A stretch of 64,000 nt of DNA from the IMG/VR virus record IMGVR_UViG_3300017700_000784, positions 1 through 64,000 of that record; one strand, 5' to 3'. This document shows positions 1-64,000 of the stretch, in pieces. The notes beneath the pieces are model-generated. The model was not told the origin of the DNA, did not search any database, and saw only the letters and a list, made by a program, of their open reading frames with translations. The position numbers and the translations under genes are program-made. Numbering within the stretch: position 1 is the stretch's first letter; the number at the start of each line of letters is the position of its first letter. This stretch comes from a virus (lineage: Duplodnaviria > Heunggongvirae > Uroviricota > Caudoviricetes).

Positions 1-491
1 ACTTTTTTGTCAACACGCTCTGTGTTAAGTAATGAATACAACAAATCAACAGGAGTTGTAGGAGTTTCTTTAGACCTTGCATTCATAGTTCTTACATACT
101 CAGACTTACTCTGCATGCTTGCAAGAGCTGCATTCTGAATAGAAGCACCATAAAAGGCATCCAATAATTCTGAATCCTTATTTTTGTATACACCATCACT
201 ATCACGAAGCATAGCCAGTGGAACAGGAATAGTAACTTTATCATTATTATCCTTTTTCTTAATCTGACTCTCCATTTTGATGTCTTTAGGAACATCCATT
301 ACCCTGAACATACTGCTTACCATTTTAGCAGCAGATTTCAGGCTTTCATTATCCCTTACAAAATATGAAGAATAACTATCTCGTCCTGTATCCCAGTCAA
401 AGAGCCTTTTACTTGAATCATAGAAAGTATAAGCATCTTCTTCTTTTCTTCTAAACCAGTCTCTCGACCAGCCTTTATTTTTAGCACTCAT
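1..491 (-). CDS. hypothetical protein, 5' part only (start codon at 491; ORF stays open to the window edge)
   Basis: Manual translation of the minus strand from the ATG at 489-491 (MSAKNKGWSRDWFRRKEEDAYTFY...) shows no stop down to position 1. The ORF track omits it because it is incomplete. Confidence 0.5.
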   Translation of the reverse strand, partial: MSAKNKGWSRDWFRRKEEDAYTFYDSSKRLFDWDTGRDSYSSYFVRDNESLKSAAKMVSSMFRVMDVPKDIKMESQIKKKDNNDKVTIPVPLAMLRDSDGVYKNKDSELLDAFYGASIQNAALASMQSKSEYVRTMNARSKETPTTPVDLLYSLLNTERVDKK

Positions 492-670
492 ATTTTTTAA
501 AGTATTAAATTTTTACTACTACTTTTTAGTAGGATACTTCCATTTATAGGAAGATGTAGATGTACCATATGTACCCATAGAAGCTACTTTTTTTATGGTT
601 GCATTTTTTCTTTTCAACCACTCTAGGTAACTTGTATCATACTTGATTTTCTTATCTACAACTTCCGGAT

Positions 671-1954
671 TTAAAAAGCCGCTATAATACTTTTAACTTT
701 TGAGCGCTGAGAGTTACCAATACTATCCTCAAACAATGGCATAACTACTGCTTGCATAGCATTAGTAAGATCAAATCCATCTACAACTAATCCAGCTGTC
801 TGAAGAGTGTGTCTTACAGAGATACTACTTGAAAGCTCTTGCTCTCTGTATTGCTCTCTTACTTTGTTGGCTACTTTTACAATAGCTATGGCATCTTTCT
901 CTTCAATACCTGTTCTTAGTACAAGGACTTTAATTTCATCTTTCTCTTTTGGATAAGATACTTCAACAGGGAAGAATCTATCTAGTAAAGCTCTATCAAT
1001 AGCATTTGTACCAGAGTACTCACTACCAATATTACATGTAGCAATAAATACTGTGTCTGGGTGAACTTCTATTTTTTGATCTTCTTCACTATGTGCCACA
1101 TCCACTGGTAAATATCTTCTGTTGTCAAGACAAGGGAAAAGAATATTATTAGCAGCCAAAGGCGCTCTGTTAAGCTCATCAAGCAAAACAATTCCTGCAG
1201 ACTGCACATATTTTACAAATGGTGCATGTTTAAACTCTGAAATACCCTCTTTATTCAAAGTATGTACTCCTAGTAAAGCAGACTGAGCATCTTGCACAGT
1301 ACCCATATCCTGGATAAACATCTCTCTTCCTAAAGCTTTGGCAATGTGTTTTACAATCTCAGTTTTACCTGTTCCTGTATCACCCATAATCATGATATTT
1401 TCACCTCTAAGGATATTTCTAACCATAAGATACCATAACTCAGGATCAATGTGAAAGCCAATATCTTCTCTGTTTGGAACAGGATATTTACTTGCGATGG
1501 CACGCTTCATGTTTACACTAGTTCCTGCAGCAGGTGCTCCTGGTTCTGGCATAGCAAATTTAGCATCCCAGTCAATAGTATAACCATAGGCTTTAAATTT
1601 CTCAGCCATTTCTTTAGCTTGGTCAAGAGTGAACTCTTCAGTTCTGTCAATCATGTAATCAATTAAGTAATCTATAAGAGGGTTAGCCTCAGGGCACTTC
1701 ATCTCATAAGTAGTATTCTCATGATATAAAGCAGCTACATTCTCTTTACGAATGTGCAGGTGGTCAGCTTCTGGGAAGTCATATCCATCTGTAATAAACA
1801 CTGTTCCCATAGGAAATTTTACAATGTCATTAATAGGAGCTGTAATTTTGATGTCAGATGCAGCTATAGGTAATAGCTTTTCAAATTTTGGTTGACCTGG
1901 TAAGGTTTCTACCTGTAAACTGGTTCCGTCAAGGAAGGCTCTAAATAAAATCAT
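671..1954 (-). CDS. AAA+ ATPase, MoxR/CobS-like (AAA_5)
   Basis: Walker A 'IMIMGDTGTGKTEIV'. Walker B/sensor 'VLLDELNRAPLAANNILFPCLDNRRY'. Arg-finger region 'IDRALLDRF'. The start was moved to the internal ATG (MILFRAF...) at 1954 to avoid overlapping the next gene; the track ORF runs 671..2038. Confidence 0.7.
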   Translation of the reverse strand: MILFRAFLDGTSLQVETLPGQPKFEKLLPIAASDIKITAPINDIVKFPMGTVFITDGYDFPEADHLHIRKENVAALYHENTTYEMKCPEANPLIDYLIDYMIDRTEEFTLDQAKEMAEKFKAYGYTIDWDAKFAMPEPGAPAAGTSVNMKRAIASKYPVPNREDIGFHIDPELWYLMVRNILRGENIMIMGDTGTGKTEIVKHIAKALGREMFIQDMGTVQDAQSALLGVHTLNKEGISEFKHAPFVKYVQSAGIVLLDELNRAPLAANNILFPCLDNRRYLPVDVAHSEEDQKIEVHPDTVFIATCNIGSEYSGTNAIDRALLDRFFPVEVSYPKEKDEIKVLVLRTGIEEKDAIAIVKVANKVREQYREQELSSSISVRHTLQTAGLVVDGFDLTNAMQAVVMPLFEDSIGNSQRSKVKSIIAAF

Positions 1955-2000
1955 ACTTTTTTTGTTTTTTGTTTTTCTTATTATTATTGTTACTCTGTTT

Positions 2001-2522
2001 TTAACCTTTGAAGTCTTCGATACTAAAATCATCTTCATTATCTGGATCTCTTTCTTTTAAGAAGTTACTATCCAGATTTTCTTTACCTACGATTTCACTC
2101 ATTATATCACTCTGTAATTTTTCAAGAGCGGGAATGTCATCACTTTCGATAGCTTTGTCAAATTTTTCTTTTACAGCCTGAATTTTTTCTTTTATTCCAG
2201 GAGGTAATTTGTCTATAAGTTCATCTAACCTCTTTTTTGAATCTTCAATTTTTTCACGAGGTTTACTTAGATCATGTCCTTTCTCACTATGAAAAATCTT
2301 ATCTATAAGTTCTTTTTCATATTTTTCAAGTTTGAACTTTACAAGCTTTATCATACCAAGTATTTCAGTAGGAGTACCATGTATTAAAGTAACAGTACCT
2401 TCAGGAGAACCATTTTGATCTAAACTTACACCCAATAAAGCATGTGATGTATAAACAGAAAGATCTTTATTCTGAAACTTTCTAATCTCATCAAGAAAAT
2501 TTATTTTTTCTTCTTTAGCCAT
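2001..2522 (-). CDS. hypothetical protein (acidic C-terminus)
   Basis: 173-aa ORF, no recognisable motif. Confidence 0.45.
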   Translation of the reverse strand: MAKEEKINFLDEIRKFQNKDLSVYTSHALLGVSLDQNGSPEGTVTLIHGTPTEILGMIKLVKFKLEKYEKELIDKIFHSEKGHDLSKPREKIEDSKKRLDELIDKLPPGIKEKIQAVKEKFDKAIESDDIPALEKLQSDIMSEIVGKENLDSNFLKERDPDNEDDFSIEDFKG

Positions 2523-2526
2523 GATA

Positions 2527-2853
2527 TTAATCTTTAAATTGTTCTAAGACTTTTATAACTTCATTGTCACACTCTTCTATGACCTTAACTGTAGGTCCTA
2601 GTTTCTCTATCACAGCATGAGCTGTTTGATAGTACACTGTTTTTTTAAACTTGTCTACATGTTTTGGAGAGACATGTTTCATGGCAGTAGCTATACCCAT
2701 TGGAGTATCTACTGTTCTAGTTGTCACATTTTTCTCAAGATTCTTATCAAGTACTTCAACGTACTTTTTAAGTCTGTAGTATATATATACTAGCTCCAGA
2801 TTTGATAAATCTGAAAATCTTGATTCTTCTGTATTTTGTTCTGTATTGCTCAT
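2527..2853 (-). CDS. hypothetical protein
   Basis: 108-aa ORF, tightly packed with its neighbours. Confidence 0.45.
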   Translation of the reverse strand: MSNTEQNTEESRFSDLSNLELVYIYYRLKKYVEVLDKNLEKNVTTRTVDTPMGIATAMKHVSPKHVDKFKKTVYYQTAHAVIEKLGPTVKVIEECDNEVIKVLEQFKD

Positions 2854-3344
2854 TACAAATCAGGGGTTATGGTTAAAAAATTCCTTGGTAAGAGCTTTCT
2901 CTTGATGAACTCTTGTATAATTTCTAAAGTAGAAATACCTAGTTTTTTAAGAGTTACATTCTTTGGAAGCTCCATCATCCAGTCATAATCACGCTCTCCT
3001 ATTTTAGCATGAGGAAAGATAGCTTTTACCATCTTAGTCTCAGTCTTATAATAGATTTTTGCTTTCATAACATGTAAAGTCCTACTTGCTTTTTCATAGT
3101 CTGTAACTATCTTAGCAAGAGAGGATGGAGTCATGGCTGCAATTTGATCCGGGGTATACTCCTTTATACCATACATAAGTCTTCTGTACATTTGTCTTTG
3201 AACTTGATTAAGATACAGCTTATCAGCTGTTTCCTGTACATCCTTAGATTTGTTTTCAGACTTTGCCTGATAACTGTCAGAGTATTTCTGGCGTTTACCA
3301 ATACCTTGATTTACAGCAGTAATAGTGTTATTTCCTTTCTTCAT
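2853..3344 (-). CDS. hypothetical protein
   Basis: 163-aa ORF whose stop overlaps the upstream gene's start (ATGA-type junction). Confidence 0.45.
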   Translation of the reverse strand: MKKGNNTITAVNQGIGKRQKYSDSYQAKSENKSKDVQETADKLYLNQVQRQMYRRLMYGIKEYTPDQIAAMTPSSLAKIVTDYEKASRTLHVMKAKIYYKTETKMVKAIFPHAKIGERDYDWMMELPKNVTLKKLGISTLEIIQEFIKRKLLPRNFLTITPDL

Positions 3345-3355
3345 TTTTGAAAAGA

Positions 3356-3505
3356 TTAATGGTTTACCGTACCAATACTAGTAAGGTATTTGTTGGAATA
3401 AATAACCAACTGTGCATCCTGCCATATGCTTTTTGCATATTCTTTTTTTACACCTAAAAGTGTGTAGAAGTCCTTATTGGTCTCCCACCAGAGTTCAAAG
3501 TCCAT
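3356..3505 (-). CDS. small hypothetical protein (49 aa)
   Basis: Manual translation MDFELWWETNKDFYTLLGVKKEYAKSIWQDAQLVIYSNKYLTSIGTVNH; it fills a 160-nt gap. Below the ORF-track length cut-off. Confidence 0.25.
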   Translation of the reverse strand: MDFELWWETNKDFYTLLGVKKEYAKSIWQDAQLVIYSNKYLTSIGTVNH

Positions 3506-3506
3506 A

Positions 3507-4259
3507 TTATCCTGAATTTATCATCATATTTATATAAGATTGTTCACCTGCAGAAAGCTTAGTAATAGAAGATTTAAAACCATGAGTATCTACACATAAT
3601 ATATCAGGTTTATCAAAATCTACTTCAAGGCTTTTTAAATCAGGTATTAGTGTGAGTGTTTCAGTAAGAGTTTTTTTAAGTTCCTCTGTAAATACATATC
3701 CATTAAACTTTATAAGAGCCTGTTCACAGAACATTACATCATAAAGCTTATACATGCTACATAATTTCATAAGACTATCCTGATCCATACTAGCCATAGT
3801 AGCTTTTACTCCAGTCATGTTTTTAACCTTCATGTATTGAACTATATCATCAAACTTCCTGGTAGCTCCACTCATATATACTATAGGAGACTGAGGATCT
3901 ACATCTTCATCTATGTCTAGTTCTACATTGTTTACTATACCTCCTTGAAGAACAATTCTTATAGTACCATTTTCATGGTAAGTTTCAACTTTACCTGTAA
4001 AATCAGGTTCATCAAAACATGTATCTATAATAAACTGCGCTTCTTTTCTGGCATCAAAAGGAACTGAATGTGCTTTTCCTACAAGATAACAGTTACCTAA
4101 TAAGGATAAACCCCAGGTAAACTTGAGTATAAGTGATTTACCTGTACCATTCATACCACAAAGTAATGTAAGATGATTATAATCCATCTTTTCATAATTC
4201 ATAGCAGGAGTAGTCAAGTTCATAGTCATATTTTTTATATGTCCTAAGTTTTTTTTCAT
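3507..4259 (-). CDS. P-loop NTPase with ABC/SMC-like signature motif
   Basis: Walker A 'LLCGMNGTGKSLI' near the N-terminus. 'LSAGEQ' (LSGGQ-like) sits four residues from the C-terminus, and no canonical Walker B follows. Confidence 0.55.
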   Translation of the reverse strand: MKKNLGHIKNMTMNLTTPAMNYEKMDYNHLTLLCGMNGTGKSLILKFTWGLSLLGNCYLVGKAHSVPFDARKEAQFIIDTCFDEPDFTGKVETYHENGTIRIVLQGGIVNNVELDIDEDVDPQSPIVYMSGATRKFDDIVQYMKVKNMTGVKATMASMDQDSLMKLCSMYKLYDVMFCEQALIKFNGYVFTEELKKTLTETLTLIPDLKSLEVDFDKPDILCVDTHGFKSSITKLSAGEQSYINMMINSG

Positions 4260-4564
4260 AATAAATCCGGATAATCTTCGCAGTCTTTTATAATACTTAT
4301 GAGTCTTGTACCAAAAGCCTCTCGTAATACAAGCTTGTCAAGATCAATATCATACTGAGGATGTTCCTGATAAGTCATATCAAAAAAGTGATAAACTTCT
4401 TCTGTATCAGAGTGCAGTACTAAACATGCATCTTTGTTAACATGATACTCAATAATGATATTATCAGGAATACTGCTTTTTACTTTGGTATTCGTCTGTA
4501 CCAGGGAGTAATGCTTCTGGATCTCGTCTCCCAGTAGTATCACTTCCTTTAATGTTGCATCCAT
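4256..4564 (-). CDS. hypothetical protein
   Basis: 102-aa ORF; overlaps the upstream ORF by about 100 nt. Confidence 0.4.
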   Translation of the reverse strand: MDATLKEVILLGDEIQKHYSLVQTNTKVKSSIPDNIIIEYHVNKDACLVLHSDTEEVYHFFDMTYQEHPQYDIDLDKLVLREAFGTRLISIIKDCEDYPDLL

Positions 4565-4856
4565 AATAATGGTTGGTTTTAGTTAAATTGTTGAGCTTTA
4601 TAAAGCTCTCTTGATTGTTACGTAGTCTATGGTATATGAAATATTCATAACCATTACCTAAAAATATATTAGGAGGACTTGCGTGCTTTATTGCATCAGT
4701 GATAGTAAAAAAATAGTGTATACTACATGTTTGCTCTTTAGCATCTACTATAACTAATTTATAACTGGCATTCACACTATTAGGTGTAACTTCAATATCA
4801 ACAGGGTTGAATAGATAGTTAAACCTCCTTACTATTATTCCAATTATTTTTGTCAT
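4464..4856 (-). CDS. hypothetical protein
   Basis: 130-aa ORF. Confidence 0.45.
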   Translation of the reverse strand: MTKIIGIIVRRFNYLFNPVDIEVTPNSVNASYKLVIVDAKEQTCSIHYFFTITDAIKHASPPNIFLGNGYEYFIYHRLRNNQESFIKLNNLTKTNHYYGCNIKGSDTTGRRDPEALLPGTDEYQSKKQYS

Positions 4857-4869
4857 AAGATTAAGTTTT

Positions 4870-5613
4870 TTAAAAATCTATATTAAAAGCTCCTTTGAGT
4901 TGTTTGGCAATATCTGGAGCCTGATTTTTGATGATATTTTTATTAACAGTGCTTTTAACAGATCTTGAGATGTTAGCATAGCTTATAGTTTTACCATCAG
5001 ATGTGACTTTAACAGGTATAGAGTTAAAGATGTCAATATGTTCTAAAGAACTATCAGTAATAGCTTTCTTAAATTCTTTATAAGATTGTGGATTATCTAT
5101 AAACATCTCATTTGAATATGTAGTAGTGATTTCTCTTTTTATTTCACCACTTGCTATTTTAACAATTTTTTCCTCTCTAAAGTTTATCTGAATAATAACA
5201 GTAACATTAGGAATATAATCATATTGACTATCAAAAAGTCTAAGTCTTTGTGTATCTTTCACTCTGTCATAGCTGTTTCCGTTGTCAACATTAATTCTTT
5301 TACTAATAACTCTTTTTTTTGGATCAGCTGTATAACTACAACTGTAAGCATTAATATAAGTAGTATCTGCCTCAGCTTGTCCTTTATTAATAACTTTATT
5401 ATCCACTAAGTCCTGAAGAAATCTTTTTTTTAAAATTTCTGTCATACTATTACTAGTATGAATATTAGGTTGTGGAAGCTTTTCAAGTTTTTCTTGAATT
5501 TTATCATAGAGTTCATCTACAATAACATCAACTACATCTCCTTGTGTAAGTTGTGTTTTAATACCTGCTGCCTCAAGTGACTCTGAGGTAAGCGTTAACG
5601 CTGTTGTGCTCAT
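4870..5613 (-). CDS. hypothetical protein
   Basis: 247-aa ORF. Confidence 0.5.
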   Translation of the reverse strand: MSTTALTLTSESLEAAGIKTQLTQGDVVDVIVDELYDKIQEKLEKLPQPNIHTSNSMTEILKKRFLQDLVDNKVINKGQAEADTTYINAYSCSYTADPKKRVISKRINVDNGNSYDRVKDTQRLRLFDSQYDYIPNVTVIIQINFREEKIVKIASGEIKREITTTYSNEMFIDNPQSYKEFKKAITDSSLEHIDIFNSIPVKVTSDGKTISYANISRSVKSTVNKNIIKNQAPDIAKQLKGAFNIDF

Positions 5614-5634
5614 AATTAATATTTTTTAGATTTT

Positions 5635-5886
5635 TTATTTAAAATAATAGCTATTATAACCATTAGCACCATGTGCCCAGATATAATTACCTTGTAAAAC
5701 TTTTGCCATACAGCTCTTACAAATGTCAACTTTTTTCATATCAAGATAAGGAGAACAACTTCTTCCTTCAGTTTGATCTGTAGTAAAAATTACTTGAATA
5801 CTAACTTGATTAATAGTTGGCAGACTTTTGTTTGAACATTCACTTTTACACTCTTCTATGTCACATGTATATTTTTCTTCTTTCAT
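5635..5886 (-). CDS. small Cys-rich (zinc-ribbon-like) protein
   Basis: CDIEECKSEC ... CKSCMAKV cysteine pairs. Confidence 0.4.
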   Translation of the reverse strand: MKEEKYTCDIEECKSECSNKSLPTINQVSIQVIFTTDQTEGRSCSPYLDMKKVDICKSCMAKVLQGNYIWAHGANGYNSYYFK

Positions 5887-5888
5887 GG

Positions 5889-6116
5889 TTATTTTATTAA
5901 TTCCATAAATATTAAGTCAAAAATAGTTTGAACTAGCTCTTTATTTTTTAAAGTAGATCTATGAACTTCAATTTCTATCTTTATACCTAAATCTTCATGT
6001 ATTCCTACAACTTTATTAGGTTGAATACCACATGTTTGACCTCCACTATATACAGGTTTTACTACTGTAATGACTAGCTGTTCTTTAAGTTTTTGAATTC
6101 TTTCTTGAACATCCAT
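5889..6116 (-). CDS. hypothetical protein
   Basis: 75-aa ORF. Confidence 0.4.
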   Translation of the reverse strand: MDVQERIQKLKEQLVITVVKPVYSGGQTCGIQPNKVVGIHEDLGIKIEIEVHRSTLKNKELVQTIFDLIFMELIK

Positions 6117-6118
6117 GA

Positions 6119-6499
6119 TTACATGTAATAAGCCATATAAGTTAAAGGTTCTTCCTCAGTAGTATAGATAGCAGCCATTAAGTCTCCCCAGGCTCTATAA
6201 GAGAAAGTTGCATAAGTATTATCCTCAAAGAGTGGTACTCCCACACTCTGGTGCCAAGGTGCACACTCTTTTATATTATGCTCTAAGATAAATTCTTTTA
6301 GAGCAATAGCATATTCCCTTGTTTTGTCATCTTGTAAATTAGTCAAGTAATCCTGCCAGGTGTGGTTAGGGATACCTTTTTCATCTTTTTTATGAATAAG
6401 ATGTCCATTAAACCAGCCTCCCATTCTTCCTAAACTATTTTCTTCTAAACCATCAACTGGTTCTTCTTCCATATAAGGAATTAATTCTACTACTTTCAT
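6119..6499 (-). CDS. hypothetical protein
   Basis: 126-aa ORF. Confidence 0.45.
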   Translation of the reverse strand: MKVVELIPYMEEEPVDGLEENSLGRMGGWFNGHLIHKKDEKGIPNHTWQDYLTNLQDDKTREYAIALKEFILEHNIKECAPWHQSVGVPLFEDNTYATFSYRAWGDLMAAIYTTEEEPLTYMAYYM

Positions 6500-6738
6500 G
6501 ATTTTATTTCTTCTATGGTTATTTCTTCTAACCAGTGTGTAAAGTTTCCTTTTATGAAACCTATTGCTGTTGAAGAATCTTTCAATTCTATAAACTTACC
6601 CTTCTTTAAAGGAATCTGTTCATTAGGAATATATTCAGACATAAATTCACCTTTATAATTAGCATTCAAGAATAGTATTCTTTTGCCAAAATCCGGAAGT
6701 CTTTCAGAGACCTTAACTGTTCTAAAATATCTTTGCAT
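6496..6738 (-). CDS. hypothetical protein
   Basis: 80-aa ORF with a 4-nt start/stop overlap. Confidence 0.4.
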   Translation of the reverse strand: MQRYFRTVKVSERLPDFGKRILFLNANYKGEFMSEYIPNEQIPLKKGKFIELKDSSTAIGFIKGNFTHWLEEITIEEIKS

Positions 6739-6739
6739 A

Positions 6740-6976
6740 TTACTTTATGTTTTCTAGCGAATAAGAAGCTATTATAGCTTTTTTACTAACGTATTTCCTT
6801 TTGTCAGGAGTTTGTATTTGTATAGCCTTGTCACCTGCTGTATTTAAAGCATCAGACACACAAATTCTAGTAAAGATTTTCATAGCATTTAGTACAGAAA
6901 TATATGTTTCTCCATTTAATGTTCCTACAAACTCTTTATTTAGTACTTCTTCAGCTGTTGGTATACTCATAATCAA
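6740..6976 (-). CDS. hypothetical protein
   Basis: 78-aa ORF. Confidence 0.4.
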   Translation of the reverse strand: MIMSIPTAEEVLNKEFVGTLNGETYISVLNAMKIFTRICVSDALNTAGDKAIQIQTPDKRKYVSKKAIIASYSLENIK

Positions 6977-7142
6977 GTGCTTTAAGTTCTCTTCTAATCA
7001 TCTTACTGGTTCTTCTTTTGATAGCCTTTCTGTAATTAGATTTCTTACGCCATGATACTCTACTATACTGAATCCAACTATATTTGTCAATAGAAAGTAA
7101 TATATTAACAGCTCTTTGAGTTTCCTTTATTTCTGGCTTCAT
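6951..7142 (-). CDS. small basic hypothetical protein
   Basis: 63-aa ORF. Confidence 0.3.
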   Translation of the reverse strand: MKPEIKETQRAVNILLSIDKYSWIQYSRVSWRKKSNYRKAIKRRTSKMIRRELKALDYEYTNS

Positions 7143-7144
7143 AA

Positions 7145-7759
7145 TTATCTTTTACAAATTACATCTAAATTACCATCTACATCTTTTATGAAGATATCTC
7201 CTTTACAAGGCATCCTAGTACTACCATCAGAAAGTTCTATGAAAGTTCCAACTACAGCACAACCATCTCTCTCTTCTGATTTTCTTTTATCACCAAAAAA
7301 CTTAATTGCTTCATCAGTAAGAAAGCCTGGATATATGAATTCTTTTTCCATAACTGGTGTTTTTGTAAGTTCTATAAGTTTTCTCAAACAAGCTAAACGT
7401 GCTTCTTCTAATGTGTTACAATAAGGTAAATCAATAGCTTTATCTACTACATTTCCAATTTCAGTAATACTATAAAACCATATTAAAGTAGCGTTCTTAC
7501 CAAGTTTACCTTGTTGTAAATCCCAAATAGGCTCAACATGTAAGGTATGCTCTTCTCTAAACCATCTGAAAGCTTGTTGCCATAATGGAGAAGATACAAA
7601 ATGTCCTTCTTCAGGTTGTCTTTTGTTAAAGTCCCAAGGATTATCACCTGATGCAAAAATAGGTTCACCTTTATAAAAACCTCTGTAACAAAGCTCATGA
7701 AAGTCTAGCTGTCTTAGAGCTAATGATTCCTCGTAAGGAACAAAATCAGGATTTTCCAT
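7145..7759 (-). CDS. hypothetical protein
   Basis: 204-aa ORF. Confidence 0.5.
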   Translation of the reverse strand: MENPDFVPYEESLALRQLDFHELCYRGFYKGEPIFASGDNPWDFNKRQPEEGHFVSSPLWQQAFRWFREEHTLHVEPIWDLQQGKLGKNATLIWFYSITEIGNVVDKAIDLPYCNTLEEARLACLRKLIELTKTPVMEKEFIYPGFLTDEAIKFFGDKRKSEERDGCAVVGTFIELSDGSTRMPCKGDIFIKDVDGNLDVICKR

Positions 7760-7762
7760 GAT

Positions 7763-8287
7763 TTACTCTTTCCCTAGTATTACTTTAGAGAAAGTACTGT
7801 CAGTTTTCATTTTCTCTATAAGTTCTTTACTACTTAGATTATTAGCCTCATCAAGAATCTTTTGTTTCTGATTTTTTATATTAAGATCTACTTTAGCCTC
7901 AGATGCCATGTTTTTAAGCTCTGTAACAACAAAGTTTGATAGTTCATGTGGTATCTGCTTAGCAGTTGAGTCTGTAGTAAGAAAGTTTAAGGTCTGTCCT
8001 CCGGCAACTATTAACAATGCATCTCTCTTATTAGGAGTAAGTACAAGTAATGCCCACCATAAGAACATAAAAGGATAGCTCCATTTCATCCATCTTCTTG
8101 CAGCATTAGCTGCTTCACCTGCATCTTTGTCACCACCAAATTCTTTAGCTCTGGCACATATATTTATTATAGTTGCTATTACAGCAATAGCTGTAAAAAT
8201 ACCTGCTCCCCAGCCAAAAAGAGTTCTTGCATTATCAGCTACTGTCAGCCAATAAAATAATTTTGTGTAATCCATTGAAATACTCAT
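7763..8287 (-). CDS. membrane protein (about 3 transmembrane segments)
   Basis: Hydrophobic segments, e.g. 'GAGIFTAIAVIATIINI' and 'FMFLWWALLVL'. Confidence 0.5.
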   Translation of the reverse strand: MSISMDYTKLFYWLTVADNARTLFGWGAGIFTAIAVIATIINICARAKEFGGDKDAGEAANAARRWMKWSYPFMFLWWALLVLTPNKRDALLIVAGGQTLNFLTTDSTAKQIPHELSNFVVTELKNMASEAKVDLNIKNQKQKILDEANNLSSKELIEKMKTDSTFSKVILGKE

Positions 8288-8292
8288 GTTCT

Positions 8293-8439
8293 TTAAGTTT
8301 TAGTTATTACTCTAGCTTTTAGTCCTCTGGTTCTTTTGTTGAACTTTCCGGAACTTACTTTTCTTCCACCATCCAACTTATCACCTTTACCATCTACAGT
8401 AAAGAAGATTTTTCTCTTACCTTTTTTTTCTCCAGCCAT
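8293..8439 (-). CDS. small basic protein (48 aa)
   Basis: Manual translation MAGEKKGKRKIFFTVDGKGDKLDGGRKVSSGKFNKRTRGLKARVITKT. Below the ORF-track cut-off. Confidence 0.3.
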   Translation of the reverse strand: MAGEKKGKRKIFFTVDGKGDKLDGGRKVSSGKFNKRTRGLKARVITKT

Positions 8440-8450
8440 GATTTTTAGCT

Positions 8451-8486
8451 TTAAAGATTAATAATAACCCGGCTTTTACACCGGGT
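8451..8486 (-). terminator. putative intrinsic terminator after the PRTase gene
   Basis: Hairpin ACCCGG-cttttaca-CCGGGT (8467-8486), followed on the minus strand by a U-rich tract. Confidence 0.4.
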
Positions 8487-8495
8487 ATGAATTAG

Positions 8496-9284
8496 CTATT
8501 TAGAAGAATGTATTAAATTTTCTAATATAGCAAGATTATTTTTATACTTATCACTCTTGTTGTAGCCATTTAAGGCTGCAGAAGAATAAAGAGTTTCTTG
8601 AAAAACTTCACTCTGATAAGAGATAAAGCTCACAAACTCCTCAATATCTGCCTTTAAGATATATTTAAGCACCCGGATGTTGAGTATAAACTCTTCATTA
8701 CGGATGATATGATTGATATCCTTGAGGTTTTTTATGGAGTTATAATTTAAATCATGCTCTATAGCAGGTTTATCACCTGTATATTCAGCGATGTAAAGAA
8801 ATATTACCGGATTAGAGATAGCTTCTCTTACAAGTATCTCTTTTATTCTTTCTTCATGTGCACCTGTAATTTTGATATCATCAACAAACACAAGTATCTC
8901 TCCATCTCTTATACAAGATTTGTCTAAATACATGGTATCAGATGATATAGCTGTTGCTCTTTCTTCTTTACTCATAAGCCCATAATCTTCATCATAGGAA
9001 TATTCTCTGAATATCTTGGATTGTTTAACAGTTATATTTTTTTGTATAAGCTGTCTGGCACATCCAGATAATACATAATCTTTTAAGGCATTACTTGCAG
9101 CAGGTACATTATTGTAAGGCGCTGCATAGAATACCAAAGTACTATTCTCTGGGAAATCACAGACTTTAGCTACTTCTTCACCAAAATGGCGAGCACAGTT
9201 TTTGGAACCATGTTTAAAAGAGCTATAATCTTTATAGAAATCCGGAGTGAACGTATCACTTTTAATTAAACTTATTGTCTTCAT
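8496..9284 (-). CDS. phosphoribosyltransferase-like protein (Ter-associated PRTase)
   Basis: PRTase motif 'EILVFVDDIKITGAHEE' (hydrophobic-DD-x-x-TG). The gene ends in TAG. Confidence 0.55.
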   Translation of the reverse strand: MKTISLIKSDTFTPDFYKDYSSFKHGSKNCARHFGEEVAKVCDFPENSTLVFYAAPYNNVPAASNALKDYVLSGCARQLIQKNITVKQSKIFREYSYDEDYGLMSKEERATAISSDTMYLDKSCIRDGEILVFVDDIKITGAHEERIKEILVREAISNPVIFLYIAEYTGDKPAIEHDLNYNSIKNLKDINHIIRNEEFILNIRVLKYILKADIEEFVSFISYQSEVFQETLYSSAALNGYNKSDKYKNNLAILENLIHSSK

Positions 9285-9304
9285 AAGATTTTAGTTTTAA
9301 TCAG

Positions 9305-9943
9305 CTACTGGAGTATGAACTCTACAGCATCACTGATAGTTTTGTCATTTGTGTTTATAAGAAAAGACTTGATACCAAGCTTTCTTGGGCCGTCAACATC
9401 TGTTAAGATATTATCTCCTACATGTACAGAAGAAGTAGAATACATTCTAACATCAGGTTTAGCATAACCTACTTGATCACTGAAACAGTGAAAAGAAGCA
9501 TACTTTATGTCTGCATTAAAAAGTATTTTTTTTAAAGTTTCTCCTGTAATAAACATAGTATTTGAAGAAATCTTTATAGTTCTTCCAGCTTGTACTAAAT
9601 CTCTTAGTGCAGGAAGGGTTTCTTCAGAATATACAAGAGGAGGAATTTGAATAGCTAACTCTTGATATTGTTTATGAAATAAAGCTGCATGTAGCTTATT
9701 AAAATTATCATAAGTAATACCAAAGTTACTGAATAACATTCTTAGTATTTGTTCAGTAGTAGGTTGCCATCCAGTTTGTTCTATAACAGAGTTTAATGTA
9801 TTTTTTACAGAGTCAAAAGCATGATCTATGTAGGAGTCCCCTAAGTCTTTCTTAAAGAACTCTCTAACATAGTCATGTCTCATTTCTCTGAAATCTGGAT
9901 TACTCTTAATAAGGGTATTCCATAAGTCAAAGCTTACTAGCAT
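9305..9943 (-). CDS. HAD-superfamily hydrolase/phosphatase
   Basis: Motif I 'SFDLWNTLI' (DxDxT-like) and motif IV 'HVGDNILTDVDG'. The gene ends in TAG. Confidence 0.6.
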   Translation of the reverse strand: MLVSFDLWNTLIKSNPDFREMRHDYVREFFKKDLGDSYIDHAFDSVKNTLNSVIEQTGWQPTTEQILRMLFSNFGITYDNFNKLHAALFHKQYQELAIQIPPLVYSEETLPALRDLVQAGRTIKISSNTMFITGETLKKILFNADIKYASFHCFSDQVGYAKPDVRMYSTSSVHVGDNILTDVDGPRKLGIKSFLINTNDKTISDAVEFILQ

Positions 9944-9944
9944 G

Positions 9945-10523
9945 TTATATAACAGCTACAGCTTCAGGCACAATAGATGCTACAGTTCTACCATTACAAG
10001 GAGTACCTAAAGCATTCATTTTCCATCCACCATTGTGTCTGTAAAGTTTAGCCATGATTAATCCTGTGTTAGTAGTTCCTCTCTCATTGAGTTTATAGAT
10101 ACAAATTTCTTTGTTTTCTACACTATCAACAAGTCTAGCAAAGCAGTTTTTAACCTTATTAAAAGTTTGACCTTGATAAGAATTAACAACAAACACTAAG
10201 CTATCTACATTTGTAGGCACTGTAGTAAGATTTACATGAATTACTTCATCATCTCCATCACCAGCACCTGTAAGGTTGTCACCACTATGTCTGATGCTTC
10301 CATCACTAGAATGTAATTTTGAAAAACTAACAGTATCCACTACAGTTTTATTTACATCAAACATGATAACAGAAGCATCTAAATCGATACTTCCACCACC
10401 CATACCAAGAAATCCTCCTGATGAAGCATCCCAACCTAAACCCATAAAAACAGCAGTTAAAGCTCCACCATCAGCTTTCTTTAACTCTATTTTTTGTCCT
10501 TTTGTTAAGTTAATACTACTCAT
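9945..10523 (-). CDS. TerD-family stress protein (TerD/TerE/TerZ-like paralogue)
   Basis: 'INLTKGQKIELKK', 'MGLGWDA', 'DLDASVIMFD', 'HSGDNLTGAGDGDDEVIHVNL', 'LVFVVNSY' and 'KLYRHNGGWK' match the TerD-domain consensus. Confidence 0.9.
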   Translation of the reverse strand: MSSINLTKGQKIELKKADGGALTAVFMGLGWDASSGGFLGMGGGSIDLDASVIMFDVNKTVVDTVSFSKLHSSDGSIRHSGDNLTGAGDGDDEVIHVNLTTVPTNVDSLVFVVNSYQGQTFNKVKNCFARLVDSVENKEICIYKLNERGTTNTGLIMAKLYRHNGGWKMNALGTPCNGRTVASIVPEAVAVI

Positions 10524-10664
10524 TATAACTTACTTTTTACATACGCTACAATCTTAGCGCCCCATCCAAGGGTTGTTTCGGCACACATGCCTCCTAAAAA
10601 TACTAATGCAAATCCTATCATCTTTTCTATTTTTGAAAGGGTTAATAATCATTTAAAAAAGTAA

Positions 10665-10706
10665 TCCAAAAGGGGTAGTTAACTTGACCATCAACTAGCC
10701 CCTTAA
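10665..10706 (-). terminator. putative terminator between the two terD genes
   Basis: Imperfect hairpin AAGGGGTAGTT...AACTAgCCCCTT, with a U-tract downstream on the minus strand. Confidence 0.4.
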
Positions 10707-10738
10707 GAATTACCAGGTAACACAAAGAAAAATGTTTT

Positions 10739-11320
10739 TTAGTACTCAGCTACAAATTCAGCTAAGCCACCAGCTTTACCAGTACCAACTGCTTCAAACT
10801 TCCATTCACCATCTTTTTTGTATAATTTTCCGAAAAGTAAAGCAGTTTCCACGCTATAATCTTCATTCAAATCATACTTCATAAGCTCAGTGTTGGTAGC
10901 AGGATCAAATACTCTGATGTAAGCACCGCTTACTTGGCCAAAGTTTTGATTTCTTGCTGCAGCTTCATCAATAGTAACTACAAAGACAATAGCTTCAGCT
11001 TCAGCTTCAATTTTAGAAAAATCTACAACTAAACTTTCATCATCTCCATCTCCTTCTCCAGTTCTGTTGTCTCCTGTGTGCACTACTGCATCATTAGGAG
11101 ATTTCAAATTGTTGTAAAAAACGAAGTGAGCATCTGATAATCTCTTGTTAGCAGCATTAAGAATAACTGCAGATACATCTACATCAAACTGTGGTCCTAC
11201 ATTTGCATTAGGATTCCATCCTAAGCCTACCTGGTATTTAGAAACTCCAGGATTTGTTTTTGTTAGGTCAACTTTTTGACCTTTTGACAAGTTAATTGTC
11301 ACTACGGGTGTTGTACTCAT
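10739..11320 (-). CDS. terD: tellurium-resistance protein TerD
   Basis: Near-collinear with enterobacterial TerD: 'FVFYNNLKSPNDAVVHTGDNRTGEGDGDDESLVVDF', 'IVFVVTIDEAAARNQNFGQVSGAYIRV' and 'LLFGKLYKKDGEWKFEAVGTGKAGGLAEF'. Confidence 0.95.
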   Translation of the reverse strand: MSTTPVVTINLSKGQKVDLTKTNPGVSKYQVGLGWNPNANVGPQFDVDVSAVILNAANKRLSDAHFVFYNNLKSPNDAVVHTGDNRTGEGDGDDESLVVDFSKIEAEAEAIVFVVTIDEAAARNQNFGQVSGAYIRVFDPATNTELMKYDLNEDYSVETALLFGKLYKKDGEWKFEAVGTGKAGGLAEFVAEY

Positions 11321-11349
11321 GGTTATATAAAAATTAAATTTGTTTTTGT

Positions 11350-11570
11350 TTAACTACCTCCACAGCTACTTCCACAAGAGCTACCACAGCTTGAACTACT
11401 ACTACAGCTACTTGAAGATGAACTACTACAAGAGCTATGTGAAGAACTACAACTACTATGGCTACTACATGAAGAACTATGATCATTACTAGAACTGTGA
11501 TGTGAATCACTGGCCGGAGTAGAACCACATGAACTTGCAGAAAAACAGGAAGAAGAACTTGAATTATCTT
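11350..11570 (-). repeat. low-complexity (AGC/TGC-type) repeat encoding the Ser/Cys tail
   Basis: Reiterated 'agctactac / agaactac' units, which produce a homopolymer-like shadow ORF on the other frame (11334..11600). Confidence 0.6.
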
Positions 11571-12054
11571 TTTGAGAGACAGGTTCACTTGCAGATACAC
11601 TATCCATCATAAGTATAGGTATCCAGAACATCCAGTCATCACCAGAATTACTTCTGGAACTTGTGTATCCTGAAGACTTTATACTATGATGATACTGACC
11701 ATACATTCTTTTAGTAGAATTCCATGAAGCTTCATGCTTTTTAGGATTCTCTGTAGTGTTCGGGTCATGATGTATCACTCTTCCAAAAATATCCATACAG
11801 TCATCATAATATTTCCTTGTATCAAGGATGTGCTGATGCCAATAGTCATCTAACTCTTGACTCCAAGGGACTACACAAGCATAAGGATTACTAAATATCA
11901 TAAATAAGAACTGTCTATACTCTTTACAGATTTTGTCAGCTTCTTCTTTAGTCCAACCTTTTTTTTCTATTAAATTTTTAGTAACAGAAGAAAGGTCTAA
12001 CATATCTATTTTTTTAAAAGCTTTTTCAGCTTTAGATGTAAGCCACTCCCACAT
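11350..12054 (-). CDS. hypothetical protein with His-rich N-domain and an extreme Ser/Cys-rich C-terminal tail
   Basis: N-terminal part contains 'WHQHILD' and 'GRVIHHDPN'. C-terminal about 80 aa reads 'SSSSSCFSASSCGSTPASDSHHSSS...SSCSSSHSSCSSSSSSSCSSSSSCGSSCGSSCGGS'. Confidence 0.6.
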   Translation of the reverse strand: MWEWLTSKAEKAFKKIDMLDLSSVTKNLIEKKGWTKEEADKICKEYRQFLFMIFSNPYACVVPWSQELDDYWHQHILDTRKYYDDCMDIFGRVIHHDPNTTENPKKHEASWNSTKRMYGQYHHSIKSSGYTSSRSNSGDDWMFWIPILMMDSVSASEPVSQKDNSSSSSCFSASSCGSTPASDSHHSSSNDHSSSCSSHSSCSSSHSSCSSSSSSSCSSSSSCGSSCGSSCGGS

Positions 12055-12055
12055 A

Positions 12056-12772
12056 TTATTTCTTTTTAAAGATTATTGGAAACAAAAATACAGACATGGT
12101 TACTACTGAGAATACTAAATCTGTGTAGTGATTATTAAGCCATCCGTGTAGTTTATACTGTGGAAAGAAATCCATAATACCAGCTAAAAGCATTTTTAGT
12201 CCTAATAGAAGTATTACTATAAAAGCAGAACCTTCAAGAGTTGGATATTTCTGTAGTATCTGTGAAAAATATTGAGCCACAAATCTCATACCTAATATAC
12301 CTAAAAATACAGCAGCTACAACTACCCATATATTACTGGATAATGATACTACAGCAACTAAGTTATCAAGACTAAAAACTATATCCAGAAATTCTACCAT
12401 TACTACAGTAGTCCAGAATTTATTAAGATGAAAAAATCTACATATCTTCTGTAAAAATCCAGGCTCTTGTCCCTCTTCTACAGAATCAACTTCAGCAGTA
12501 GAGTGAGTATACCATAAATAACATAGGTAAGCACCTCCTAATATCTTAAACACTCCTCCTATAGAAGGATTATATAAAATATAAGAAACCAGTAATAGAG
12601 ATAACCCTCTAAAGAGATAAGCACCAAGTATACCATACTTAAGAGCTTTTTCTCTTTCTTTTTTGTCAGATAAGTTTCTGTTTACTATGACAGCAAGTAC
12701 TGAAGCATTATCAATGCTTAACACTATTTCTATCATAAGTATATTCAGAAACACTAGTAAGAAAGCTATCAT
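12056..12772 (-). CDS. terC: TerC-family integral membrane protein
   Basis: Polytopic membrane protein with the two hallmark TerC motifs 'VLSIDNASVLAVIV' and 'VFSLDNLVAVVSL'. Confidence 0.85.
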   Translation of the reverse strand: MIAFLLVFLNILMIEIVLSIDNASVLAVIVNRNLSDKKEREKALKYGILGAYLFRGLSLLLVSYILYNPSIGGVFKILGGAYLCYLWYTHSTAEVDSVEEGQEPGFLQKICRFFHLNKFWTTVVMVEFLDIVFSLDNLVAVVSLSSNIWVVVAAVFLGILGMRFVAQYFSQILQKYPTLEGSAFIVILLLGLKMLLAGIMDFFPQYKLHGWLNNHYTDLVFSVVTMSVFLFPIIFKKK

Positions 12773-13386
12773 TATTTTTTCAAGTTGTATTTACAACCAT
12801 TCACAATGATATACTCAATGGTTCTTGGATCAACTTGTCTGGTTCTGTTATCATAACTAGCAGAATTATCCTTAGTTACCTCCATATCAATGAAAGACAT
12901 TCTTTTGTGTTCATTGTAAGAACCATAGTGTCTTCCTTTCATTTCTCTAAAAGCTCCCGGAGTAGTTCTAGTGATAGGATTTTCAATAAGATTCTGAACC
13001 ATGATAGGTAATTCTGACATCTTAGCATTTACAAATGCTTGTTTAGCAGCCTCAACTTCAGACTTGTAATCTCTTACAAGTTTTTCTTTGTCTTTTTCAT
13101 AAAAACCAACAGCCATAGCAATTCTTGGATTACTGTCAAAAATCTCAATAAGTTCTGTTCTTGTTTTCACTTCTTCTCTGTCATAGTAATCTGCACTACT
13201 AAGGATTTTTTCAACATACTTGTTGCCAAGAGTAATGTTATCATTACCATGTTCATCAGAAACAACAATACTACCTGGTAATATTTTCTTTACAATGAAG
13301 AAAGATGATTCAGATAATATTGATCCTGCTTTTAATCCAGCCAATTTACTTGTTGCTTGTTTAGCAACTGTTGCACTTTTTCCCAT
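12772..13386 (-). CDS. hypothetical protein (inside the Ter-like cluster)
   Basis: 204-aa ORF with a 1-nt overlap with terC. Confidence 0.5.
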   Translation of the reverse strand: MGKSATVAKQATSKLAGLKAGSILSESSFFIVKKILPGSIVVSDEHGNDNITLGNKYVEKILSSADYYDREEVKTRTELIEIFDSNPRIAMAVGFYEKDKEKLVRDYKSEVEAAKQAFVNAKMSELPIMVQNLIENPITRTTPGAFREMKGRHYGSYNEHKRMSFIDMEVTKDNSASYDNRTRQVDPRTIEYIIVNGCKYNLKK

Positions 13387-13450
13387 GCTTTTTAGTTTTT
13401 AAAGTTTATGAATTATTTTTTTCTTTTTTAGCAATTTTTCCCAAGTCTTA

Positions 13451-14278
13451 TTACTTGATGTCTTTATAGAAACCTTTACTTACATCTTCTCCTGCAACAG
13501 CGCTGGTAAAATAAGCAGTTCTACTTCTTAAAGTCTCTCCAAGAACTTTTTTAAGGCCTTCTCCAGTACCATCATAAGATGCAGTATTACTAGCATGCAC
13601 TTTTGTTTTTCTTATGATAGAAGCAACATCTTGTTTGGTTCCAATAAAAGTAATAGTGAAATTTTTACTATTATACTCTTCTATTAGTTTACCTACAGAC
13701 TCAGAATTATACTTACGGGAAGCATTTTCTTCTCCATCTGTATAGATGTTTACTAAAACTTTACATGAAGTATCTTTAAGATAAGATTTCATTGCTGTAA
13801 GAGTCTGTCCTATAGCATCATATAATGCTGTGGTACCTCCGGCATGGCAAGCAATTTTTGATACACCTTTAACAGGTTTAGACAAATACTGTAAATCTAC
13901 ATTATGGTCAAATTGACAATAAGTGTGTGTATATACTACTTTGTCTTTTGAGTTTTGAAGCTCTTCTACTCCTTTATTAAGGAATTCTTTGGCATTTTGA
14001 ATTTTAGGTCCTGACATAGAACCAGAGCGATCTAAAATGTCTACAACATGAATAGTTGTGATTTTGTTTTTACTAGAAGACTTATCAGTCTTAGTACTCT
14101 TAGGTGGGGTTGTAGTTGTAGTAGCAGTTGCTTTTTTACCAGTTTTTAAAAAACTAATGTACTCAGCAGCAGTACTAAAACCCTCTTTTTGTGCTTTTTT
14201 CTCTCTTGAAACTTTGTTTCTTTGGATAAAAGACTTTAACAGATCAGAATTCGATTTTTTTGTGGCAGTTGCACTCAT
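13451..14278 (-). CDS. vWA-domain protein (TerY-like)
   Basis: MIDAS motif 'VVDILDRSGSMSG' ... 'GGTTALYDAI' ... 'YTDGEEN'. The N-terminal about 70 aa is Lys/Thr-rich and looks disordered. Confidence 0.8.
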   Translation of the reverse strand: MSATATKKSNSDLLKSFIQRNKVSREKKAQKEGFSTAAEYISFLKTGKKATATTTTTPPKSTKTDKSSSKNKITTIHVVDILDRSGSMSGPKIQNAKEFLNKGVEELQNSKDKVVYTHTYCQFDHNVDLQYLSKPVKGVSKIACHAGGTTALYDAIGQTLTAMKSYLKDTSCKVLVNIYTDGEENASRKYNSESVGKLIEEYNSKNFTITFIGTKQDVASIIRKTKVHASNTASYDGTGEGLKKVLGETLRSRTAYFTSAVAGEDVSKGFYKDIK

Positions 14279-14303
14279 ATATAAAAATTTAGAATTTTTG
14301 ATA

Positions 14304-14337
14304 CTAAAAAAAAAGGCTCACAATTAAGTAAGCCTTT
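14304..14337 (-). terminator. rho-independent terminator
   Basis: Stem AAAGGCT/AGCCTTT with a 12-nt loop, followed on the minus strand by U9. Confidence 0.55.
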
Positions 14338-14366
14338 TCAAATTTAATAGGTAATCTTTTTTTTAA

Positions 14367-14789
14367 TTAAGCCAAAAAATCAGCTTTAATAGCCTTGAAT
14401 TCTTCTACTTCAGCTTCGATATCAGAGATGGCTTCTTTCTCTGACTCAACTTGTGCTTCAAGTCTTTTAACTTCTGTTTTAGCAGTGTTTCTATCTGTAA
14501 GATAGTCTCTAAAATAAGGTCTTACAGCAAATCTTGTATCTTCAAAAGCTTTTTGAGCTTTAGTTAAAGCTTGCTCAGTACGCTTAAGGGCTAATTTTGC
14601 CTGAGGGATATCTTGTACCTCTCTGGTAGAGATTTGGGTATCTATCTCAATAAGAGAATCCTCAACAAAAGTTGTCACTGCATCAGTGATTTTTTCATCT
14701 TCTGTCTGATTAGCAGCTGCTAATGCATTACTTAAGAATTTACTAGTTTTTCCTGTTACTGCTTTTGTAACTTTTGATTTTGTGCTCAT
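14367..14789 (-). CDS. coiled-coil protein
   Basis: 140-aa charged, helical, heptad-like sequence. Confidence 0.45.
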   Translation of the reverse strand: MSTKSKVTKAVTGKTSKFLSNALAAANQTEDEKITDAVTTFVEDSLIEIDTQISTREVQDIPQAKLALKRTEQALTKAQKAFEDTRFAVRPYFRDYLTDRNTAKTEVKRLEAQVESEKEAISDIEAEVEEFKAIKADFLA

Positions 14790-14794
14790 GTTTA

Positions 14795-16183
14795 TTAAGG
14801 TTTTAAATTTGTTTTTGTTTTCTTTATTGTAAGATTTTTTGATACCTTATTTTTAGGTATCTGTTTTTTTGTTTTATTAATGATTACTTCTAATTTTCGA
14901 GAGTTTTTCAAAGATACTCCAGAAGTAGTATTAACTTCTATTACATCAGAAAGTTTTAACTCAGGAGTTAAAAATGATGAATAAGACAACTGTTTTTTAC
15001 AAAAAGCCCAAGCATATAACTCTTCATAAGTATAAGGACATATAGGTTTTATAAATACTCCTTCTGAAGTAACATATTTTTGATTAAAAGTTTTTAAAGT
15101 ACCTTTTCCTTGAATATCACTCCAAAAAAGTCCCCCTTCTACAGTATCTGACCATGTAAACATTGTTCCTAAACTAGTAGACATAGTTTTTCCAGGAGGA
15201 TTAGGAATACCATAAGTTACTTTTTTCTCATACTCATATAATCTTATAAGTATTACATGTCTTACCATCTTAGGAAAGTCTTCAAATTTACAATTATGTT
15301 TAACTGAAGTTATTATTGACTGTGTTGGTTGTATCATTAACTGTTCTACAGTTTTACTATTTACTTTAATCATCTCCTTGTTAAAATCAGAATTTGAATG
15401 ATTTAAGCTAAATCTTTTATTTGTAGTGACATCTACACCTTTAGCACTAATAGCTTTATCAAATTCGTATTTATGAAAGTTTGGTTCTATAATTAATATA
15501 TTTCTTATTCTAAAATATATAGGAAAATCAGAATCTTGTAATCCTACAAAATATGAGCTATTACCAAGTTTAGGACTTATACACCAATCACCTGCTTTAA
15601 ATTTTTCTTCAATGTTTATAACATCATTTTTTTCAAATATATGAACAGCTGTTGCCCATCTATTTCCTTGTTTTACTAATCTTGATGATTGAGTATTACC
15701 ATATTTAAGAGTATCACTAGTACCTCTTTCAAAAAATTCTCCACTAGGAAGCACAGCATATATATTGGAGCCTAATATTTTAAAATCTTCAGTTACTACT
15801 TTACAGTGTTCAGTATTAGGAGTAATAACATGTACAGGTTTAAAATAGGTACCAATAGGATATCTTTCTTTTGCTTCTGCAATTAATTCTTCTTGAGTAC
15901 TAAGTTTTTTCTCAGGTTCAGTCATAACCTCTGCCCATTTTCCTTCCTTATACATTGTCCAAAAACTAGGACCTGAAATACCTTGAATACATCCATCATG
16001 TCCTCTTAGAAATATTCTTATGTCAGTAAGATGAGAACCTTCTATAATAAGATCTTTATCTGAAAGTTCTTTAGCAATAACTTTTCTAGCTGTATATCCT
16101 ACTGGAATAAATTCAGTACCTGGTGTATATTTAGCAATGGTTGTACCTATTAAATCTTTTTTTAAGGTTTCTAATGCATTCAT
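14795..16183 (-). CDS. hypothetical protein
   Basis: 462-aa ORF. Confidence 0.5.
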   Translation of the reverse strand: MNALETLKKDLIGTTIAKYTPGTEFIPVGYTARKVIAKELSDKDLIIEGSHLTDIRIFLRGHDGCIQGISGPSFWTMYKEGKWAEVMTEPEKKLSTQEELIAEAKERYPIGTYFKPVHVITPNTEHCKVVTEDFKILGSNIYAVLPSGEFFERGTSDTLKYGNTQSSRLVKQGNRWATAVHIFEKNDVINIEEKFKAGDWCISPKLGNSSYFVGLQDSDFPIYFRIRNILIIEPNFHKYEFDKAISAKGVDVTTNKRFSLNHSNSDFNKEMIKVNSKTVEQLMIQPTQSIITSVKHNCKFEDFPKMVRHVILIRLYEYEKKVTYGIPNPPGKTMSTSLGTMFTWSDTVEGGLFWSDIQGKGTLKTFNQKYVTSEGVFIKPICPYTYEELYAWAFCKKQLSYSSFLTPELKLSDVIEVNTTSGVSLKNSRKLEVIINKTKKQIPKNKVSKNLTIKKTKTNLKP

Positions 16184-16881
16184 AACTTATTCCTGTTTTT
16201 AAGAAAGTTAGTGTTATAAGATTTAGTGTCTGCAAATCCTTTTATGTCAGAGTAATTTATTCTAACAGGATTACGACCTTCTCTTAACCATTTTTTACAG
16301 GTGATAGTAACTCTCATTTTACTATCTATTTCTGTAATCTTATAGATACCAACAAAAGGATGTATGTTTACTACATGTCCTACTTGATATTTATAGAGTG
16401 CTTTAATCTCTTTATAAGCTTTAACAGCTTTATGCAACCATATCTCATCTTCTGAGGCAAATTGAAGTATTTGTGCTCCATTGTTTTGCTTATTTACAGA
16501 AAGAGTCTCTGGCTCACTTATAAGAGCATTTTTATATAAAATTTCTACTTTTTCATCTACCTTAACTTTTACTATTATGCCTCCATCAAGTCTTAATTGA
16601 ATACAACCCTCTTTTATAGAAGGATTATACTTAAGAGTAGATAAGTTAGAAATAGAAATATCAGGGTGATAATACAAAAACTCCTCCCGGTGTTTAAGTA
16701 TATTCTTTAAAGTAGCATCTATATTAACTAAAGCTGTACCAACTTCATCTGATGCTATTAGTCTTTTCTTAATAGCATCAGATAAATGGTAACAAGCCTG
16801 TAAGTCATTAGACTGCTTTAAGGTGTACTCTATGAGCGGGGATTCCTGCAAGGTCATTGGCTGTTGGATTATGTTCAACAA
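16180..16881 (-). CDS. hypothetical protein
   Basis: 233-aa ORF with a 4-nt overlap. Confidence 0.5.
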   Translation of the reverse strand: MLNIIQQPMTLQESPLIEYTLKQSNDLQACYHLSDAIKKRLIASDEVGTALVNIDATLKNILKHREEFLYYHPDISISNLSTLKYNPSIKEGCIQLRLDGGIIVKVKVDEKVEILYKNALISEPETLSVNKQNNGAQILQFASEDEIWLHKAVKAYKEIKALYKYQVGHVVNIHPFVGIYKITEIDSKMRVTITCKKWLREGRNPVRINYSDIKGFADTKSYNTNFLKNRNKL

Positions 16882-17032
16882 ACCTCTTAAGTCTCTTAAA
16901 AGGGAAACCTTCTTGATAGTTCTCGATAATTACAAGTACATCAATACAGCTTTGTTGTTCAATGTTAGTGGAAGCCATAAGGACTCCTCTTAATATTCTT
17001 TTTCTTTTTGGTTTCTTAGTTACAATAGCCAT
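16808..17032 (-). CDS. small basic protein
   Basis: 74-aa ORF with a KKPKRKR N-terminus; overlaps the downstream ORF. Confidence 0.3.
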   Translation of the reverse strand: MAIVTKKPKRKRILRGVLMASTNIEQQSCIDVLVIIENYQEGFPFKRLKRFVEHNPTANDLAGIPAHRVHLKAV

Positions 17033-17062
17033 AATTTGGTTTTTAGGTGGGTTAGTAATAAA

Positions 17063-17398
17063 TTATTTTAATATTTTTTTACAAATACCTTCAATTGCTT
17101 TAGGATCTTTGTTGTAAGCTTCAATAATTAAAGCTATAACTCTTTGATTCTCTACAGGAACTGTAGCGATAGTCTCTATATAATTCTCATACTCAGTATA
17201 AGTATTTACAGTAGCCTCTTCATTATTATTAAAAAAGTGATCATAATTCTCCTCAGCTTTAAACAGATGAGGAAGTAGTATATTTATACCATATTTAATC
17301 TCTTTTTTGTAGTAGTCAGTATGTTTTAGTGCCATCAAATGATTCATAGCTATCTGAAGAGTAATAATACTATGGGTAACACGGGTCTTAATATTCAT
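17063..17398 (-). CDS. hypothetical protein
   Basis: 111-aa ORF. Confidence 0.45.
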   Translation of the reverse strand: MNIKTRVTHSIITLQIAMNHLMALKHTDYYKKEIKYGINILLPHLFKAEENYDHFFNNNEEATVNTYTEYENYIETIATVPVENQRVIALIIEAYNKDPKAIEGICKKILK

Positions 17399-17600
17399 CT
17401 GAATTGTTTTTCAAATAATATATAAGAGAAAAATAAATAATAGTAAAAATTATAGCACCAATAGGAACTATAATCCATCCTCGTAATTTATCTGATGCAA
17501 AATATCCTAATATTCCGGAAGCAATCCACATAAGTATCATACACCACATCATTTGTCTTATAAAGCTTTTTAGCTCTTTTATTGAGTCTGAGTTTTTCAT
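17388..17600 (-). CDS. small membrane protein (2 transmembrane segments)
   Basis: Start moved to the internal ATG (MKNSDSIKELKSF...) to avoid a 74-nt overlap with the vWA gene. 'MMWCMILMWIASGILGYF' and 'IVPIGAIIFTIIYF' are hydrophobic. Confidence 0.4.
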   Translation of the reverse strand: MKNSDSIKELKSFIRQMMWCMILMWIASGILGYFASDKLRGWIIVPIGAIIFTIIYFSLIYYLKNNSDEY

Positions 17601-17649
17601 GATTTTGTCTTTTTTAAAAAAGCTCCCTAAATAAATAGAGAGCTTTATA

Positions 17650-19278
17650 TTATTCTTCTTCACCTTTGGCAACATTAAACATACCTTCAGTGGTATATCC
17701 AGTAATATTACCGCAATTATCAATCATAATTTGTTTTCCACCACTGTTTACACAGAGGTTTTTAAGCTCATCACTAAATTCCATTAATGATATAGCATTT
17801 ACTTTGTAAGGAAAAGCATCATATCCTACACTATCCTGACCATCATTTATGATGAGTATCTCAGGTTTCACTTTAGATAAGTCTGTTTTCAAATTACAAA
17901 GGCTGCCTCTTTTAATCTCATCAGAAATATGAGTTACAATTCTTCCCATATCAGTTAAAGAACCATTAGGGGAATTACTGAAATTCTTCCAGAAAGATTT
18001 TACATCAGCAGCACACTTAAGATGAGTAAATTTAAGATGTTCAGGATTACTTACAAAGTAGCTGAAATAAATCTCAGCATTACCTCTGATAACATGTCTG
18101 AACCTATCCATAAGAATAGAGTTAACCCACACTTGTTTAGTAGGGTCATGCATACTTCCTGAATAGTCACAGATAATAATAATAGTCTGTTTCTTTTCAG
18201 TCTTAGAAATAGGGACATTTACCACAAGTTCTTTAGTAAGAAGCTTAAGGCCATAATAAGGAAGAAGTCTTTGATAGATATCTATTTTAGTTATCTGATC
18301 ATAGCTACGCATGATTTGCTTTTTAACATGAATAGAGTTTTCCACTTCTTTTTCACCAGTTTCAAGTTCAACCTTAAAATGACTACCCATGTCTCCCATT
18401 ATGGAAATATTCTGCATGATAGTATCTAAAGATTTTCTACTGTAAGCACAATGGTCAAATTGTCCCATAAGAGACTCATCACCATAATCCTCACGCTTAA
18501 AACTAATGTTTCTGTGTATATCCTTCTTACCAACTCTTTTGGCCATCTGCTCACGAGCTTCAGCATCTCTAACCCTATGATAAACAGCAAGAGCTTGTTC
18601 AAGAGGAGAAAAACCTGGAATATAGGTATTATATATGTCATCAAAGATTTTTTTCTTTTTTTCATATGTAGAACCACCTTCATTGTTTTTCATTCTCTTA
18701 GACATATAATCCTTGTCATCTATCATTTTAAGATAACATACTCTACATATCTCTTGAACAAGTTCAACAGATTCGTTAGTATATACATTAATCTTACCTT
18801 TAATTTCAAATTCTGTAGGAGTAATATAATTATCAGGATTTTTTACATACAGCTCACCAACAGTACCGCTGTCATACCAAGTACTCCAGTTATAACTAGA
18901 CCATCTGGTAGCACTCCATGCAAACTCTTTCTTTTCAGGAACATAATATTCATCATCATCTTCATTTCTGTAATTTTCACTATAAATACTATGACCTGCT
19001 GTTAAAGTGCTTCTTCTAGTGTCCATGACACTGATTCCTCTTTTCTTTTGAATTCTTTCAAGACGCTTTCTTTCCTTCTCTTCTCTTCTTTGCTGTCTTC
19101 TATCAAACTTACTTACATATTTGTCAGTGTTTGGAGTAGAAGAACTATCAGCAGCCTTGGTAACTGTGTAGGAACCATACTTAGTGTATACTATTGTGGT
19201 TACACGTCCAGGAGTAGGTTCTACAGGTTTTTTTAATGCTAATGGAGACCACAACTTTCCGCCTTTTTCCCATGGCAT
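17650..19278 (-). CDS. vWA-domain protein, CobT-like (C-terminal vWA)
   Basis: MIDAS motif 'QTIIIICDYSGSMHD' ... 'SLTDMG' ... 'ILIINDGQDSV'. Lies immediately downstream of an AAA+ ATPase. Confidence 0.7.
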   Translation of the reverse strand: MPWEKGGKLWSPLALKKPVEPTPGRVTTIVYTKYGSYTVTKAADSSSTPNTDKYVSKFDRRQQRREEKERKRLERIQKKRGISVMDTRRSTLTAGHSIYSENYRNEDDDEYYVPEKKEFAWSATRWSSYNWSTWYDSGTVGELYVKNPDNYITPTEFEIKGKINVYTNESVELVQEICRVCYLKMIDDKDYMSKRMKNNEGGSTYEKKKKIFDDIYNTYIPGFSPLEQALAVYHRVRDAEAREQMAKRVGKKDIHRNISFKREDYGDESLMGQFDHCAYSRKSLDTIMQNISIMGDMGSHFKVELETGEKEVENSIHVKKQIMRSYDQITKIDIYQRLLPYYGLKLLTKELVVNVPISKTEKKQTIIIICDYSGSMHDPTKQVWVNSILMDRFRHVIRGNAEIYFSYFVSNPEHLKFTHLKCAADVKSFWKNFSNSPNGSLTDMGRIVTHISDEIKRGSLCNLKTDLSKVKPEILIINDGQDSVGYDAFPYKVNAISLMEFSDELKNLCVNSGGKQIMIDNCGNITGYTTEGMFNVAKGEEE

Positions 19279-19281
19279 AGT

Positions 19282-20487
19282 TTAGAAAGGATTATCATCA
19301 TCAGTAGTAGATACCTCACACTGACCAGTAGATTCTCTCTTAACCCACTGACCTTCAGCATCTTTAACATATCCAGCTTTCTTTTTACTCATGAATTTTC
19401 CATCAGGTCCTTTTATAATAGGATTAAGCTCGGCTTCATACTGAAGTTTTATAGCTTGATGATTACGGATTTCACCATCTATCTTACGCACCATATCAGT
19501 ATGTAAAGATATCAAGCTGTCATCAACACTCATCTTACTAAGAGTTTTAAACTTAGCATTAAGTTCACTGTATTTCTCAATGAAAAGCTCCTTTTCTTCT
19601 CTTGTAGAAGGATTAGCATTAGCAAGATATTCAAGATACTCTGCAAGTTCAGCACCACTTTGTTTAAACTTAATAGTTGCCTCAAACTTTTTAAGAGCTT
19701 CAGCTATAAGCTGTGGCTTTTTATTCAAGTCAGCTATAAGCTTAAGTGAGTCTGGTCCACAAGTTTCATACACAGCATAAGTATCAATAGCAATTCTAGG
19801 AGAAATGTTGATATTAGCTTTAGCATATTCTTGTAGCATGAAAGGAATAATTGGATCTACTTGGCCTACACCAAATCTTTGCTCCAAAAGTTTATTATAA
19901 CTCTCTTCTGTGTAATTATCCCAAATCACAAGAAGTTCAAGTGGAAATCTTTCCATAACTGCTTTAAGTGAGTCATTTTTAGCAAACTCTTCACGAGTTT
20001 TGTTTGTACATGCTATAATAAACTTGGTTTTGATTGGAAATACTTGTGAGCCATTTCTAAACATTCTTGAAGAAAGTACATCTTTAAGATTTTCAAGTAT
20101 GAAATCTGGTGAATCCATCATCTCTTCCAAGATAACATATTCATGGTTAAACATACTGTTTTCTATAAGATACTCTATTTTACCATCTCCTAATGATACA
20201 ATATCAATACCTCCAAACAGTCTATCTGTAGTCATACCTGAACCCATAGTAAGAACATATGGATTAATACCTTTTTCATACAAATACTCTAAGGCAAATT
20301 CTGATTTTCCATGACCACCTGGACCAAAGAGAACCACATTTCTGCCTGTTTTCATACCTGCATCAAGTGCTAACAGCACTTTATCCATAAAGACAAAATT
20401 ACTTAGGATACTCTGTTTAGGTATATTCTTTACTTTTCGAGAAGCTTTTGGTTTTTTAGCTTCTACTTCTTCTTTTATCGCTGTCAT
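19282..20487 (-). CDS. AAA+ ATPase, CobS/MoxR-like
   Basis: Walker A 'VVLFGPGGHGKSEFA' and Walker B-like 'EYVILEEMMD'. Adjacent to the vWA partner. Confidence 0.7.
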   Translation of the reverse strand: MTAIKEEVEAKKPKASRKVKNIPKQSILSNFVFMDKVLLALDAGMKTGRNVVLFGPGGHGKSEFALEYLYEKGINPYVLTMGSGMTTDRLFGGIDIVSLGDGKIEYLIENSMFNHEYVILEEMMDSPDFILENLKDVLSSRMFRNGSQVFPIKTKFIIACTNKTREEFAKNDSLKAVMERFPLELLVIWDNYTEESYNKLLEQRFGVGQVDPIIPFMLQEYAKANINISPRIAIDTYAVYETCGPDSLKLIADLNKKPQLIAEALKKFEATIKFKQSGAELAEYLEYLANANPSTREEKELFIEKYSELNAKFKTLSKMSVDDSLISLHTDMVRKIDGEIRNHQAIKLQYEAELNPIIKGPDGKFMSKKKAGYVKDAEGQWVKRESTGQCEVSTTDDDNPF

Positions 20488-20524
20488 CTGCGTTGTTATA
20501 TTTAGTTAAAAATAATAATTTTAA

Positions 20525-20570
20525 AAATAAAAAATCCTGTTGTATACTTTCAACAACAGGATTTTTCTCA
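20525..20570 (-). terminator. rho-independent terminator (strong)
   Basis: Perfect 13-bp stem AAAATCCTGTTGT/ACAACAGGATTTT (20531-20565), followed on the minus strand by UUUUUUAUUUUU. Confidence 0.65.
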
Positions 20571-20583
20571 TGTTTACTGTAGC

Positions 20584-21228
20584 TTATCTTCTGAATCTAC
20601 GAATCAGTAAGCGTCTACGAGAGCTTTTGCTAGAACTAGCAGAAACTTTCTCCACATTTGGTATTAATCTGCTTGCTCTGTCTTCTTCCGGTGGAATAGG
20701 AGGCATAGAATATATCTCTGCAGGTTTATGATGTCTTGGCGCTTTCATCCAATCACTATCACTAATGCCTAACTGACGAGAGACATAATTTAATATGTCA
20801 CATTCTTGTGCATCTTCTCCATCAAGATCAAACTGAGCAAACTCATCTGGTGAGTCTGGATCATCAAAAGTATAGAAATTGTTAGGAACTATACCCATAG
20901 GGGTATCTCTCTCAACATCTCCAGTTCTACTTGATGCTTTAGTACTTGTATAAACAATACAAGAATCTATTGCATCCCATGAACCTTTTTCTACAAATTT
21001 ACTTATTGCCTTACCAGGAGCTTTACTTAAAACAACTTCATAGTCATTAAAAATATCTAATCCTGGATTAGGAATATAAATAATCACATCACAATCTTGA
21101 GGTTTGATAGGACTACCAAACTCCACGATTTCCAAATTAGGAATACGGGAAAGATTAGACTTGACATATTCAACGTCAAGTCCACTAGCTAAGAGTTCCT
21201 TAGCTAGATAGACTTTAGACTGTTTCAT
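20584..21228 (-). CDS. hypothetical protein (basic C-terminus)
   Basis: 214-aa ORF ending 'SSSKSSRRRLLIRRFRR'. Confidence 0.5.
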   Translation of the reverse strand: MKQSKVYLAKELLASGLDVEYVKSNLSRIPNLEIVEFGSPIKPQDCDVIIYIPNPGLDIFNDYEVVLSKAPGKAISKFVEKGSWDAIDSCIVYTSTKASSRTGDVERDTPMGIVPNNFYTFDDPDSPDEFAQFDLDGEDAQECDILNYVSRQLGISDSDWMKAPRHHKPAEIYSMPPIPPEEDRASRLIPNVEKVSASSSKSSRRRLLIRRFRR

Positions 21229-21241
21229 AAGTTAGTCTGGT

Positions 21242-21640
21242 TTACTCTGCTGATTCTGAAGCAATTCCAAAGAAATCTTCAGCAATTCTTTCAGCCACAG
21301 CAATCTCATCTGCAAGCTCTTCTAACTGCATTTCTAAATCACAAAGTTGCTCAATCCATTCTTTTGGTTTGAAGTTGGCATTCCCTGGACGCAATGAGTC
21401 TTTAGACTCTACAGATAAATCTGTAAGATTCAATTTTGCCAAGGTAAGGTCATCACGTCTTCCACGTAAATCTGTTAACTTGTTTTGCATGGCTTGAACA
21501 GTCTTGTTAGCCATTACCGTAGCTCTTTGGTCAAGAACTTCTTGTCCAGTTGAAGCTAAAATTTGTTGAAACTTGTTTGGTTTCGCTGATGCTGCAGGTG
21601 CAGCTGTTGCAGTTTTTGCAACTTTTTTTACATTTGACAT
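21242..21640 (-). CDS. coiled-coil hypothetical protein
   Basis: 132-aa ORF. Confidence 0.5.
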   Translation of the reverse strand: MSNVKKVAKTATAAPAASAKPNKFQQILASTGQEVLDQRATVMANKTVQAMQNKLTDLRGRRDDLTLAKLNLTDLSVESKDSLRPGNANFKPKEWIEQLCDLEMQLEELADEIAVAERIAEDFFGIASESAE

Positions 21641-21663
21641 AATACTTATGTATTAAAGGTTTT

Positions 21664-21691
21664 TTGTGTACAAATCTAAGAGTGTACACTT
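21664..21691. promoter_or_regulatory. palindromic operator-like site overlapping a Bacteroidetes-type -7 box
   Basis: GTGTACA-aatctaagag-TGTACAC. Contains CAAATCTA (plus strand), which reads TAGATTTG on the minus strand and matches TAnnTTTG, about 32 nt upstream of the start codon at 21640. Confidence 0.35.
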
Positions 21692-21787
21692 CTCTTGTAG
21701 TTTAATATTAGCACCTATTTTTATAGGTCAAGCTGAACACTCCCCAGAGGTTATAATAGTATAAGTTCATATAACTATCTCTCTGCT

Positions 21788-22132
21788 CTATATCACTATA
21801 GAATTTCTATCAGGGTTTAGATATTTATTAGAATAATAATGTCTAACATTATCACCTATAGACAACCATTCAAGATTTATGTAATTATTATTAAGTTTAT
21901 TACCATCTATATGATTTACAGTTTCAAGATTATAAGGATTTACTACATAATATTTAGCCACTAATCTATGTATTTTTACCTTAGTAACTATAGCATTAGT
22001 AGAAATATTACAATAATAATATCCTCTTTGATTAACATTTTGTTTAAGAATTCTACCATAGATATTTTTAAACCTTCCTAAATTTGAAATAAAGTATTTA
22101 GGGTTCTCTTTTAATTGTTTCCATTGTTCCAT
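21788..22132 (-). CDS. HNH homing endonuclease (NUMOD4 + HNH_3)
   Basis: 'MEQWKQLKENPKYFISNLGRFKN' (NUMOD4), 'HRLVAKYYV' and 'NPYNLETVNHIDGNKLNNNYINLEWLSIGDNVRHY' (HNH). The track ORF is 21788..22213 (TTG/upstream start); the internal Met was preferred. Confidence 0.8.
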   Translation of the reverse strand: MEQWKQLKENPKYFISNLGRFKNIYGRILKQNVNQRGYYYCNISTNAIVTKVKIHRLVAKYYVVNPYNLETVNHIDGNKLNNNYINLEWLSIGDNVRHYYSNKYLNPDRNSIVI

Positions 22133-22265
22133 AGAACAAAGATAACAAAAATTAGGGTACAATATAAAACTATACCCTAATATTTTTGCTCCAAGACTTT
22201 CACTTGGCTTCATGTATTACTACATAGGTGTTGCATCTTTCAGTCCCACACTCTTGACACTCTCT

Positions 22266-22550
22266 TTACTCTGCTACCAAGTCAGCTTTATATGTTTCCA
22301 TAAACTTCTCTACAAGTTCCTTATCCCAACCTGTTCGGGTTGGAAGTTGAGGTTCTTTTCCTCTAAGCTGAGCATATGCTATAAACAAGTGCATAAGCTT
22401 AGTAGAATTACTAGTACGAAGTGCTGCTGCTTCATTAGCAGGCATAGACCTTTCAACTTTCAAGTGAACCGTTTTACATTGGGCTTTTAGTGTACCCTGT
22501 TGACTTGATAGTGCTTTAATGTCTGTTATAATCTTGTGAAATCTTCTCAT
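22266..22550 (-). CDS. hypothetical protein
   Basis: 94-aa ORF. Confidence 0.45.
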   Translation of the reverse strand: MRRFHKIITDIKALSSQQGTLKAQCKTVHLKVERSMPANEAAALRTSNSTKLMHLFIAYAQLRGKEPQLPTRTGWDKELVEKFMETYKADLVAE

Positions 22551-22819
22551 GATAATGTTAATTTAAAATTTTTAAATAGTTTTTTGTGAGTTTCCTCTGG
22601 TAGGCATTCAACAGTGATAGCTGTCATCTCATTACCTATATCAGGTTCAAAGAATACAGTATACTTAATACCTAAATCTTTAAGTTTGGTTACTAGCATC
22701 TCCATCTTGAATTTAGATGTTTCTAAACAACAGAGATAGTTTGATACTTTTTCCCATTCAAGGAATTCAGGACCATGCCTTGCTGAAAACTCAGCCATTC
22801 CATGAGCAGATTGTGCCAC
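22547..22819 (-). CDS. hypothetical protein
   Basis: 90-aa ORF with a 4-nt overlap. Confidence 0.45.
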   Translation of the reverse strand: MAQSAHGMAEFSARHGPEFLEWEKVSNYLCCLETSKFKMEMLVTKLKDLGIKYTVFFEPDIGNEMTAITVECLPEETHKKLFKNFKLTLS

Positions 22820-22913
22820 CTTATATCCAGGCGCTAAATCTTCTCTGACAACAATAGTGACAAAATCACCCTTTTTAATCTACTTCTTCATGATATAAAA
22901 ATTTAAAGGTTAG

Positions 22914-22986
22914 TCCTATCTGTGGGACTTGAACCCACGACCATTGGTTTTAGGGACCACAGCTCTACCAACTGAGCTAAGACAGG
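22914..22986 (-). tRNA. tRNA with predicted anticodon CUA (amber-reading, suppressor-like); identity undetermined
   Basis: Manual fold of the minus strand CCTGTCT-TA-GCTC-AGTTGGTA-GAGC-T-GTGGT-CCCTAAA-ACCAA-TGGTC-GTGGG-TTCAAGT-CCCAC-AGATAGG-A. Acceptor stem 7 bp (one G.U). D-stem 4 bp with G18G19. T-stem 5 bp with T-loop TTCAAGT. Variable loop 5 nt. Anticodon loop CCCTAAA gives anticodon 34-36 = CTA, with an unusual C33 and a 27:43 G.A mismatch. No encoded CCA. Confidence 0.65.
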
Positions 22987-23208
22987 ATAAGAAGTATCTG
23001 GCTTTTCAATGTTTAGATTTTACACTTAGACAATTCTATTACACCAGATTTACTGGGTTTATACTCCCTTACTTCTAATCATTAAGAGTGATACTACTTT
23101 TGTTATCCTTTTGATTTCAGGTTCTGCAGGTAATCAGCTTAAAAGCTTGCTACATTATTGCACTCTATCTCTCCCTTACTAGGTTGCCTTCGTACCACTC
23201 CTATATTA

Positions 23209-23427
23209 TTATTCTTCTTTGAGAAACATCTGTGTTAATCTAAGTTTAGCCTTATCTGTCACACCTTCAAAGGATATTTTCTCTTCAAACTGTTCCTGTA
23301 GTATAGAAAGAGTTTTAGTTGTAGTATGGATAACTAATTTGCCAGTAATAATCTGATATTTTAAACATTTGTATGGTTCTTTATTAAAAATAAAGTAACT
23401 TCCTATTAGTCTGTCAAATTGTGCCAT
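23209..23427 (-). CDS. hypothetical protein
   Basis: 72-aa ORF. Confidence 0.4.
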   Translation of the reverse strand: MAQFDRLIGSYFIFNKEPYKCLKYQIITGKLVIHTTTKTLSILQEQFEEKISFEGVTDKAKLRLTQMFLKEE

Positions 23428-23551
23428 AATTTAAAGTTTAATTACTTTATTTCCCAGTATTGAAAGGTGCTGATAACAATAGCAAAAGCTATTGCACAAG
23501 CTATTATTATCCATGCGCATCCTTTCATCTCTTCTGCATCATTACTAGCCA

Positions 23552-24052
23552 TTACTTAAAAGCTGAATCAACTATAGCAGTATATGTAGATGCTACTAAA
23601 CTATAAATCTGATCATAAATATCCTTGAATAAATCGGAGAATATCCAGTACAAGAAACTAGCAGGCCACATAAACCACCATCTGAATACATTATCCTGTA
23701 ATTCATCCTTAATATCAGTTTTAGCTGATTTAAGAGCATCATTTTGAGCTATATCAGTAAGTTTCTTAGCTATAATCTTGTTCCTGATGCGCCGGGAGTA
23801 AAAATAACATCTTATAAGACTAAATAGTAGTCCTATAATAAGATATATAATAACTTTAGCTACAGAGATATACTCTAGTATTTTGAAATTACTATAAAAA
23901 TAGCATCCGGCAGTAACTACAACAAAAGTTGCAAAAGCCCAGACACCACTTTTAGTACTCTCACAAACAAAGAGTATGATAATAAAGGCCAGTATTACAG
24001 ACCAAAAAGCTACTACACTACCAAAAAGTGTAAGGGTTAGGAGATTATCCAT
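23552..24052 (-). CDS. membrane protein (4 transmembrane segments)
   Basis: Four hydrophobic helices, e.g. 'TLTLFGSVVAFWSVILAFIIILFV'. Confidence 0.5.
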   Translation of the reverse strand: MDNLLTLTLFGSVVAFWSVILAFIIILFVCESTKSGVWAFATFVVVTAGCYFYSNFKILEYISVAKVIIYLIIGLLFSLIRCYFYSRRIRNKIIAKKLTDIAQNDALKSAKTDIKDELQDNVFRWWFMWPASFLYWIFSDLFKDIYDQIYSLVASTYTAIVDSAFK

Positions 24053-24064
24053 GATTTTTAAGTT

Positions 24065-24307
24065 TTAATGATTAAGTTCTACTTCTATGTAGGGTTCTGT
24101 TGTTGCTGCATGATTTACAGTAGGAGAAGCTATTGCCGGAGTAATTATCTTCTCTTTATGAGTAATAGCTACCACTTTTAAGGTAGCCTCTCTTCCTTCC
24201 TTTAATACATCAACTCTGTTACCCATATTAGGTATAGCTACAAATGATGTAATAGGGCAAGTATAACCATCAAGGTTAGTCTTACAGATTGCTTTGATAC
24301 GAGTCAT
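24065..24307 (-). CDS. hypothetical protein
   Basis: 80-aa ORF. Confidence 0.4.
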   Translation of the reverse strand: MTRIKAICKTNLDGYTCPITSFVAIPNMGNRVDVLKEGREATLKVVAITHKEKIITPAIASPTVNHAATTEPYIEVELNH

Positions 24308-24310
24308 GAC

Positions 24311-24802
24311 TTATGATTTGATTTCTCTTTTCACTCCTCCTAATTCAGGAGAAGGAGTTTTCTTTTTACTTTCTTCAAGCGCTTCTTCTGCAAGAGGTTT
24401 GATTTTATCACCTTTAATTCTTCTAAGATCAAAACTCTGTGATTCTATAGTAGTACCAGTTTCTGCGATAACACCTACAGGTTTAATATCAACATGGATA
24501 CATCCATTTATATGATAATCAAGTTGTATAATCATACCAGTAAAACCCGTTGCTAAATCTTCAGCTATAGTTCCAAGTATTTCTACCGGTAAGTCTACTT
24601 CAATTTCTTCTCCTCCTACAATTCTTGCTGTTGCTATTACCATTCTATCAACAGGTGCTCCTGTTTTAGGATTAAGTCCTCGTGGTTGAAACATGTATAA
24701 ATGTGAACCATCCATGTCTGTAGCTACTATAGTAAGCATACCTTCTACTCCTGTAGCACTATCTTTTACAATAGTGCCCAGTTTTAGTATTTTGATTTTC
24801 AT
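24311..24802 (-). CDS. hypothetical protein with internal tandem duplication
   Basis: Two repeats: 'LGTIVKDSATGVEGMLTIVATDMDG' and 'LGTIAEDLATGFTGMIIQLDYHING'. Confidence 0.5.
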   Translation of the reverse strand: MKIKILKLGTIVKDSATGVEGMLTIVATDMDGSHLYMFQPRGLNPKTGAPVDRMVIATARIVGGEEIEVDLPVEILGTIAEDLATGFTGMIIQLDYHINGCIHVDIKPVGVIAETGTTIESQSFDLRRIKGDKIKPLAEEALEESKKKTPSPELGGVKREIKS

Positions 24803-24803
24803 C

Positions 24804-25757
24804 TTATTTAGGATTAAGTATTACTGAAGTATCTCTTCCTAACTGAGTACTAGGTACTCTTGGTACATCAGGATTTACATCTACCCATTTAAGATACTCT
24901 ATGTATAAAGGAGTAAGCTCTTGTTTTCTAAGCTTCATAGCTTTAGCACTAGCACTTGCTGTAATAACTACTCTAGCAGAATCTCCTCTGGCAACAGCAA
25001 TCTTTTGCTCTTTTTCTGCATCAGCTGCTTTAGCTTTTGCCATCCATTTCTGTGCATCATATTCTGCAGCAGCTTTATCTGCTATAGATTTAGCAATAGA
25101 ACTTGGAGGTGGCATATTAGTTCTTAGTTGTGATACTTTAAACCATTTACCTACTCTTTTATTAGCTTCAAGCTGTATAGCTATTTCAAATTCAGTTTTT
25201 TTATTAAAAATGTCTTCTACCTTCCATGAATTAGTAACGTCATTTACAGCGCCTAATATAGCTATTTCAAGCCATCCTTGTTCTATGGTTTCAAGACCAT
25301 TACCTGATCTGAATGCAGTTCTTAGATTAGTAAACATTTCTGCTGTAGTACCTGTTTTTACAGAGTAGTTAAATGAAGGAAATATCTTTAAAGCAAATCC
25401 TCCTTTAGCAACACTAGGTTGTTCTCCATATCTAATACTTCTTTGATCAAGTGGTATCTGATGTATTTCCTCTGTCCAAGTGTTGTATACTTTCCAACCA
25501 GAAATTTCTTTTATAGAGCTTGCACCACGGCTATCACCTATAAGATTTACAAGTAATCCTTGATAACCAGCTTCAATTTTCTTTAAAGCATAAGGTTGTA
25601 TAAATATTACTACAAGACATACTATACCAATAGCTATAGCTTTATAGTTTAAAACAGTATCAGCTCCAGTTCTTCTTACAATAATGTGAAGCTTGTTTTG
25701 TAAAATCAGTCCTCCAAATATGAGGATAAAAATAACGAGTAAAATAGATGTTAACAT
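24804..25757 (-). CDS. SPFH/band-7 (stomatin/HflC-like) membrane protein
   Basis: N-terminal transmembrane helix, 'QGLLVNLIGDSRG' and a C-terminal Ala/Glu-rich coiled coil 'AAEYDAQKWMAKAKAADAEKEQKIAVARGDSARV'. Confidence 0.7.
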   Translation of the reverse strand: MLTSILLVIFILIFGGLILQNKLHIIVRRTGADTVLNYKAIAIGIVCLVVIFIQPYALKKIEAGYQGLLVNLIGDSRGASSIKEISGWKVYNTWTEEIHQIPLDQRSIRYGEQPSVAKGGFALKIFPSFNYSVKTGTTAEMFTNLRTAFRSGNGLETIEQGWLEIAILGAVNDVTNSWKVEDIFNKKTEFEIAIQLEANKRVGKWFKVSQLRTNMPPPSSIAKSIADKAAAEYDAQKWMAKAKAADAEKEQKIAVARGDSARVVITASASAKAMKLRKQELTPLYIEYLKWVDVNPDVPRVPSTQLGRDTSVILNPK

Positions 25758-25792
25758 GATTTTTTGTTTTTAAGGTTTTGTTTTAGGTGAAT

Positions 25793-26017
25793 TTACACTA
25801 TATCAAGGATAGTACATCCTACATATAGTATGTTGAACTTTCTTCTGGCATCATCTGAATCATATCCAAATCTTTCTGCCTGGTTTTTTCTTCCTATAGA
25901 ATCTCTATAGAAAATGGTGAATTTTTTCATAAGTTTGTTATAAAGTTGTTTAAAAGCTGTTATTTGTTCTTGAGTAAGTTCATCAGAAATATCACTATAT
26001 ACTATTATCTTAGTCAT
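25793..26017 (-). CDS. hypothetical protein
   Basis: 74-aa ORF. Confidence 0.4.
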   Translation of the reverse strand: MTKIIVYSDISDELTQEQITAFKQLYNKLMKKFTIFYRDSIGRKNQAERFGYDSDDARRKFNILYVGCTILDIV

Positions 26018-26019
26018 AA

Positions 26020-26340
26020 TTACTCTCTTATTTGATCTAACTCTTGTCCTATTATATCATCCTCTGCAACAGTTGTTTCTTCTTTAAAAGGAATAGAACA
26101 TTTTCTGTTAGGATTTATAAGCTCATCATAAGTAGTCTCTTTATTAAAGAGTTTTTCTGCACAGCTTACACATGGTAGAAAACCATTTACTGTCATCATC
26201 TGAGTAAGTTGTGGGCGTAATACAAAAGGAATAGCTACATCACCAAATGCTTCAATACAGCAGTCAGGATAACCTAGGAACTTTCCAAAGTTAAAGTTAT
26301 TTGTTGTTGACATGATTATTTTTTTGATGGTTATATACAA
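26020..26340 (-). CDS. Cys-rich hypothetical protein
   Basis: 'GYPDCCIEAF' ... 'CVSCAEKLF'. Confidence 0.45.
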   Translation of the reverse strand: MYITIKKIIMSTTNNFNFGKFLGYPDCCIEAFGDVAIPFVLRPQLTQMMTVNGFLPCVSCAEKLFNKETTYDELINPNRKCSIPFKEETTVAEDDIIGQELDQIRE

Positions 26341-26461
26341 ATTTTATTACACTTCTTTTAAAGTCTTTATTACAATCATTACAATGATATGAAACATAAA
26401 AGTAATCTTGACTCACACTTTTCTTAGAAATTTCTGTTCTGTTATAATGTTTACAATTCAT
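26300..26461 (-). CDS. small Cys-rich protein (53 aa)
   Basis: Manual translation MNCKHYNRTEISKKSVSQDYFYVSYHCNDCNKDF... (CxxH ... CxxC). Overlaps the N-terminus of the next gene. Confidence 0.25.
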
Positions 26462-26664
26462 ATATAGAATTTTAAATTAAAAAATAAATGAAGTGTAATA
26501 TGAACGTGTGCTACAGGCATAATTCCACTTATCTTCTGTAAGCACCACACTTCATGTATTTTCTAATCATCTTTAAGTACAAGATAAATAAAGGCTATAA
26601 AAGCCACTGCTGAGCATACTGCTTCAATAGCAGATAATGTATTATCATCCATGGTCTAAAAATT

Positions 26665-26823
26665 TTAGTTTAAGAAACTGAAGTAATACTTCTTTACATT
26701 TTCTCCATGCTTTGAAATAATAGCATTTTCCTGCTTTTCTGATGTTACAATGTATGCAAGAGTATTATAAGACTTACCACCTGATTTCTCAACATGGTTA
26801 AGGTGAATTGTTAATCTTCTCAT
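26665..26823 (-). CDS. small hypothetical protein (52 aa)
   Basis: Manual translation MRRLTIHLNHVEKSGGKSYNTLAYIVTSEKQENAIISKHGENVKKYYFSFLN. Confidence 0.25.
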   Translation of the reverse strand: MRRLTIHLNHVEKSGGKSYNTLAYIVTSEKQENAIISKHGENVKKYYFSFLN

Positions 26824-26850
26824 GATTATTTAAGTGTTAGAGAGTTGTTT

Positions 26851-27216
26851 TTAAAGTTTTGTTGGACCTATAATAGGCTCTGAGTGTTCTGCACCTGTAG
26901 CTTTATCAATGGTATTAGATAACTCTGAGAGTATACTGAAATTTATAGCAGTAGTATCAGCAAGAATCTTAAGCATATTAGATGTATTCTGCTGTTTAAG
27001 ATAACATTCTTCTTTACTAGCAAAATCTTCAACCTTAGCTCTGATTCTAACTTCATCATCTTCTACAAAAAAAGCACATGAGTAACTAGTATTAAGATGT
27101 ACGAAATACTCACCATCTCCTGGTGTTGTGTGCAATGCTACTGCACCGGCAATATCATACTTTCTAAGGATATCCTTGATTTCTTCAGCAGCTGTTAAAA
27201 GTTTAGTATTACTCAT
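26851..27216 (-). CDS. hypothetical protein
   Basis: 121-aa ORF. Confidence 0.45.
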   Translation of the reverse strand: MSNTKLLTAAEEIKDILRKYDIAGAVALHTTPGDGEYFVHLNTSYSCAFFVEDDEVRIRAKVEDFASKEECYLKQQNTSNMLKILADTTAINFSILSELSNTIDKATGAEHSEPIIGPTKL

Positions 27217-27760
27217 TTTCTTTATCTAAATATTTTTTAAAGGATTCTTTTCTTGATTCAGGTACACCTAAAATTAATGTTGACTTGATTTTATCAAATT
27301 CTTCAGCTTCCATATATGAATAATCTTTACTACCACTGTGTCTGTAAGCAACCATCTTTTTACCATCTTCATAATATTTTATAATACTACCATGATAAAC
27401 GTAAGCAAAAGAAGTATCTCCTTTATATATTCTATCTTCAAAATGTTCTGGTTGTAAATATTTATGCTTTTGTAAAAAAGGTAAAACTACATCAAACATA
27501 TCTCTTATAGAAATTTGTAAAGAAGCTCTTGATGATACCCAATTAGAAGCACCTCTGTTTTGTGATTCAGGTAATTTAACATCATTTTCTGTTTGAAAAT
27601 TACAAGGACCTGTAAACATCACATAATCATGTGCTACAGTTATAAATTCTTCAGAAGGATTACCATCATATTTTTCTTGTTCAGGTACAGCAATAATAAA
27701 TAGATCTCTATTCTGTTTATCCTTACCTATATAGTGTGTTATTTTAACAGTTTGTGACAT
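27209..27760 (-). CDS. hypothetical protein
   Basis: 183-aa ORF. Confidence 0.5.
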   Translation of the reverse strand: MSQTVKITHYIGKDKQNRDLFIIAVPEQEKYDGNPSEEFITVAHDYVMFTGPCNFQTENDVKLPESQNRGASNWVSSRASLQISIRDMFDVVLPFLQKHKYLQPEHFEDRIYKGDTSFAYVYHGSIIKYYEDGKKMVAYRHSGSKDYSYMEAEEFDKIKSTLILGVPESRKESFKKYLDKENE

Positions 27761-28107
27761 GATATTGTTATTTTATTAAAAACTAATTAGTTAAAAAAAG
27801 AGGAGTTGCTTCATTGGGACTTCAGTTATAAATACACGAGGCCTTACATACCTATCCAGATATCACAACCCCTCAACTCACCTAAGTTTATTGTTACAAA
27901 CAAGAAAAGAAGCAAAAATACGTTCATGGAAGGAGTATCTTGAGTCTTAATAATTGAGAATTGATTCCTTGAACTTTGAAAAAAGAGTTCTTCATCATCA
28001 TCTAGGCCATTGCCTTTACAGAGTTGGTGATATCACATAACCTTGCGGTTCTGTAGTATAGTACTACTAATACTCTTACTTCTGTATTCTCTTGTCTGTG
28101 TTATTTT

Positions 28108-28551
28108 CTACAGCATCTCTGTAGTAGCATTGAAAGCCTCAATTTCAGATTGAATAATTTCTATTCTTTCTTCAAGGTCATCAACATTATCATCTCTTTG
28201 TTTCTCAGTAAGCCATGCAGTATATTCTACATCTACGCTTGCTACACCATATCCTCCACCTTTTTCAACCAAACCTTTATTACAGTTTGTACTTTTAAGT
28301 TTACTAACTATATTTTTAAGCTCAGCAAGCTCATAAATTTTACCTAGAATAGGACCATTAGTAATTTGGATTTGTGCTTTAAGAGTAATTAATTTCTTAA
28401 TGGTTTCTCTCCATAAGTCATAATTCTCTTTAGCATCATATGTAGGAGTTTTACTCACTTCATGTGAATTTGCTGCAGTAAATCTTTTAAAATACTTATC
28501 AGCAGCAGCTATAAGTTTCTTTTTTTGTTTTAAAGCTTGTGTTAACTTCAT
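28108..28551 (-). CDS. hypothetical protein
   Basis: 147-aa ORF. Confidence 0.5.
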   Translation of the reverse strand: MKLTQALKQKKKLIAAADKYFKRFTAANSHEVSKTPTYDAKENYDLWRETIKKLITLKAQIQITNGPILGKIYELAELKNIVSKLKSTNCNKGLVEKGGGYGVASVDVEYTAWLTEKQRDDNVDDLEERIEIIQSEIEAFNATTEML

Positions 28552-28671
28552 GATATTTAAAGTTTAAATTTGTTAGAGTTAGTTGTTTTGATAACAAAGT
28601 GTAGTGGCCACGAGCGGTCAGACTAGGGAAGAAATAGCCATAAGCAGCCTACTACACTTTACATGTTATCT

Positions 28672-29088
28672 TTATTTTGTTACAGCTATCATTTTAGCTA
28701 TGAATTTCTTTCTTTGAAGTGTACTTTCTTCATCTGCTCCTGAGACATAATTCCACCAGTAAGATGAAGTTAGAGTTTTATCATATAAATCATGATTATA
28801 AAACTCAGAATGCCTGTGTTTACAAGGTCTTTGAGATATAAAATCACGAATAAGTTTAGTATTTTCTCTATCACTTATAAAATTATTAGTATGTAATAAT
28901 GATATTTGAAGACATAAACCATCTATATAAGGTTTATCCTTAATATGATGATAAAGTAACTTATACAGTTCATTAATACTTCTATCAGAATACTCAAGAG
29001 TGTTTCTAAATAAACTTCTCCAGATTAAGTAGCAAAAGAAAAAAGCTACAAATGTATAAATAAGTAATAAAATTGGATCTTTTGTCAT
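28672..29088 (-). CDS. hypothetical protein, member of a 3-gene paralogue family
   Basis: Shares 'KPYIDGLCLQIS' with 'KPFKGGLCHFIS' and 'TAGLCYFVRQ' in the next two genes. Confidence 0.5.
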   Translation of the reverse strand: MTKDPILLLIYTFVAFFFCYLIWRSLFRNTLEYSDRSINELYKLLYHHIKDKPYIDGLCLQISLLHTNNFISDRENTKLIRDFISQRPCKHRHSEFYNHDLYDKTLTSSYWWNYVSGADEESTLQRKKFIAKMIAVTK

Positions 29089-29486
29089 GGTGAGTTTGTT
29101 TTATAATCTATAACAATAGTAGTTTACTATTTATCCTGACTTCGCAGTCTACTTGTTATACAGTTTATTACTATTTAGTGTGATTCTGCACTCTGTAATA
29201 TGTTATAGATAAGAGTTAGTTAATAACAGCCCTACCCTCTGTAAGCAAACAGAGAGTAGTTGTACAGCTGTTAAAGTTAGTGCCAGGTAATAATACACAC
29301 CTCAGACATCATCAACCTTCAAAACATCATTAACCTACAAGAGATGATGCATATAGAGGTGTGGTATATAAGATTCATAATCTTCCCGACACATAGGGAA
29401 CAATAAGCTACCTCAGGGCATCGTAGGGAAAGGGAATTCAACAAAAACCTTAATCACGGTGCCTCTGAGTTATGCAGCCTATTGTG

Positions 29487-29870
29487 TTATTCTACACCAG
29501 TTCTACTGGTTGTTGTGGTATTTTTTGCTCTTTCTTTTATAATAAAGGGTTTTTTCTTATTAAGTCTTATCAAATACCTTAGATAAACTTTACGCGGGGA
29601 TTTCTTACTTACTCTCCACCAGTGAATATCAGGTGTATAATAAATAATATGATAAAGATTCCAGATAGTAAATCTATTAGGTATATTAAAAAATATAATA
29701 GACTTAAATCTTTCAAACTCTTCAACAGTAACAAGCTCTTTGTGCCACAAATTACTTATAAAATGACACAATCCTCCTTTAAAAGGTTTTTCATCCTTAA
29801 GTTGCTTAAGAACAAATACTAGTAGTTCATGATTAGTTTTAGACATAATATTGTTCTTTAGAATTATCAT
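29487..29870 (-). CDS. hypothetical protein, paralogue family
   Basis: 'LVFVLKQLKDEKPFKGGLCHFISN' and 'RKVYLRYLIRL' align with the 29839..30207 gene. Confidence 0.5.
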   Translation of the reverse strand: MIILKNNIMSKTNHELLVFVLKQLKDEKPFKGGLCHFISNLWHKELVTVEEFERFKSIIFFNIPNRFTIWNLYHIIYYTPDIHWWRVSKKSPRKVYLRYLIRLNKKKPFIIKERAKNTTTTSRTGVE

Positions 29871-30207
29871 ACTTCTTATACACTCTTATGAGATGTCTTA
29901 AATAAGCTTTTCTTGGCCATATATAACTCTGTGTATAATAATACTGAGGATCAAGAATATAAGCATGTAAATAATGAATTATACAGAATATGTTAAATAC
30001 TGTAAAAACATTAGGTTTATTTTTCTCAATAATCTGGTCTAGTCTTGCAAATTCTTCATCTATCAGCTCTTTTTCTACCCGGACTTGTCTTACAAAATAA
30101 CATAAGCCAGCAGTAAGATTGGTAGTCTTATCTAGTTTTTCAAGTACTAGTTTAAGTAGTTGTACATCTGTTCTCATAACTACTAGTGTAAAAGATAAAA
30201 TAACCAA
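29839..30207 (-). CDS. hypothetical protein, paralogue family
   Basis: 'LKLVLEKLDKTTNLTAGLCYFVRQ' and 'RKAYLRHLIRV'. Confidence 0.5.
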   Translation of the reverse strand: MVILSFTLVVMRTDVQLLKLVLEKLDKTTNLTAGLCYFVRQVRVEKELIDEEFARLDQIIEKNKPNVFTVFNIFCIIHYLHAYILDPQYYYTQSYIWPRKAYLRHLIRVYKKYDNSKEQYYV

Positions 30208-30365
30208 GACCAGAATAAAGCTACAAGAAATAGTAATATTTCTGATGTTGAGTCGTCAATAGGAACTTGTTTAACTCTTGTGTAGTTAATCTCACAGTTA
30301 AAAAATCTTATGAGATATACAAAAGTAAATATTAAAGCAAAAAAAAGTATTATTGTTGGATACAT
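30183..30365 (-). CDS. small membrane protein
   Basis: 60-aa hydrophobic ORF. Confidence 0.3.
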   Translation of the reverse strand: MYPTIILFFALIFTFVYLIRFFNCEINYTRVKQVPIDDSTSEILLFLVALFWSWLFYLLH

Positions 30366-30386
30366 AATTGTAAGGTATTAGATGAA

Positions 30387-30884
30387 TTATTTTTGTTTAC
30401 TAACTGCAAGTTTATAATCAATTAGATCAAATACATCAATGTGATGCTTATACATACATGTAAGAGCTTCTGGACTTATTTTATCCATCCAGTTCTCTTC
30501 TTTGTATCTTGCCATGATTATTTCTCCACCAGTCATAATATCTGTGATCTCATCAATGTTTATAAACTCTTTCAAAGGAACTAAATGAGGCACTACATCA
30601 TAAACATAGGCTCTTATATCTCTACCTAATCTATCTTTCATCTCTGCAACAAAAGTACCTCTTGTTTGTGGAGTTATACTAATAACATTTAATATATTTC
30701 CTCCTGCACTATTCTTTTTTTCTGCTCGAAGACCAAAATTTATATAGTTTTCAAGATGTGTTTCAGTTATTTGATCAGGAGTTTTTTTTACTGGAACAAC
30801 TTGTGCTTTACTTGAATTATCACTTGTAGGACTCGCAGAAGAAGAATGCCAAGGAGTCCAAGGAGTTTTTTTTATTGTTGACAT
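30387..30884 (-). CDS. hypothetical protein
   Basis: 165-aa ORF with a degenerate paralogue immediately upstream. Confidence 0.5.
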   Translation of the reverse strand: MSTIKKTPWTPWHSSSASPTSDNSSKAQVVPVKKTPDQITETHLENYINFGLRAEKKNSAGGNILNVISITPQTRGTFVAEMKDRLGRDIRAYVYDVVPHLVPLKEFINIDEITDIMTGGEIIMARYKEENWMDKISPEALTCMYKHHIDVFDLIDYKLAVSKQK

Positions 30885-30908
30885 AATATTGAATTTTTTA
30901 AGATTGTT

Positions 30909-31185
30909 TTAATCAGTTTTTAGTATAGCTATACCTTTAGGAATAAGGTTATACACATCTAAATGATGCTTATACATCAGTTCAAGAGCATCCTGGTTAA
31001 TTGTTGTTGGATCCCAGTCTTGATTGTATCTTACTGTAATAATATCAGCCCCAGACATAACCTCTGTTATCAAAAGCTACTTTATCAGCAATAGCTTTAT
31101 CAAGATGTGTTGATACATACTCGTTAGAGAATCCTCTATAAATATCTCCATTACCTTCAATCCATACTTCATAGGTTGTTATCAT
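30909..31185 (-). pseudogene. frameshifted paralogue of the 30387..30884 gene
   Basis: Frame 1 reads MITTYEVWIEGNGDIYRGFSNEYVSTHLDKAIADKVAFDNRGYVWG* and stops at TGA (31045-31047). Frame +1 continues ADIITVRYNQDWDPTTINQDALELMYKHHLDVYNLIPKGIAILKTD*. This aligns with '...GGEIIMARYKEENWMDKISPEALTCMYKHHIDVFDLIDYKLAVSKQK' of the intact copy. Confidence 0.5.
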
Positions 31186-31536
31186 AGCTTACAGTTTAGT
31201 AGTTATTATTGATGTTTTGCTTACACTTGACAAGCATATGCTATATAGTGCGTGGTTTTTTGGTGGTATTTGGAGAGTTTAGAGAGAGTTAGTTTTGTGT
31301 GTGAGGTGTTATCACCACTAACTTTCTTACACTTTTAACTATTGATTTAACCAAAAAACTATCTCTTCATGGTTGACTAGTGTATTACTTTATTGAAGTA
31401 TTCATAATTACCCCTCGAGTGGAGACAAATATGTTTGAATTATTCTTAATAAAACATTAGTTTCTTTGAGAATAAAACAAAAAACTATTAATACACACTA
31501 CTCCATGAATACCCACTACAGCCAAACACAACCCAA

Positions 31537-31556
31537 AGGGTTGTGAATGGTGTAAT
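31537..31556 (-). terminator. putative terminator hairpin
   Basis: CACAACCC-aaa-GGGTTGTG stem, immediately 3' of the gene ending at 31574. Confidence 0.35.
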
Positions 31557-31573
31557 AAGTAACTAGAGACTAA

Positions 31574-32527
31574 CTATTGTTTGTCTTCTTCTGCCTCTCC
31601 GCCTGCTAAGTTAGCTGTAGCATTAGTTGTGTCTGCCTCTTCCTCTTCTTCTACAAGAGAGTTGTTGATACGAGCCACACGTTGAGACTGAAGATATTCT
31701 TTAGTTTCCTTGTTGTCTTTATCATGCTCAATGAAGATATCAGCATATTTATCTGCCTCTTCAACATTGTCGCAAAATAGTTGACAAGTAAGGATATACT
31801 CTCCTGCTTTAGTCTTAAGGCAAGGAGCATTTCTGTTTGGTCTTTTCAACTTACCATTTATCTCTTTGCTACCAAACAGAACATCACTAATAGCACTTGC
31901 TATGCTAGCTTGTGTTGCGTTGTCAAGAGTCAAGATTAAACTTGGGTTAAACAAACCTGTTTTGCTATCCATAAGCTTAAGCAAGAGCTTGTCATTAACA
32001 AGTCTTACTGCTCTTCTGATAACTATCTCGAAGTTGTATCTGAATACTTCGCTTTGCTGATAGCGAGCTAAAGTTTCCATACAAGCTTTAAGGAACTTGT
32101 CATGTCCATTGCGAACATACTTATTGATGCTCAAGGCAAACTCTTGCACAATGATTTTACAACCTTTGATTTGAATTCTCACATCATTATCAATGAGGTC
32201 ATCAAACCACTCTTGTGGGTTGCCAACAGGTGTGCCTACCGCGTCTGTGTCTAACAACTCTGTGATGTAATCATACACTTCAGATTTGTCAAGAGTTGGT
32301 AAGTCAACAGCTACACGTCTAGTCTTAGTAACAGGACGCTTGGTGATGGCATTCATCTTGCGCTCTTTATGTACTAAGAATATTCTTGTAACACCCTCTT
32401 CAACTTGTCTGTTTAAAGTTGTGTCGAAGAAACTGTTGTTAACATAAGATTGACACAAAACTCTCTCTTGTGTATCTCTGTTGAGTTGCGGAGCAATAAA
32501 TACTTTTTGTTGCACTGAATTTTTCAT
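31574..32527 (-). CDS. hypothetical protein, compositionally atypical (higher GC), acidic C-terminus
   Basis: 317-aa ORF, visibly GC-richer than its neighbours (e.g. 'ctgcctctccgcctgctaag...'). Ends 'EEEEEADTTNATANLAGGEAEEDKQ'. Confidence 0.55.
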   Translation of the reverse strand: MKNSVQQKVFIAPQLNRDTQERVLCQSYVNNSFFDTTLNRQVEEGVTRIFLVHKERKMNAITKRPVTKTRRVAVDLPTLDKSEVYDYITELLDTDAVGTPVGNPQEWFDDLIDNDVRIQIKGCKIIVQEFALSINKYVRNGHDKFLKACMETLARYQQSEVFRYNFEIVIRRAVRLVNDKLLLKLMDSKTGLFNPSLILTLDNATQASIASAISDVLFGSKEINGKLKRPNRNAPCLKTKAGEYILTCQLFCDNVEEADKYADIFIEHDKDNKETKEYLQSQRVARINNSLVEEEEEADTTNATANLAGGEAEEDKQ

Positions 32528-32564
32528 AATATAAGGATTAAAGTTAAAAATATATCTAAATCAA

Positions 32565-32614
32565 GGGGGGTAGGGAAGGTTGACTTTGGGTGGTGGGGAG
32601 TTGTTATGGGGGGA
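32565..32614 (+). other. G-run cluster (potential G-quadruplex)
   Basis: 'GGGGGGtaGGGaaGGttgactttGGGtGGtGGGGagttgttatGGGGGGag' in an otherwise AT-rich genome. Confidence 0.4.
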
Positions 32615-32767
32615 GTACTTATATTCACTCACTTATAGATTACTGTATCCCTCAGCTAGAAATATTTATAAAATTTTTTGACTTTACTCCAAAAGAAAAC
32701 CCCACTATCCCTAGTGAGGTTTATATAGAAAGGTTACTAGCTCTCTGCAGACCAGCTTTCTTCTTTC

Positions 32768-32977
32768 TTAGTTATCTGTTACCATGAGTATGTTTCTTTC
32801 TACTGTTATTTCGCATTCATAGAACCACCCGGCTTCTCCATCTGCTGTAAGCTTTATGAGGATTCCTCCATCAGCTGTTCCCATCACTCCTATTACTTGT
32901 CTTGGATCCTGGTGTGTATCAGTTTTTACATATACTATCTGTCCATAACTTAAAGGGCATTTTACTACTATAGCCAT
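32768..32977 (-). CDS. hypothetical protein
   Basis: 69-aa ORF. Confidence 0.4.
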   Translation of the reverse strand: MAIVVKCPLSYGQIVYVKTDTHQDPRQVIGVMGTADGGILIKLTADGEAGWFYECEITVERNILMVTDN

Positions 32978-33321
32978 TATTCTTCTGTTGTTTGTGGTTT
33001 ATCTATTGCATCTTTCATGTGGGCCACTATCTGGGCACCAAATACTTCTATTTCTTCTACTGGTTTATTACTTGTCATAAGTTTTTCCATGATGACATTA
33101 TATTCATACACTGTTATTAAACCTGTAGATCTGTATTTCTCCACTCCATCTTTTAGAAATACTAAAGTTGGTATTCTTCTTACATTGTGTCTAACTGCTA
33201 TCTCATGTTCTACATCTATGTTAATCTCCTGGATTCCTTCTTTTCCTTCAAGTACTTTACTAAGAGTTCTGCAGGGTCCACACCAGTCTGCATAAAACTT
33301 TAAAACTTCAATTTTACTCAT
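32977..33321 (-). CDS. trxA: thioredoxin
   Basis: 'FYADWCGPCRTL' carries the canonical WCGPC active site. 114 aa. Confidence 0.9.
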   Translation of the reverse strand: MSKIEVLKFYADWCGPCRTLSKVLEGKEGIQEINIDVEHEIAVRHNVRRIPTLVFLKDGVEKYRSTGLITVYEYNVIMEKLMTSNKPVEEIEVFGAQIVAHMKDAIDKPQTTEE

Positions 33322-33425
33322 GTCTATTATATTTAATAATTATACACTACAAATATATATAATAAATTTGTAAAAGTTAAACTTTATTTTATATATTTGT
33401 ACTGTAAACTTTAAACACTTAAATT
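33322..33425. promoter_or_regulatory. divergent promoter / strand-switch region with Bacteroidetes-type -7 boxes
   Basis: Plus strand: TTTG (33366-33369), 21 nt, then TATATTTG (33391-33398), 27 nt before the ATG at 33426. Minus strand: TATATTTG (complement of 33350-33357), 28 nt before the ATG at 33321. Confidence 0.45.
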
Positions 33426-33647
33426 ATGTCACACAAGATTAGAACAAAGTTTAATGTAGCTTCTATTACTACTTATGGTAATGGTGGAGGCAGACAGATA
33501 ACTATGCAGCCAGTCATCACTGGTTCAGAGGAAAACAAATCTTTCTCAACCTATACTCCTGCTGGAGAGATTAAACTTACAGTTACAAATGACGAAGCTG
33601 TATTTGAAATGGGAGAATATTATATTGATTTTATTAAAGCTGATTAA
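33426..33647 (+). CDS. hypothetical protein
   Basis: 73-aa ORF, the first gene of the rightward arm. Confidence 0.45.
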   Translation: MSHKIRTKFNVASITTYGNGGGRQITMQPVITGSEENKSFSTYTPAGEIKLTVTNDEAVFEMGEYYIDFIKAD

Positions 33648-33649
33648 TT

Positions 33650-33994
33650 ATGGACACAGAAAACAAAACCAAAGTACAAGAACCTACTAAAGAGCAGGTT
33701 ATTAAGTTCTACGCAGAACAAATTGAAGTAGCTAAACTAAGAAAAGAGTTAGCAGAACTATTAGCAGGCACAGCAGAAGCTGATGCACGAAGAACAGAAG
33801 CTAATGCAAAAGTAGCTTATTTTACTAATCCTCCAGCAGCAGCACAGGATGGCCCTGCTAAAAGACCACAAGAGAATTCTGTAGATCATATAGTAACTCA
33901 GGAAGATTTAGATAATAATCCGGACTTATCAGCTAATGGAATTAAAGTAGGAGATACTGTAGCAGTAATGGAACCTACACTGAAACCTGTATAA
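33650..33994 (+). CDS. hypothetical protein
   Basis: 114-aa ORF. Confidence 0.45.
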   Translation: MDTENKTKVQEPTKEQVIKFYAEQIEVAKLRKELAELLAGTAEADARRTEANAKVAYFTNPPAAAQDGPAKRPQENSVDHIVTQEDLDNNPDLSANGIKVGDTVAVMEPTLKPV

Positions 33995-33997
33995 ACC

Positions 33998-34246
33998 ATG
34001 TTTAATAGAGTAAAACCAACTAGCTTTACTTCCTTACAGGAAGAGAAGCAAAAGATTTTAGGAGTCTTTACCTTAATGCAAAAAGAGTTAGAGAAACTTC
34101 ATGGTAAACAAGCTGATTATAAAAATGAGCTTAAGATGCAGATTGCTGATTTGCAGATAGAACTTGGTAATTTAGATGATAGTCTTAAGAGCACTAACAA
34201 GACTATTGATAATATTGATAATATAGTAAACAACAAAAAATCATGA
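33998..34246 (+). CDS. coiled-coil hypothetical protein
   Basis: 82-aa ORF. Confidence 0.45.
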   Translation: MFNRVKPTSFTSLQEEKQKILGVFTLMQKELEKLHGKQADYKNELKMQIADLQIELGNLDDSLKSTNKTIDNIDNIVNNKKS

Positions 34247-34536
34247 AATTACAAGGAAGAAAAATCCTAATTAACAGGCCAGCAATGGAAGAGTCTAAAT
34301 CATCTCTTATGATAGGTGAGGAAACTAAGAAAGCCATGGAAGCTGAAGAGATTAAGAAAGCCACTGAGAAGTGGAGTAAGCTTGAAGTATATGCCACAGC
34401 AGAAGAAGTACAAAAGTGTAAGCCAGGGGATAGAGTTTATCTTTCTTCTTACCTTCTCCAGAACCCAGAGCTTGTCCCCATTGGGGAGGACTTTAAGATT
34501 ATGGTAAATGAATCAGACATAGATATAGTTTGGTAA
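34243..34536 (+). CDS. GroES-like co-chaperonin (cpn10/gp31-like)
   Basis: 97 aa. 'GRKILINRPAMEE' resembles GroES 'HDRVIVKRKEVE'. The C-terminus 'EDFKIMVNESDIDIVW' resembles GroES 'EEVLIMSESDILAIVEA'. Confidence 0.55.
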   Translation: MKLQGRKILINRPAMEESKSSLMIGEETKKAMEAEEIKKATEKWSKLEVYATAEEVQKCKPGDRVYLSSYLLQNPELVPIGEDFKIMVNESDIDIVW

Positions 34537-35201
34537 ACCAAAAACCCTCAGAAATGAAAGAAGCCAACAGACCAAGAAAGAGTGATATTAAATACAAAGT
34601 CTCCTTAAATGAAGAGCAAAAATTAGCTAAGCAGTTAATTATAGATAATCAGATAGTTGTTATAACAGGTAGAGCTGGTTGTGGAAAGTCCTTAGTTGCT
34701 GTTATTGCAGCACTTGACTTTCTAAATAAGAAAGAGTGTAACAAAATCCTGGTGACAAGATCTGCTATTGAAGTAGGTAAGTCACTAGGGTTCTTACCAG
34801 GAAGTTTAGATGATAAGTTTAATCCTTATATAGAAGCTTTGGTTGAAAACATGTATAAATGTATGGACCAGGAGAAGATAGATGAATTTGTAAAGACTCG
34901 TAGAGTAGATGCTTTACCTATCCAGTTTATCAGAGGTAAGACTATAGAGGATGTACTTATTGTTGAAGAAGCCCAAAACCTTACTAAGCAGGAGATGTTG
35001 GCTATTCTTACAAGACTTGGAAAGACAGGAAAGATTATAATTAATGGTGATAATGAGCAACAGGATACTAATGAAGGTTTAACAGGTTTGTCTTATGTTA
35101 TTAATCTTGCAAAAACTTTAGATGGTATAGAGTGGATTAAGCTTAAAGAAAATCATAGAAGTGATTTGGTTGGTAAGATATTAGATCTTGAGTATAACTA
35201 A
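34530..35201 (+). CDS. phoH: PhoH-like ATPase
   Basis: 'VVITGRAGCGKSLVAV' (Walker A), 'GFLPGSLDDKFNPYIEAL', 'IQFIRGKTIEDVLIVEEAQNLT' and 'LTRLGKTGKIIINGDNEQQD'. Confidence 0.9.
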   Translation: MVNQKPSEMKEANRPRKSDIKYKVSLNEEQKLAKQLIIDNQIVVITGRAGCGKSLVAVIAALDFLNKKECNKILVTRSAIEVGKSLGFLPGSLDDKFNPYIEALVENMYKCMDQEKIDEFVKTRRVDALPIQFIRGKTIEDVLIVEEAQNLTKQEMLAILTRLGKTGKIIINGDNEQQDTNEGLTGLSYVINLAKTLDGIEWIKLKENHRSDLVGKILDLEYN

Positions 35202-35210
35202 ATGGTACAA

Positions 35211-35281
35211 CGCTGGGTGGTGTAAAGGTAACACGTAGGGTTCATGTCCCTAAGCTTTGGGTTCGACTCCCAACCCCGCTA
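35211..35281 (+). tRNA. tRNA-Met (CAU), initiator-like
   Basis: CGCTGGG-TG-GTGT-AAAGGTA-ACAC-G-TAGGG-TTCATGT-CCCTA-AGCT-TTGGG-TTCGACT-CCCAA-CCCCGCT-A. Anticodon loop gives CAT. The anticodon stem has three consecutive G-C pairs, and there is a 1:72 mismatch (C1/T72). The acceptor ends CGC.GGG/CCCCGC, as in bacterial tRNA-fMet. Confidence 0.8.
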
Positions 35282-35300
35282 CAAAGACTAAAGAAAAGAA

Positions 35301-35696
35301 ATGGAAGTTAAGAAAGTAAATAGAAAACTTAGAATGAGTATTGTTGATATAATCAGGTATCAAATTCTTACAGAAGTAATGTTCTTTAAGAAAGAGTACC
35401 TGATTCAATCAGATTTAGAGATACTTACTTTATTGGTTATGTGGGGTCCTATGGAATTAGGTCCCTTCTGTTCTGATGCAGCAAAGATATTGTATCCTGA
35501 ATCAAAGCCTCAGGATTTATCAACAAGAGCACAGAATGTAAGAAACAGAATAGTGAAACTGGAAAAAAGAAATATAATCAGTAAAACCTCAACAGGTAGA
35601 AAGACTATAGTACTTAATCCTGATATTGAGATATATTCTAAAGGTAACATATTGTTGGATTTTAATTATTTAGGAATTGAATCCACTCAAACGTAA
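35301..35696 (+). CDS. hypothetical protein
   Basis: 131-aa ORF. Confidence 0.45.
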   Translation: MEVKKVNRKLRMSIVDIIRYQILTEVMFFKKEYLIQSDLEILTLLVMWGPMELGPFCSDAAKILYPESKPQDLSTRAQNVRNRIVKLEKRNIISKTSTGRKTIVLNPDIEIYSKGNILLDFNYLGIESTQT

Positions 35697-36099
35697 ATCT
35701 CTGGTAGAGAAAACTGCACAAGACTTGAACTTGCCAACTGAGGCTGTTGATGATCTTGTGTTGTTCTTTTATCAGGAACTGCAAAAGAAGATGTCACAGT
35801 GTTTTTTCCATTCACTGTGGGTTCCCAATCTGGGAACTTTTGTAATTAAGAAGAAGTCACTATCTGATATGATTGACAAGCATACTAATTTTATAGCGAG
35901 ACTTGAAAGAGATGAGGCTATATCAGTAAGGATGTATGAGGCTATACTCACATCAAAGAAGCAAATAGATATTCTTACTGATATGAAGAATATAATGACA
36001 GTAGAAGAAGATAAAAAAAATAACATAAGACAAAAAAGAAAAGAATATATCAATGGCAAACTTAATCAAGATTTGGAAGGAGAGAGGGAGGATTCTTGA
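35677..36099 (+). CDS. hypothetical protein
   Basis: 140-aa ORF. Confidence 0.45.
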   Translation: MNPLKRKSLVEKTAQDLNLPTEAVDDLVLFFYQELQKKMSQCFFHSLWVPNLGTFVIKKKSLSDMIDKHTNFIARLERDEAISVRMYEAILTSKKQIDILTDMKNIMTVEEDKKNNIRQKRKEYINGKLNQDLEGEREDS

Positions 36100-36361
36100 A
36101 GGTATCAAGAATAATATCTTTAGAAAGCAGCATGTTGAAATCATTGCTGCAACAAGACAAACTATCTGTGACTCATGTGAGTTTTTAGATACTGAAGGCA
36201 CTAAATGTGCTATGGCAGGTACTCAACCCTGTTGTGCAGAATGTGGATGTAGCCTTGCTTTTAAGACAAGAAGTTTATCATCAGCATGCCCTAAGAACTT
36301 CTGGAAAGCAGAACTTACTCCAGAAGAAGAAGCAGAATTAAATAAAAAAATAAGAAAATAA
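36053..36361 (+). CDS. Cys-rich hypothetical protein
   Basis: 'CDSCEFLDTEGTKCAMAGTQPCCAECGCSLAF...SSACP'. Confidence 0.4.
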   Translation: MANLIKIWKERGRILEGIKNNIFRKQHVEIIAATRQTICDSCEFLDTEGTKCAMAGTQPCCAECGCSLAFKTRSLSSACPKNFWKAELTPEEEAELNKKIRK

Positions 36362-36362
36362 G

Positions 36363-37211
36363 ATGGCTATAGTATTTGAAGCAAACACCCACTCTTATAC
36401 CTCTATAGATCCGGAAGATAAAACTTCATGGGTTAGTGTAACTACTTTATTATCAGCACTTAAACAACCTTTTGATGCTAAAGCTATCTCGGAAAAGTGT
36501 TCACTGAAAAAAAGTAAGACTAATAAATGGTATGGAATGACTCCTCAATTAATTCAGGAGATATGGAAAAAAGAATCAGAAAGAGCATGTACCTTAGGTA
36601 ATTGGTATCATGACCAGAGAGAACAAGATATAGTAAACTGTGACACTATAGTAAGACATGAATCAGTGCTTCCTGTTATAAGACCTTTAATTGATAATAA
36701 TGGTAAGAAGCTTGCTCCTTTACAAAGACTTATAAATGGAATATATCCTGAGCATATGGTTTATTTAAAGTCTGCAGGTATATGTGGTCAGTCTGACAGA
36801 GTTGAGGTAATAGATAATACTGTTGATATTATAGATTACAAGACTAATAAGAAGATTGATACAGAATCTTTTAAGTCATGGGAAGGTATTTCTAAGAAAA
36901 TGCTGGGGCCTTTATCTCACTTAGATGACTGTAACCTAAACCACTATAACCTTCAGCTCAGTATTTATATGTATATTATACTGAAGCATAATCCTAATTT
37001 AAAGCCAGGGAAACTTATTATACACCATATAAAATTTGAAGAAGAAGACTTTACAGATCAATATGGATATCCGGTAATAAAACTTTCATCAACAGGTGAT
37101 CCTATTGTAAAAGAAGTAGTTCCTTATGAGCTTCCTTATATGAAGAGCGAAGTAATATCCATATTAAAATGGTATGAAAGTAACAAAGATAAAGTAAAGA
37201 AAAAACACTAA
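36363..37211 (+). CDS. PD-(D/E)xK-family nuclease (phage exonuclease-like)
   Basis: 'DRVEVIDNTVDIIDYKTNKK' (D...D/E-x-K), with an upstream 'GICGQSD'. Confidence 0.45.
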   Translation: MAIVFEANTHSYTSIDPEDKTSWVSVTTLLSALKQPFDAKAISEKCSLKKSKTNKWYGMTPQLIQEIWKKESERACTLGNWYHDQREQDIVNCDTIVRHESVLPVIRPLIDNNGKKLAPLQRLINGIYPEHMVYLKSAGICGQSDRVEVIDNTVDIIDYKTNKKIDTESFKSWEGISKKMLGPLSHLDDCNLNHYNLQLSIYMYIILKHNPNLKPGKLIIHHIKFEEEDFTDQYGYPVIKLSSTGDPIVKEVVPYELPYMKSEVISILKWYESNKDKVKKKH

Positions 37212-37729
37212 TGATAAGACTATTTGATATTAACAACGGGGTTGTAGTACCTACTGAACATTGTTACACCTTAAAAGACTTAGCTGTAGTTATGGATGCA
37301 TATCCTGAGGATTTTGCAAATGTATATGCTTATCTTTTTTATATGACATGTCCTAATCCAGATCTCAATCCTTTTTTTGAAGTTCCTGAACATGAGAAAG
37401 AAGAACTTATATTTTCGCAGCTTCCTGTCAATTTTAGCACTGAAGATGATATTGTCCTCAAAGCTAGAGCACTTTGTGAAAGACTCTATCAGACTGCTAC
37501 TTTTAGGGCTTATATGGGTATCAAGAGTATGCTTGACAGGCTCGCTAAATATATGGAGACTACTGAGATTCAGCACGGGAGAGATGGTAACATTAACTCT
37601 CTTGTTAATGCTGCAGCAAAGTTTGAACAAATTAGACTTTCCTTCAAAGGAGCGTACAAAGACCTTATGGAAGAACAAAAATCACAAGTAAGAGGTAATG
37701 CACAAATAGCATATGACCAAGAGAAATAA
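37211..37729 (+). CDS. hypothetical protein
   Basis: 172-aa ORF. Confidence 0.45.
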   Translation: MIRLFDINNGVVVPTEHCYTLKDLAVVMDAYPEDFANVYAYLFYMTCPNPDLNPFFEVPEHEKEELIFSQLPVNFSTEDDIVLKARALCERLYQTATFRAYMGIKSMLDRLAKYMETTEIQHGRDGNINSLVNAAAKFEQIRLSFKGAYKDLMEEQKSQVRGNAQIAYDQEK

Positions 37730-38271
37730 TGAATCAGGTAAAAGATTTTTTTGAATATATTTTTAATGCTATAAAAATATGGATTATAGTTCAACCTTGG
37801 GAACAAGGTATTAGAATAAGATGTGGTAAAAACACAAAATTATTAAATCCTGGTATATATTTTAGACTACCTTATTTTGATAGTGTATATATACAGGAAA
37901 CAAGATTAAGAGTTATAGATTTAACTGTACAGACTGTCACAAGTAAAGATTTAAAAACCATTACCCTTAGTGGTTCTATAGGTTATAGTATTAATTCAGT
38001 TGAATTATTATATAACACTTTATTTCACCCGGAACTTACAATATCAAATATGGTAATGAGTGAGATATCAGATTATGTCTATAAACATAATATAGATGAT
38101 ATCTCACCTGAAGCTATACAAAAGTCTGTATTAACAAATATAGATGCAAAAGCTTATGGCCTTAAATTTGAATATTTTAAACTTATAAATTTTGCAGTAG
38201 TAAGAACTTATAGACTGATACAAGATCAAAGCTGGACACATGAAGGATTAAAGATGGACACTAAATCATAG
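37729..38271 (+). CDS. SPFH/band-7-like protein (short)
   Basis: N-terminus 'IWIIVQPWEQGIRIRCGKNTKLLNPGIYFRLPYFDSVYIQETRL' matches the SPFH start 'v.pge.gvv.rfGk....l.pGlhf.iPf.d.v..vd.r'. Stop is TAG, then two codons, then TAA. Confidence 0.5.
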   Translation: MNQVKDFFEYIFNAIKIWIIVQPWEQGIRIRCGKNTKLLNPGIYFRLPYFDSVYIQETRLRVIDLTVQTVTSKDLKTITLSGSIGYSINSVELLYNTLFHPELTISNMVMSEISDYVYKHNIDDISPEAIQKSVLTNIDAKAYGLKFEYFKLINFAVVRTYRLIQDQSWTHEGLKMDTKS

Positions 38272-38276
38272 AAATA

Positions 38277-38546
38277 ATGGAAGAAGAAAAATTTAAACTT
38301 CCTTCAAGGGAAGAAATAGAAAAACACCTCACAGATAGAATACCAAAACAAAGGGAAATAAAAGTATGGAGAGGATGTATAGAAAGAGGAGCTATCTCTC
38401 CTGATAATACATTTACCTTTTGTAAAAATGATAAATGTTCAAGTTGTAAGATGGTAAAAGAAGCTCTTGATAATGCTTTTAAGGATTTTGTAGTATTTGA
38501 TAAGAGTACCATACATGTAATTCAAAATGATAAAGACAATGGATAA
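38277..38546 (+). CDS. glutaredoxin/thioredoxin-fold-like protein
   Basis: 'TFTFCKNDKCSSCKMVKEALDNAFKDFVVFD' (CxxC before a helix). Confidence 0.3.
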   Translation: MEEEKFKLPSREEIEKHLTDRIPKQREIKVWRGCIERGAISPDNTFTFCKNDKCSSCKMVKEALDNAFKDFVVFDKSTIHVIQNDKDNG

Positions 38547-38712
38547 ATTATATAACTGGTTATTTCACTATAACCATCACACAGGAAAGTGGACAGGATT
38601 CCACAGGGATGATACAACAAATTACTGGAATGGGGGAGCTACTAAGTTCCCTGTTTTTGTACATGAAGACTTTCATACTATAGTAGAGCTTATTAAAAAA
38701 ATTATCTCTTAA
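38527..38712 (+). CDS. hypothetical protein
   Basis: 61-aa ORF. Confidence 0.3.
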   Translation: MIKTMDKLYNWLFHYNHHTGKWTGFHRDDTTNYWNGGATKFPVFVHEDFHTIVELIKKIIS

Positions 38713-40919
38713 TGTTTATACATATCCCAACATATGATGATACCACAAAGGAGTGGTCTTACACTGATTTTGAAACAAGGGAAGATTTTCTAGCTTACCT
38801 TTGGTCTATATTTAAAGTACCTGGTGAATATAACTTTGATGAAACATCACTTAAGTTTAATGAACAGGCTTTAAATTTTGAAAAAAATGGTAAGATATAT
38901 TGCTTTGCTCCTATGAGGTCTAAGGATTATAAGACATATTGGGATACTGAAAAAGAGAAGTGCAGACAAGGAGTTATATTTAAGAATAAAAAAGCATCAT
39001 GGTATCTTACCAGAGATTATTACATGTGGCTTAATTTTCTTCCTATCTATAATAAAGAGATTTCAAGATTTGGTTTTGCTAAAATTAGAGATGCCCAGTA
39101 TCATATGGCTCTTTATGAGGATATAGCCAGATATAGTTACAAGCATGGAGTAATACTTAAGAAGCGTCAGATAGCTTCCAGTTACTATCATGGTGCCAAG
39201 ATGATTAATTACTTCTGGTTTGAGGAAGGTTCTATTAACAAGATAGCAGGTTCTCTTAAGGATTATATTGGTGAGAAAGGTACATGGCGTTTTCTTGAGG
39301 AGTATAGAAACTTCTTAAATAGTTATACAGCCTGGTACAGACCTTGTACTCCGGATAAGATATTTAACTGGGAGCAGAAGATTGAGATTAATGAATCAGG
39401 CAGAAAAAAAGATATAGGTTTAAAATCTGTTATTATGGGTCTTATCCTTGATAAGGATCCAACTAATGGTGTTGGGGGACCTTGTACCTTCTTCTTTCAT
39501 GAAGAGGCAGGGATTGCTCCTAAGATGAACCAGACTATAGAATACTTATTACCAGCTATGAAGTCTGGTATGATTTATACAGGCCAGTTTATTGCAGCAG
39601 GATCTGTTGGGGATTTGGATCAGTGTGAGCCTTTAAGAAAGATGATAGAGCGCCCTGAGAGTAAAGATGTACTAGGTATAGAAACTAATCTTATAAATGA
39701 TAAAGGGGAAGTAGGTATAAGAGCTTTATTTATACCTGAACAGTGGTCAATGATTCCATGTATAGATGAATATGGAAACTCTGAAGTTGAAAAAGCTTTA
39801 GAAATGATATATGCAGAAAGAATTATCTGGAAGAAATCACTTGACCCAGAAGATTATCAGTTACGTATCTCACAAAAGCCTACAAATATTGATGAAGCTT
39901 TTGCTAGTAGAAAACTTGCTAAGTTTAATCCTGGGCTAGTTACAGCACAGATAAGAAGAATAGAGGATGATACTTACCATAAAGATTATATAGAGCTTGA
40001 GAGAGATGATAAAGGAGAAGTTATAAGTAAGCTCTCTAAACATATTCCTATATCAGAATTTCCTATATCTCCAAAGACTGAACACAAAGAAGGAGTTATA
40101 GTTTGTTGGGAGAAACCTTTATCTAAGAATCCAGAGTTTGGAACTTATTATGCTTCTATTGACCCTGTATCAGAGGGTAAGACAACTACTTCTGAATCAC
40201 TCTGTTCTATTTACATTTATAAAACAGCGCAGGAAGTAATAAAACATAAGTCAGATGGTAGTATAGACTCAACTATAGAACCGGATAAAATAGTTGCTGC
40301 ATGGTGTGGTAGATTTGATGACTTAAATAAGACTCATGAGAGACTTGAATTAATGATAGAATGGTACAATGCCTGGACTATAGTAGAGAATAATATTAGT
40401 TTATTTATTCAATACATGATCTCTAAGAGAAAGCAGAAATATTTAGTTCCTAAAAGTCAGATATTATTCCTTAAAGAATTACAAGCTAATGCTAATGTAT
40501 TTCAAGAATATGGATGGAGAAATGTTGGGACACTCTTCAAGAGTAATCTTGTTTCTTATGCACAACAGTTCATAGAAGAACACTTAGATTATGAAACTAA
40601 GACTGATGGTACCATAGTAAAGACTACTTATGGTATAGAAAGAATTCCTGATATAATGCTTCTTAAAGAGATGCTTGCTTATAGAGATGGACTTAACGTG
40701 GATAGACTTGTAGCTTTTTGTGCTATGGTTGCTTTTGCCCAGGTACAAAGTTCTAATAGAGGATACAGTAGAAGAATAGAAAGAGAAGACAGTGATAATT
40801 TGCAAAATCAGAATAATTATGCTAAATTGAGAGTGAGTCCGTTTAGACATATAGGCTCAGGAAAAGGGCTATCTGATACCATGAAAAAGCCTCATAACCC
40901 ATTTAAAAACTTAAGATAA
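38712..40919 (+). CDS. candidate terminase large subunit
   Basis: 735 aa, immediately upstream of the portal, scaffold and capsid block. Has a degenerate Walker-A-like 'VILKKRQIASSYYHGAK' and a C-terminal 'YASIDPVSEGKTTTSESLCSIYIYK' resembling the terminase nuclease first-Asp strand. Confidence 0.45.
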   Translation: MFIHIPTYDDTTKEWSYTDFETREDFLAYLWSIFKVPGEYNFDETSLKFNEQALNFEKNGKIYCFAPMRSKDYKTYWDTEKEKCRQGVIFKNKKASWYLTRDYYMWLNFLPIYNKEISRFGFAKIRDAQYHMALYEDIARYSYKHGVILKKRQIASSYYHGAKMINYFWFEEGSINKIAGSLKDYIGEKGTWRFLEEYRNFLNSYTAWYRPCTPDKIFNWEQKIEINESGRKKDIGLKSVIMGLILDKDPTNGVGGPCTFFFHEEAGIAPKMNQTIEYLLPAMKSGMIYTGQFIAAGSVGDLDQCEPLRKMIERPESKDVLGIETNLINDKGEVGIRALFIPEQWSMIPCIDEYGNSEVEKALEMIYAERIIWKKSLDPEDYQLRISQKPTNIDEAFASRKLAKFNPGLVTAQIRRIEDDTYHKDYIELERDDKGEVISKLSKHIPISEFPISPKTEHKEGVIVCWEKPLSKNPEFGTYYASIDPVSEGKTTTSESLCSIYIYKTAQEVIKHKSDGSIDSTIEPDKIVAAWCGRFDDLNKTHERLELMIEWYNAWTIVENNISLFIQYMISKRKQKYLVPKSQILFLKELQANANVFQEYGWRNVGTLFKSNLVSYAQQFIEEHLDYETKTDGTIVKTTYGIERIPDIMLLKEMLAYRDGLNVDRLVAFCAMVAFAQVQSSNRGYSRRIEREDSDNLQNQNNYAKLRVSPFRHIGSGKGLSDTMKKPHNPFKNLR

Positions 40920-43642
40920 TGCCTAAAATTTTTAATGCATTACAGCTTAAAGCTGGAGCAACTTCAGAATATAACAGGATGGGTACCTTAACCCGTCCTA
41001 TACAATTTATACTTACCTCTCAAAAGACACAAGAATGGGGAGCCTGGAATATGGATTGGTTAGAGATGCAAGGGTTAAAACAACTAAGAAGAACTTCAAG
41101 AAGATTACTTAAGAATTATAAACTTGCTAATGGTATTATTGACAAGTCAGATTACATTGTCTGTGAAGATAATGAGAATGCTGAGATAGTTGATATCCTT
41201 ACAAAAGAGAATGATTCAGCTTTTGAGTTAAAGTTCTTTCCTATTATACCTAATGTTATCAATGTACTTGCAGGAGAGTTTGCAAAAAGAAATGATAAAA
41301 TTACTTATTTATCAGTAGATGACATCTCTTATAATGAGATGTTAGGAGCTAAGATGGAGATGGTTGAGGAAAATGTTGTTGCTTATGGTGAAAACATTAT
41401 GAGACAAACCATGAAAGAGATGGGTTTAACTGAAGAAGATGAAGAGGCACAACAAATGATGGCGCCTGAGAATATTAAATCTCTTCCTCAAATTGAACAA
41501 ACTTTCAAAAAAGATTACAAATCTCTTAGTGAACAATGGGCTACTCACCAACATAATGTAGATACAGAAAGATTTTACCTTAAAGAGCTTGAGAATATGG
41601 CCTTTAAGGATATGCTTATTACTGATAGAGAGTTCTGGCACTTTAAACTTAATGAGGATGACTATGATATTGAATTATGGAATCCTGTATTAACCTTTTA
41701 TCACAAGTCTCCTGAAGCAAGATATATTTCTCAGGGTAACTGGGTTGGTAAAATAGATTTAATAACTATTGCTGATGCTATAGATAAGTATGGTTATATG
41801 ATGACTAAGGATCAGCTGCAGTCATTAGAAGTTATTTATCCTGTACAAGGTGCCGGATATATGTTACCAGGAGTACAGAATGATGGTAGTTTCTATGATG
41901 CTACTAAATCTCATGATTGGAATGTTGAAGGACCTTCTTTAGGCATGCGTCAGTTTATGGCTTTCCATAGTGCTGATAGTATGATGGGAATGGGAGAAGA
42001 TATTATATATAAAATACTTAATCAGTCTGAAGATTTATCAGACCTTCAGAATTATAGCTTACTAAGAGTTACTACTGCATACTGGAAATCCCAAAGAATG
42101 TTGGGACATAGAACTACTATTGGACCAGATGGTGGAATGACTCAGTCTATAGTTGATGAAACATTTAGAGTTACAGATAAACCTGTTTATGATACAACTG
42201 TACTTAAAGGAAAGAGATTAGAGAATCTTATATTTGGTGACCATGTTGAATGGATATGGATAAACCATACGTATGGAGGAGTTAAGATAGGCCCTAACAG
42301 ACCTAGTTATTATGGTAATAATGATGCTAATGGTTTCCAGCCTATGTACTTAGGACTTGGACCAATTAAGTTTCAGTTTAAAGGTGATAGTAGTTTATAT
42401 GGTTGTAAGCTTCCTGTAGAAGGAGCTGTCTTCCATGATAGAAATACACACTCAAGAGCTTTGGTAAATAAGATGGAACCTTTCCAAATTGGATTTAATC
42501 TTACTAATAATCAGATAGCTGACATATTAGTAGATGAATTAGGTACAGTAATTCTTTTAGATCAAAATGCTTTACCTAAACATAGTATGGGAGAAGACTG
42601 GGGTAAACATAACTTTGCTAAAGCTTATGTTGCCATGAAAGACTTCCAAATGCTTCCTTTGGATACTTCTATTACCAATACAGAGAATGGTATGAATTTC
42701 CAACATTTTCAAGTACTAAACTTAGAACAGACACAAAGATTACTTTCAAGAGTACAGTTATCTAATTACTTTAAGCAACAAGCTTTTGAAGTAATAGGTA
42801 TTACTCCTGAGCGACTTGGCGCTGCTACAGGACAACAGACAGCAACCGGTGTGGAACAAAACCTGGCTGCAAGTTACTCTCAGACAGAGATGTACTTTGT
42901 GGATCACTCTGAGCACTTGATGCCAAGAGTACACCAAATGCGTACTGACTTAGCTCAATTCTATCAGTCTACTAATCCTAGTATTAGACTACAATATATG
43001 ACTTCTATAGATGAGAAGATTAATTTTGAAATGAATGGTAAAGATCTCTTGCTTAGAGACATCAATGTATTCTGCTCTTCTAAAGTTAATCAGAGACAAC
43101 TTATGGAACAAATAAGAAACTTGGCTTTATCTAATAATACAGCCGGTGCTTCTATATTTGATTTAGGTAATTTAGCTAAAGCTGACTCTCTTGCAGAGAT
43201 TACACATACTCTTAAAGCTATTGAAGAGAAAACGGAAGCTCAAGGTAAAGCAATGCAAGACCATGAACTTCAATCTCAAAATATGATTGAGCAAGCAGAG
43301 ACTCAAAGACTTGAGATGAAACAGAAATTTGATGCTGAGCAAAATGCTCTTGATAGAGCATCTGAGGAGTATATAGCTGAAATTAGAGCTGCTGTAAATA
43401 CAGGGGTTAAAGATTTCAATGGTAATCAACAAACTGACTATATAGATACTTTAGAATATCTTGATAGTAAGCATGCTAAAGAAGAAGACATAGCTCTTAA
43501 AAGAGAAGCTCTTTCACATAAGCAAATGAATGAACAACAGAAGAATTCTTTAAAGGATAAAGAGCTTCAGATACGTGAAAAAATTGCTAATAAACAGTTA
43601 CAAGTTGCTCAAACCAACAAAAACAAGTATGACAAGAAATAA
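40919..43642 (+). CDS. candidate portal protein (large, with C-terminal coiled coil)
   Basis: 907 aa. Assigned by position between the terminase candidate and the scaffold. The C-terminal 150 aa form a charged coiled coil. Confidence 0.4.
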   Translation: MPKIFNALQLKAGATSEYNRMGTLTRPIQFILTSQKTQEWGAWNMDWLEMQGLKQLRRTSRRLLKNYKLANGIIDKSDYIVCEDNENAEIVDILTKENDSAFELKFFPIIPNVINVLAGEFAKRNDKITYLSVDDISYNEMLGAKMEMVEENVVAYGENIMRQTMKEMGLTEEDEEAQQMMAPENIKSLPQIEQTFKKDYKSLSEQWATHQHNVDTERFYLKELENMAFKDMLITDREFWHFKLNEDDYDIELWNPVLTFYHKSPEARYISQGNWVGKIDLITIADAIDKYGYMMTKDQLQSLEVIYPVQGAGYMLPGVQNDGSFYDATKSHDWNVEGPSLGMRQFMAFHSADSMMGMGEDIIYKILNQSEDLSDLQNYSLLRVTTAYWKSQRMLGHRTTIGPDGGMTQSIVDETFRVTDKPVYDTTVLKGKRLENLIFGDHVEWIWINHTYGGVKIGPNRPSYYGNNDANGFQPMYLGLGPIKFQFKGDSSLYGCKLPVEGAVFHDRNTHSRALVNKMEPFQIGFNLTNNQIADILVDELGTVILLDQNALPKHSMGEDWGKHNFAKAYVAMKDFQMLPLDTSITNTENGMNFQHFQVLNLEQTQRLLSRVQLSNYFKQQAFEVIGITPERLGAATGQQTATGVEQNLAASYSQTEMYFVDHSEHLMPRVHQMRTDLAQFYQSTNPSIRLQYMTSIDEKINFEMNGKDLLLRDINVFCSSKVNQRQLMEQIRNLALSNNTAGASIFDLGNLAKADSLAEITHTLKAIEEKTEAQGKAMQDHELQSQNMIEQAETQRLEMKQKFDAEQNALDRASEEYIAEIRAAVNTGVKDFNGNQQTDYIDTLEYLDSKHAKEEDIALKREALSHKQMNEQQKNSLKDKELQIREKIANKQLQVAQTNKNKYDKK

Positions 43643-43757
43643 GTATAGCGTTATAGTACATATTTTGTAAAAGAAATATTATAGACTTTTAAATCTTTTA
43701 GATTTAATTATGTAGATTATATATGAAGAAGAAACAACCCCGTAAAGATAAAAAACA

Positions 43758-45023
43758 ATGAGTACTGAAAATACTAATGTAGAAGATACCAATATTAACA
43801 TTGATGATTTTCTACCTATGCCAGGTGCAGAAAGTGTGGTTACATCTGATGATAATAAATCTCACTTATTTACATCACCTAATAAAGCAGTAGATATGAC
43901 TTTCATAGATGCTGCAGAAGAAGAAGAAGATGATGATGCTACTGTTACAGTTACTGATGCAGATGCAAAATTAACTTTAGATGCTTTAGCAACTGATGAA
44001 GATGCTGATGAAGATTTAGAAGTTGATCCTGTTAAAAAGAAAACAGGAAGAGCTAAGACAGATAAAAATGGTCTTGTACAGTTCTTTAAAAAGAGAATAG
44101 AAGGTAATGAGATGTTTGCTTTTGATGACTTTGATGAAACAAAACAAACACTTGAAGATTATCTTACAAACTTAGGTGATAAAGACATAGAAGAATTATG
44201 GACAGCTAATATTGACAACATGCGTCAAGAAGTAGCAACTAACACTCCAAAAGAATTCTTTGAAAGCTTACCTGAAGAATTACAATATGCTGCAGAGTAT
44301 GTTGCTAAAGGTGGACAAGATTTAAAAGGTTTGTTTAAAGCACTTGCACAAGTTGAAGAAGTAAGAGAGTTAGATATTAAAGAACCTCAACACCAGGAAA
44401 TAATTGTAAGACAGTATTTACAAGCTACAAACTTTGGTAATGGTGACCAAGAGCTTATAGATGAACAGATTCAAGAATGGGTAGAAGGAGGAATTATAAA
44501 TAAAAAAGCTGGTCAATTCAAACCTAAGTTAGATGACTTACAGGAAGAAGTACTAAAAGCAAAGCTTGCACAACAAGATGCTGTTAAACAGCAACAACAA
44601 GCCAAGAAAGAAGCTTACATGAATAACATATATGAAACACTTAAACCAGGAGAACTGAATGGTGTTAAAATAGATGCTAAGAGACAAAAGTTTTTATGGA
44701 ATGAATTAACTACTGTTAAATATGAAAGTATTACCGGTAGACCAACAAATAAGCTGGGTAAACTATTAGAAGATTACCAATTTGGTAAAGAGCCAAGATA
44801 TGACTTGATAGCTGAAACCTTATGGTTACTATCAGATCCTGAGGATTATAAAGAACATATTAGAACTCAAGCCAAGAATGAAGTAATAGTTGACACAGTA
44901 AGAAAACTAAAAACAGAGGAAGCTCGTAAAATATCTTCACATGTTACAGAAGATGAGGATGACAAAGGAGGTTCACCTGTAAAGAAAAAAATAGCTAGAA
45001 ACACAAACATATTTAAAAGATAA
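43758..45023 (+). CDS. candidate scaffolding/prohead core protein
   Basis: Acidic 'AAEEEEDDDATVTVTDADAKLTLDALATDEDADEDLEVD', coiled-coil-rich, immediately upstream of the capsid candidate. Confidence 0.45.
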   Translation: MSTENTNVEDTNINIDDFLPMPGAESVVTSDDNKSHLFTSPNKAVDMTFIDAAEEEEDDDATVTVTDADAKLTLDALATDEDADEDLEVDPVKKKTGRAKTDKNGLVQFFKKRIEGNEMFAFDDFDETKQTLEDYLTNLGDKDIEELWTANIDNMRQEVATNTPKEFFESLPEELQYAAEYVAKGGQDLKGLFKALAQVEEVRELDIKEPQHQEIIVRQYLQATNFGNGDQELIDEQIQEWVEGGIINKKAGQFKPKLDDLQEEVLKAKLAQQDAVKQQQQAKKEAYMNNIYETLKPGELNGVKIDAKRQKFLWNELTTVKYESITGRPTNKLGKLLEDYQFGKEPRYDLIAETLWLLSDPEDYKEHIRTQAKNEVIVDTVRKLKTEEARKISSHVTEDEDDKGGSPVKKKIARNTNIFKR

Positions 45024-45042
45024 CCTTAATAATTTTTAACAA

Positions 45043-46689
45043 ATGAGTACACCTGTATTAAACAATGGTCTATTCTTGCGTGACACTACCTACAAGGCCA
45101 GTTCACACATAGACTCCTACCACTTGCTAAATATGCTTAGAAGCTCAGAGCCTATGGATTTAGGACCTGTTGACTTATGGGCAATGACGCAAAAGGTAGA
45201 AATGCCTCTTTATCAGATGGCATCCTTTGGTGGTAAGAACACCATCATGGTAGATAACGCCCGTGGGGAGTATAAATGGCAGACGCCAATTGTACAAGAT
45301 CTACCTTACATTGTAGAAGATGTTGAACCTACTATCACCTCTTTAGGTGCTGATGGAACATCATTCAAAATCAAGCTTAACAGACGTGTATTTGGACATG
45401 GTGATATCATCACTTATGACAAGTACAAAGGATTGGAGCTTTATATCCTTCCAGCAGAAGATGTTCTTCCAACAGGGGATGGTTTTGTATACACTGTTCA
45501 ATTAGTAAACAACAACAACACTGCAACCTTAGACAAGAAATACCTTAAACCAGGTACTAAGTTCTTCAGAAAAGGTTCTGCCCGTGGTGAATATGGAGAG
45601 AGATTCTCTGACATCGGGGAATTGACAAATGGTTTCCGTGAGTACTACAACTTTGTTGGTGGTGCTGAAGCTCACGTACACTACTCTATCTCTTCTCGTG
45701 CAGACATGATGATGAAAGGTGGTATTAAAGCAGATGGTACTGTGCCAGTTACAGAAATTTGGAGATCATTTGATAAAAACTTAGATCCTTCTATTACCCG
45801 TATTGATGATATGGTTAAGAAAATGGGTGCTGACTGGGTTAAAAAATCTTATGACAATGGAAGTCTTACAAGATCTTTTGTTACAAATTTAGAAGCTGCT
45901 CACTTATCTAAAGTAGCTAATGACATTGAGACTTACTTAATGTGGGGTCAAGGTGGTAGAATCAAGCAAGATGGTCCGGATGATATTAGATTATCAGTAG
46001 GTCTTTGGAATCAGCTTGATAATTCTTACAAAAGAATCTACAACAAAGGTAGCTTTAACCTTGAGTTATTCCGTTCTGAAATCTTCAACTTCTACAATGG
46101 TAAAGTTGAATTTAAAGGACCAGATCCTAATAGACAAATCATTGTTCAGACTGGTATGGCTGGTATGAGAATGGTTAATGAAGGAATCAAGAAAGAAGCT
46201 TTCAGTCCTGCAGGTACTGGTACAACCTTGTATGCTAACATGGACAAATCAGGTATTGGTGCTATTAGTGGTAACAGTGCTATGGATTTGAACTTTGGTT
46301 TTGCTTTTACAAGTTATACCATTCCTTTCTTAGCAAATGTTAAGTTTGTACTTAACCCTGCTTTTGATAATGTTCATACTAATGATATTGAAAACCCAAT
46401 CATTGATGGTTATCCTTTATCTTCTTATAACTTTATTGTATTTGATATTACTGATAATACAAATGATAACATCTTCTTATTGAAATTATCTTGGGATAAT
46501 CAATTGAAGTGGTTCTATCAAAATGGTACAATGGACTACATGGGTAAAACTCAAGGGTTTACTTCTAGTGGTAACTTTAATGGATATAGAGTCTTTATGA
46601 CTCAGACTATGCCTTCTATCTGGGTGAAAGACCCTACTAAGGTATTGAAAATTGTAATGAGAAATCCAGTTACTGGAGGATCATTCTAA
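45043..46689 (+). CDS. candidate major capsid protein
   Basis: 548 aa, after the scaffold and followed by strong tandem stem-loops. Strong RBS-less Bacteroidetes-style start. Confidence 0.5.
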   Translation: MSTPVLNNGLFLRDTTYKASSHIDSYHLLNMLRSSEPMDLGPVDLWAMTQKVEMPLYQMASFGGKNTIMVDNARGEYKWQTPIVQDLPYIVEDVEPTITSLGADGTSFKIKLNRRVFGHGDIITYDKYKGLELYILPAEDVLPTGDGFVYTVQLVNNNNTATLDKKYLKPGTKFFRKGSARGEYGERFSDIGELTNGFREYYNFVGGAEAHVHYSISSRADMMMKGGIKADGTVPVTEIWRSFDKNLDPSITRIDDMVKKMGADWVKKSYDNGSLTRSFVTNLEAAHLSKVANDIETYLMWGQGGRIKQDGPDDIRLSVGLWNQLDNSYKRIYNKGSFNLELFRSEIFNFYNGKVEFKGPDPNRQIIVQTGMAGMRMVNEGIKKEAFSPAGTGTTLYANMDKSGIGAISGNSAMDLNFGFAFTSYTIPFLANVKFVLNPAFDNVHTNDIENPIIDGYPLSSYNFIVFDITDNTNDNIFLLKLSWDNQLKWFYQNGTMDYMGKTQGFTSSGNFNGYRVFMTQTMPSIWVKDPTKVLKIVMRNPVTGGSF

Positions 46690-46707
46690 GAGACACCCTC
46701 TCTCCCC

Positions 46708-46750
46708 GGAGTAGCAATACTCCTTGTGCCAGCAGATTCTTGCTGGTGCA
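46708..46750 (+). terminator. tandem GC-rich stem-loops downstream of the capsid gene
   Basis: GGAGTA-gcaa-TACTCC (46708-46723) and tGCCAGCA-gattct-TGCTGGtgca (46727-46750). Confidence 0.45.
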
Positions 46751-46854
46751 TCCTCTAAGAAGTAACAACCTTGACGTGGTTTAGAGGCTTTAAACTAAGA
46801 GTTACAAAAAAGAAGAAAGAAGAAGAAAAAACAAACAACAAAAACAAAAACAGT

Positions 46855-47874
46855 ATGAGTTCATTAACAATGATTGATAAACATCAGTCTTTAAAAAGAA
46901 ACAGTAGTATTACTATCAGACCTTTTCTGGATAATTCAGATACAAATATGGGTCTTGAAAAATACAGTATGGTATTATTTGAGAACATCTTTCATGAAGA
47001 GCCTATTATATGCTTGGAGAATAATGGAATCAAAAGATATATTACAGGATTAAATGAATTTGCTCCTGAGGTTAAAAATCTTCCGACTGAAGAAAGAGAA
47101 GCAGCTATCAAAAATATTAGAGCTACAGTAGCTCAGCTTGAGAAAGAACTTGCTTCTAATGTGTTAGATGTTAATGACCCAGATTTTTGGAGTAAAGTAA
47201 AACTATTAAAGCCTGATAATGATCAGTTCTGGGATAGGATTACACTTAGATACAGTAATGAACCTGTATACTTAGAACCAGCTACAGATCCTTATGACCT
47301 TATTAAGTTCATAGCTATTGAAAACAGAGGTTTTAGTATGGTAGCAGGATCACTTGAAATGGCCAGAAAAGAGGCTCCTAAATATAAGTTTTACTTAGAT
47401 AGATTTGAAGAAACAGCTTCTATCAAAACTGAAGTTAAAAAACTTAGAAATAAAGCAGGTGCTGAGTTACAGAAGTTGTTTGATAAGAATCAAAACAAAC
47501 TTTTATATGTATGTAAGGTTATTGATCCTAACTCTACTCAGTACAAGAAAAGCACTCCTATGGATGTTATGTATGAGAACATGGACAAATATATAGCAGG
47601 AGAAACTGTAGATAAGGATAAAAAACTTACAGCACAGAAATTCCTGGATGTAGCAAATCTTGACATGGAAACATTAAAATTGAGAGCTATTATAAAAGAT
47701 TCAAGCTTTTACAAAATTATAGCTACAAGAGGAGATGGGAATATATATCACATGAAGAGTGGTTCTTCATTAGGTAAGAATCCTTCAGATATCTTGTTAT
47801 ACTTAAAAAATCCTTTGAATGAAGAGATTCTTTTAGATATGACTACAGGAGTAGAACAATATTGGAATATGTAA
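46855..47874 (+). CDS. hypothetical (structural?) protein
   Basis: The track ORF starts at TTG 46771, inside the stem-loop region. The first ATG, 46855 (MSSLTMIDK...), is preferred. Confidence 0.5.
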   Translation: MSSLTMIDKHQSLKRNSSITIRPFLDNSDTNMGLEKYSMVLFENIFHEEPIICLENNGIKRYITGLNEFAPEVKNLPTEEREAAIKNIRATVAQLEKELASNVLDVNDPDFWSKVKLLKPDNDQFWDRITLRYSNEPVYLEPATDPYDLIKFIAIENRGFSMVAGSLEMARKEAPKYKFYLDRFEETASIKTEVKKLRNKAGAELQKLFDKNQNKLLYVCKVIDPNSTQYKKSTPMDVMYENMDKYIAGETVDKDKKLTAQKFLDVANLDMETLKLRAIIKDSSFYKIIATRGDGNIYHMKSGSSLGKNPSDILLYLKNPLNEEILLDMTTGVEQYWNM

Positions 47875-47885
47875 AAAGTAAAGTC

Positions 47886-47999
47886 ATGTCATTCAATAAG
47901 AAACAATTAGGAAAGGATGGAAACTATGCCAAGAAACCTGTTATTATCCCTAAACCGGTAATACCAGTGGTAAAGAAAAATCCAGGTAAAAAAACATAA
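47886..47999 (+). CDS. small basic protein (37 aa)
   Basis: Manual translation MSFNKKQLGKDGNYAKKPVIIPKPVIPVVKKNPGKKT. Confidence 0.25.
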   Translation: MSFNKKQLGKDGNYAKKPVIIPKPVIPVVKKNPGKKT

Positions 48000-48002
48000 G
48001 AT

Positions 48003-48716
48003 ATGACTAATGCTTTATTACAGATAAAGATTAAAGAGCGCCTTAACAAATTAGCTTCTTTTGATTATGACAACATAGAATGTTGGCAGATTATGGAAGC
48101 TTTTAACAAAGGACAGCTTGAATGGGTACGCAGACAGGTACATGGTGCCAACATGTTTAAGGAAGGAGATGAATCATCTAAGATGAATATAGATGATCTT
48201 CAGATACTCCAGGCTAATACAATAGCCAATCCTATAACCATCACTAAAAAAGATGGTTATTATGAAACAAGTTTATTCCCGGCAGAGTATTTATACTATA
48301 AAAGGATAAGTGTTAAATCAGTAGCAACCTGCTGTCCAAGTCCAAGAAGAATGATTGTATATCTTTCTGAAGTAGCTGATGTAGATAATCTCTTAACAGA
48401 TAAATTTAAGAGTCCTAGTGCCAGATGGGGTGAAACCTTTGGAACTATATCTGCAAACAGAATGAATATATATACTAATAATGAGTTTGATTTAACTCAA
48501 CCGGTTTTGTATTATTATAGAAAACCAAGAGAAGTTCTGATTGAAAACTGTACTAATCCTTCAACAGGAGCAGTAATTACAACAGAACAGACTTGTGAGT
48601 TTAAGGATGATATTACAGAAATTCTTATAGATGAAGCTTGTGCTATACTCGCAGGAGATATAGAATCAACACTTCAATATCAAAGAAATAAAGATAATTC
48701 AAATATCAATACTTAA
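48003..48716 (+). CDS. hypothetical structural protein
   Basis: 237-aa ORF. Confidence 0.5.
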   Translation: MTNALLQIKIKERLNKLASFDYDNIECWQIMEAFNKGQLEWVRRQVHGANMFKEGDESSKMNIDDLQILQANTIANPITITKKDGYYETSLFPAEYLYYKRISVKSVATCCPSPRRMIVYLSEVADVDNLLTDKFKSPSARWGETFGTISANRMNIYTNNEFDLTQPVLYYYRKPREVLIENCTNPSTGAVITTEQTCEFKDDITEILIDEACAILAGDIESTLQYQRNKDNSNINT

Positions 48717-49129
48717 TGGAACCTTTTAGACTCAAAAGAAAAGATGATCCTGTAGATAAACAGACAGCAAACTGTGTAGTTGAAGTTATGAATGCTGCTG
48801 TAAGTTTTCATCAAATTCATCTTAAAATAACAGGAGTAGGTTCATTTGCTGCACATAAAGCATTGAATGAATTATATGATGCTTTACCAGGACATGCTGA
48901 TGATTTAGCAGAAGGGTATCAAGGTGCATCAGAAAAATTATTACAGTATGAAAATTCTTCACCTAGAAGTTTGAATTCTATAGAAGAATCTTTATCTTAT
49001 ATAAGAGATATTTATCAGATGGTTAACACTTTACAAGCAGTAATGCCTTATAGTGAAATAGTAAATGATTTAGATACTCTAAAAAGCACATTGAATAGTA
49101 TAAAATATAAATTACTATTCTTAAAATAA
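48716..49129 (+). CDS. hypothetical protein
   Basis: 137-aa ORF with ATGA overlap. Confidence 0.5.
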   Translation: MEPFRLKRKDDPVDKQTANCVVEVMNAAVSFHQIHLKITGVGSFAAHKALNELYDALPGHADDLAEGYQGASEKLLQYENSSPRSLNSIEESLSYIRDIYQMVNTLQAVMPYSEIVNDLDTLKSTLNSIKYKLLFLK

Positions 49130-49160
49130 AAAATTCTTTTAACTTAAATATTTTTATAAA

Positions 49161-50774
49161 ATGGCGTATTTTCCACATGCATTCCAGAAGATGATGGTAG
49201 CAAACAGTTTTGTCACTGCTGCAGGAACAGCTAGTTCAGCTTTGACAGCTGGGCAGTTGGCAATCATCGATGCTGCCACTAACAACTCAGTTGTTATGTC
49301 TGGCGCAATCACTTATCAAACTACACCTCTAGTTTATCTAGCACAGGGTAGTTTCCACACCACAGATAAATTAGGCCCCTATCATGGAGGTTATAAAGAG
49401 TCTGTAAAGTCTAAAGGTATTAATCCTAAGTACATTAGTGCATTTACTGTATCTGAACCTGCAAATCCTGTACAGGATATTGTTCAAGTTCAAGCTACTG
49501 TTGGTTGTGCTGTTGCTTGTAATACTACCTATGAACTAAGAGTTGATGTTAAAGGCTCTCCAGCCCTACGTTTTTTAACACACAATGCTTACTACACTGT
49601 TGATGCTTTTACAGGATGCTGTGATGCAAGTAATAACAATGTAGATCCTAACATTGTATTGTTACAATGGGCAGACAGATTGACTTATCCTACTGTAAGT
49701 CCTTTTATTCAGGCTAAAGTTTGGAACAGAGTATTAGTTGCTGGTGTAGCTGCAACAGCTACTGCTACAGCTGCTACTTCTTTAACTATGACGGATAGAA
49801 CAGGTATTCTTGCTGGTGACAGAGTGGTATTTACACCATCTACTGCAACTACTGCAACTGGTTCAACTATTGCTGGTAATACTTTTACTGTAGGTACTGC
49901 TACTAACACTATTTTCTCTGTAGGACAAGTTCTTACTGGAACAGGAGTAGCTGCAGGTACAACTATTGTATCTCGTGTTTCTGGAGGTGGTGGTACAGGT
50001 TCTGTATTCCTTGTAAATCAAGCACAGACTGTAGCTTCAACTGCTATATCTTCTGCTAGTCCAGTAACAGCTTATGTTAGTTCTGCTCATGTAGCTGCAA
50101 CAGGTGCTGGAACTGTAGCTTTAGTTGCTGCTGATACACTTTATACTACAAGTGCTACAGCTATTAGTGCTGTAACCACTGCTGCTTTAACTGCAGTTAA
50201 GATTTATAATTCTATTGCTTTAGCTACTTATACACCTTTAACAGGTGCTTCTTTACCTGACACTGTAGATTCATTCTTGGAAATTGTAGGAGCTTATGTA
50301 GACACTACTTTTGGTGACTGCTCTTTCTCTCCTATTGACCATGTAGAATACCAACCGGTTGATATTTATGCTTCTGTGTTTATTTTGGACCCACTTGGTA
50401 ATCAATGTTTGACTACTTGTTTTGTACCTACTGAAGTACAGAATTCATTCCAAGGTAGAGGATTTGGTGAAACTCTTTTAAGAGAATTAATCTTATCTGA
50501 AAGCTATAGACAAGAATACTGGCATCAAGATGTAAGAACAAGAGAAATCTTGGATTACAATCCTTTAGGACAAGTAACAAGAGGTAGTAAATATTATATC
50601 TACAACCTATTGCATAGTGTTCCACGTAAAAGCAATCCTTCAGGTACCATGGACAATGACCAGTACTTAATCAGAATTGTTGCTACTGCAAGAAATACTA
50701 ATTTTGAGACTGCTATCAACACTTTGTTGACTACTGCTGGTAATTATGATACAACTTTAAAACTGTTACCATAA
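49161..50774 (+). CDS. Thr/Ala/Gly-rich structural protein
   Basis: 537 aa with a central low-complexity segment 'VAGVAATATATAATSLT...TATTATGSTIAGNTFTVGTATNT...SGGGGTGS'. Followed by a strong terminator. Confidence 0.5.
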   Translation: MAYFPHAFQKMMVANSFVTAAGTASSALTAGQLAIIDAATNNSVVMSGAITYQTTPLVYLAQGSFHTTDKLGPYHGGYKESVKSKGINPKYISAFTVSEPANPVQDIVQVQATVGCAVACNTTYELRVDVKGSPALRFLTHNAYYTVDAFTGCCDASNNNVDPNIVLLQWADRLTYPTVSPFIQAKVWNRVLVAGVAATATATAATSLTMTDRTGILAGDRVVFTPSTATTATGSTIAGNTFTVGTATNTIFSVGQVLTGTGVAAGTTIVSRVSGGGGTGSVFLVNQAQTVASTAISSASPVTAYVSSAHVAATGAGTVALVAADTLYTTSATAISAVTTAALTAVKIYNSIALATYTPLTGASLPDTVDSFLEIVGAYVDTTFGDCSFSPIDHVEYQPVDIYASVFILDPLGNQCLTTCFVPTEVQNSFQGRGFGETLLRELILSESYRQEYWHQDVRTREILDYNPLGQVTRGSKYYIYNLLHSVPRKSNPSGTMDNDQYLIRIVATARNTNFETAINTLLTTAGNYDTTLKLLP

Positions 50775-50795
50775 TACTTTATTGATAATTCATTT

Positions 50796-50832
50796 AGAGG
50801 GAAGATTAAAAGTCTTCCCTCTTTTTGTTTTG
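50796..50832 (+). terminator. rho-independent terminator
   Basis: AGAGGGAAGA-ttaaaag-TCTTCCCTCT followed by TTTTGTTTTG. Confidence 0.65.
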
Positions 50833-50884
50833 TCTAATATTTTTTGTAAATTCTTATTGTAATGTAGTAACACTATTTTTTATT

Positions 50885-51448
50885 ATGGCTATTAGACATA
50901 TACTTGCCTTAGACATTCCTGATACAGCTTGTGAAAATATCCTGAGAATTTGGGATGCTTCTGTATATGGGGAAGGTTTAGATATAGACTGTCCAAGATT
51001 AGATATATATCTTCCTGGATTTTCCTTACCAATTTATTATACAGAAGATGATGGTTTAGCTCCAGGCTTTACACTTAATCTTTCTACAACTGATTTAGGA
51101 ATAACTGCTGCAAATACAGATCCTAGCACTTTTCCTGATGGATTATATAGAATAAGATACAGTGTGTCTCCTAATGAGACAGTATATGTAGAATATTATC
51201 ATCTTAGGGTTACACACCTTATGAATGCATATTATAAAGAAGTATGTAAAATACAACTACAAGCTTGTGAACCTACAGCTGAACAGCACCAAAGAATGCA
51301 TGATTTGCGTTATATCAAAATGTACATAGAAGCAGCTAAGAGTAAGGCAGAAAATTGTCATGCTCCAACACAGGCTATGGAGATGTACCAATATGCTGAA
51401 AAGTTGTTAGGTAAATATCTTACAGGTAGTTGTCTAACATGTAAATAA
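50885..51448 (+). CDS. hypothetical structural protein
   Basis: The track ORF starts at TTG 50825, inside the terminator T-tract. The first ATG, 50885 (MAIRHILALD...), is preferred. Confidence 0.5.
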   Translation: MAIRHILALDIPDTACENILRIWDASVYGEGLDIDCPRLDIYLPGFSLPIYYTEDDGLAPGFTLNLSTTDLGITAANTDPSTFPDGLYRIRYSVSPNETVYVEYYHLRVTHLMNAYYKEVCKIQLQACEPTAEQHQRMHDLRYIKMYIEAAKSKAENCHAPTQAMEMYQYAEKLLGKYLTGSCLTCK

Positions 51449-51470
51449 TAACCAATAAATATTAAAACCA

Positions 51471-51614
51471 ATGGCTCAATGTAACAACTGTCATGCACAA
51501 TTAGGTTGTGGATGTCAAATTAGAACAGCATCTAATGGTGCAAGTGTGTGTGCAAATTGTATAGATGCTTATGAAAGAAATTTAAAAGCCTCTAAAGCTA
51601 AAGCAAATAAATAA
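51471..51614 (+). CDS. small Cys-rich protein (47 aa)
   Basis: Manual translation MAQCNNCHAQLGCGCQIRTASNGASVCANCIDAYERNLKASKAKANK (CxxC ... CxC ... CxxC). Confidence 0.3.
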   Translation: MAQCNNCHAQLGCGCQIRTASNGASVCANCIDAYERNLKASKAKANK

Positions 51615-51838
51615 TGACTGCTGATCTACACATAAATATTATATTTTCAGAAACTGTATATTCTATATACAAGAATAAGCGCTATGGGATGAAGACCTGT
51701 TCTGCTATTATTGATGTAGAATTAGCAGATGATCTTATGCAATTACATAAGAGACTTACAGAGATGGAAAATTGTGGATGTGTAATACCTGGATGTTGTA
51801 CTCTAAGTAAAGTAGAGGAAAGAATTAATACTATATAA
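51614..51838 (+). CDS. small Cys-containing protein
   Basis: 74 aa ending 'MENCGCVIPGCCTLSKVEERINTI'. Confidence 0.4.
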   Translation: MTADLHINIIFSETVYSIYKNKRYGMKTCSAIIDVELADDLMQLHKRLTEMENCGCVIPGCCTLSKVEERINTI

Positions 51839-51841
51839 ACC

Positions 51842-53431
51842 ATGAGTACTCCTTTAAATAATCCTGAATCTAATAGGAATCACTGTTCAAAAATTTCTTC
51901 TGCTTGTGTAATATGGCAGGGACCAGATATATCTTGTATTAATCTTCAGAATGGAGATGCTATTGATACAGTAGTATTTAAGTTAGCTACTTTATTGTGT
52001 GAAACTACAGAGAATGTACTTGATGTTACTACTTTAGATTTTGCATGCTTAGTAGGGGATGATCCTAATCCAGCTACACTACTTGCTACATTACAAGCTA
52101 TTATTAATAAAGTATGTAGTATTGATACCACTCCTACAGATTCTGTATCTGCTAGAGGAGGTGATAGCAATATTATCGTTGCTTTACCAACTTGTCTTTA
52201 TTTTACAAATGATGAGGGAGACACAGTTACTTCTTTATTATTACCAGATTATGCAGCTTATCTTGCACAAGTTATTTGTACTATTATTAGTGATATTACA
52301 GCTCTTCAGTCAAATAATAATAACCTTACTAAAAGAATAGGCACTCTTGAATCTCAGGTTGCTAATCTTACAAATTATACTTATTCTATTTATGTAACTT
52401 CACAATGTGCAAGTTCTGAAACTCCTGGTGAAAATATACTTATAGAAGAAGCCTTTTCAAATCTTGAGTCTACAGTATGTAGTTTAATGAGTACAGTAGG
52501 TATTTCAAATATGCTTATAGCTGCTATTAACAAACAGTGTCCAGGATTAAATTCTGTACCTCAACTTAGTAATCCTCCAGATTTAATGAAGGATTTATCC
52601 GGATGGGTAGAAGGGCCAACAAATGTAGCAGATACTATAGGTAATTTATGGCTTACTGTATGTGATATGAGAACTAAGTTAACTACTTTTTTCAATACTC
52701 CAATACCTGATCCTTGTATTATAGCATCTCCTGAAAATCTTGAAATATTAACTATTGCAACTTCTTATGCTACTGTAACATGGGAACCTTCCTCTTTACC
52801 AGATATAGAAGCTAATATAGGATATAGAATTGAAGTATTTGAATGGACAGGTTCTGCTCCTACAGGGCCTTCTTTATGGTCAGCTACTGTAGATAGTGCT
52901 ACAACTAGTTTAAATATAGGAGATCCTGGTATAGTTGTAGCTCAGGATTATGTAGTGTTTATATATGCTATTTATTCTTGTGGTGAATCTACACCGGCTA
53001 AGATTGTATCAGAGTTACTTGTACCAACTGTTGTATTTAATATTGAAGTTAGTGAAACTACAGATACTCCAGGTACAAGAGACTGTCTTGAAAGTGGGAT
53101 ACCTGTAACATATGCTGTTGTAAACAAAACAACAACAGTAACACTTATTAATGTTATTTCAGGATTACCTGTTATAAATGCTTATGCTTATAATATAGAT
53201 GTAATTTTAAGATATGAAATTACCAGTTGTTATACATTTACTCCTTCTTATGAAGATGTGACTTTTTCAATTCTTCCTGGAGCAAGTAGTGCTTCTGTTA
53301 GTTATGAAGCAGAATCTTATGTAAATTGTGATACAGCATTTTGTACTACACTTAATAAAGATATCAGTTGTGGAGTATCTATATCAGATATGAACACAGA
53401 ATTTGATGGAATTACTATAACCATTTGTTAA
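51842..53431 (+). CDS. tail fibre / baseplate-associated protein (coiled coil + FN3-like)
   Basis: Carries the shared N-terminal module 'ACVIWQGPDISCINLQNGDAID'. Also a heptad region 'ITALQSNNNNLTKRIGTLESQVANLTN' and an FN3-like 'LTIATSYATVTWEPSSLPDIEANIGYRIEV'. Confidence 0.5.
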   Translation: MSTPLNNPESNRNHCSKISSACVIWQGPDISCINLQNGDAIDTVVFKLATLLCETTENVLDVTTLDFACLVGDDPNPATLLATLQAIINKVCSIDTTPTDSVSARGGDSNIIVALPTCLYFTNDEGDTVTSLLLPDYAAYLAQVICTIISDITALQSNNNNLTKRIGTLESQVANLTNYTYSIYVTSQCASSETPGENILIEEAFSNLESTVCSLMSTVGISNMLIAAINKQCPGLNSVPQLSNPPDLMKDLSGWVEGPTNVADTIGNLWLTVCDMRTKLTTFFNTPIPDPCIIASPENLEILTIATSYATVTWEPSSLPDIEANIGYRIEVFEWTGSAPTGPSLWSATVDSATTSLNIGDPGIVVAQDYVVFIYAIYSCGESTPAKIVSELLVPTVVFNIEVSETTDTPGTRDCLESGIPVTYAVVNKTTTVTLINVISGLPVINAYAYNIDVILRYEITSCYTFTPSYEDVTFSILPGASSASVSYEAESYVNCDTAFCTTLNKDISCGVSISDMNTEFDGITITIC

Positions 53432-53452
53432 AAAAATAAAAAAATATAAGAT

Positions 53453-54247
53453 ATGTCTTGTCCTAATGAAACTTGTAATCCTGGTTGTGGTTGTGTTAAC
53501 TGCTGTCCTCCACCAGTGCCTCCAACACCACCAACTCCACCTGACTGTGAAGGAACAGATTGTGAAGAGTTATATGATGGCGCCTGTGTAAATTATACAG
53601 GACCTGCTATAACTTGTTTTGGTATTACTACAAATATGAGTTTAAATGCAATAGTTCAGACTATGGCACAAACTTTATGTAATTGTGCTCAAACAGGAGC
53701 AACATGTCTTAATCCTTTAAAAGTACTTGTGCAGAGAAGTTTGGCTATATATCAGTCTATGATTAATGTCACACCTGATGTTATTACTTATAGTGCTCTT
53801 ATTATAGATATTCTTGATGCAGGTCTTATATTTAAAAAATGTAATTACTGTTGTCCTGATAATGTTGCTTATGGATTATTTTTTGATACAGATGATTATG
53901 GTCCTTTCTTAGAAACCATAGAAACAATAAATATACAAGACCCTGTTACAAATCCTTGTTTAAATTGTGCTGAAGGTTTTACCACATGTAGTGCAGAATT
54001 TTTTACTAATGCTGAAGTAACTGCTTATCCTATTATAGAATTTGGAGGATTTAATACTGCTTCTGGATTATGTGCTTTAGTATCAGAATTTGAAGGACAT
54101 CCTGCTGAATTACTTGCTGAATTTATAACAGGTATATCAGATGAGGGTCTTATAGTAGCATGTGATACTGAAAAAGGAGATGTCTTTATAGGTAATAATA
54201 GATCTTATAGTGTATATGTAGAAACTTTAGGTTTAGCTAAACTTTAA
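53453..54247 (+). CDS. Cys-rich tail-associated protein
   Basis: 'CNPGCGCVNCCPPPVPPTPPTPPDCEGTDCEE' then the shared module 'ACVNYTGPAITCFGITTNMSLNAIV'. Confidence 0.5.
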   Translation: MSCPNETCNPGCGCVNCCPPPVPPTPPTPPDCEGTDCEELYDGACVNYTGPAITCFGITTNMSLNAIVQTMAQTLCNCAQTGATCLNPLKVLVQRSLAIYQSMINVTPDVITYSALIIDILDAGLIFKKCNYCCPDNVAYGLFFDTDDYGPFLETIETINIQDPVTNPCLNCAEGFTTCSAEFFTNAEVTAYPIIEFGGFNTASGLCALVSEFEGHPAELLAEFITGISDEGLIVACDTEKGDVFIGNNRSYSVYVETLGLAKL

Positions 54248-54262
54248 AATAAAAATAAAATC

Positions 54263-54883
54263 ATGGCGTGTCTTAAAAACCCTTTAATAGAATACATAAA
54301 ATATATTGTAGCTCTTTATGATGCTGATCCAGATGCTTATCCTGGTGGATTAGCAGAAACTTTTACTGATAATTCTAGTTATGAATTTCAGTCAAGTAGT
54401 AATTCTGAGTATTGTTGTCCTACTTGTGGAGGAGATTATGCTGGAGGAGGGTATTATCTTACCTTTAATCCAGCAATAGCAACTCCTCTTATAATTGATG
54501 ATCTTACAGGATGTTGTATAAATTATGATGCTGTAAATATTACTTCACCAGATTTTTTAGAGTTTATAGAAGCTGCTCATGGTTTAACTATGATTAATTG
54601 TTGTAATACTTTTCAAACCTGTGTACAGAATTTTAGAAATTTATTTCAAGATTCTTACTTTTCAGTAGATGGAGTCGTGTCTGATATAACTATAATAGAA
54701 CTAACACTTATTGATGATAGTAGTGTTATATGTGACTTATATGATTATTTAATTAATAATAATTTATCAGCTTCTCATTTATATGATATTTTTGATACTA
54801 TCTATACTACAGGTGGCTTTAGTGTTCAGTGTGAATATTTAGCAGGTCCTACACCTTTTAAGACTACTGTAGCCTTATTATAA
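54263..54883 (+). CDS. Cys-rich tail-associated protein
   Basis: CC doublets: 'EYCCPTCGG', 'TGCCINYD' and 'INCCNTFQTC'. Confidence 0.45.
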   Translation: MACLKNPLIEYIKYIVALYDADPDAYPGGLAETFTDNSSYEFQSSSNSEYCCPTCGGDYAGGGYYLTFNPAIATPLIIDDLTGCCINYDAVNITSPDFLEFIEAAHGLTMINCCNTFQTCVQNFRNLFQDSYFSVDGVVSDITIIELTLIDDSSVICDLYDYLINNNLSASHLYDIFDTIYTTGGFSVQCEYLAGPTPFKTTVALL

Positions 54884-54902
54884 ACCTTTTTAAACCAAGT
54901 AT

Positions 54903-57554
54903 ATGTATCCTGATGATAACTGTTCAGATTGTCCTGACTGCCCAGAAGTAATAACACCTCTACCATTACCAGATCTTTCTGGATTATGTGGGGATACTTA
55001 TGATCTAAGTTGTGTTATATATACTGGTCCTGCTATACCTTGTATGGGTATTACAGCAAATATGTTTATTACAGATATACTTGATCTTTTTGTTGAAGCT
55101 AGTACTAAATGTGATTGTTGTAAAGAACCTCCTCAAGATTGTGTACTTGGTCCATGGTCAGATTGGGGAGCATGCCTATGTGTAGATGTTTTAGGCACTG
55201 TTACATGTACTCAAACAAGAACTAGACCTGTTGTTACTGCTCCTGCAAATGGAGGTGTATTATGTGGTCCTTTATCAGAAACAAGAGATTGTACTCCTGA
55301 TGATGTATGTTTTACTTTTGGAGGATATTTGTGTGAAACTTATGAAGCTGTTCAAGTTACTAAATCTGTTTCAGGTATATATAATAATAAACCTTATTAT
55401 TCTTTTACTCAATGTGGTGTCATTTTTAATATTTGGTGGGAAACTTCTGATAACAAATGGCATTGTAATACAGATATGGGAGGAGTTAAAATTCCTGCTA
55501 TAACAGATCAGACACTTGATAATGGTAATTTATACTATCCTATATCAAACAATACTACTCAACTATGGATAAACCAAAATACTGGTTTAACTTTATTTTT
55601 AATAAGTACTACACTTACAACATGTCCTCCTGTAGAAATATGTTTTTCTCTTACTATAGAAGGAAGCACTCATCCTTTTACATTATATTTTAATACTGGA
55701 CCAAGTGCTACAAATACTAATAGTGGTAATTATCCTTTTTATAATTTTAATGTAGTAGTTGAAGCTAATAATTATAATATAAACATAGCATATGATTTTG
55801 ATATTCCTAGATGGGTTGCTACAAGTGTAGAATTAGGTACTATAGGATATCTTAATACTAATGCTTTTTTACCTATTGGTACTTGGGTTCCAAATCCAAC
55901 TAATATTGGTAATTATATGGTTAATTCAGTATTATCTGATACTTGTGTGGTACCAGAGGATGTTGATTGTGTAGTAACTTGGGGACCATGGGAAGATTGT
56001 GGTCCAGGAGGAACTCAGAATAGTTATGGTGTTATAACTACTCCACCTAGTGGTAATGGTGCACCATGTCCTTCTCTTATTCAAACACAAGATTGTGCTT
56101 TTCCTTTTTGTAATCCTCCTTCAAATGTAGTAATTACTATTTCAGGAGCAGATTTGATTATAAGTTTTACAGCTGCATCAGGAGCTAGTACTTATGATGT
56201 TGTATATAGTACAAATGGAGGGATTAGTTATACTACTATAAATACACCTACTTCACCTGTAAGTTTTCCTTATACCTGTGGGTTAACTTATACAGGATAT
56301 GTAGTTACACACTGCACTAATGGAGTTACTAGTAATCAGGTTCCTTTTAACATAACAGTACCTGATTGTCCTGCTGGACCTTTATGTGCTGATTTACTTG
56401 AGCCTTTTGTTACTGGAGTACAGACAGGAGGAGGAGTATATACTTTTAAGATTAACAATGATGGTTTCTATAATGCTTTATTCCCTAATACTGTATGGAG
56501 TACTAATGGTCTTGTATGGGCTGAAAAACTTACTTCTACAGGATTCTTTATTGGTGGTAGATTTACACAACTTCCTACAGGAGTAAATAGAAAAGGACTT
56601 GCTAAGTTAACATGTGCAGGACAAACAGATCCTAACTTTATAGTTACTTCAGGGTTTCTTGAATACACAAATTCACAAACTAACAGAGGAACAGTCTTTG
56701 CTATAGATGTAGATACAGCATTAGGAAGAGTATATGTAGGAGGTAATTTTTCTTCATGGAATGGTGTTCCTTGTAATAATATAGTTTGTCTTGATCTATT
56801 TGGAGGAGTTGTATCAGGATTTAATATAGGCACCGGATGTCAAAATGGGGGCCTTTCTACTCCTTATCCAAGTGCTGCTGTAAATACATTAAAAGTACAA
56901 GCAGATGGAAAAGTACTTATAGGTGGACAATTTACTACTTATAATGGAACTACTGTTGTAGGTTTAGCAAGAATTAATACTAATGGTACTTTAGATACAG
57001 GATTAGTACAAGGCACCGGTTTATCTTTTCTTCCTAATGCTGTTACAGTAAGAGACATACAAGTAGACTCTAGTAATAGAATTTATGTAGCAGGAGATTT
57101 TGCAAGTTATAATGGTAATATTAGCACATGTCTTGTAAGGCTTTTGGCTAATGGTAATTATGATTCATCATTTAGTATAACTAATAAATTTACATTTCCT
57201 GCAAGTAAGATTATAGAAAGAACTCTTATAATAGGAACTAAAGTTTATGTAGCCGGATATTTTACAGGATATAATGGAACAGCTGTTAAATATTTAGTAA
57301 GACTTAATATAGCAGATGCTACATTAGACAATACTTTTTTACTTAATAATAGTGTTGCTCCTGGAACAGCCATACTAGATATCAAAGAAGCATATAATGG
57401 TAATATTCTTATAGCAGGTGATTTACAAGGATATAGAGGTGCTACAAATAAATTTTATCATGTTCTTAATCCAGTTGATGGTGAAGTACTTGCAATACCT
57501 TATCCTGTTTTTCCTGCAGGAGTATTACAGCTTAATCATATAGGAATTGTATAA
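54903..57554 (+). CDS. large tail fibre / adhesin with TSP1-like repeats, FN3 domain and delta-60-type beta-propeller
   Basis: Shared N-module 'SCVIYTGPAIPCMGITANMFITDIL'. TSP1-like 'GPWSDWGACLC...TCTQTRTRP...CGPLSETRDC' and 'WGPWEDCGPGGTQNS...CPSLIQTQDC'. FN3-like 'PPSNVVITISGADLIISFTAASGASTYDVVYSTNGG'. Six propeller blades with 'YVGGNFSSWNG', 'LIGGQFTTYNG', 'YVAGDFASYNG', 'YVAGYFTGYNG' ... 'LARIN/LVRLL/LVRLN'. Confidence 0.6.
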   Translation: MYPDDNCSDCPDCPEVITPLPLPDLSGLCGDTYDLSCVIYTGPAIPCMGITANMFITDILDLFVEASTKCDCCKEPPQDCVLGPWSDWGACLCVDVLGTVTCTQTRTRPVVTAPANGGVLCGPLSETRDCTPDDVCFTFGGYLCETYEAVQVTKSVSGIYNNKPYYSFTQCGVIFNIWWETSDNKWHCNTDMGGVKIPAITDQTLDNGNLYYPISNNTTQLWINQNTGLTLFLISTTLTTCPPVEICFSLTIEGSTHPFTLYFNTGPSATNTNSGNYPFYNFNVVVEANNYNINIAYDFDIPRWVATSVELGTIGYLNTNAFLPIGTWVPNPTNIGNYMVNSVLSDTCVVPEDVDCVVTWGPWEDCGPGGTQNSYGVITTPPSGNGAPCPSLIQTQDCAFPFCNPPSNVVITISGADLIISFTAASGASTYDVVYSTNGGISYTTINTPTSPVSFPYTCGLTYTGYVVTHCTNGVTSNQVPFNITVPDCPAGPLCADLLEPFVTGVQTGGGVYTFKINNDGFYNALFPNTVWSTNGLVWAEKLTSTGFFIGGRFTQLPTGVNRKGLAKLTCAGQTDPNFIVTSGFLEYTNSQTNRGTVFAIDVDTALGRVYVGGNFSSWNGVPCNNIVCLDLFGGVVSGFNIGTGCQNGGLSTPYPSAAVNTLKVQADGKVLIGGQFTTYNGTTVVGLARINTNGTLDTGLVQGTGLSFLPNAVTVRDIQVDSSNRIYVAGDFASYNGNISTCLVRLLANGNYDSSFSITNKFTFPASKIIERTLIIGTKVYVAGYFTGYNGTAVKYLVRLNIADATLDNTFLLNNSVAPGTAILDIKEAYNGNILIAGDLQGYRGATNKFYHVLNPVDGEVLAIPYPVFPAGVLQLNHIGIV

Positions 57555-57561
57555 ACTAAAA

Positions 57562-57630
57562 CTTACATATGTTTTGTTGGTTTTACATATGTAAGAAACT
57601 TTCCCTTGCTTAGGCAGGGGTTTGTTTTTA
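57562..57630 (+). terminator. double hairpin; the second is a canonical rho-independent terminator
   Basis: Hairpin 1: CTTACATATG-ttttgttggtttta-CATATGTAAG (57562-57595). Hairpin 2: CCCTTGC-ttag-GCAGGGG followed by TTTGTTTTT (57603-57629). Confidence 0.65.
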
Positions 57631-57645
57631 TATAAAAAAATTAAC

Positions 57646-57653
57646 TATATTTG
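57646..57653 (+). promoter_or_regulatory. Bacteroidetes-type -7 promoter box
   Basis: TATATTTG (TAnnTTTG) 22 nt upstream of the ATG at 57676, directly after the terminator. Confidence 0.4.
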
Positions 57654-57675
57654 TATAACTTTAATTCAAAATAAT

Positions 57676-58938
57676 ATGATTTTTATTTCTAAATTAGTTT
57701 ATCAAGGTTTTAGTAGAAAAGCTTCTAGTGAAAAAGAAGCGGAGAGATTAAAGCTTAATATAAAGGATTATCTCTATATTAAGAAAAAAGTAAGAGAAGC
57801 AGTATGGTTTCTTAGAGGAGAAGTAAATGATGATGTTTTTATGAAAATAGATGAAAGTCTTACTGAATATAAACCCCAGAATACTGAAATTATAGAAACT
57901 ACTTACAATATGAAAGATAATAGTAAAACTATTACTGCATTATCTTCAGTAGAACCTAAGACTCCAGAAGAGATTATTCAACTTCTAAAAATAGATATCA
58001 CAAAATGGAGAATTTCACAAATATGGAACAAACAGAAAAGTGATAAATGGCTTATTTCTGCTTCTATAGTTCCACTTCCACAAGAGAAAATAGTAGAAGA
58101 ATCCTTTATAGATAAGTTAGCTCGTCATGACCTTCCTATGTATGACAAAATAGACCCTACATATCTTAATGTTGCATCAACAGAAAGAATATGTGGGGTT
58201 GTTTCTTTACAGGATTTACACTTTGGTAAGCCAGGTAATGAAGATCTTAAGACTGTTGTAGATGATGCTGTATTATATCTTGTAGGAAAAGCATACAAGA
58301 ACTATAATCTTGACAAACTTATATTAGTCATAGGTTCTGATACATTGAATATGGATACCTTTTCAGGCACAACTACAAAAGGGACTCCTGTAGATAATTC
58401 AGAAGTAGCCACAAAAGCTTATCTTAAAGCCTTTGATGCACTGTGTGGAGTAATAGGCAGGAGTAAAGAGTTCTGTAATGAGCTAGAGATAGTTTATATT
58501 CCAGGTAATCATGATAGATTATCTTCCTTTCATTTAGTACATGCACTTAGTCAGGTGTTTAAATTGACTGTAAGTATCACTTTTGATGTTCATTATGCTG
58601 AAAGAAAAGTAATTATGTTTGGAAAGAATATGATAGCATTAGAACATGGTGATGTAACTTCTAAAAATAACCCACTTATATATGCTACTGAGTTCTCAGA
58701 AGAATGGGGTAAATCAAAACATAGATATTTATATACAGGTCATTACCATGGTAGAAAGACTAAAGAGGTTATTACAGAGAATGAGGAGCAAGGATTTGTT
58801 ACTAGAATTCTTCCTGCATTAACCTCTTCTGATTACTATCATTACCATAATAAATGGACAGGAAATCAGAGAGCAGCTATAATACACATTCATGAATATG
58901 ACAAAGGACTTATATCTGAATTTGTCTATAGTGTATAA
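57676..58938 (+). CDS. calcineurin-like metallophosphoesterase
   Basis: Motifs 'DLHFG', 'LVIGSDTLNMD', 'YIPGNHDRL', 'ALEHGD' and 'YLYTGHYHG' (GNHD ... GHxH). The track ORF starts at TTG 57622, inside the terminator; ATG 57676 is preferred. Confidence 0.55.
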   Translation: MIFISKLVYQGFSRKASSEKEAERLKLNIKDYLYIKKKVREAVWFLRGEVNDDVFMKIDESLTEYKPQNTEIIETTYNMKDNSKTITALSSVEPKTPEEIIQLLKIDITKWRISQIWNKQKSDKWLISASIVPLPQEKIVEESFIDKLARHDLPMYDKIDPTYLNVASTERICGVVSLQDLHFGKPGNEDLKTVVDDAVLYLVGKAYKNYNLDKLILVIGSDTLNMDTFSGTTTKGTPVDNSEVATKAYLKAFDALCGVIGRSKEFCNELEIVYIPGNHDRLSSFHLVHALSQVFKLTVSITFDVHYAERKVIMFGKNMIALEHGDVTSKNNPLIYATEFSEEWGKSKHRYLYTGHYHGRKTKEVITENEEQGFVTRILPALTSSDYYHYHNKWTGNQRAAIIHIHEYDKGLISEFVYSV

Positions 58939-58993
58939 AACTAATAAAAACCTTTAAAATCTCTATAATTTTTAGTAAATTCTTATGTAAGCT

Positions 58994-59578
58994 ATGGAAC
59001 CAATAAATAAACCAGATCTTAATGCTCCAAGATATAGAAAGAGCTTTCACAATACTTTCAATCTTGAGTTTATAAAGAACTTTAGAACACGCTTTCCACA
59101 GTATAACTCATTGTCAGATAAAGATATAAAAAATATTATATATACTTTTAATGAAAATGTGTGGAAGACAACAATAACAAATAGAGATGGTGTTGAATTA
59201 CCTTCTCAAATTGGACATATTTTTATAGGCACCTGTCCAGCAGCTAAGAAAAGGTATAATATGGATATGAAAACTAGCCTTGATTATATGCTTAAGATAA
59301 AGCATAGAAACTGGGAAAGTGATCAGCATGTAGCTAAGATATTCTATACTACTTTTGGCACCAAATATAGATTTAGGAATCATGAGCTTTGGGCTTTTGA
59401 CTCTGCAAGAGTTTATAGCAGACAAGTAAGCGCTGAATATCCTGAGAAATGGAAGCTTTATGTAGAGGTAGATCCTCATAGAAAGATTTCTACCATATTT
59501 AGGAATAAGAATTATAAAAGAACCAAAGAGGAAGAGGAAAGAGAAATGTTGAAAGACTATAATGAATTTGAATTTTAA
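58994..59578 (+). CDS. hypothetical protein
   Basis: 194-aa ORF. Confidence 0.5.
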   Translation: MEPINKPDLNAPRYRKSFHNTFNLEFIKNFRTRFPQYNSLSDKDIKNIIYTFNENVWKTTITNRDGVELPSQIGHIFIGTCPAAKKRYNMDMKTSLDYMLKIKHRNWESDQHVAKIFYTTFGTKYRFRNHELWAFDSARVYSRQVSAEYPEKWKLYVEVDPHRKISTIFRNKNYKRTKEEEEREMLKDYNEFEF

Positions 59579-59583
59579 AGGCT

Positions 59584-60255
59584 ATGATTCCAGTAGGAGA
59601 AGTTTTATCCAGATTGCGTAACCAGATTAAGGCAGTAAAAAGTGATGCTTTTATTACTGATAGATTCTTGTATTCTATGGTTATGAAACACGCTAAGATG
59701 TTGATCAGAAGACAGGACTTGCGTAATAAGATTATGAAGTTTAATAGTGTATTCCAGACTCTTAACTTTGTAGAGCTTATAGAAGTAGATGCAGCTGAAT
59801 CACAATGTCACTGCATAAAAAGTGGTTGTATATTTAAGCGTACAAAAGATAAAATTCCAAATACTTTTGAAGGGCAGTTTGGACCTTTATTTAGATCTAT
59901 AATGTCTATAGATATGTCACAGGAGATTTATCCTACCTATCCTACTTTATATGAAAAGATGCTTAATCAAAAAACATTCAAGTATAACAATAAGAAATAT
60001 TATTGGTATATGGATGGTCATTTGTATTTTCCTAATATAGAATGGGATGCTATAAGAATTGAAGGTGTTTTTGAAGGTGACATAAGTGGTTATAATTGTG
60101 ATACAACAGATGATTGTATTTATATACAGGATACTATGTTTACTATTCCAGAATATTTATATGCAGAAATAGAACAAAATGTTATAAGGGATTTAGGTAT
60201 CATGCTTAATATACCTTCTGATGATACTCATGATAATAAAAATATAGTAAGATAA
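59584..60255 (+). CDS. hypothetical (structural?) protein
   Basis: 223-aa ORF. Confidence 0.5.
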   Translation: MIPVGEVLSRLRNQIKAVKSDAFITDRFLYSMVMKHAKMLIRRQDLRNKIMKFNSVFQTLNFVELIEVDAAESQCHCIKSGCIFKRTKDKIPNTFEGQFGPLFRSIMSIDMSQEIYPTYPTLYEKMLNQKTFKYNNKKYYWYMDGHLYFPNIEWDAIRIEGVFEGDISGYNCDTTDDCIYIQDTMFTIPEYLYAEIEQNVIRDLGIMLNIPSDDTHDNKNIVR

Positions 60256-61358
60256 TGGCACTTAAAGAACCTACTTATAGAACATTTGATGAACTTATGG
60301 ATAGTGTAAGACTAGACTTATATTCATGGAATCTTGAGGGCATGCTTGAATCACAACAACTTATCAAAGTTGCTATGAGAGTAAGTTATGATTTAGGATT
60401 TAAAATAAATCAGCAAAAATCAAGTGTTATAGAAATACATAAACGCAAAGGTAAATTACCTGAGGGCTTTGATGCAATGAACTATGCATTAGCTCTTGAA
60501 GATAGATATACTGAAGAAATCCCAAGTTATAATAAAACATATAGTGAGGGTATCCTTGAAGGAGTTGTTTTAGCACAGAACTTCCTTGAGCCTAGATTTG
60601 TTAATCAAGCAACTGTATATACAGACATAGTTTATGGAATAAATATTATTACTCATAATCTACAAACCATGAATGTGGTTATTCAGGTATTTAATACTGA
60701 TGGAAGCTTGCTTGACTTTGATGTAGAGATTATAGATTTGAATAACATAAGAATTATATCAGAATCTGTAGATACTATATTAGCATGTAAAGTAGTAGTG
60801 CTTGGTGCCAAGATTAGTACTGTAGGTACGTCTACTTCAGGTTCATGTCCTGCAATACTAGACTGTACTTCAGATGGTACTCCTAAAATTTATTATACCA
60901 CTAATGGTAGAAGAAATCATAGTAAGAACCTCAAACCTTTAACATTTACTGATTCCAAATCAGTATCTCCTGAGTGTGATGTTAAAAGAGGCCCTTGTAC
61001 TAACTATTATGATGTATTTATTAAGAATGGTTTTCTACATACTATGTTTGATGAAGGAGTTGTTTATATAAACTTTCAATCAATTATGGAAGATGATGAT
61101 GGTAATCTCTTAGTACTTGATAATCCTTATACTAATGAATATTATGAGTATGCTCTTAAACAGCGTGTATTTGAAAATTTATTTATGGCAGGAGAACCTG
61201 TTCAGAATCATCTGCAGCTTATGAATCAAAAACTTAAAGAGGCAAGAACTGTAGCATTAAGTTTTGTTAATACTCCAGACTTCAGAGAGATGAAAACTGT
61301 AATAGATATGAATAGAAAAGCAATGTATGCTAGATACTATAGCATGTTCAATCACTAA
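60255..61358 (+). CDS. hypothetical structural protein
   Basis: 367-aa ORF with ATGA overlap with the upstream gene. Confidence 0.5.
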   Translation: MALKEPTYRTFDELMDSVRLDLYSWNLEGMLESQQLIKVAMRVSYDLGFKINQQKSSVIEIHKRKGKLPEGFDAMNYALALEDRYTEEIPSYNKTYSEGILEGVVLAQNFLEPRFVNQATVYTDIVYGINIITHNLQTMNVVIQVFNTDGSLLDFDVEIIDLNNIRIISESVDTILACKVVVLGAKISTVGTSTSGSCPAILDCTSDGTPKIYYTTNGRRNHSKNLKPLTFTDSKSVSPECDVKRGPCTNYYDVFIKNGFLHTMFDEGVVYINFQSIMEDDDGNLLVLDNPYTNEYYEYALKQRVFENLFMAGEPVQNHLQLMNQKLKEARTVALSFVNTPDFREMKTVIDMNRKAMYARYYSMFNH

Positions 61359-61364
61359 TAAACC

Positions 61365-64000
61365 ATGGCTAAAAAGAATCAACAGGAGTCTACAAGTTCT
61401 GCTAAGACTAATACTTTTAATAAAGGTATGATTAAAGATACTTCAGATATTTATATACCTGAAGGTGTCTGGACTAATGCTATTAATGCTATAAATACAT
61501 CTCATACAGGAGATGAGGGAAACATTGGTACTGAACAGTCTAATAAATTTTGTACAACAGCTCCTTATACTATCATAGGTATTATCCACAAAGTAAAAAG
61601 TGAATGGGTAGTATTCTCTACTAATGAATTAGACTCTGAAATAGGTATTTTTGATGAGAGTGATTGTTCCTATAGATCTATAACAAATGATCCTTGTCTT
61701 AACTTTAGTATAAAATATTTAATAACCGGCGCTGTAAAATATAATCCTGATTGTAGTTATTCAGTATACTGGCAAGATAATAATAATCCAGATAGAACTC
61801 TTAATCTTGATAATGTACCTTATATATGTTATCCAAAGTTTATTGATGTAGTTAAAAAGTATAAAGAAGTTACTATTAGTACTAGTGAGCCTACTACTAC
61901 ATGTGGTATAGAGATAGCTGTTGCTGGTGCTACTGCTCCAGATCCACCTGGATATTTTGAATATCCTGTATCATTAGGAACTGCTTATGGATTAGTAACC
62001 CTTACTTTTGATGCACATCTTGTTCCAGATAGATTTATTGTAAATTTTGATGGAGTAGATGTAATAGATACAGGTTTTAGAGGTTCTTTAGGCTTTTGTA
62101 TTATTCCGGATGCTATTCCTGGTTCAGGTACTGCTACTTTTATGAAAGCCTCTATTACCAGTGTTGCTTATCTTAGAGTATATGCGCCATGTGAGGATAC
62201 TTTATGGGAAGCAACTTTAAGTTGTCCAGATCCTAATGCTCCAGGAACTCCTCCACAACCTACTAATGTAGACTCTGTATATTATCAAAATGCAGATGGA
62301 GAAGTTGTAGCTGTAAATCTTGGTTATAATGAATCTATTACAGTATGTGCTTTAGAGGGAAGTGTGGTTAATAACTTTCCTGAATATTATACTGTAGATA
62401 TAAGTAATACAATATGCCTTACTCAGTCAATAACTATTGAAGATCCAGATGCATGTGGTGAAAAAATATGTACTACTGAATTAGATTGTGATAAATTAAG
62501 ACTTCATCCTTTTGTACAACAAGCATGTGTAACTGTAAAAACTGCTATTGGTAGTGGCCAGTTACATAATGGCTCTTATCAAGCTGTTGTAGCTTATTCA
62601 CAAAATGGTATAAGAATATCAGATTACTCTATTCCTTCCCAACCTCAAGGTATTTGGGATCATACAGGAGTGGGTGGTTCTATAGATATATATGTAGGTA
62701 ATCTTGATCCTAATTATGAAGAATATGAGCTTACTATTATATCAACTATTAACCAGCAGACCGTAGCTAAAAAAATAGGTAACTATGATATAAACCAAAC
62801 TAAAGTAAGTGTAGATTTATATTTAGATAGCTTAGAAACTATTCCTCTTAGTCTTATTCCTCTTAAGTCTGTTATTTATGAGAAGTCTAAAAAGATGTTC
62901 TCTATTAATAATTATCTTATAAGAACAAGTGTAACTACACAACCTTATTTTAATTACCAACCTTTTGCCAATCAGATAAAGACTGAATGGGTCGCAGCTA
63001 AATATCCTGCAGATTATTACTGGAAAGGTGGTAATACTGTTGGTTATATGCGTGATGAAGTATATTCTTTTTTTATAAGATGGGTATATAAGACCGGTTC
63101 AAGATCTGCTTCTTTCCATATTCCAGGAAGAGCTTCTGTTCCATCTGATATGGTAGTACTTCCTTATACAAATACAGATGTATTAGATCTTACAGAAAAT
63201 AAAGTTTACCAGGTATATGATACTTCAACTAGAGTTACTGCTTCAGGTAGAACAAAGGATAATGGGGAAATTATAGCTAAAGGTAATATGGCTTATCATC
63301 AATCAACAGAGTTATATCCTAATAAACATAGAGATGTATGGGGAGACTTATGTGGTGATGCGATCAGACATCATAAAATGCCTTCTAATGAAACTATACA
63401 TATTCATGAAGATGATGGAGAAAGTATTGTATTACTTGGTGTACAGTTTAATAATATACTACATCCTGTAGATAGTGATGGTAATCCTTTAAAAGAGATT
63501 GTAGGATATGAAATATTAAGAGGCTCAAGAGAAGGAAATAGAAGTATTATAGCCAAAGGGATGTTTGGTAATATGATTGAATATGATATTGATGGTAATC
63601 CTAGTAAGAAAGGATTGTTCCAGAACTATCCATATAATGATATGAATGTAGTTGACCCTTTTATATCAGATACAGTCACACCTTTAAAGAACTATTTATC
63701 ATTTCACTCACCTGAAACTTCTTTTGTGAAGCCTTATTTAGGCTCCGGAGTATATAGTAAATTTTATACAGAAGAATTAGGTAAGACTACTGGTGCTTAT
63801 GCTTTACCTTATAAGCATCCAAAAGAGAAACTTATTACAGATACAGCCTTTGCTCTTAGTGCAATAGTAGGCTTAGGGATAGCTATTATAAATATAGTAG
63901 GTAATACTCATACAACATATGAACATAGAAGTGTAGTAGACATTAATGGTTTACCTGTAACAGTACCTCCTATGACTTTATCAGGTAATTTAACTATAGG
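61365..64000 (+). CDS. large structural protein (tail/baseplate?), 3'-truncated by the window end
   Basis: Manual translation from ATG 61365 (MAKKNQQESTSSAKTNTFNKGMIKDTSDIYIPEGVW...) stays open through position 64000, giving more than 878 codons. Missing from the ORF track because it is incomplete. Confidence 0.5.
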   Translation, partial: MAKKNQQESTSSAKTNTFNKGMIKDTSDIYIPEGVWTNAINAINTSHTGDEGNIGTEQSNKFCTTAPYTIIGIIHKVKSEWVVFSTNELDSEIGIFDESDCSYRSITNDPCLNFSIKYLITGAVKYNPDCSYSVYWQDNNNPDRTLNLDNVPYICYPKFIDVVKKYKEVTISTSEPTTTCGIEIAVAGATAPDPPGYFEYPVSLGTAYGLVTLTFDAHLVPDRFIVNFDGVDVIDTGFRGSLGFCIIPDAIPGSGTATFMKASITSVAYLRVYAPCEDTLWEATLSCPDPNAPGTPPQPTNVDSVYYQNADGEVVAVNLGYNESITVCALEGSVVNNFPEYYTVDISNTICLTQSITIEDPDACGEKICTTELDCDKLRLHPFVQQACVTVKTAIGSGQLHNGSYQAVVAYSQNGIRISDYSIPSQPQGIWDHTGVGGSIDIYVGNLDPNYEEYELTIISTINQQTVAKKIGNYDINQTKVSVDLYLDSLETIPLSLIPLKSVIYEKSKKMFSINNYLIRTSVTTQPYFNYQPFANQIKTEWVAAKYPADYYWKGGNTVGYMRDEVYSFFIRWVYKTGSRSASFHIPGRASVPSDMVVLPYTNTDVLDLTENKVYQVYDTSTRVTASGRTKDNGEIIAKGNMAYHQSTELYPNKHRDVWGDLCGDAIRHHKMPSNETIHIHEDDGESIVLLGVQFNNILHPVDSDGNPLKEIVGYEILRGSREGNRSIIAKGMFGNMIEYDIDGNPSKKGLFQNYPYNDMNVVDPFISDTVTPLKNYLSFHSPETSFVKPYLGSGVYSKFYTEELGKTTGAYALPYKHPKEKLITDTAFALSAIVGLGIAIINIVGNTHTTYEHRSVVDINGLPVTVPPMTLSGNLTI

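Follow-up and report, generated by a model that had tools for sequence, protein, structure and literature searches.

A trimmed Ter-type gene island of the Bacteroidota chromosomal kind in a distant crAss-like phage

Phage-borne Ter systems containing a phosphoribosyltransferase (PRTase) and a HAD enzyme have already been described by Iyer, Anantharaman, Krishnan, Burroughs and Aravind (2021), with Acinetobacter phage ME3 and Caulobacter jumbo phages among their examples (PMC7824862), and the genome record of Escherichia phage phi92, as deposited, annotates such Ter-type genes. Phage-borne Ter modules are thus already known, and the novelty attached to the present one in an earlier note on this DNA was overstated. 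The same authors presented a model of the Ter system, proposed superinfection exclusion or stress tolerance as the role of the phage versions, and discussed the phage inhibition conferred by plasmid ter operons (PMC7824862). TerC has been characterized as a Mn exporter and metalation factor (PMC10550928), and Bacteroides jumbo phages transcribe their TerD genes at high levels (PMC12880540). Among deposited phages we found PRTase_3 in 157 and TerD in 263.

The window analysed here (the whole stretch of 64 kb, out of a genome of ~136 kb) comes from a tailed phage and encodes a large terminase, portal and major head protein. This distant crAss-like phage, whose host is probably a member of the Bacteroidota, carries a trimmed Ter module (TerD/TerC plus HAD-PRTase) of the Bacteroidota-chromosome type, and its identity as a Ter module we regard as almost certain. 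The island is compact (4.3 kb), lies in the non-structural arm of the phage genome and runs from 12772 to 8496 on the minus strand, its six genes encoding, in order, TerC, a GRDP-like Cys-tail protein, TerD, TerD, HAD and PRTase_3. A vWA gene and a 204-aa ORF, which form a backbone pair, lie immediately upstream, and all eight minus-strand ORFs were present exactly where the earlier note had placed them:

14310 to 14339, minus strand: terminator-like hairpin with a T-run, between an upstream 140-aa gene and the vWA gene
13451 to 14278, minus strand: vWA/MIDAS protein, 275 aa, backbone, outside the Ter island (VWA PF00092, E 4e-8, above the gathering score)
12772 to 13386, minus strand: conserved crAss-like backbone protein, 204 aa, outside the Ter island, partner of the upstream vWA gene
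12056 to 12772, minus strand: TerC-family membrane protein, YkoY/MeeY subfamily, 238 aa (Pfam PF03741, E 9e-42)
11350 to 12054, minus strand: GRDP-like / UCP032817-like protein, 234 aa (GRDP-like family PF27765/PF07173)
10739 to 11320, minus strand: TerD paralogue 1, 193 aa (Pfam TerD PF02342, E 6e-75, profile positions 2-187 of 187)
10660 to 10714, minus strand: stable terminator-like hairpin in the 215-nt gap separating the TerD genes, with a U-run after it (dG -29.6 kcal/mol, z -5.5)
9945 to 10523, minus strand: TerD paralogue 2, 192 aa (Pfam TerD PF02342, E 1e-51; PDB 3ibz, E 4e-36)
9305 to 9943, minus strand: HAD-fold hydrolase of a distinct subfamily, 212 aa (sub-threshold Pfam scores plus PHROG, NCBIfam, structure and orthology)
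8496 to 9284, minus strand: PRTase_3, ComF-like phosphoribosyltransferase, 262 aa (Pfam PF15610, E 7e-50)
8467 to 8486, minus strand: GC-rich hairpin resembling a terminator, with a T-rich tail, 10 nt past the PRTase stop codon, marking the 3' end of the island

In kind, the island matches the phi92 system and those of Iyer et al., in which a lytic tailed phage bears PRTase, HAD, TerD and TerC. It differs from them in phage lineage and host phylum (crAss-like, Bacteroidota), in its compactness and its GRDP-like accessory, and in having neither TelA nor vWA-TerF; these two companions of many Ter systems were not found in the 64-kb window of the ~136-kb genome. TerD was less than 60% identical, and the PRTase at most ~35% identical, to the proteins of deposited phages.

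The family assignments of the five core genes in the earlier note were borne out. TerD paralogue 1, which the note had called a bona fide TerD near-collinear with its enterobacterial counterpart, gives a gapless alignment with Klebsiella TerD (PDB 2kxt; residues 8-193 against 2-187, E 2e-63), with the stretch HTGDNRTGEGDGDDESL and the motif GDNRTGEGDGDDE identical in the two proteins, and the second TerD-family paralogue bears a GDNLTGAGDGDDE motif. The enterobacterial plasmid operon terZABCDEF, source of the Klebsiella/Serratia TerD, shares with the island the TerD fold, the Ca2+-site motif and a TerC family member, but the TerZ/A/B/E/F set is missing from the phage and its TerC is of the YkoY rather than the plasmid type. 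Both LSxDN-type motifs claimed for TerC are visible in its translation (LSIDNA and FSLDNL), and with 178 bits against NCBIfam TIGR03716 (YkoY; cutoff 138.5) the protein exceeds the curated cutoff of the subfamily that includes Bacillus subtilis MeeY (YkoY), which exports Mn and acts as a metalation factor. Unlike MeeY, it stands in a TerD/PRTase context rather than alone, and no yybP-ykoY Mn riboswitch was found upstream of it or elsewhere in the window.

The PRTase_3, for which 88 close homologues were found, carries the PRPP-loop motif VFVDDIKITG, and its similarity to PDB entries was limited to the PRPP loop of APRT. The HAD-type enzyme scored under the Pfam gathering thresholds (20.2 bits against 22, and 19.6 against 26.4), and its assignment is supported by a PHROG 'hydrolase' match (E 9e-24) and weak NCBIfam HAD-IA matches. 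Further support comes from its Pedobacter orthologue, which passes three HAD models of Pfam, and the protein itself aligns over its full length with 2om6, a structure of the HAD fold. Its motifs II-IV are canonical, and motif I reads D-L-W-N-T, with Trp and not Asp at D+2; the same D-x-W form was present in 14/14 full-length phage HAD members aligned. Since the D+2 general-acid Asp of typical phosphatases is absent, phosphatase activity is an assumption. The HAD gene lies directly upstream of the PRTase gene in 15 of 16 PRTase-anchored phage loci and 78 of 80 bacterial loci. The pair may also function by itself, because four of the phage loci (L001, L031, L040 and L041) have HAD-PRTase_3 with no TerC or TerD nearby. 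An annotated YjbE-type membrane protein is encoded ~5 kb upstream in L001.

Chromosomal ter operons of the Bacteroidota, the phylum of the probable host, resemble the phage island in their five families, two TerD paralogues, strictly coupled HAD-PRTase_3 pair and lack of a vWA-TerF gene, which occurred in 0/80 of the chromosomal loci. TerD, like the HAD-PRT pair, was present in 78 of these 80, and the commonest order (25/80) was HAD, PRT, TerD, TerD, TerC. Compared with the operon of Pedobacter sp. AW31-3R, which reads HAD, PRTase_3, TerD, TerD, TelA, X (a 320-aa ORF) and TerC, the island is without TelA and the 320-aa gene, its order is permuted with TerC first, TerC and TerD are separated by the inserted GRDP-like gene, and its YkoY-type TerC is shorter (238 against 339 aa). 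Identity of the PRTase to those of Bacteroidota operons was only 34-43%. We conclude that the phage island and the Bacteroidota chromosomal operon are related, the phage version being trimmed, and that the same module is present in many other phages.

The nearest relatives are islands of uncultured phages (L004/L005, L027, L028 and L029, from IMG/VR, ENA and JGI contigs), with identities of 71-75% for the PRTase, 72% for TerC (L005) and 67% for TerD paralogue 1 (L027). HAD and PRT genes are adjacent in all of them, as in the window, but most have only one TerD together with a vWA-TerF-like gene matching PF10138 (L004/L005 carry TerC, TerD, vWA-TerF, HAD and PRT), each has a different gene order, and identities are mosaic, the TerC of the window being 72% identical to that of L005 and 23% to that of L027. 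Across the 16 PRTase-anchored phage loci, HAD-PRT was present in 15, TerD in 11, TerC in 11-12 and vWA-TerF in 10. On the earlier note's question of whether related phages keep the same gene order, the families stay together and the order varies. Within the PRTase clade, metagenomic contigs (phage-like wherever inspected) share 50-91% identity, against no more than 43% to bacterial genomes, and the G+C of the island matches that of the remaining phage sequence; together, these sequence comparisons argue for long residence in phages.

The earlier note had drawn the neighbourhood wider, as eight genes with the vWA protein in the position of TerY and both unassigned ORFs as candidates for new Ter components. 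All eight genes do point in one direction and are closely spaced, the stop codon of the 204-aa ORF overlaps the start codon of TerC by 1 nt, no terminator-like site was found between the vWA gene and TerD paralogue 1, and many genuine Ter islands contain a vWA gene. However, the vWA gene and the 204-aa ORF lay side by side in 14 of 16 related crAss-like loci, in none of which TerC, TerD, HAD or PRTase occurred within 8 kb, and the distinctive N-terminal motif of the window vWA (LLxSFxxxNKxxRxKxAQKxGFxTxxEYxxFL) is common to the backbone vWAs of related loci. The protein is a genuine vWA with a DRSGS MIDAS motif, yet it gave no match to PF10138 (vWA-TerF-like) at an E-value limit of 10, whereas 3/3 tested vWA proteins from phage Ter islands matched, and it was dissimilar (E = 24) to the vWA linked to Ter genes in L005. 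No kinase or phosphatase partners of the TerY-P triad were found, and no homologue of the 204-aa ORF occurred in any of the 16 phage loci anchored on the PRTase or in the 80 bacterial ones. The vWA protein was therefore rejected as a TerY/TerF-type component on its lack of a PF10138 match and its backbone pairing, and the 204-aa ORF because it is paired with the vWA in related loci without Ter genes. The eight-gene arrangement is largely refuted and hardly credible; what stands is the core of TerC, two TerD, HAD and PRTase.

The other unassigned gene, at 11350-12054, fared better. The N-terminal domain of its product is all-alpha, with D, W, H, Y, C and H at invariant positions, and the protein ends in a Ser/Cys-rich tail. 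Most members of the broad GRDP-like family are without Ter linkage; the two nearest relatives of this protein adjoin TerD/TerC, so it is plausibly a lineage-specific accessory of the island.

The description of the cluster as terminator-punctuated agrees with the three terminator-like hairpins, all on the coding strand, of which the one at 10660-10714 divides the block into two putative transcription units. By parting TerD paralogue 1 from TerD2-HAD-PRT, this hairpin fits a view of the island as two independent auxiliary functions side by side, with the HAD-PRTase_3 pair acting in nucleotide or pyridine-nucleotide salvage or modification (e.g. making a riboside, supplying NAD+ or nucleotide pools, or modifying phage DNA precursors) and TerC and TerD serving a separate Mn/Ca homeostasis. 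The four loci with the pair alone, the position of the phi92 pair beside ribonucleotide reductase genes, the NAD-salvage genes (PnuC, NadR-like, NAMPT, NUDIX) that adjoin Ter islands in L001, L028, L035 and L123, and the demonstrated Mn role of YkoY/MeeY-type TerC (PMC10550928) all point the same way. Against this, TerD accompanies HAD-PRT in the 78 of 80 Bacteroidota loci, usually in one co-directional block, which argues for a single functional unit; moreover, no NAD-salvage gene was found in the window, and auxiliary genes cluster in phage genomes anyway. We consider such independence rather unlikely.

A counter-defence role, in which the phage copy would mimic or pre-empt a host Ter alarm by degrading or flooding its signal and so defeat a putative Ter-mediated inhibition of phages, is suggested by the nearest bacterial homologues, which occur with the same gene set in the likely host phylum, and by the inhibition of phages by plasmid ter operons (PMC7824862). 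The phage enzymes, however, keep the motifs of the bacterial ones and give no sign of a decoy or inactivated copy, and we judge this role very improbable.

Our preferred reading as a whole, a six-gene Ter island downstream of an unrelated backbone pair and expressed in infection, appears likely. From what is known of the families, PRTase_3 would join PRPP to a base to give a nucleoside 5'-monophosphate, which the HAD enzyme would process, probably by dephosphorylation, to a nucleoside-like metabolite; we hold the chances of such a product to be evenly balanced. The TerD proteins would serve in the cytoplasm as Ca2+-binding sensors or adaptors, and TerC would move a divalent metal (Mn2+-type) across the membrane. 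Expressed during infection, the module would condition the envelope and metal state of the host and so exclude superinfecting phages, a selective benefit that we suggest tentatively as a possible one.

The window encodes a tailed phage. It carries large terminase, portal and major head protein genes, and its terminase shared about 25% identity with counterparts in crAss-like, Bacteroides and Flavobacterium phages. The eight minus-strand ORFs described in the earlier note were recovered at exactly the coordinates it gave, and are listed here with the terminator-like hairpins on their coding strand:

14339-14310, coding strand: terminator-like hairpin upstream of the vWA gene
13451-14278, minus strand: vWA protein (Pfam PF00092, E = 4e-8, above the gathering score)
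12772-13386, minus strand: 204-aa ORF
12056-12772, minus strand: TerC (Pfam PF03741, E = 9e-42)
11350-12054, minus strand: GRDP-like ORF, family annotated PF27765 (UCP032817-like) and PF07173 (GRDP-like)
10739-11320, minus strand: TerD1 (Pfam PF02342, E = 6e-75, full profile coverage)
10714-10660, coding strand: terminator-like hairpin after TerD1 (dG -29.6 kcal/mol, z -5.5)
9945-10523, minus strand: TerD2 (Pfam PF02342, E = 1e-51; also matches PDB 3ibz)
9305-9943, minus strand: HAD-fold hydrolase (below Pfam gathering scores, with other support)
8496-9284, minus strand: PRTase_3 (Pfam PF15610, E = 7e-50)
8486-8467, coding strand: terminator-like hairpin after the PRTase gene

Five of the six components named as Ter genes in this block proved to be real ones, the exception being the vWA. 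Both of the claimed TerD paralogues belonged to PF02342 and carried the Ca2+-site motif GDN(R)TGxGDGDDE. TerD1, which had been called near-collinear with enterobacterial TerD, aligned without a gap (E = 2e-63) to Klebsiella TerD (PDB 2kxt), a Ca2+-binding protein, and its Ca-site motif GDNRTGEGDGDDE was identical. The TerC in the same gene block matched PF03741 with both of the expected LSxDN-type motifs readable, and its 178 bits against the YkoY subfamily model cleared the curated cutoff of 138.5. No Mn riboswitch was found upstream of this YkoY-type TerC, and Rfam returned only two tRNA genes in the window, at 22914-22986 (minus strand) and 35211-35281 (plus strand). The G+C of the island resembled that of the remainder of the phage. 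Searches for the optional Ter components detected no TelA in the window by tblastn with the TelA proteins of phi92 (an Escherichia phage with Ter genes) and of the chromosomal ter operon of Pedobacter sp. AW31-3R as queries, and no TelA, TerB or ATP-grasp among the 30 window ORFs scanned with Pfam, namely every leftward-arm ORF of 150 aa or longer and three from the rightward arm.

The phosphoribosyltransferase claimed at the downstream end of the block was confirmed as a Pfam PRTase_3, and the HAD assignment of the gene 20 nt upstream of it also stood, through a PHROG 'hydrolase' match (9e-24), weak NCBIfam HAD-IA matches, alignment along its whole length to the HAD-fold structure 2om6, and a Pedobacter orthologue with passing matches to three Pfam HAD models. 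Its motif I (residues 6-10) reads D-L-W-N-T; the nucleophile Asp and motifs II-IV are present, the latter canonical, and the general-acid Asp at D+2 of canonical DxD HAD phosphatases is absent from the window protein. A D-x-W-x-T motif I, with Trp at the D+2 general-acid position, was found in 14/14 full-length phage members of the Ter-linked HAD subfamily (the window and comparison loci L001, L002, L005, L027-L029, L031, L035-L038, L040 and L041) and also in 2om6, the closest solved structure and an unverified 'phosphoserine phosphatase'. The window protein is a HAD-fold enzyme for which phosphatase activity is not assured, and the D-x-W-x-T motif of Ter-linked phage HADs is a new caveat to the mechanism. 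For PRTase_3, no solved relative was found beyond the PRPP loop. PADLOC gave a weak ShosT match to the PRTase core (5.7e-6) and no match for the other proteins of the block, vWA included, and the block is thus not a known defence system as catalogued in PADLOC.

The vWA gene had been placed in the position of TerY, and the adjoining 204-aa ORF had been put forward as a new Ter component; neither assignment held. For the 204-aa ORF, over 200 homologues of roughly 50% identity turned up on 85-135 kb contigs. Among 16 loci of such homologues, a vWA gene lay immediately upstream in 14, and TerC, TerD, HAD and PRTase were absent within 8 kb in all 16; replication-type genes were neighbours in the two loci with gene calls (L011 and L012). 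Aligned over its full length, the window vWA shared 35-44% identity with 11 of these backbone vWAs. It had a characteristic N-terminal motif in common with more divergent ones and no similarity (E = 24) to the vWA inside the related Ter island of the uncultured phage L005. The three Ter-linked phage vWAs examined matched PF10138 (vWA-TerF-like), with E-values of 1e-56, 1e-58 and 3e-8 for the islands L005, L027 and L029; neither the window vWA nor the backbone vWAs did so at an E-value limit of 10, and no Ter-type vWA (PF10138 or TerY) was found elsewhere in the window. A TerY-P triad of TerY vWA, PP2C phosphatase and Ser/Thr kinase was likewise not found, the neighbours of the window vWA being the 204-aa ORF and a 140-aa ORF without a kinase or phosphatase domain. 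Based on the pairing in Ter-free loci and the lack of a PF10138 match, we concluded that the vWA gene and the 204-aa ORF belong together as a conserved backbone pair of the phage lineage, unrelated to Ter. TerC, where the Ter island starts, shares one base of its start codon with the stop codon of the 204-aa ORF.

Several other window genes were recorded. Two encode MoxR-type AAA+ ATPases, one within 17650-20487 and one at 671-2038 (both minus strand), the latter with AAA_5 and CbbQ_C domains. After the former (bpMoxR, 19282-20487) comes a 542-aa protein that has a DYSGSM vWA-like motif and no Pfam match; this pair is conserved in the comparison loci L015 and L017. An SPFH/Band_7 membrane-scaffold gene at 24804-25757 (minus strand) is some 10.5 kb away from the island, and the Ter island of L029 has a Band_7 gene (4730-5662) directly upstream. 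A PhoH-like gene (34530-35201, plus strand) stands at the start of the rightward, structural arm, and a strand switch and a change in the sign of the GC skew occur near 33-34.5 kb.

When the 6-kb block was compared with deposited phages by megablast, nothing matched, and relatives were reached through proteins only. The window PRTase had 88 close homologues (50-91% identity) on metagenomic contigs. As to whether related phages keep the gene order, the same families recurred in the contexts inspected and the order varied: TerC, TerD, vWA-TerF, HAD, PRT in L004/L005; HAD, PRT, TerC, TerD, vWA-TerF in L027; TerD, TerD, HAD, PRT, TerC in L028; and vWA-TerF, TerD, HAD, PRT, TerC in L029, all of them uncultured phage islands. 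Identities were mosaic, the window TerC being 72% identical to that of L005 and 23% to that of L027, and TerD1 67% identical to its L027 counterpart. Of 16 distinct phage loci anchored on PRTase_3, among them phi92 and a Rhizobium phage, 15 had HAD directly upstream of PRTase_3, 11 had TerD, 11 or 12 TerC, 10 vWA-TerF and one (phi92) TelA. Across 80 bacterial loci, HAD-PRT and TerD were each present in 78, TerD usually in two or more copies, with TerC within 8 kb in 54 and vWA-TerF in none.

The best bacterial-genome matches to the window PRTase (34-43%) were overwhelmingly from Bacteroidota. The commonest bacterial order was HAD, PRT, TerD, TerD, TerC, and the complete Pedobacter locus reads HAD, PRTase_3, TerD, TerD, TelA, a 320-aa ORF and TerC. 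These gene sets indicate that the window content matches the Bacteroidota type, from which it differs by the absence of TelA and the 320-aa gene. Among 'bacterial' PRTase_3 matches, the best (43%) came from L042 (CAVZXI010000031.1), an 80-kb contig binned as Pyrinomonadaceae that carries TerC, three TerD, HAD and PRT genes; given its size, it may be mis-binned phage or prophage and not chromosomal DNA. Among deposited phage records, the best TerD matches (54%) were those of L003 (MT836648.1, a human-faecal 'Bacteriophage sp.' scaffold), in which a TelA-like gene is followed by three tandem TerD genes (11892-14798).

The second ORF proposed as a new component, at 11350-12054, survives as a lineage-specific possibility. 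Its family was assigned via the annotations of its 228 homologues, nearly all of them PF27765. It has the N-terminal motif DLDDxWHxHILDTxKY...DC...HHxP, with D69, W72, H73, Y82, C86 and H96 invariant in the family, and a Ser/Cys/Gly-rich C-terminal tail. Such low-complexity tails (window 11350-11650, minus strand, e.g. ...SSCGSSCGGGGCGGD) are kept across phage and bacterial members (alignment A3), which suggests that the tail may be metal-binding or otherwise functional. No GRDP-like homologue was found in the 16 phage or 80 bacterial PRTase-anchored loci, and three moderately related homologues lay on phage-like contigs without Ter genes. An unrelated insertion, considered from these three contexts, was dropped because the two closest relatives (about 56% identity in the N-terminal domain) are both Ter-linked: in L122 the gene is followed directly by a TerD 72% identical to TerD1, and L123 has TerD, the GRDP-like gene, TerC and vWA-TerF, at 38-42% identity to the window proteins. 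In at least two diverged islands, then, a subclade of the broader family lies between TerC and TerD. A further 59 loci (57 metagenome and 2 viral), many of them on short contigs, showed no other Ter adjacency, and across these the Ter association is confined to one GRDP-like subclade. The GRDP-like Cys-tail protein is plausibly a lineage-specific accessory of the island.

The Ter system is widespread and was found as a determinant of resistance to tellurite, phages and colicins; to our knowledge, its biochemistry has remained unresolved decades after its discovery. Our analysis established family identities, motifs and linkage, and we infer everything functional. The published Ter model, as summarised in PMC7824862, assigns synthesis of a nucleoside or nucleotide derivative to PRTases and HAD phosphoesterases and ligand binding to TerD and TerB; TerC is given a role in the membrane, and sub-membrane structures are attributed to TelA and vWA proteins. 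In Bacillus, MeeY/YkoY-type TerC proteins are Mn exporters and also metalate secreted enzymes (PMC10550928). NAD-salvage genes (PnuC, NadR-like NMN adenylyltransferase, NAMPT, NUDIX) adjoined phage Ter islands, or lay no more than about 6 kb from them, at four independent loci (L001, 13093-14770; L028, 4183-5729; L035, 14193-15602; L123, 6112-7023 and 10201-11697), and none was found in the window. This adjacency could reflect ordinary clustering of auxiliary genes or hint that the PRTase_3/HAD pair makes a pyridine riboside. In one combined scheme, the HAD(DxW)-PRTase_3 pair would make a riboside-type signal, possibly pyridine-related since NAD-salvage genes repeatedly adjoin Ter islands; TerD would sense the signal and so gate TerC, and in this phage lineage the GRDP-like Cys-tail protein would have been recruited as a new subunit placed between TerC and TerD. 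We consider this combined scheme unlikely. The reading we favour is the published one, in which deployment of the module during infection would alter the envelope and metal state and in this way shut out competitor phages; that this is the benefit of the module seems to us possible but doubtful. Its main rival takes HAD-PRT and TerC/TerD as auxiliary functions that can be separated.

Earlier work has reported Ter systems carried by phages: Iyer et al. describe them, note 'certain other related smaller tailed phages' and put forward superinfection exclusion (PMC7824862). In Bacteroides jumbo phages, transcription of TerD genes is high (PMC12880540). Hydrolase, PRTase, TerC-like, TelA-like and stress-protein genes are annotated in the phi92 genome record, and deposited phage records include PRTase_3 in 157 and TerD in 263. 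The window locus thus belongs to a known type, to which it adds a crAss-like phage background, and none of these results overturns current views. They add crAss-like phages of Bacteroidota to the known carriers of Ter modules, identify the conserved enzymatic core as the strictly coupled HAD(DxW)-PRTase_3 pair, flag the GRDP-like Cys-tail protein as one plausible lineage-specific accessory, and correct the boundary, so that the vWA gene and the 204-aa ORF should stay out of any Ter model. The compact phage version (TerC, two TerD, HAD and PRTase_3 in 4.3 kb) is a small natural construct for reconstitution. If the combined scheme were true, the five- or six-gene phage version would represent the minimal Ter system found in nature and offer the most practical way to settle Ter biochemistry at last.

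Follow-up and report, generated by a model that had tools for sequence, protein, structure and literature searches.

A distant crAss-like phage encodes, between TerC and TerD, a predicted GRDP-like/UCP032817-like domain with a disordered Ser/Cys/His tail

Gene clusters of the Ter (tellurite-resistance) type were reportedly described by Anantharaman, Iyer and Aravind in 2012, and Ca2+ is a cation linked to TerC and TerD. To our knowledge, tellurite is not considered the natural target of Ter systems, and the protein studied here is not among their described components. TerC-family proteins have been reported to take part in Mn export and metalation (PMC10550928, PMC10197570). The 64-kb stretch of DNA analysed here (the window), which comes from a distant crAss-like phage, carries a gene run that resembles such clusters in having two TerD genes, TerC, VWA, a phosphoribosyltransferase (PRTase) and a HAD phosphatase. 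All genes of the run lie on the minus strand, in the order VWA, 204-aa protein, TerC, target, TerD, TerD, HAD, PRTase. The VWA (TerY/TerF-like) protein is encoded at 13451-14278 (Pfam VWA, E=4e-8) and the 204-aa protein, with only a weak ART-PolyVal match (E=0.02), at 12772-13386. The TerC-family membrane protein directly upstream of the target lies at 12056..12772 (Pfam TerC, E=9e-42). Downstream, the first TerD is at 10739..11320 (Pfam TerD, E=6e-75) and the second at 9945..10523 (Pfam TerD, E=1e-51). They are followed by the HAD-type hydrolase (9305-9943; weak Pfam matches to Hydrolase_like and Hydrolase, below the curated cut-offs) and, at the end of the run, by a ComF-like phosphoribosyltransferase (8496-9284; Pfam PRTase_3, E=7e-50). 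Only 1 nt separates the TerC stop codon from the ATG of the target, and 29 nt separate the target stop codon from TerD, so that the placing of the gene inside a Ter-type run by the preliminary description holds: it is co-oriented with TerC and TerD and tightly spaced between them.

The target CDS (11350..12054, minus strand) is complete in the list of open reading frames, running from ATG to stop and encoding 234 aa plus the stop codon; the reading frame named in the preliminary description is thus real, and the protein ends with the letters quoted there. The C-terminal tail comprises residues 165-234 (11353..11562, minus strand). It is rich in Ser, Cys and His as had been stated, with 43 Ser, 9 Cys, 5 Gly and 5 His, but it is 70 aa long and not approximately 80. 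In a 60-aa stretch of the protein, Ser, Cys, Gly and His together reach 90%, and no other ORF of the window reaches even 45%. The tail is predicted to be disordered, and the disorder in the full-length AlphaFold2 model is wider than the tail itself, extending over about residues 127-234. Between the domain described below and the tail lies a hydrophobic patch, WMFWIPILMM (residues 141-150; 11605..11634, minus strand), which is not long enough to form a membrane helix and has counterparts such as WVWLVPIMMM, FMPIVFC and AFPLVFC in relatives. AlphaFold2 places it without confidence (pLDDT 36-44), and neither patch nor tail docks onto the domain in the full-length model. No signal peptide or membrane helix was found in the protein (maximal 19-residue Kyte-Doolittle mean, 0.9), for which reason its thiols should be reduced. 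Taken together, the protein would be soluble, cytoplasmic and composed of two parts.

Two other ORFs overlap the low-complexity sequence, a Val/His-rich frame (11334..11600) and a Tyr/Asn-rich frame on the plus strand, and both were rejected as shadow ORFs. The reading that the Ser/Cys frame is the wrong one was discarded as well, as this frame runs on from the conserved domain and homologues in unrelated assemblies end in the same manner. The reading of the tail as an assembly artefact was likewise rejected. Homologues from unrelated assemblies carry such a tail, and a second assembly of the phage is identical. This second assembly is a Logan contig which matches the window at 100% identity along 20.7 kb, and on which the exact target product was also found. 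Near-identical DNA was not found in cultured phages, and the exact protein was absent from the clustered protein collection.

The N-terminal part of the protein, residues 1-127 (11674..12054, minus strand), was modelled by AlphaFold2 as a folded all-alpha domain of six helices (pLDDT 85.7, pTM 0.79), and the helices recur in the full-length model. Its conservation was examined in two alignments, A1 with 11 and A2 with 8 sequences. The signature motif W72-H73-Q-H75-I-L-D78-T79 (11818..11841, minus strand) occupies invariant columns in both, as do H96 and P98 of the second His motif H95-H96-D-P98 (11761..11772, minus strand); the invariant residues in A1 include W72, H73, H75, I76, L77, D78, T79, H96 and P98. 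The two His clusters pointed out previously, WHQHILD and VIHHDPN, are therefore not only present in the target but fall on family-invariant columns. The full family signature, Y-R-Q-F-L ... V-P ... D..W-H-x-H-I-L-D-T..Y..D-C....G....H.P, is complete in the target and invariant in A1 and A2.

When the target was used as a phmmer query, it matched proteins with a precomputed PF27765 assignment, one of them also with PF07173, at E=4e-28 to E=5e-8; the relative P0030 matches at E=1.7e-95. A profile search with the target recovered 13,805 representative relatives (approximately 14,000 clusters at 50% identity), and one of the relatives found with this profile, P0023, matches the local PF07173 model at E=7e-12. 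In a Foldseek search, models of giant-virus 'Glycine-rich domain-containing protein-like' proteins matched the domain with TM scores of 0.67-0.69. The target itself gave no match to the local PF07173 model, its own product has no precomputed family match on record, and Pfam, NCBIfam and PHROGs scans returned only the sub-threshold hits EST1_DNA_bind, DUF438 and DUF7841 (E=0.08-0.2). Judged by its homologues, the domain is thus assigned to the GRDP-like (PF07173, formerly DUF1399) / UCP032817-like (PF27765) family, and the target consists of such a domain followed by the disordered Ser/Cys/His tail. The literature found on GRDP-like proteins covers plants and fungi, and the characterising papers report plant stress and growth phenotypes.

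The target and this family have in common the signature, the predicted fold of the giant-virus members and a C-terminal region which in many members is rich in Gly, Ser and Cys. In contrast with its GRDP-like relatives, the target uses Ser instead of Gly as the spacer, in keeping with its AT-rich genome. It also differs from the family at large in its setting in a phage Ter operon, which was observed in its own small clade alone. This clade consists of the target and its two closest relatives, all of them beside TerD or TerC: at locus L098 the family gene is followed by TerD, and at L102 the order is TerD, family gene, TerC and a vWA-TerF-like gene. Elsewhere, Ter genes were found near family members in none of 70 bacterial loci and in none of 12 further contexts from phages or metagenomes, and the two additional phage Ter clusters that were inspected (Bacillus phage YungSlug, MT836648) do not contain the family gene. 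In the phage collection searched with the domain protein, the sole match was LR756511, an uncultured huge phage of 595 kb. In long family members, the only fused domains were the GRDP-like domain itself and one ubiquitin-like domain. The tail is no speciality of tellurite-resistance loci but a trait of a family with 13,805 representatives, whose members lie mostly outside Ter clusters. A tellurite-specific role of the tail is unsupported.

The gene neighbourhood also bears on the possibility that the tail acts as a sacrificial thiol sink, which would protect the infected cell by reacting directly with oxidants and electrophiles such as tellurite and selenite. This corresponds to the metalloid binding suggested in the preliminary description. 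Thiols are readily attacked by tellurite and selenite, the flexible tail offers nine Cys that should be reduced, and the position in a Ter-type operon is conserved in three contigs. However, comparable tails occur mostly outside Ter clusters, the reduction of oxyanions does not need an enrichment of His, and nine stoichiometric thiols would provide a small capacity without recycling, with no reductase encoded nearby. We consider such a sink distinctly unlikely.

The preliminary description had depicted the tail DNA as reiterated AGC/TGC-type units, an account that is not borne out by the codons. All nine Cys codons are TGT, and the Ser codons are mixed (AGT 18, TCT 10, TCA 8, AGC 6 and TCC 1). 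Perfect tandem repeats do not exceed 12 bp (2 x 6) or AGT x 3, and the output of Tandem Repeats Finder was limited to a 12-bp unit present in 1.9 copies and a period of 27 bp with a match of 72%. The mixed Ser codons and the lack of a long perfect repeat indicate low complexity at the level of the protein, not a DNA microsatellite. The tail block SSCSSHSSCSSSHSSCSSSSS (residues 194-214; 11413..11475, minus strand) is identical in residues 195-215 of P0030, yet the two coding sequences differ at 25 of 63 nt and in 12 of 21 codons, with switches between AGY and TCN serine codons among them; the domains of the two proteins are 54-59% identical. The preservation of 21 amino acids despite 25 synonymous nucleotide differences indicates that selection acts on the protein.

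These data also speak to the proposal that the tail DNA is a contingency locus, where slippage would turn the protein on and off through changes of length or frame. The DNA is of low complexity, and one family protein, P0159, equals another, P0008, with one extra terminal Gly. On the other hand, the DNA contains no real tandem repeat, perfect ones being limited to 12 bp, and the 21-aa block is held over its synonymous differences. Moreover, the P0008 tail is identical on eight contigs from several samples, and the sole other assembly of the phage does not deviate from the window. Close relatives that could have supplied strain-level variants for a comparison of repeat length were not found among viral or metagenome contigs. 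A contingency locus is thus rejected as extremely unlikely.

Conservation of the tail extends beyond P0030. The C-terminal motif CGSSCGSSCGGS (residues 223-234; 11353..11388, minus strand) contains C227, G228 and C231, which are invariant in A2, and the relatives end in CGSSCGSSCGGGG(D) or alike; the terminal CGSSCGSSCGG motif recurs even where the identity of the domains is only approximately 40%. Among the 158 top family representatives, 50 have a C/G/S/H tail, 28 of these 50 tails with at least three His, and 116 carry at least two Cys within the last 40 residues. The Cys spacings are 6, 20, 6, 7, 8, 6, 4 and 4 in the target and peak at 4-5 residues among family tails. In homologues, Gly replaces Ser while Cys is kept, and dense His runs are often added, as in HGCGHGCGGHGCGGGGC; the tails of several relatives are His/Gly/Cys runs such as GHHDAGGHHSAGGHHGCAGHSGAGHGCGGHACGGHGCGGH. 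Besides the G/S/C/H type, family tails include CPxCGRRC...RPxL, NPCSSTDCR and AAWCSA repeats. A literature search with tail peptide strings gave no occurrence of three protein-specific strings, and a string of G and C only matched nothing but DNA primers.

The ratio Gly/(Gly+Ser) over the last 50 residues correlated with the GC content of the locus (Spearman 0.80, p=0.001, n=13). The spacer residue thus follows base composition, being Gly in GC-rich and Ser in AT-rich genomes, and the positions of Cys and His are retained. Drift of this kind would suit a tail without any specific chemistry, in which the Cys residues are incidental and which is only a hydrophilic, flexible stretch of low complexity, a spacer or 'bristle' for solubility, for tethering or for the formation of condensates. 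The predicted disorder and the wide variation of tail length and sequence in the family fit such a spacer too, but the regular 4-5-residue spacing of Cys is kept in relatives whose spacers differ, the CGSSCGSSCGG end recurs in distant homologues, and the Cys/His pattern of the 21-aa block survives synonymous divergence. We therefore find an inert spacer improbable, and we conclude from the sequence comparisons that the Ser/Cys/His tail is a conserved family trait, evidently under selection.

The chemistry most plausibly served by such a tail is still the binding of metals or metalloids, as the preliminary description had suggested. The Ni- and Zn-binding tails of SlyD, HypB and UreE resemble the His/Gly/Cys tails of the relatives. 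With these metallochaperones and with metallothioneins the target shares a disordered, Cys/His-dense C-terminal extension with small spacers on a folded domain. It differs from them in having no Pfam match, no CxxC, CxC or CC motif and far more Ser, and the binding is putative. Scans with the metal-binding family models of Pfam and NCBIfam gave no match to the target.

We tentatively favour a cytoplasmic protein in which a tail that binds metals is attached to a putative metallo-domain and which works with the cation-handling TerC/TerD module, and we put the likelihood of this arrangement somewhat below even. In such a protein, H73, H75, D78, D85, C86 and H96 of the domain would most likely form a metal site, and the tail would present thiolates and imidazoles every 4-8 residues with small residues between them. 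The AT-rich genome of the phage accounts for Ser at these spacer positions, for which GC-rich relatives use Gly. The tail may capture and buffer thiophilic divalent or monovalent metal ions (of the Zn, Ni, Co, Cu(I) and Cd class), and it may deliver them to the N-terminal domain and the neighbouring TerC or shield these two. The phage lineage would have recruited the protein into a Ter-type operon that handles cations during infection.

Several observations are in support of metal binding, namely the retained Cys and His, the His-rich tails, the 21-aa Cys/His pattern held in P0030, the invariant His, Asp and Cys of the domain, the expected reduced state of the thiols, the tight coupling to TerC, the place beside TerD or TerC in all three members of the clade and the reported part of TerC-family proteins in metalation. 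Most family members, on the contrary, are found away from Ter genes. The chemical fit to the neighbours is also imperfect, since TerC and TerD have been connected with hard cations (Mn2+, Ca2+) whereas a thiolate/imidazole tail prefers softer metals. Some bacterial relatives, furthermore, lie beside peptide-modifying enzymes, which points to another use of the Cys residues.

In one such use the tail would be modified after translation like a RiPP (ribosomally synthesized, post-translationally modified peptide), and the N-terminal domain would serve as a large module of the leader or recognition type or as an enzyme acting in cis. Enzymes of host or phage would turn Cys and Ser into thioamides, azol(in)es or thiooxazoles, and the product would be a chelator, either tethered to the protein or released. 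Across the family, a conserved N-terminal domain is indeed joined to a hypervariable, Cys-bearing C-terminus. In a few distant bacterial relatives, a TfuA-YcaO fusion directly follows the family gene at the loci L069, L075 and L089, a radical-SAM enzyme recurs near it at L069, L070 and L075, and ABC transporters recur at five loci. The multinuclear non-haem iron oxidative enzymes (MNIO) have characterised products that include copper-chelating bufferins, and the TIGR04222 proteins, which are proposed MNIO substrates, have very similar Ser/Gly/Cys tails (PMC12452194). Nevertheless, YcaO, TfuA, radical-SAM and MNIO domains were absent from the 45 window ORFs scanned with Pfam, which comprised all non-shadow ORFs of at least 220 aa except those for the terminase, the portal, the major head protein and the exonuclease, these four being scanned with PHROGs only. 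There was no modifying enzyme near the phage homologues, and no MNIO (DUF692) cluster among the recurrent neighbours in the 70 bacterial loci. The target showed no NCBIfam match to the TIGR04222 domain at E up to 10, and unlike the TIGR04222 membrane proteins it has no membrane segments, its tail is predicted to be cytoplasmic and not periplasmic, and no MNIO gene is nearby. In addition, the invariant His and Asp would better suit a catalytic or metal site than a passive leader. Modification of the tail in this manner is, in our judgement, unlikely. A broader version would make the whole family a widespread but unrecognised class of 'domain-led' cysteine peptides, in which the conserved domain with its His and Asp recruits modifying enzymes or catalyses in cis the formation of heterocycles or thioamides, resulting in a protein-tethered metallophore, and which large phages use, here via TerC/TerD, to reprogram host metals; this we regard as very doubtful.

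The family is among the larger ones without known biochemistry and occurs in bacteria, huge phages, giant viruses and plants (GRDP1/2). The small phage clade in which the gene lies between TerC and TerD provides a concrete genetic setting for testing the function of the family. If the tail is merely a spacer, it would represent an ordinary low-complexity extension. If it binds metals, the cation-handling module of TerC and TerD, itself poorly understood, would gain a soluble partner in this protein, and this would suggest that crAss-like phages manipulate the metal pools of their hosts.

The open reading frame at 11350–12054 (minus strand, from the ATG at 12054 to a TAA) encodes 234 amino acids, the last 70 of which (residues 165–234) comprise 43 Ser, 9 Cys, 5 Gly, 5 His, and 8 other residues. 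The C-terminal string quoted in the preliminary description is indeed that of the protein, but the tail is shorter than the approximately 80 residues ascribed to it. A scan of the ORFs of the window showed that S+C+G+H content reached 90% over a 60-residue stretch of the target, and no other ORF contained a 60-residue stretch with at least 45% of these residues. The tail had been attributed to a simple-sequence repeat of AGC/TGC-type units, which the DNA does not bear out: the Ser codons are of five kinds and from both codon boxes (AGT 18, TCT 10, TCA 8, AGC 6, TCC 1), all nine Cys codons are TGT, and no perfect tandem repeat exceeds 12 bp. Tandem Repeats Finder detected only a 27-bp period (72% match) and a 12-bp unit (1.9 copies). 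Two shadow ORFs overlie the tail DNA, one Val/His-rich (11334–11600, minus strand) and one Tyr/Asn-rich (11340–11492, plus strand); both were rejected as genes and regarded as by-products of the low-complexity codon composition.

Scans of local Pfam, NCBIfam, and PHROG gave no direct family match for the query. When residues 1–164 were compared with a large protein collection, ten relatives were found (E=4e-28 to E=5e-8), all ten with a precomputed match to PF27765 (UCP032817-like) and one also to PF07173 (GRDP-like, formerly DUF1399). In the 11-sequence alignment, the residues Y46, R47, L50, V62, P63, D69, W72, H73, H75, I76, L77, D78, T79, Y82, D85, C86, G91, H96, P98, and T114 were invariant. 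The two N-terminal His clusters pointed out earlier are thus present, and since they fall in invariant columns they constitute a family signature. Built into a profile, the alignment retrieved 13,805 representatives, each standing for a 50%-identity cluster, when matches up to E=1e-3 were accepted, and 4,800 at a limit of 1e-10. Several of the representatives match PF07173 when scanned against the local copy of Pfam. AlphaFold2 predicted residues 2–127 to form a six-helix domain (pLDDT 85.7, pTM 0.79), resembling giant-virus models annotated as "Glycine-rich domain-containing protein-like" (TM 0.67–0.69, probability 1.0). Members present in the genome collection come from Acidobacteriota, Gammaproteobacteria, Planctomycetota, candidate-phyla-radiation bacteria, Neisseria, Moraxella, Streptomyces, and cyanobacteria; further members lie on IMG/VR contigs of 95–533 kb and in one 595-kb uncultured huge phage. 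The target is a further member of a known, uncharacterised family.

Tails of related type were found in relatives from unrelated assemblies (for example, ...SCGSSCGSSCGGGGCGGGCGGGG, ...HGCGHGCGGHGCGGGGCGGGGCGGGCSS, and ...SSCSSSSCSSGSSCGSSCGGGGD). At least two Cys were present in the last 40 residues of 116 of the 158 best representatives, and in 50 of the 158 these residues also consisted of at least 70% C/G/S/H/D, 28 of the 50 having at least three His; Cys-to-Cys spacing in the 158 showed a maximum at 4–5 residues. The bacterial C-terminal extensions are hypervariable and usually contain Cys, the types being G/S/H/C, CPxCGRRC...RPxL, NPCSSTDCR, and AAWCSA or AAYCV repeats. The spacer residue of the tails tracks base composition: over the final 50 residues, Gly/(Gly+Ser) rose from 0.08–0.14 at 30–36% GC to 0.6–0.9 at 50–60% GC (Spearman 0.80, p=0.001, n=13, a statistic that ignores relatedness). 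Since this ratio follows GC, the Ser richness of the target tail is the AT-rich form of the "glycine-rich" region after which the family is named.

The closest relative, P0030, is 54% identical to the target by BLAST and 59% identical over the first 120 residues. A 21-residue block, SSCSSHSSCSSSHSSCSSSSS, is identical in the two proteins and at the same position, despite differences in 12 of 21 codons and 25 of 63 nucleotides, including several AGY/TCN switches. This comparison favours purifying selection on the Cys/His pattern of the tail over slippage-driven evolution, and hence speaks against the length hotspot proposed previously. The tail of another homologue, P0008, was unchanged on eight contigs from several samples, and one variant ends in an additional Gly. 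We consider it extremely unlikely that the tail DNA is a contingency locus. Residues 127–234 are predicted to be disordered in the full-length AlphaFold2 model. The tail might also be a passive spacer, which appears improbable to us given the probable selection on its Cys/His pattern. Between the domain and the tail lies a hydrophobic patch, WMFWIPILMM (11605–11634, minus strand; residues 141–150), whose length is insufficient for a membrane helix and which AlphaFold2 did not place confidently; close relatives have comparable patches (FMPIVFC, AFIPVFC), often flanked by Cys (GCGGAFIPVFC).

Genes for the large terminase, portal, and major head proteins identify the window as part of a tailed phage. 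Its terminase is closest to crAss-like phage terminases, at approximately 25% identity, and one ORF matches the crAss tail-ring protein model CrAss_Ring_1, suggesting a distant crAss-like phage. The coordinates attached to the crAss-like and Ter observations are 38712–46689 and 60255–61358, besides 8496–14278 and 19282–20487. A full Ter-type module is present. Its minus-strand run consists of a VWA protein (13451–14278), a 204-residue protein (12772–13386; weak ART-PolyVal match, E=0.02), TerC (12056–12772), whose stop codon is 1 nt from the target ATG, the target itself, TerD (10739–11320), a second TerD (9945–10523), a HAD-type hydrolase (9305–9943), and a ComF-like PRTase (PRTase_3; 8496–9284), and a bpMoxR-type ATPase lies farther upstream. 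An SPFH/Band 7 protein and a second MoxR/CbbQ-type AAA ATPase (24804–25757 and 671–2038, minus strand) were also noted in the minus-strand block of the module. TerD homologues were found in 241 phage records, mainly of large phages.

A weak homologue of the 204-residue protein (25% identity, E about 4e-5 to 4e-6) is encoded at 3981–4412 of L009, a phage contig of 533 kb, at a distance of 1.5 kb from that contig's GRDP-tail gene; the protein may be a second linked partner. Peptidase_C39-type cysteine protease genes lie 4–5 kb from the GRDP-tail gene, non-adjacent, on three phage-like contigs (L002, 13418–14017; L003, 9445–10044; L104, 1558–2214). In the structural module of the window, an 883-residue protein (54903–57554, plus strand) combines spondin-like TSP1 domains with DUF5122 beta-propeller repeats, an uncommon pairing among phages.

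The Ter linkage is partly conserved. The P0030 gene immediately precedes a TerD with 72% identity to that of the window, and on an independent contig the gene of P0068 (approximately 47% identical) stands in the order TerD, family gene, TerC, vWA-TerF-like, NAMPT; these two proteins and the target grouped as a single clade when the domain was analysed by neighbour joining, in a tree without support values. In 12 further phage or metagenome contexts and in 70 bacterial loci, the surroundings of the homologue contained no Ter gene, and two other phage Ter clusters lack a target-type gene. A direct thiol sink for tellurite, selenite, or oxidants, close to the metalloid binding suggested from the tail composition in the preliminary description, seems quite unlikely.

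Other neighbours recur among bacterial members of the family. In 13 loci (L020, L025, L031, L041, L046, L047, L049, L050, L058, L063, L065, L073, and L080), belonging to a subfamily with CPxCGRRC...RPxL C-termini, a pentapeptide-repeat membrane protein is encoded downstream, typically at approximately 16 bp (median). A TrkA-type K+ channel adjoins the family gene instead in four acidobacterial loci (L016, L018, L019, and L077), and an ABC transporter is nearby in five. Directly downstream of the gene in L069, L075, and L089, where the tails carry Cys and INPQ repeats, is a TfuA-YcaO fusion, and a radical-SAM enzyme is encoded near the gene in L069, L070, and L075. Such a combination is a hallmark of peptide-modification gene clusters, which the layout of these four loci (family gene at about 4.2–6.6 kb) resembles. 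The family tails are also very similar to the Ser/Gly/Cys tails of TIGR04222 membrane proteins, proposed substrates of multinuclear non-haem iron oxidative enzymes (MNIOs), whose characterised products include copper-chelating bufferins (PMC12452194). The query lacks the TIGR04222 domain, and a Pfam scan of 45 window ORFs detected no MNIO, YcaO, or radical-SAM domain. We regard post-translational, RiPP-like modification of the tail as unlikely. It is decidedly doubtful that, as a class, the members of the family are modified, domain-led cysteine peptides serving as tethered metallophores.

We tentatively favour, at somewhat below even chances, a soluble cytoplasmic protein in which the disordered thiolate/imidazole tail would capture and buffer thiophilic metal ions for the helical domain, itself the holder of a putative His/Asp/Cys metal site; in the phage clade of the target, the protein would act with the cation-handling TerC/TerD module. 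This metal-buffer reading is suggested by the retention of tail Cys and His while the spacers drift, by the invariant His, Asp, and Cys of the domain, and by the resemblance of the relatives' His/Gly/Cys tails to those of Ni/Zn-binding chaperones. Also in its favour is the tight coupling of the gene to TerC, whose family reportedly takes part in Mn export and metalation (PMC10550928, PMC10197570). Against it, the target matches no metal-binding family and has no CxxC or CxC motifs, a soft-ligand tail fits poorly with the hard cations linked to TerC/TerD, and most family members lie outside Ter clusters. We take the Ter-embedded clade and the evidence of selection on the tail as useful leads; they do not amount to a new kind of system.

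What the first reader, a model, noticed from the sequence alone, without database searches (positions are those of the whole stretch)
22914..22986. Phage tRNA with anticodon CUA (amber-suppressor-like)
A textbook cloverleaf (7/4/5/5-bp stems, G18G19, T-loop TTCAAGT, 5-nt variable loop) whose anticodon loop CCCTAAA places CUA at positions 34-36. That would decode UAG. The loop is atypical (C33 instead of U33, and a G27.A43 mismatch), so the gene may be a recent anticodon mutant of a Gln/Trp/Lys/Glu-type tRNA. This genome still terminates some genes with TAG: the PRTase at 8496, the HAD at 9305, the HNH gene at 21788 and the SPFH-like gene at 38271 (where TAG is followed two codons later by TAA). 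The tRNA would therefore cause programmed read-through or extension, or help the phage in a TAG-recoded host. The TAG-terminated genes are concentrated in accessory functions, including two genes of the Ter cluster.
Basis: seen in the sequence. Interest (0 to 1): 0.68.

Follow-up and report, generated by a model that had tools for sequence, protein, structure and literature searches.

The report
Suppressor tRNA paired with stop-interrupted hydrolase
A phage tRNA that reads the UAG stop codon lies 22 bases upstream of a peptidyl-tRNA-hydrolase-like gene with an in-frame UAG at its fourth codon; the same tRNA-gene pair, with anticodon and stop codon changing together, recurs in dozens of otherwise different phages, so it looks like a dedicated read-through switch and not a stray mutant tRNA.

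Summary
The tRNA is real. It lies on the minus strand at 22914-22986 (ARAGORN; Rfam 61 bits), with loop CCCUAAA, anticodon CUA, C33 and G27.A43. Twenty-two nt downstream starts ATG AAG AAG TAG ATT..., a PTH2-type peptidyl-tRNA-hydrolase homologue (AlphaFold pLDDT 92; best PDB matches all PTH2). Its first beta-strand lies between the TAG and the first canonical start, so a complete protein requires UAG read-through.

Of 45 distinct homologues from viral, metagenome and genome collections, 35 carry a stop 1-9 codons after an ATG. Twenty-nine pair TAG with a tRNA-CUA in the same locus, two pair TAA with tRNA-UUA, one has TGA on a cut contig, and none is mismatched. The base after the stop is always a purine. 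The ORFs are under purifying selection (dN/dS 0.10-0.37) and the tRNAs covary (19 of 21 pairs).

The 64-kb window otherwise uses the standard code. Its seven TAG-terminated genes would gain only 0-38 residues.

The tRNA body is phage tRNA-Trp-like. C33 occurs only here among 39 suppressors, so activity in this phage is unproven. I found no description of this cassette in the literature I could search.

The parts
22914..22986 (-). tRNA gene with anticodon CUA (loop CCCUAAA, C33, A37), A73, no encoded CCA. The body resembles phage tRNA-Trp.
   Evidence: ARAGORN; Rfam RF00005 at 61.1 bits; 87.9% identity over positions 8-65 to Cellulophaga phage phi4:1 tRNA-Trp.
22892..22913 (-). 22-nt spacer (C TAACCTTTAAATTTTTATATC) between the tRNA 3' end and the ATG. 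It is nearly identical in close relatives even though their tRNA bodies differ.
   Evidence: Alignment A4 of window, L099, L100, L107, L104 and L102.
22889..22891 (-). ATG that opens the 3-codon leader (Met-Lys-Lys) of the hydrolase ORF.
   Evidence: An ATG lies 1-9 codons upstream of the stop in 35 of 45 distinct homologues. In LR756501 it is preceded by AAGGAG at 9 nt.
22880..22882 (-). In-frame TAG (codon 4), followed by ATT. This is the proposed decoding target of the tRNA.
   Evidence: The equivalent stop is present in relatives, and its type matches the neighbouring tRNA's anticodon.
22547..22891 (-). PTH2-like (peptidyl-tRNA hydrolase 2 fold) ORF: M-K-K-[TAG]-IKKGDFVTIVVREDLAPGYKVAQSAHG...KLTLS, ending in TGA at 22547-22549. 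The first canonical start after the TAG is GTG at 22819-22817, which lies after beta-strand 1.
   Evidence: With the post-TAG residues included, Pfam PF01981 scores 22.4 bits over profile positions 4-114 and PHROG 1866 scores 51 bits; the GTG-started ORF scores 15.2 and 20.5 bits. AlphaFold pLDDT is 92.2, with beta-strand 1 at residues 5-12. The top 12 Foldseek PDB hits are all PTH2. dN/dS is 0.15-0.32 against relatives.
22266..22550 (-). 94-aa three-helix ORF of unknown function. It overlaps the hydrolase stop (ATGA) and is inherited with the cassette.
   Evidence: Syntenic 93-95-aa ORFs in L099, L100, L102, L104, L154 and L161. Homologues share 63-74% identity. AlphaFold pLDDT is 80 and there is no PDB match.

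Best explanation
The tRNA(CUA) and the gene directly downstream form one cassette. The tRNA is a nonsense suppressor whose dedicated client is the in-frame UAG at codon 4 of the adjacent PTH2-type hydrolase gene.

Proposed mechanism. The two genes, and the overlapping 94-aa ORF, share a strand and are probably one transcript. The tRNA is cut out, given CCA, charged by a host synthetase (amino acid unknown), and competes with release factor 1 at AUG-AAG-AAG-UAG-A. If RF1 wins, only a tripeptide is made. If the tRNA wins, the full 114-residue hydrolase is made. Hydrolase output is therefore tied to, and limited by, the amount of working suppressor tRNA.

Shown by sequence and comparison:
- the tRNA;
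- the in-frame stop and the absence of any other usable start;
- the PTH2 fold;
- conservation of the arrangement;
- the match between stop type and anticodon;
- purifying selection on the ORF.

Inferred:
- co-transcription;
- actual suppression;
- what the coupling is for.

My preferred purpose is this. A PTH2-type enzyme recycles peptidyl- or N-blocked aminoacyl-tRNAs that build up when termination is disturbed or tRNAs are attacked. Gating it by read-through makes it appear only when the suppressor is active, and in proportion to it. This is comparable in logic to the in-frame UGA that lets prfB sense RF2.

In this particular phage, C33 may weaken the tRNA.
For: 1. Real tRNA with CUA at positions 34-36.

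2. The downstream ORF reads MKK-TAG-IKKGDFVTIVV... There is no ATG, GTG or TTG between the TAG and beta-strand 1.

3. Including the post-TAG residues raises PTH2 from 15.2 to 22.4 bits and PHROG 1866 from 20.5 to 51 bits.

4. PTH2 fold: pLDDT 92, TM 0.72-0.76 to 1q7s, 2zv3, 1rlk, 3erj and 1xty. Of 32 family members, 28 hit PF01981.

5. The same layout occurs in phages whose other genes and gene order differ: L099, L100, L102, L104, L107, L109-L118, L149, L154, L161, and the published genomes LR756500, LR756501 and LR756504.

6. Of 45 distinct N-termini, 35 have the leader stop. The pairs are 29 TAG with tRNA-CUA, 2 independent TAA with tRNA-UUA (L104 at 79% identity, L112 at 52%), 1 TGA on a cut contig, and 0 mismatched. 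Fisher p = 0.002.

7. The base after the stop is a purine in 35 of 35, against a background of 0.67 (p about 8e-7, not corrected for relatedness). From memory of the older suppression literature, which I did not check here, a 3' purine is the context that favours suppression.

8. dN/dS is 0.10-0.37, and exactly 110 codons follow the stop in all seven compared ORFs.

9. Across 23 cassette suppressor tRNAs, 96% of cells are paired and 19 of 21 pairs show compensatory changes. No shuffle out of 500 reaches this.

10. The window otherwise uses the standard code, and no other ORF needs TAG read-through.
Against: - C33 replaces the almost universal U33, and is found only here among 39 distinct suppressors from these loci. 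It may reduce or abolish decoding in this phage.
- No expression, charging or suppression data exist.
- The inserted amino acid is unknown. The 'Q' and 'W' in database homologues are artefacts of alternative-code gene calling.
- Three TAG cassettes have no suppressor tRNA within the 5-6 kb fetched (L125, L137, L150).
- Seven cassettes have a possible canonical start after the stop. In cluster C mycobacteriophages the annotated GTG start directly follows the TAG and has the better-placed Shine-Dalgarno sequence.
- tRNA-CUA genes also accompany PTH2-like genes that lack any leader stop (L128, L140-L147). XacN1 has CUA tRNAs and a PTH2 with no leader stop. Gating therefore cannot be the whole story.
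- Only 64 kb of a genome of about 136 kb was inspected.
- The relatedness of the sampled cassettes inflates the simple statistics.
Confidence: 0.68

Rival explanations
1. General suppressor on the way to genome recoding. The tRNA serves TAG codons in genes outside this window, or is a pre-adaptation to code 15 as in the model of Borges et al. On this view the TAG in the hydrolase gene is just one recoded codon among others.
For: The phage has a crAss-like capsid protein, low G+C (0.33) and few TAG stops (7 of 97). These match the profile described for standard-code relatives of recoded phages, some of which carry suppressor tRNAs. About half of the roughly 136-kb genome was not seen.
Against: The terminase, portal, capsid and other structural genes in the window have no in-frame TAG. 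The stop sits at one fixed position in one gene family across 30-100% identity, and switches to TAA together with the anticodon. Neighbourhoods of the cassette in other phages are dense in the standard code.
Confidence: 0.15
2. In this phage the tRNA is disabled by C33. The cassette is a decaying copy and the hydrolase is not made, or is made only as a truncated GTG-started product.
For: C33 is unique among 39 suppressors. U33 is nearly invariant in elongator tRNAs and forms the U-turn (general knowledge, not checked here). The acceptor stem and A73 lack the elements known for TrpRS or GlnRS in E. coli (from memory).
Against: All stems pair and every conserved tertiary nucleotide is intact, giving 61 bits. 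The acceptor stem has been completely rewritten relative to tRNA-Trp relatives yet still pairs. The hydrolase ORF is intact, with dN/dS 0.15-0.32 against relatives. The identical sequence occurs in a second assembly. As far as I recall, published U33 substitutions reduce decoding but do not abolish it; I did not check this.
Confidence: 0.15
3. The leader is a regulatory mini-ORF (Met-Lys-Lys-stop), and the hydrolase is translated by re-initiation at the next codon (AUU). The tRNA would then be unrelated to it, for example a decoy or spare part against host tRNA-targeting defences.
For: The codon after the stop is ATT or ATA, both near-cognate starts, in 19 of 35 cassettes, and GTG in 3. Two- and three-codon minigenes are known to interact with Pth in lambda bar (from memory). 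Phage tRNAs are known to counter anticodon nucleases.
Against: The codon after the stop is GTT, GTA, ACA, AGT or AAC, none of which is start-like, in 13 of 35 cassettes. Re-initiation would not require the stop type to match the neighbour's anticodon, yet there are 31 matches and 0 mismatches. It would also not explain why the neighbour is a suppressor tRNA in particular.
Confidence: 0.07

Closest known systems
Suppressor tRNAs of stop-codon-recoded phages (code 15 TAG->Gln, code 4 TGA->Trp; crAss-like, Lak, Agate, Jade phages)
   Same: A phage-encoded tRNA with a stop-codon anticodon, in a low-G+C crAss-related phage that seldom uses TAG as a stop. In-frame stops make expression depend on the tRNA.
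   Different: Here the genome uses the standard code. In 64 kb the read-through requirement is confined to one small gene next to the tRNA, at a fixed N-terminal position. There is also a TAA/UUA version, and the cited survey reports only TAG->Gln and TGA->Trp reassignment in phages whose code differs from their host's.
E. coli su+7 (tRNA-Trp with CCA->CUA, charged largely with Gln; from memory)
   Same: A Trp-type tRNA body with U35 in place of C35. The anticodon stem GUGGU/ACCAA and loop context C32...A37 A38 match phage tRNA-Trp genes.
   Different: A73 replaces G73, the acceptor stem is unrelated (C1-G72), and position 33 is C. It is a natural, conserved genomic arrangement and not a laboratory mutant.
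pylT / tRNA-Pyl with in-frame UAG client genes
   Same: A dedicated CUA tRNA encoded near genes that carry an in-frame UAG, in a genome that is otherwise standard-code. ARAGORN prints 'tRNA-Pyl'.
   Different: This tRNA has a canonical D loop with G18G19, a T loop of UUCAAGU and a 5-nt variable loop. From memory, tRNA-Pyl lacks these features. I did not look for pylS.
prfB (RF2) autoregulatory in-frame UGA (from memory)
   Same: An early in-frame stop in a gene for a translation-termination or recycling factor, so that the gene's output reports the balance between termination and an alternative decoding event.
   Different: prfB escapes by +1 frameshifting and senses its own product. Here escape would be by a dedicated suppressor tRNA, and no feedback has been shown.
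PTH2 (archaeal/eukaryotic-type peptidyl-tRNA hydrolase, PF01981; 'peptidyl tRNA hydrolase' of cluster C mycobacteriophages)
   Same: The fold and family signature match. The phage homologues are annotated as peptidyl-tRNA hydrolase and lie among tRNA genes.
   Different: This is a distinct phage subfamily (SNYLCCLE and EPDIGN motifs) that typically carries a leader stop. Its activity and substrate are untested.

Membership tests
tRNA (Rfam RF00005), elongator type | Cloverleaf with 7/4/5/5-bp stems and the conserved U8, A14, G18G19, G53-T54-T55-C56, A58 and C61 | tested here: met
   61.1 bits against a gathering score of 29, full-length match; also called by ARAGORN.
tRNA (Rfam RF00005), elongator type | U33 preceding the anticodon (U-turn) | tested here: not met
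   Position 33 is C. The other 38 of 39 distinct suppressor tRNAs from related loci have U33.
Nonsense (amber) suppressor tRNA | Anticodon CUA at positions 34-36 of a 7-nt loop | tested here: met
   Loop CCCUAAA closed by U31-A39.
Nonsense (amber) suppressor tRNA | A gene in the same genome that needs in-frame UAG decoding | tested here: met
   TAG at codon 4 of the adjacent PTH2-like ORF. No alternative start precedes beta-strand 1. The stop type covaries with the anticodon in relatives.
Nonsense (amber) suppressor tRNA | Aminoacylation and read-through activity in vivo | not testable with these tools
   This needs a reporter assay, acid-gel or tRNA sequencing, and proteomics.
tRNA-Pyl (pylT) | Atypical tRNA architecture: short D loop without G18G19, 3-nt variable loop, no T-psi-C consensus (from memory) | tested here: not met
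   The D and T loops are canonical and the variable loop is 5 nt. The ARAGORN label only reflects the anticodon.
tRNA-Trp lineage (su+7-like derivative) | Body similarity to tRNA-Trp(CCA) genes | tested here: met
   87.9% identity over positions 8-65 to phi4:1 tRNA-Trp. Eight of nine IMG/VR hits to an anticodon-blind body pattern are tRNA-Trp. The G27.A43 mismatch is shared.
tRNA-Trp lineage (su+7-like derivative) | G73 discriminator and CCA anticodon (TrpRS identity, from memory) | tested here: not met
   A73, C1-G72 and anticodon CUA here; the Trp homologues have G73.
PTH2 peptidyl-tRNA hydrolase (PF01981) | Sequence match above Pfam's gathering score | tested here: inconclusive
   The window protein scores 22.4-22.6 bits against a cut-off of 23. 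Of 32 close homologues, 28 match at E <= 0.01, the best at 1.3e-8, and several carry a precomputed PF01981 hit.
PTH2 peptidyl-tRNA hydrolase (PF01981) | PTH2 alpha/beta fold | tested here: met
   pLDDT 92.2 and pTM 0.86. The top 12 Foldseek PDB hits are all PTH2 proteins, with probability 1.0 and TM 0.61-0.76.
PTH2 peptidyl-tRNA hydrolase (PF01981) | Hydrolysis of peptidyl- or N-acyl-aminoacyl-tRNA | not testable with these tools
   This needs an enzyme assay or complementation of pth(ts).
Stop-codon-recoded (code 15) phage genome | Many genes, typically late genes, interrupted by in-frame TAG; clear gain in coding density when TAG is read as sense | tested here: not met
   Coding density is 0.86 in the standard code and 0.89 with TAG read through. 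The structural genes are intact in the standard code, and 7 genes end in TAG. Only 64 kb of about 136 kb was examined.
Theta (minimal HDV-like) ribozyme attached to phage tRNA-Sup | Self-cleaving ribozyme immediately 3' of the tRNA | tested here: inconclusive
   No ribozyme family matched in 22400-23300 even at E <= 10. I do not know whether the library holds a theta model. The spacer to the ATG is only 22 nt.

The most novel reading that the evidence does not exclude
A widespread, mobile three-part phage cassette (nonsense-suppressor tRNA, PTH2-type hydrolase with a matching leader stop, small helical protein) acts as a self-contained translational circuit in standard-code phages. The hydrolase is produced only through its own suppressor tRNA. 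In turn it services the tRNA pool when termination or tRNAs are perturbed, for example by clearing peptidyl- or N-acetyl-aminoacyl-tRNAs made by host defence toxins or by read-through itself. This would give one answer to why phages that are not recoded carry suppressor tRNAs. It would also provide natural, portable suppressor/target pairs for all three stop codons.
Probability: 0.35. Interest if true: 0.9.

Novelty: new variant of a known kind. Interest (0 to 1): 0.8.

Why it matters
Phage suppressor tRNAs are usually explained by genome-wide stop-codon recoding. In standard-code phages their targets have been an open question. The XacN1 paper, for example, states that no target genes could be identified.

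Here a concrete client gene lies beside the tRNA. Anticodon and stop codon covary, and the pattern extends across many phage lineages, including published huge-phage genomes. This has several consequences:

- The function of such tRNAs becomes directly testable with a leader-reporter plus or minus the tRNA.
- It points to a link between suppression and peptidyl-tRNA recycling.
- It exposes a systematic annotation error. These genes are called truncated (83-96 aa), or are translated with Q or W at the stop.
- It offers natural amber, ochre and possibly opal suppressor/target pairs for engineering.

Tried and rejected
- **Orthologues of the tRNA itself.** The exact D-arm-to-T-arm pattern is absent from IMG/VR. 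An anticodon-blind body pattern found only tRNA-Trp genes and one tRNA-Thr. A CUA-specific pattern in JGI metagenomes found one unrelated tRNA-cluster phage, L097.
- **Synteny through neighbouring proteins.** The proteins at 17650-19278, 19282-20487 and 31574-32527 had no relatives in IMG/VR by the peptide-pattern method. The SPFH gene recovered only phi4:1-like phages that share nothing else with the window.
- **Capsid relatives.** More than 600 exist, but their 10-kb flanks stop short of the tRNA locus.
- **Programmed extension of TAG-terminated genes.** Rejected: the extensions are 0-38 residues and lead nowhere.
- **Gln at the stop position, inferred from homologues starting 'MKQI...'.** Rejected: the DNA of P0001, P0011 and P0034 has TAG, and P0012 has TGA where 'W' is printed.
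- **XacN1 as a further example.** Its PTH2 (ORF295) has a plain ATG start and no leader stop.
- **Cluster C mycobacteriophages (Bxz1, Myrna).** A start codon plus TAG precedes the annotated GTG, and a tRNA-CUA lies close by, but the Shine-Dalgarno spacing favours the GTG. I left this as ambiguous.
- **Function of the 94-aa ORF.** No Pfam or PHROG hit and no fold match.
- **Ribozyme or other RNA family around the tRNA.** None found.
- **Promoters and terminators around the cassette.** Nothing above the shuffled expectation.
- **Literature on C33 in suppressor tRNAs.** Nothing usable found.

Full report
**1. The observation**

The reported tRNA is real.
- ARAGORN finds it on the minus strand at 22913-22986 with anticodon cta.
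- Rfam's tRNA model matches 22914-22986 end to end at 61.1 bits, against a gathering score of 29.
- That alignment shows a 7-bp acceptor stem, a 4-bp D stem, an anticodon stem GUGGU/ACCAA with G27.A43 unpaired, the loop CCCUAAA (C32 C33 C34 U35 A36 A37 A38), a 5-nt variable loop, a 5-bp T stem, T loop UUCAAGU, G18G19 and discriminator A73.
- The window holds one other tRNA, tRNA-Met(CAU), at 35211-35282.

**2. The genome around it**

- The window has G+C of 0.33. Genes run on the minus strand up to about 33.3 kb and on the plus strand afterwards.
- It encodes a terminase (38712-40919), a portal protein (40919-43642) and a crAss-like major capsid protein (45043-46689).
- It has no close relative among deposited phage genomes. 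More than 600 IMG/VR contigs carry a capsid protein at 76-93% identity.
- The standard code already places 59 kb of the 64 kb in ORFs of at least 100 aa.
- A crude gene call gives 79 TAA, 11 TGA and 7 TAG stops.
- Reading through the seven TAG stops would add only 0 to 38 residues and reaches no further ORF. I see no sign of programmed C-terminal extension or of genome-wide recoding in this window.

**3.

The next gene downstream on the same strand had been called as an 83-90-aa ORF with no family. Translating the frame upstream gives ...IMKK*IKKGDFVTIVVREDLAPGYKVAQSAHG....

In DNA this is ATG (22891-22889) AAG AAG TAG (22882-22880) ATT AAA AAG GGT GAT... The ATG lies 22 nt after the tRNA's 3' end.

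The residues between the TAG and the first canonical start (GTG at 22819) belong to the domain:
- Adding them raises the Pfam PTH2 score from 15.2 bits (profile positions 20-114) to 22.4 bits (4-114 of 115).
- They raise the PHROG 1866 score from 20.5 to 51 bits.

An AlphaFold model built on 32 homologues has pLDDT 92.2. It places beta-strand 1 at residues 5-12 (DFVTIVVR), upstream of the GTG. The twelve best PDB matches are all PTH2-type peptidyl-tRNA hydrolases: human Bit1 (1q7s), MJ0051, TA0108, AF2095 and the S. solfataricus Pth2.

A complete protein therefore needs translation to start at the ATG and pass the TAG. A scan of all called ORFs for an upstream in-frame TAG preceded by an ATG found no other convincing case in the window.

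**4. Is this an accident of one genome?**

It is not. A protein search found 53 homologues. Many are annotated as truncated proteins of 83-96 aa. I fetched the DNA behind them.

- **Close relatives with TAG.** L099 (an NCBI contig of 111,589 bp), L100, L101 and L107 all have a tRNA-CUA, a nearly identical spacer, and then ATG AAG TAG ATT AAA AG... L102 and L103 have ATG ACG TAG ATT.
- **A TAA version.** In L104-L106 the neighbouring tRNA has anticodon UUA and the leader reads ATG AGA AAG TAA GTT.
- **Wider searches.** A profile of the family recovered 40 more loci from IMG/VR and 5 from genome contigs.
- **Further cases.** L112 is a second TAA leader next to a tRNA-UUA. L160 has a TGA leader, but its contig ends 56 nt upstream, so the tRNA cannot be seen.
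- **Published genomes.** The huge-phage genomes LR756500, LR756504 and LR756501 carry the TAG leader. In LR756501 the ATG follows AAGGAG at a 9-nt spacing, which supports it as the start.

Counting distinct sequences:

| Class | Number |
|---|---|
| Distinct N-termini examined | 45 |
| With a stop 1-9 codons after an ATG | 35 |
| Of those, with no canonical start before beta-strand 1 | 28 |
| TAG leader with tRNA-CUA in the same locus | 29 |
| TAA leader with tRNA-UUA | 2 |
| TAG leader with no suppressor tRNA in the 5-6 kb fetched | 3 |
| TGA leader, contig cut | 1 |
| Stop type and anticodon mismatched | 0 |

- Fisher's exact test on the matched pairs gives p = 0.002. The two TAA cases sit in different parts of the family, at 79% and 52% identity to the window protein.
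- The base after the stop is a purine in 35 of 35 cassettes. Purines make up 0.67 of first codon positions in this window, giving p of about 8e-7 without correction for relatedness. From memory of the older suppression literature, which I did not check, this is the context that favours suppression.
- The codon before the stop is AAG or AAA in 18 of 35.

**5. Signs that both partners are functional**

- The seven closest hydrolase ORFs all keep exactly 110 codons after the stop.
- Pairwise dN/dS is 0.10-0.37, and 0.15-0.32 for pairs that include the window.
- Across 23 suppressor tRNAs from these cassettes, 96.3% of cells form standard pairs and 19 of 21 pairs show changes on both sides. No shuffle out of 500, and no slid register, comes close.
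- The tRNA bodies differ much more between close relatives than the protein does.
- At the nucleotide level, the cassette (window 22274-22988) is the only segment shared with L102. In L104 it is one of only two shared segments. It sits in a different gene order in L099 and L100. It therefore behaves as a mobile unit.
- A 93-95-aa ORF that overlaps the hydrolase stop travels with it. It is predicted to be three helices and has no recognisable relatives of known function.

**6. Origin and peculiarities of this tRNA**

- Its D arm, anticodon stem (G27.A43 included) and variable loop match phage tRNA-Trp(CCA) genes. Identity is 87.9% over positions 8-65 to Cellulophaga phage phi4:1 tRNA-Trp. Eight of nine IMG/VR hits to an anticodon-blind pattern are tRNA-Trp.
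- Compared with their loop CUCCAAA, this one reads CCCUAAA: C35->U makes the amber anticodon, and U33->C is extra.
- The acceptor stem is unrelated to the Trp genes, and the discriminator is A73 where they have G73.
- I cannot predict the amino acid. The Q and W printed at the stop position in database homologues come from alternative-code gene calling; the DNA has TAG or TGA. No family member with a sense codon at that position was found.
- C33 is unique among 39 distinct suppressors from these loci. It is present in an assembly identical to the window.
- I could not establish whether C33 is tolerated, adaptive or disabling.

**7. Mechanism proposed**

The suppressor tRNA decodes the leader stop of its neighbour, so hydrolase synthesis depends on the tRNA and is limited by it.

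- *Shown:* anatomy, conservation, covariation and selection.
- *Inferred:* co-transcription, charging by a host enzyme, competition with release factor, and the purpose of the coupling.

tRNA-CUA genes also lie within 6 kb of PTH2-like genes that have no leader stop (L128, L140-L147). I therefore think the enzyme's job is itself connected to suppressor or tRNA biology: recycling peptidyl- or N-blocked aminoacyl-tRNAs when termination is perturbed or tRNAs are attacked. The leader stop would then be a gate that ties its dose to suppressor activity. In logic this resembles the early in-frame UGA of prfB.

The rivals are listed separately with their evidence: general pre-recoding suppressor, dead C33 tRNA, and mini-ORF with re-initiation.

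**8. Comparison with the known, and novelty**

- Phage suppressor tRNAs and stop-codon recoding are well described.
- For standard-code phages, targets have not been identified. This is stated explicitly for XacN1, whose own PTH2 turned out to have no leader stop.
- Searches combining peptidyl-tRNA hydrolase or PTH2 with suppressor tRNA, in-frame stop, stop-codon reassignment or huge phages returned nothing that describes this cassette. The searchable library excludes most subscription journals, so prior description cannot be ruled out.
- I class the finding as a new variant of a known kind: single-gene, tRNA-linked read-through in place of genome-wide recoding.

**9. Limits**

- Only 64 kb of a genome of about 136 kb was read.
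- The sampled cassettes are related, so the simple p-values overstate independence.
- Three TAG cassettes lack a visible suppressor in the short flanks.
- Seven have a possible alternative start.
- The mycobacteriophage cases are ambiguous.
- Nothing here demonstrates expression or suppression.

Noticed in passing
L005-L008 (about 9.4 kb upstream of the capsid gene); equivalent place in the window is 35283-36300: Close relatives (capsid protein 91-93% identical) carry a phage tmRNA gene (tag ANAQ(V/I)EANMNKVFSL...AA). In L007 and L008 it lies about 200 nt after their tRNA-Met. The window has the tRNA-Met but no detectable tmRNA; an ORF at 35301-35696 with no family match sits there.
   Followed up: partly
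window 35211-35282 (+): The tRNA-Met(CAU) has three consecutive G-C pairs closing the anticodon stem and a mismatch at positions 1-72. These are hallmarks of an initiator tRNA. This may be relevant if the PTH2-type enzyme does not spare fMet-tRNA.
   Followed up: no
window 21788-22213 (-): A NUMOD4 + HNH_3 homing-endonuclease gene, itself TAG-terminated, lies directly downstream of the cassette. It is absent from that position in L099 and L100, which suggests a recent insertion beside the mobile cassette.
   Followed up: partly
P0001, P0011, P0012, P0034 and their contigs L107, L161, L160, L154-L159: Public protein entries for this family print Q (or W) where the DNA has TAG (or TGA), because the gene caller switched genetic code. 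Other entries are truncated to 83-96 aa. The family is therefore systematically mis-annotated.
   Followed up: yes
L153 (Bxz1, NC_004687.1 94750-95510) and L166 (Myrna, NC_011273.1 33030-33593): In cluster C mycobacteriophages the annotated peptidyl-tRNA hydrolase gene starts at a GTG that directly follows ATG-TAG (Bxz1) or GTG-TAG (Myrna). A tRNA-CUA lies about 130-300 nt downstream. It is annotated as a 'tRNA-like product' in Bxz1 and as tRNA-Ser in Myrna.
   Followed up: partly
window 8496-14278 and 19282-20487 (-): An accessory block contains PRTase_3, a HAD-like gene, TerC, a VWA-domain protein and a bpMoxR AAA ATPase. There are also two SPFH/Band_7 genes (24804-25757 and 37729-38271). 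The first SPFH gene is 72% identical to genes in phi4:1-like 145-kb phages that share nothing else with the window.
   Followed up: no
L100 9660-9720 and L107 about 430-500: A fragment that looks like the 3' part of a tRNA (GGTTCGAATCCTTCCCTTACCACA) lies upstream of the cassette tRNA. This hints at turnover or replacement of tRNA genes at this site.
   Followed up: no
L097 5502-5574: Another Trp-like-bodied tRNA-CUA (U33, A73) sits inside a 15-tRNA cluster of an unrelated metagenomic phage. No PTH2-like gene was looked for there.
   Followed up: no
L157 278-351: One low-coverage contig (coverage 0.56) of the P0034 cassette has anticodon AUA where five sister contigs have CUA. This is probably a read error.
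   Followed up: no
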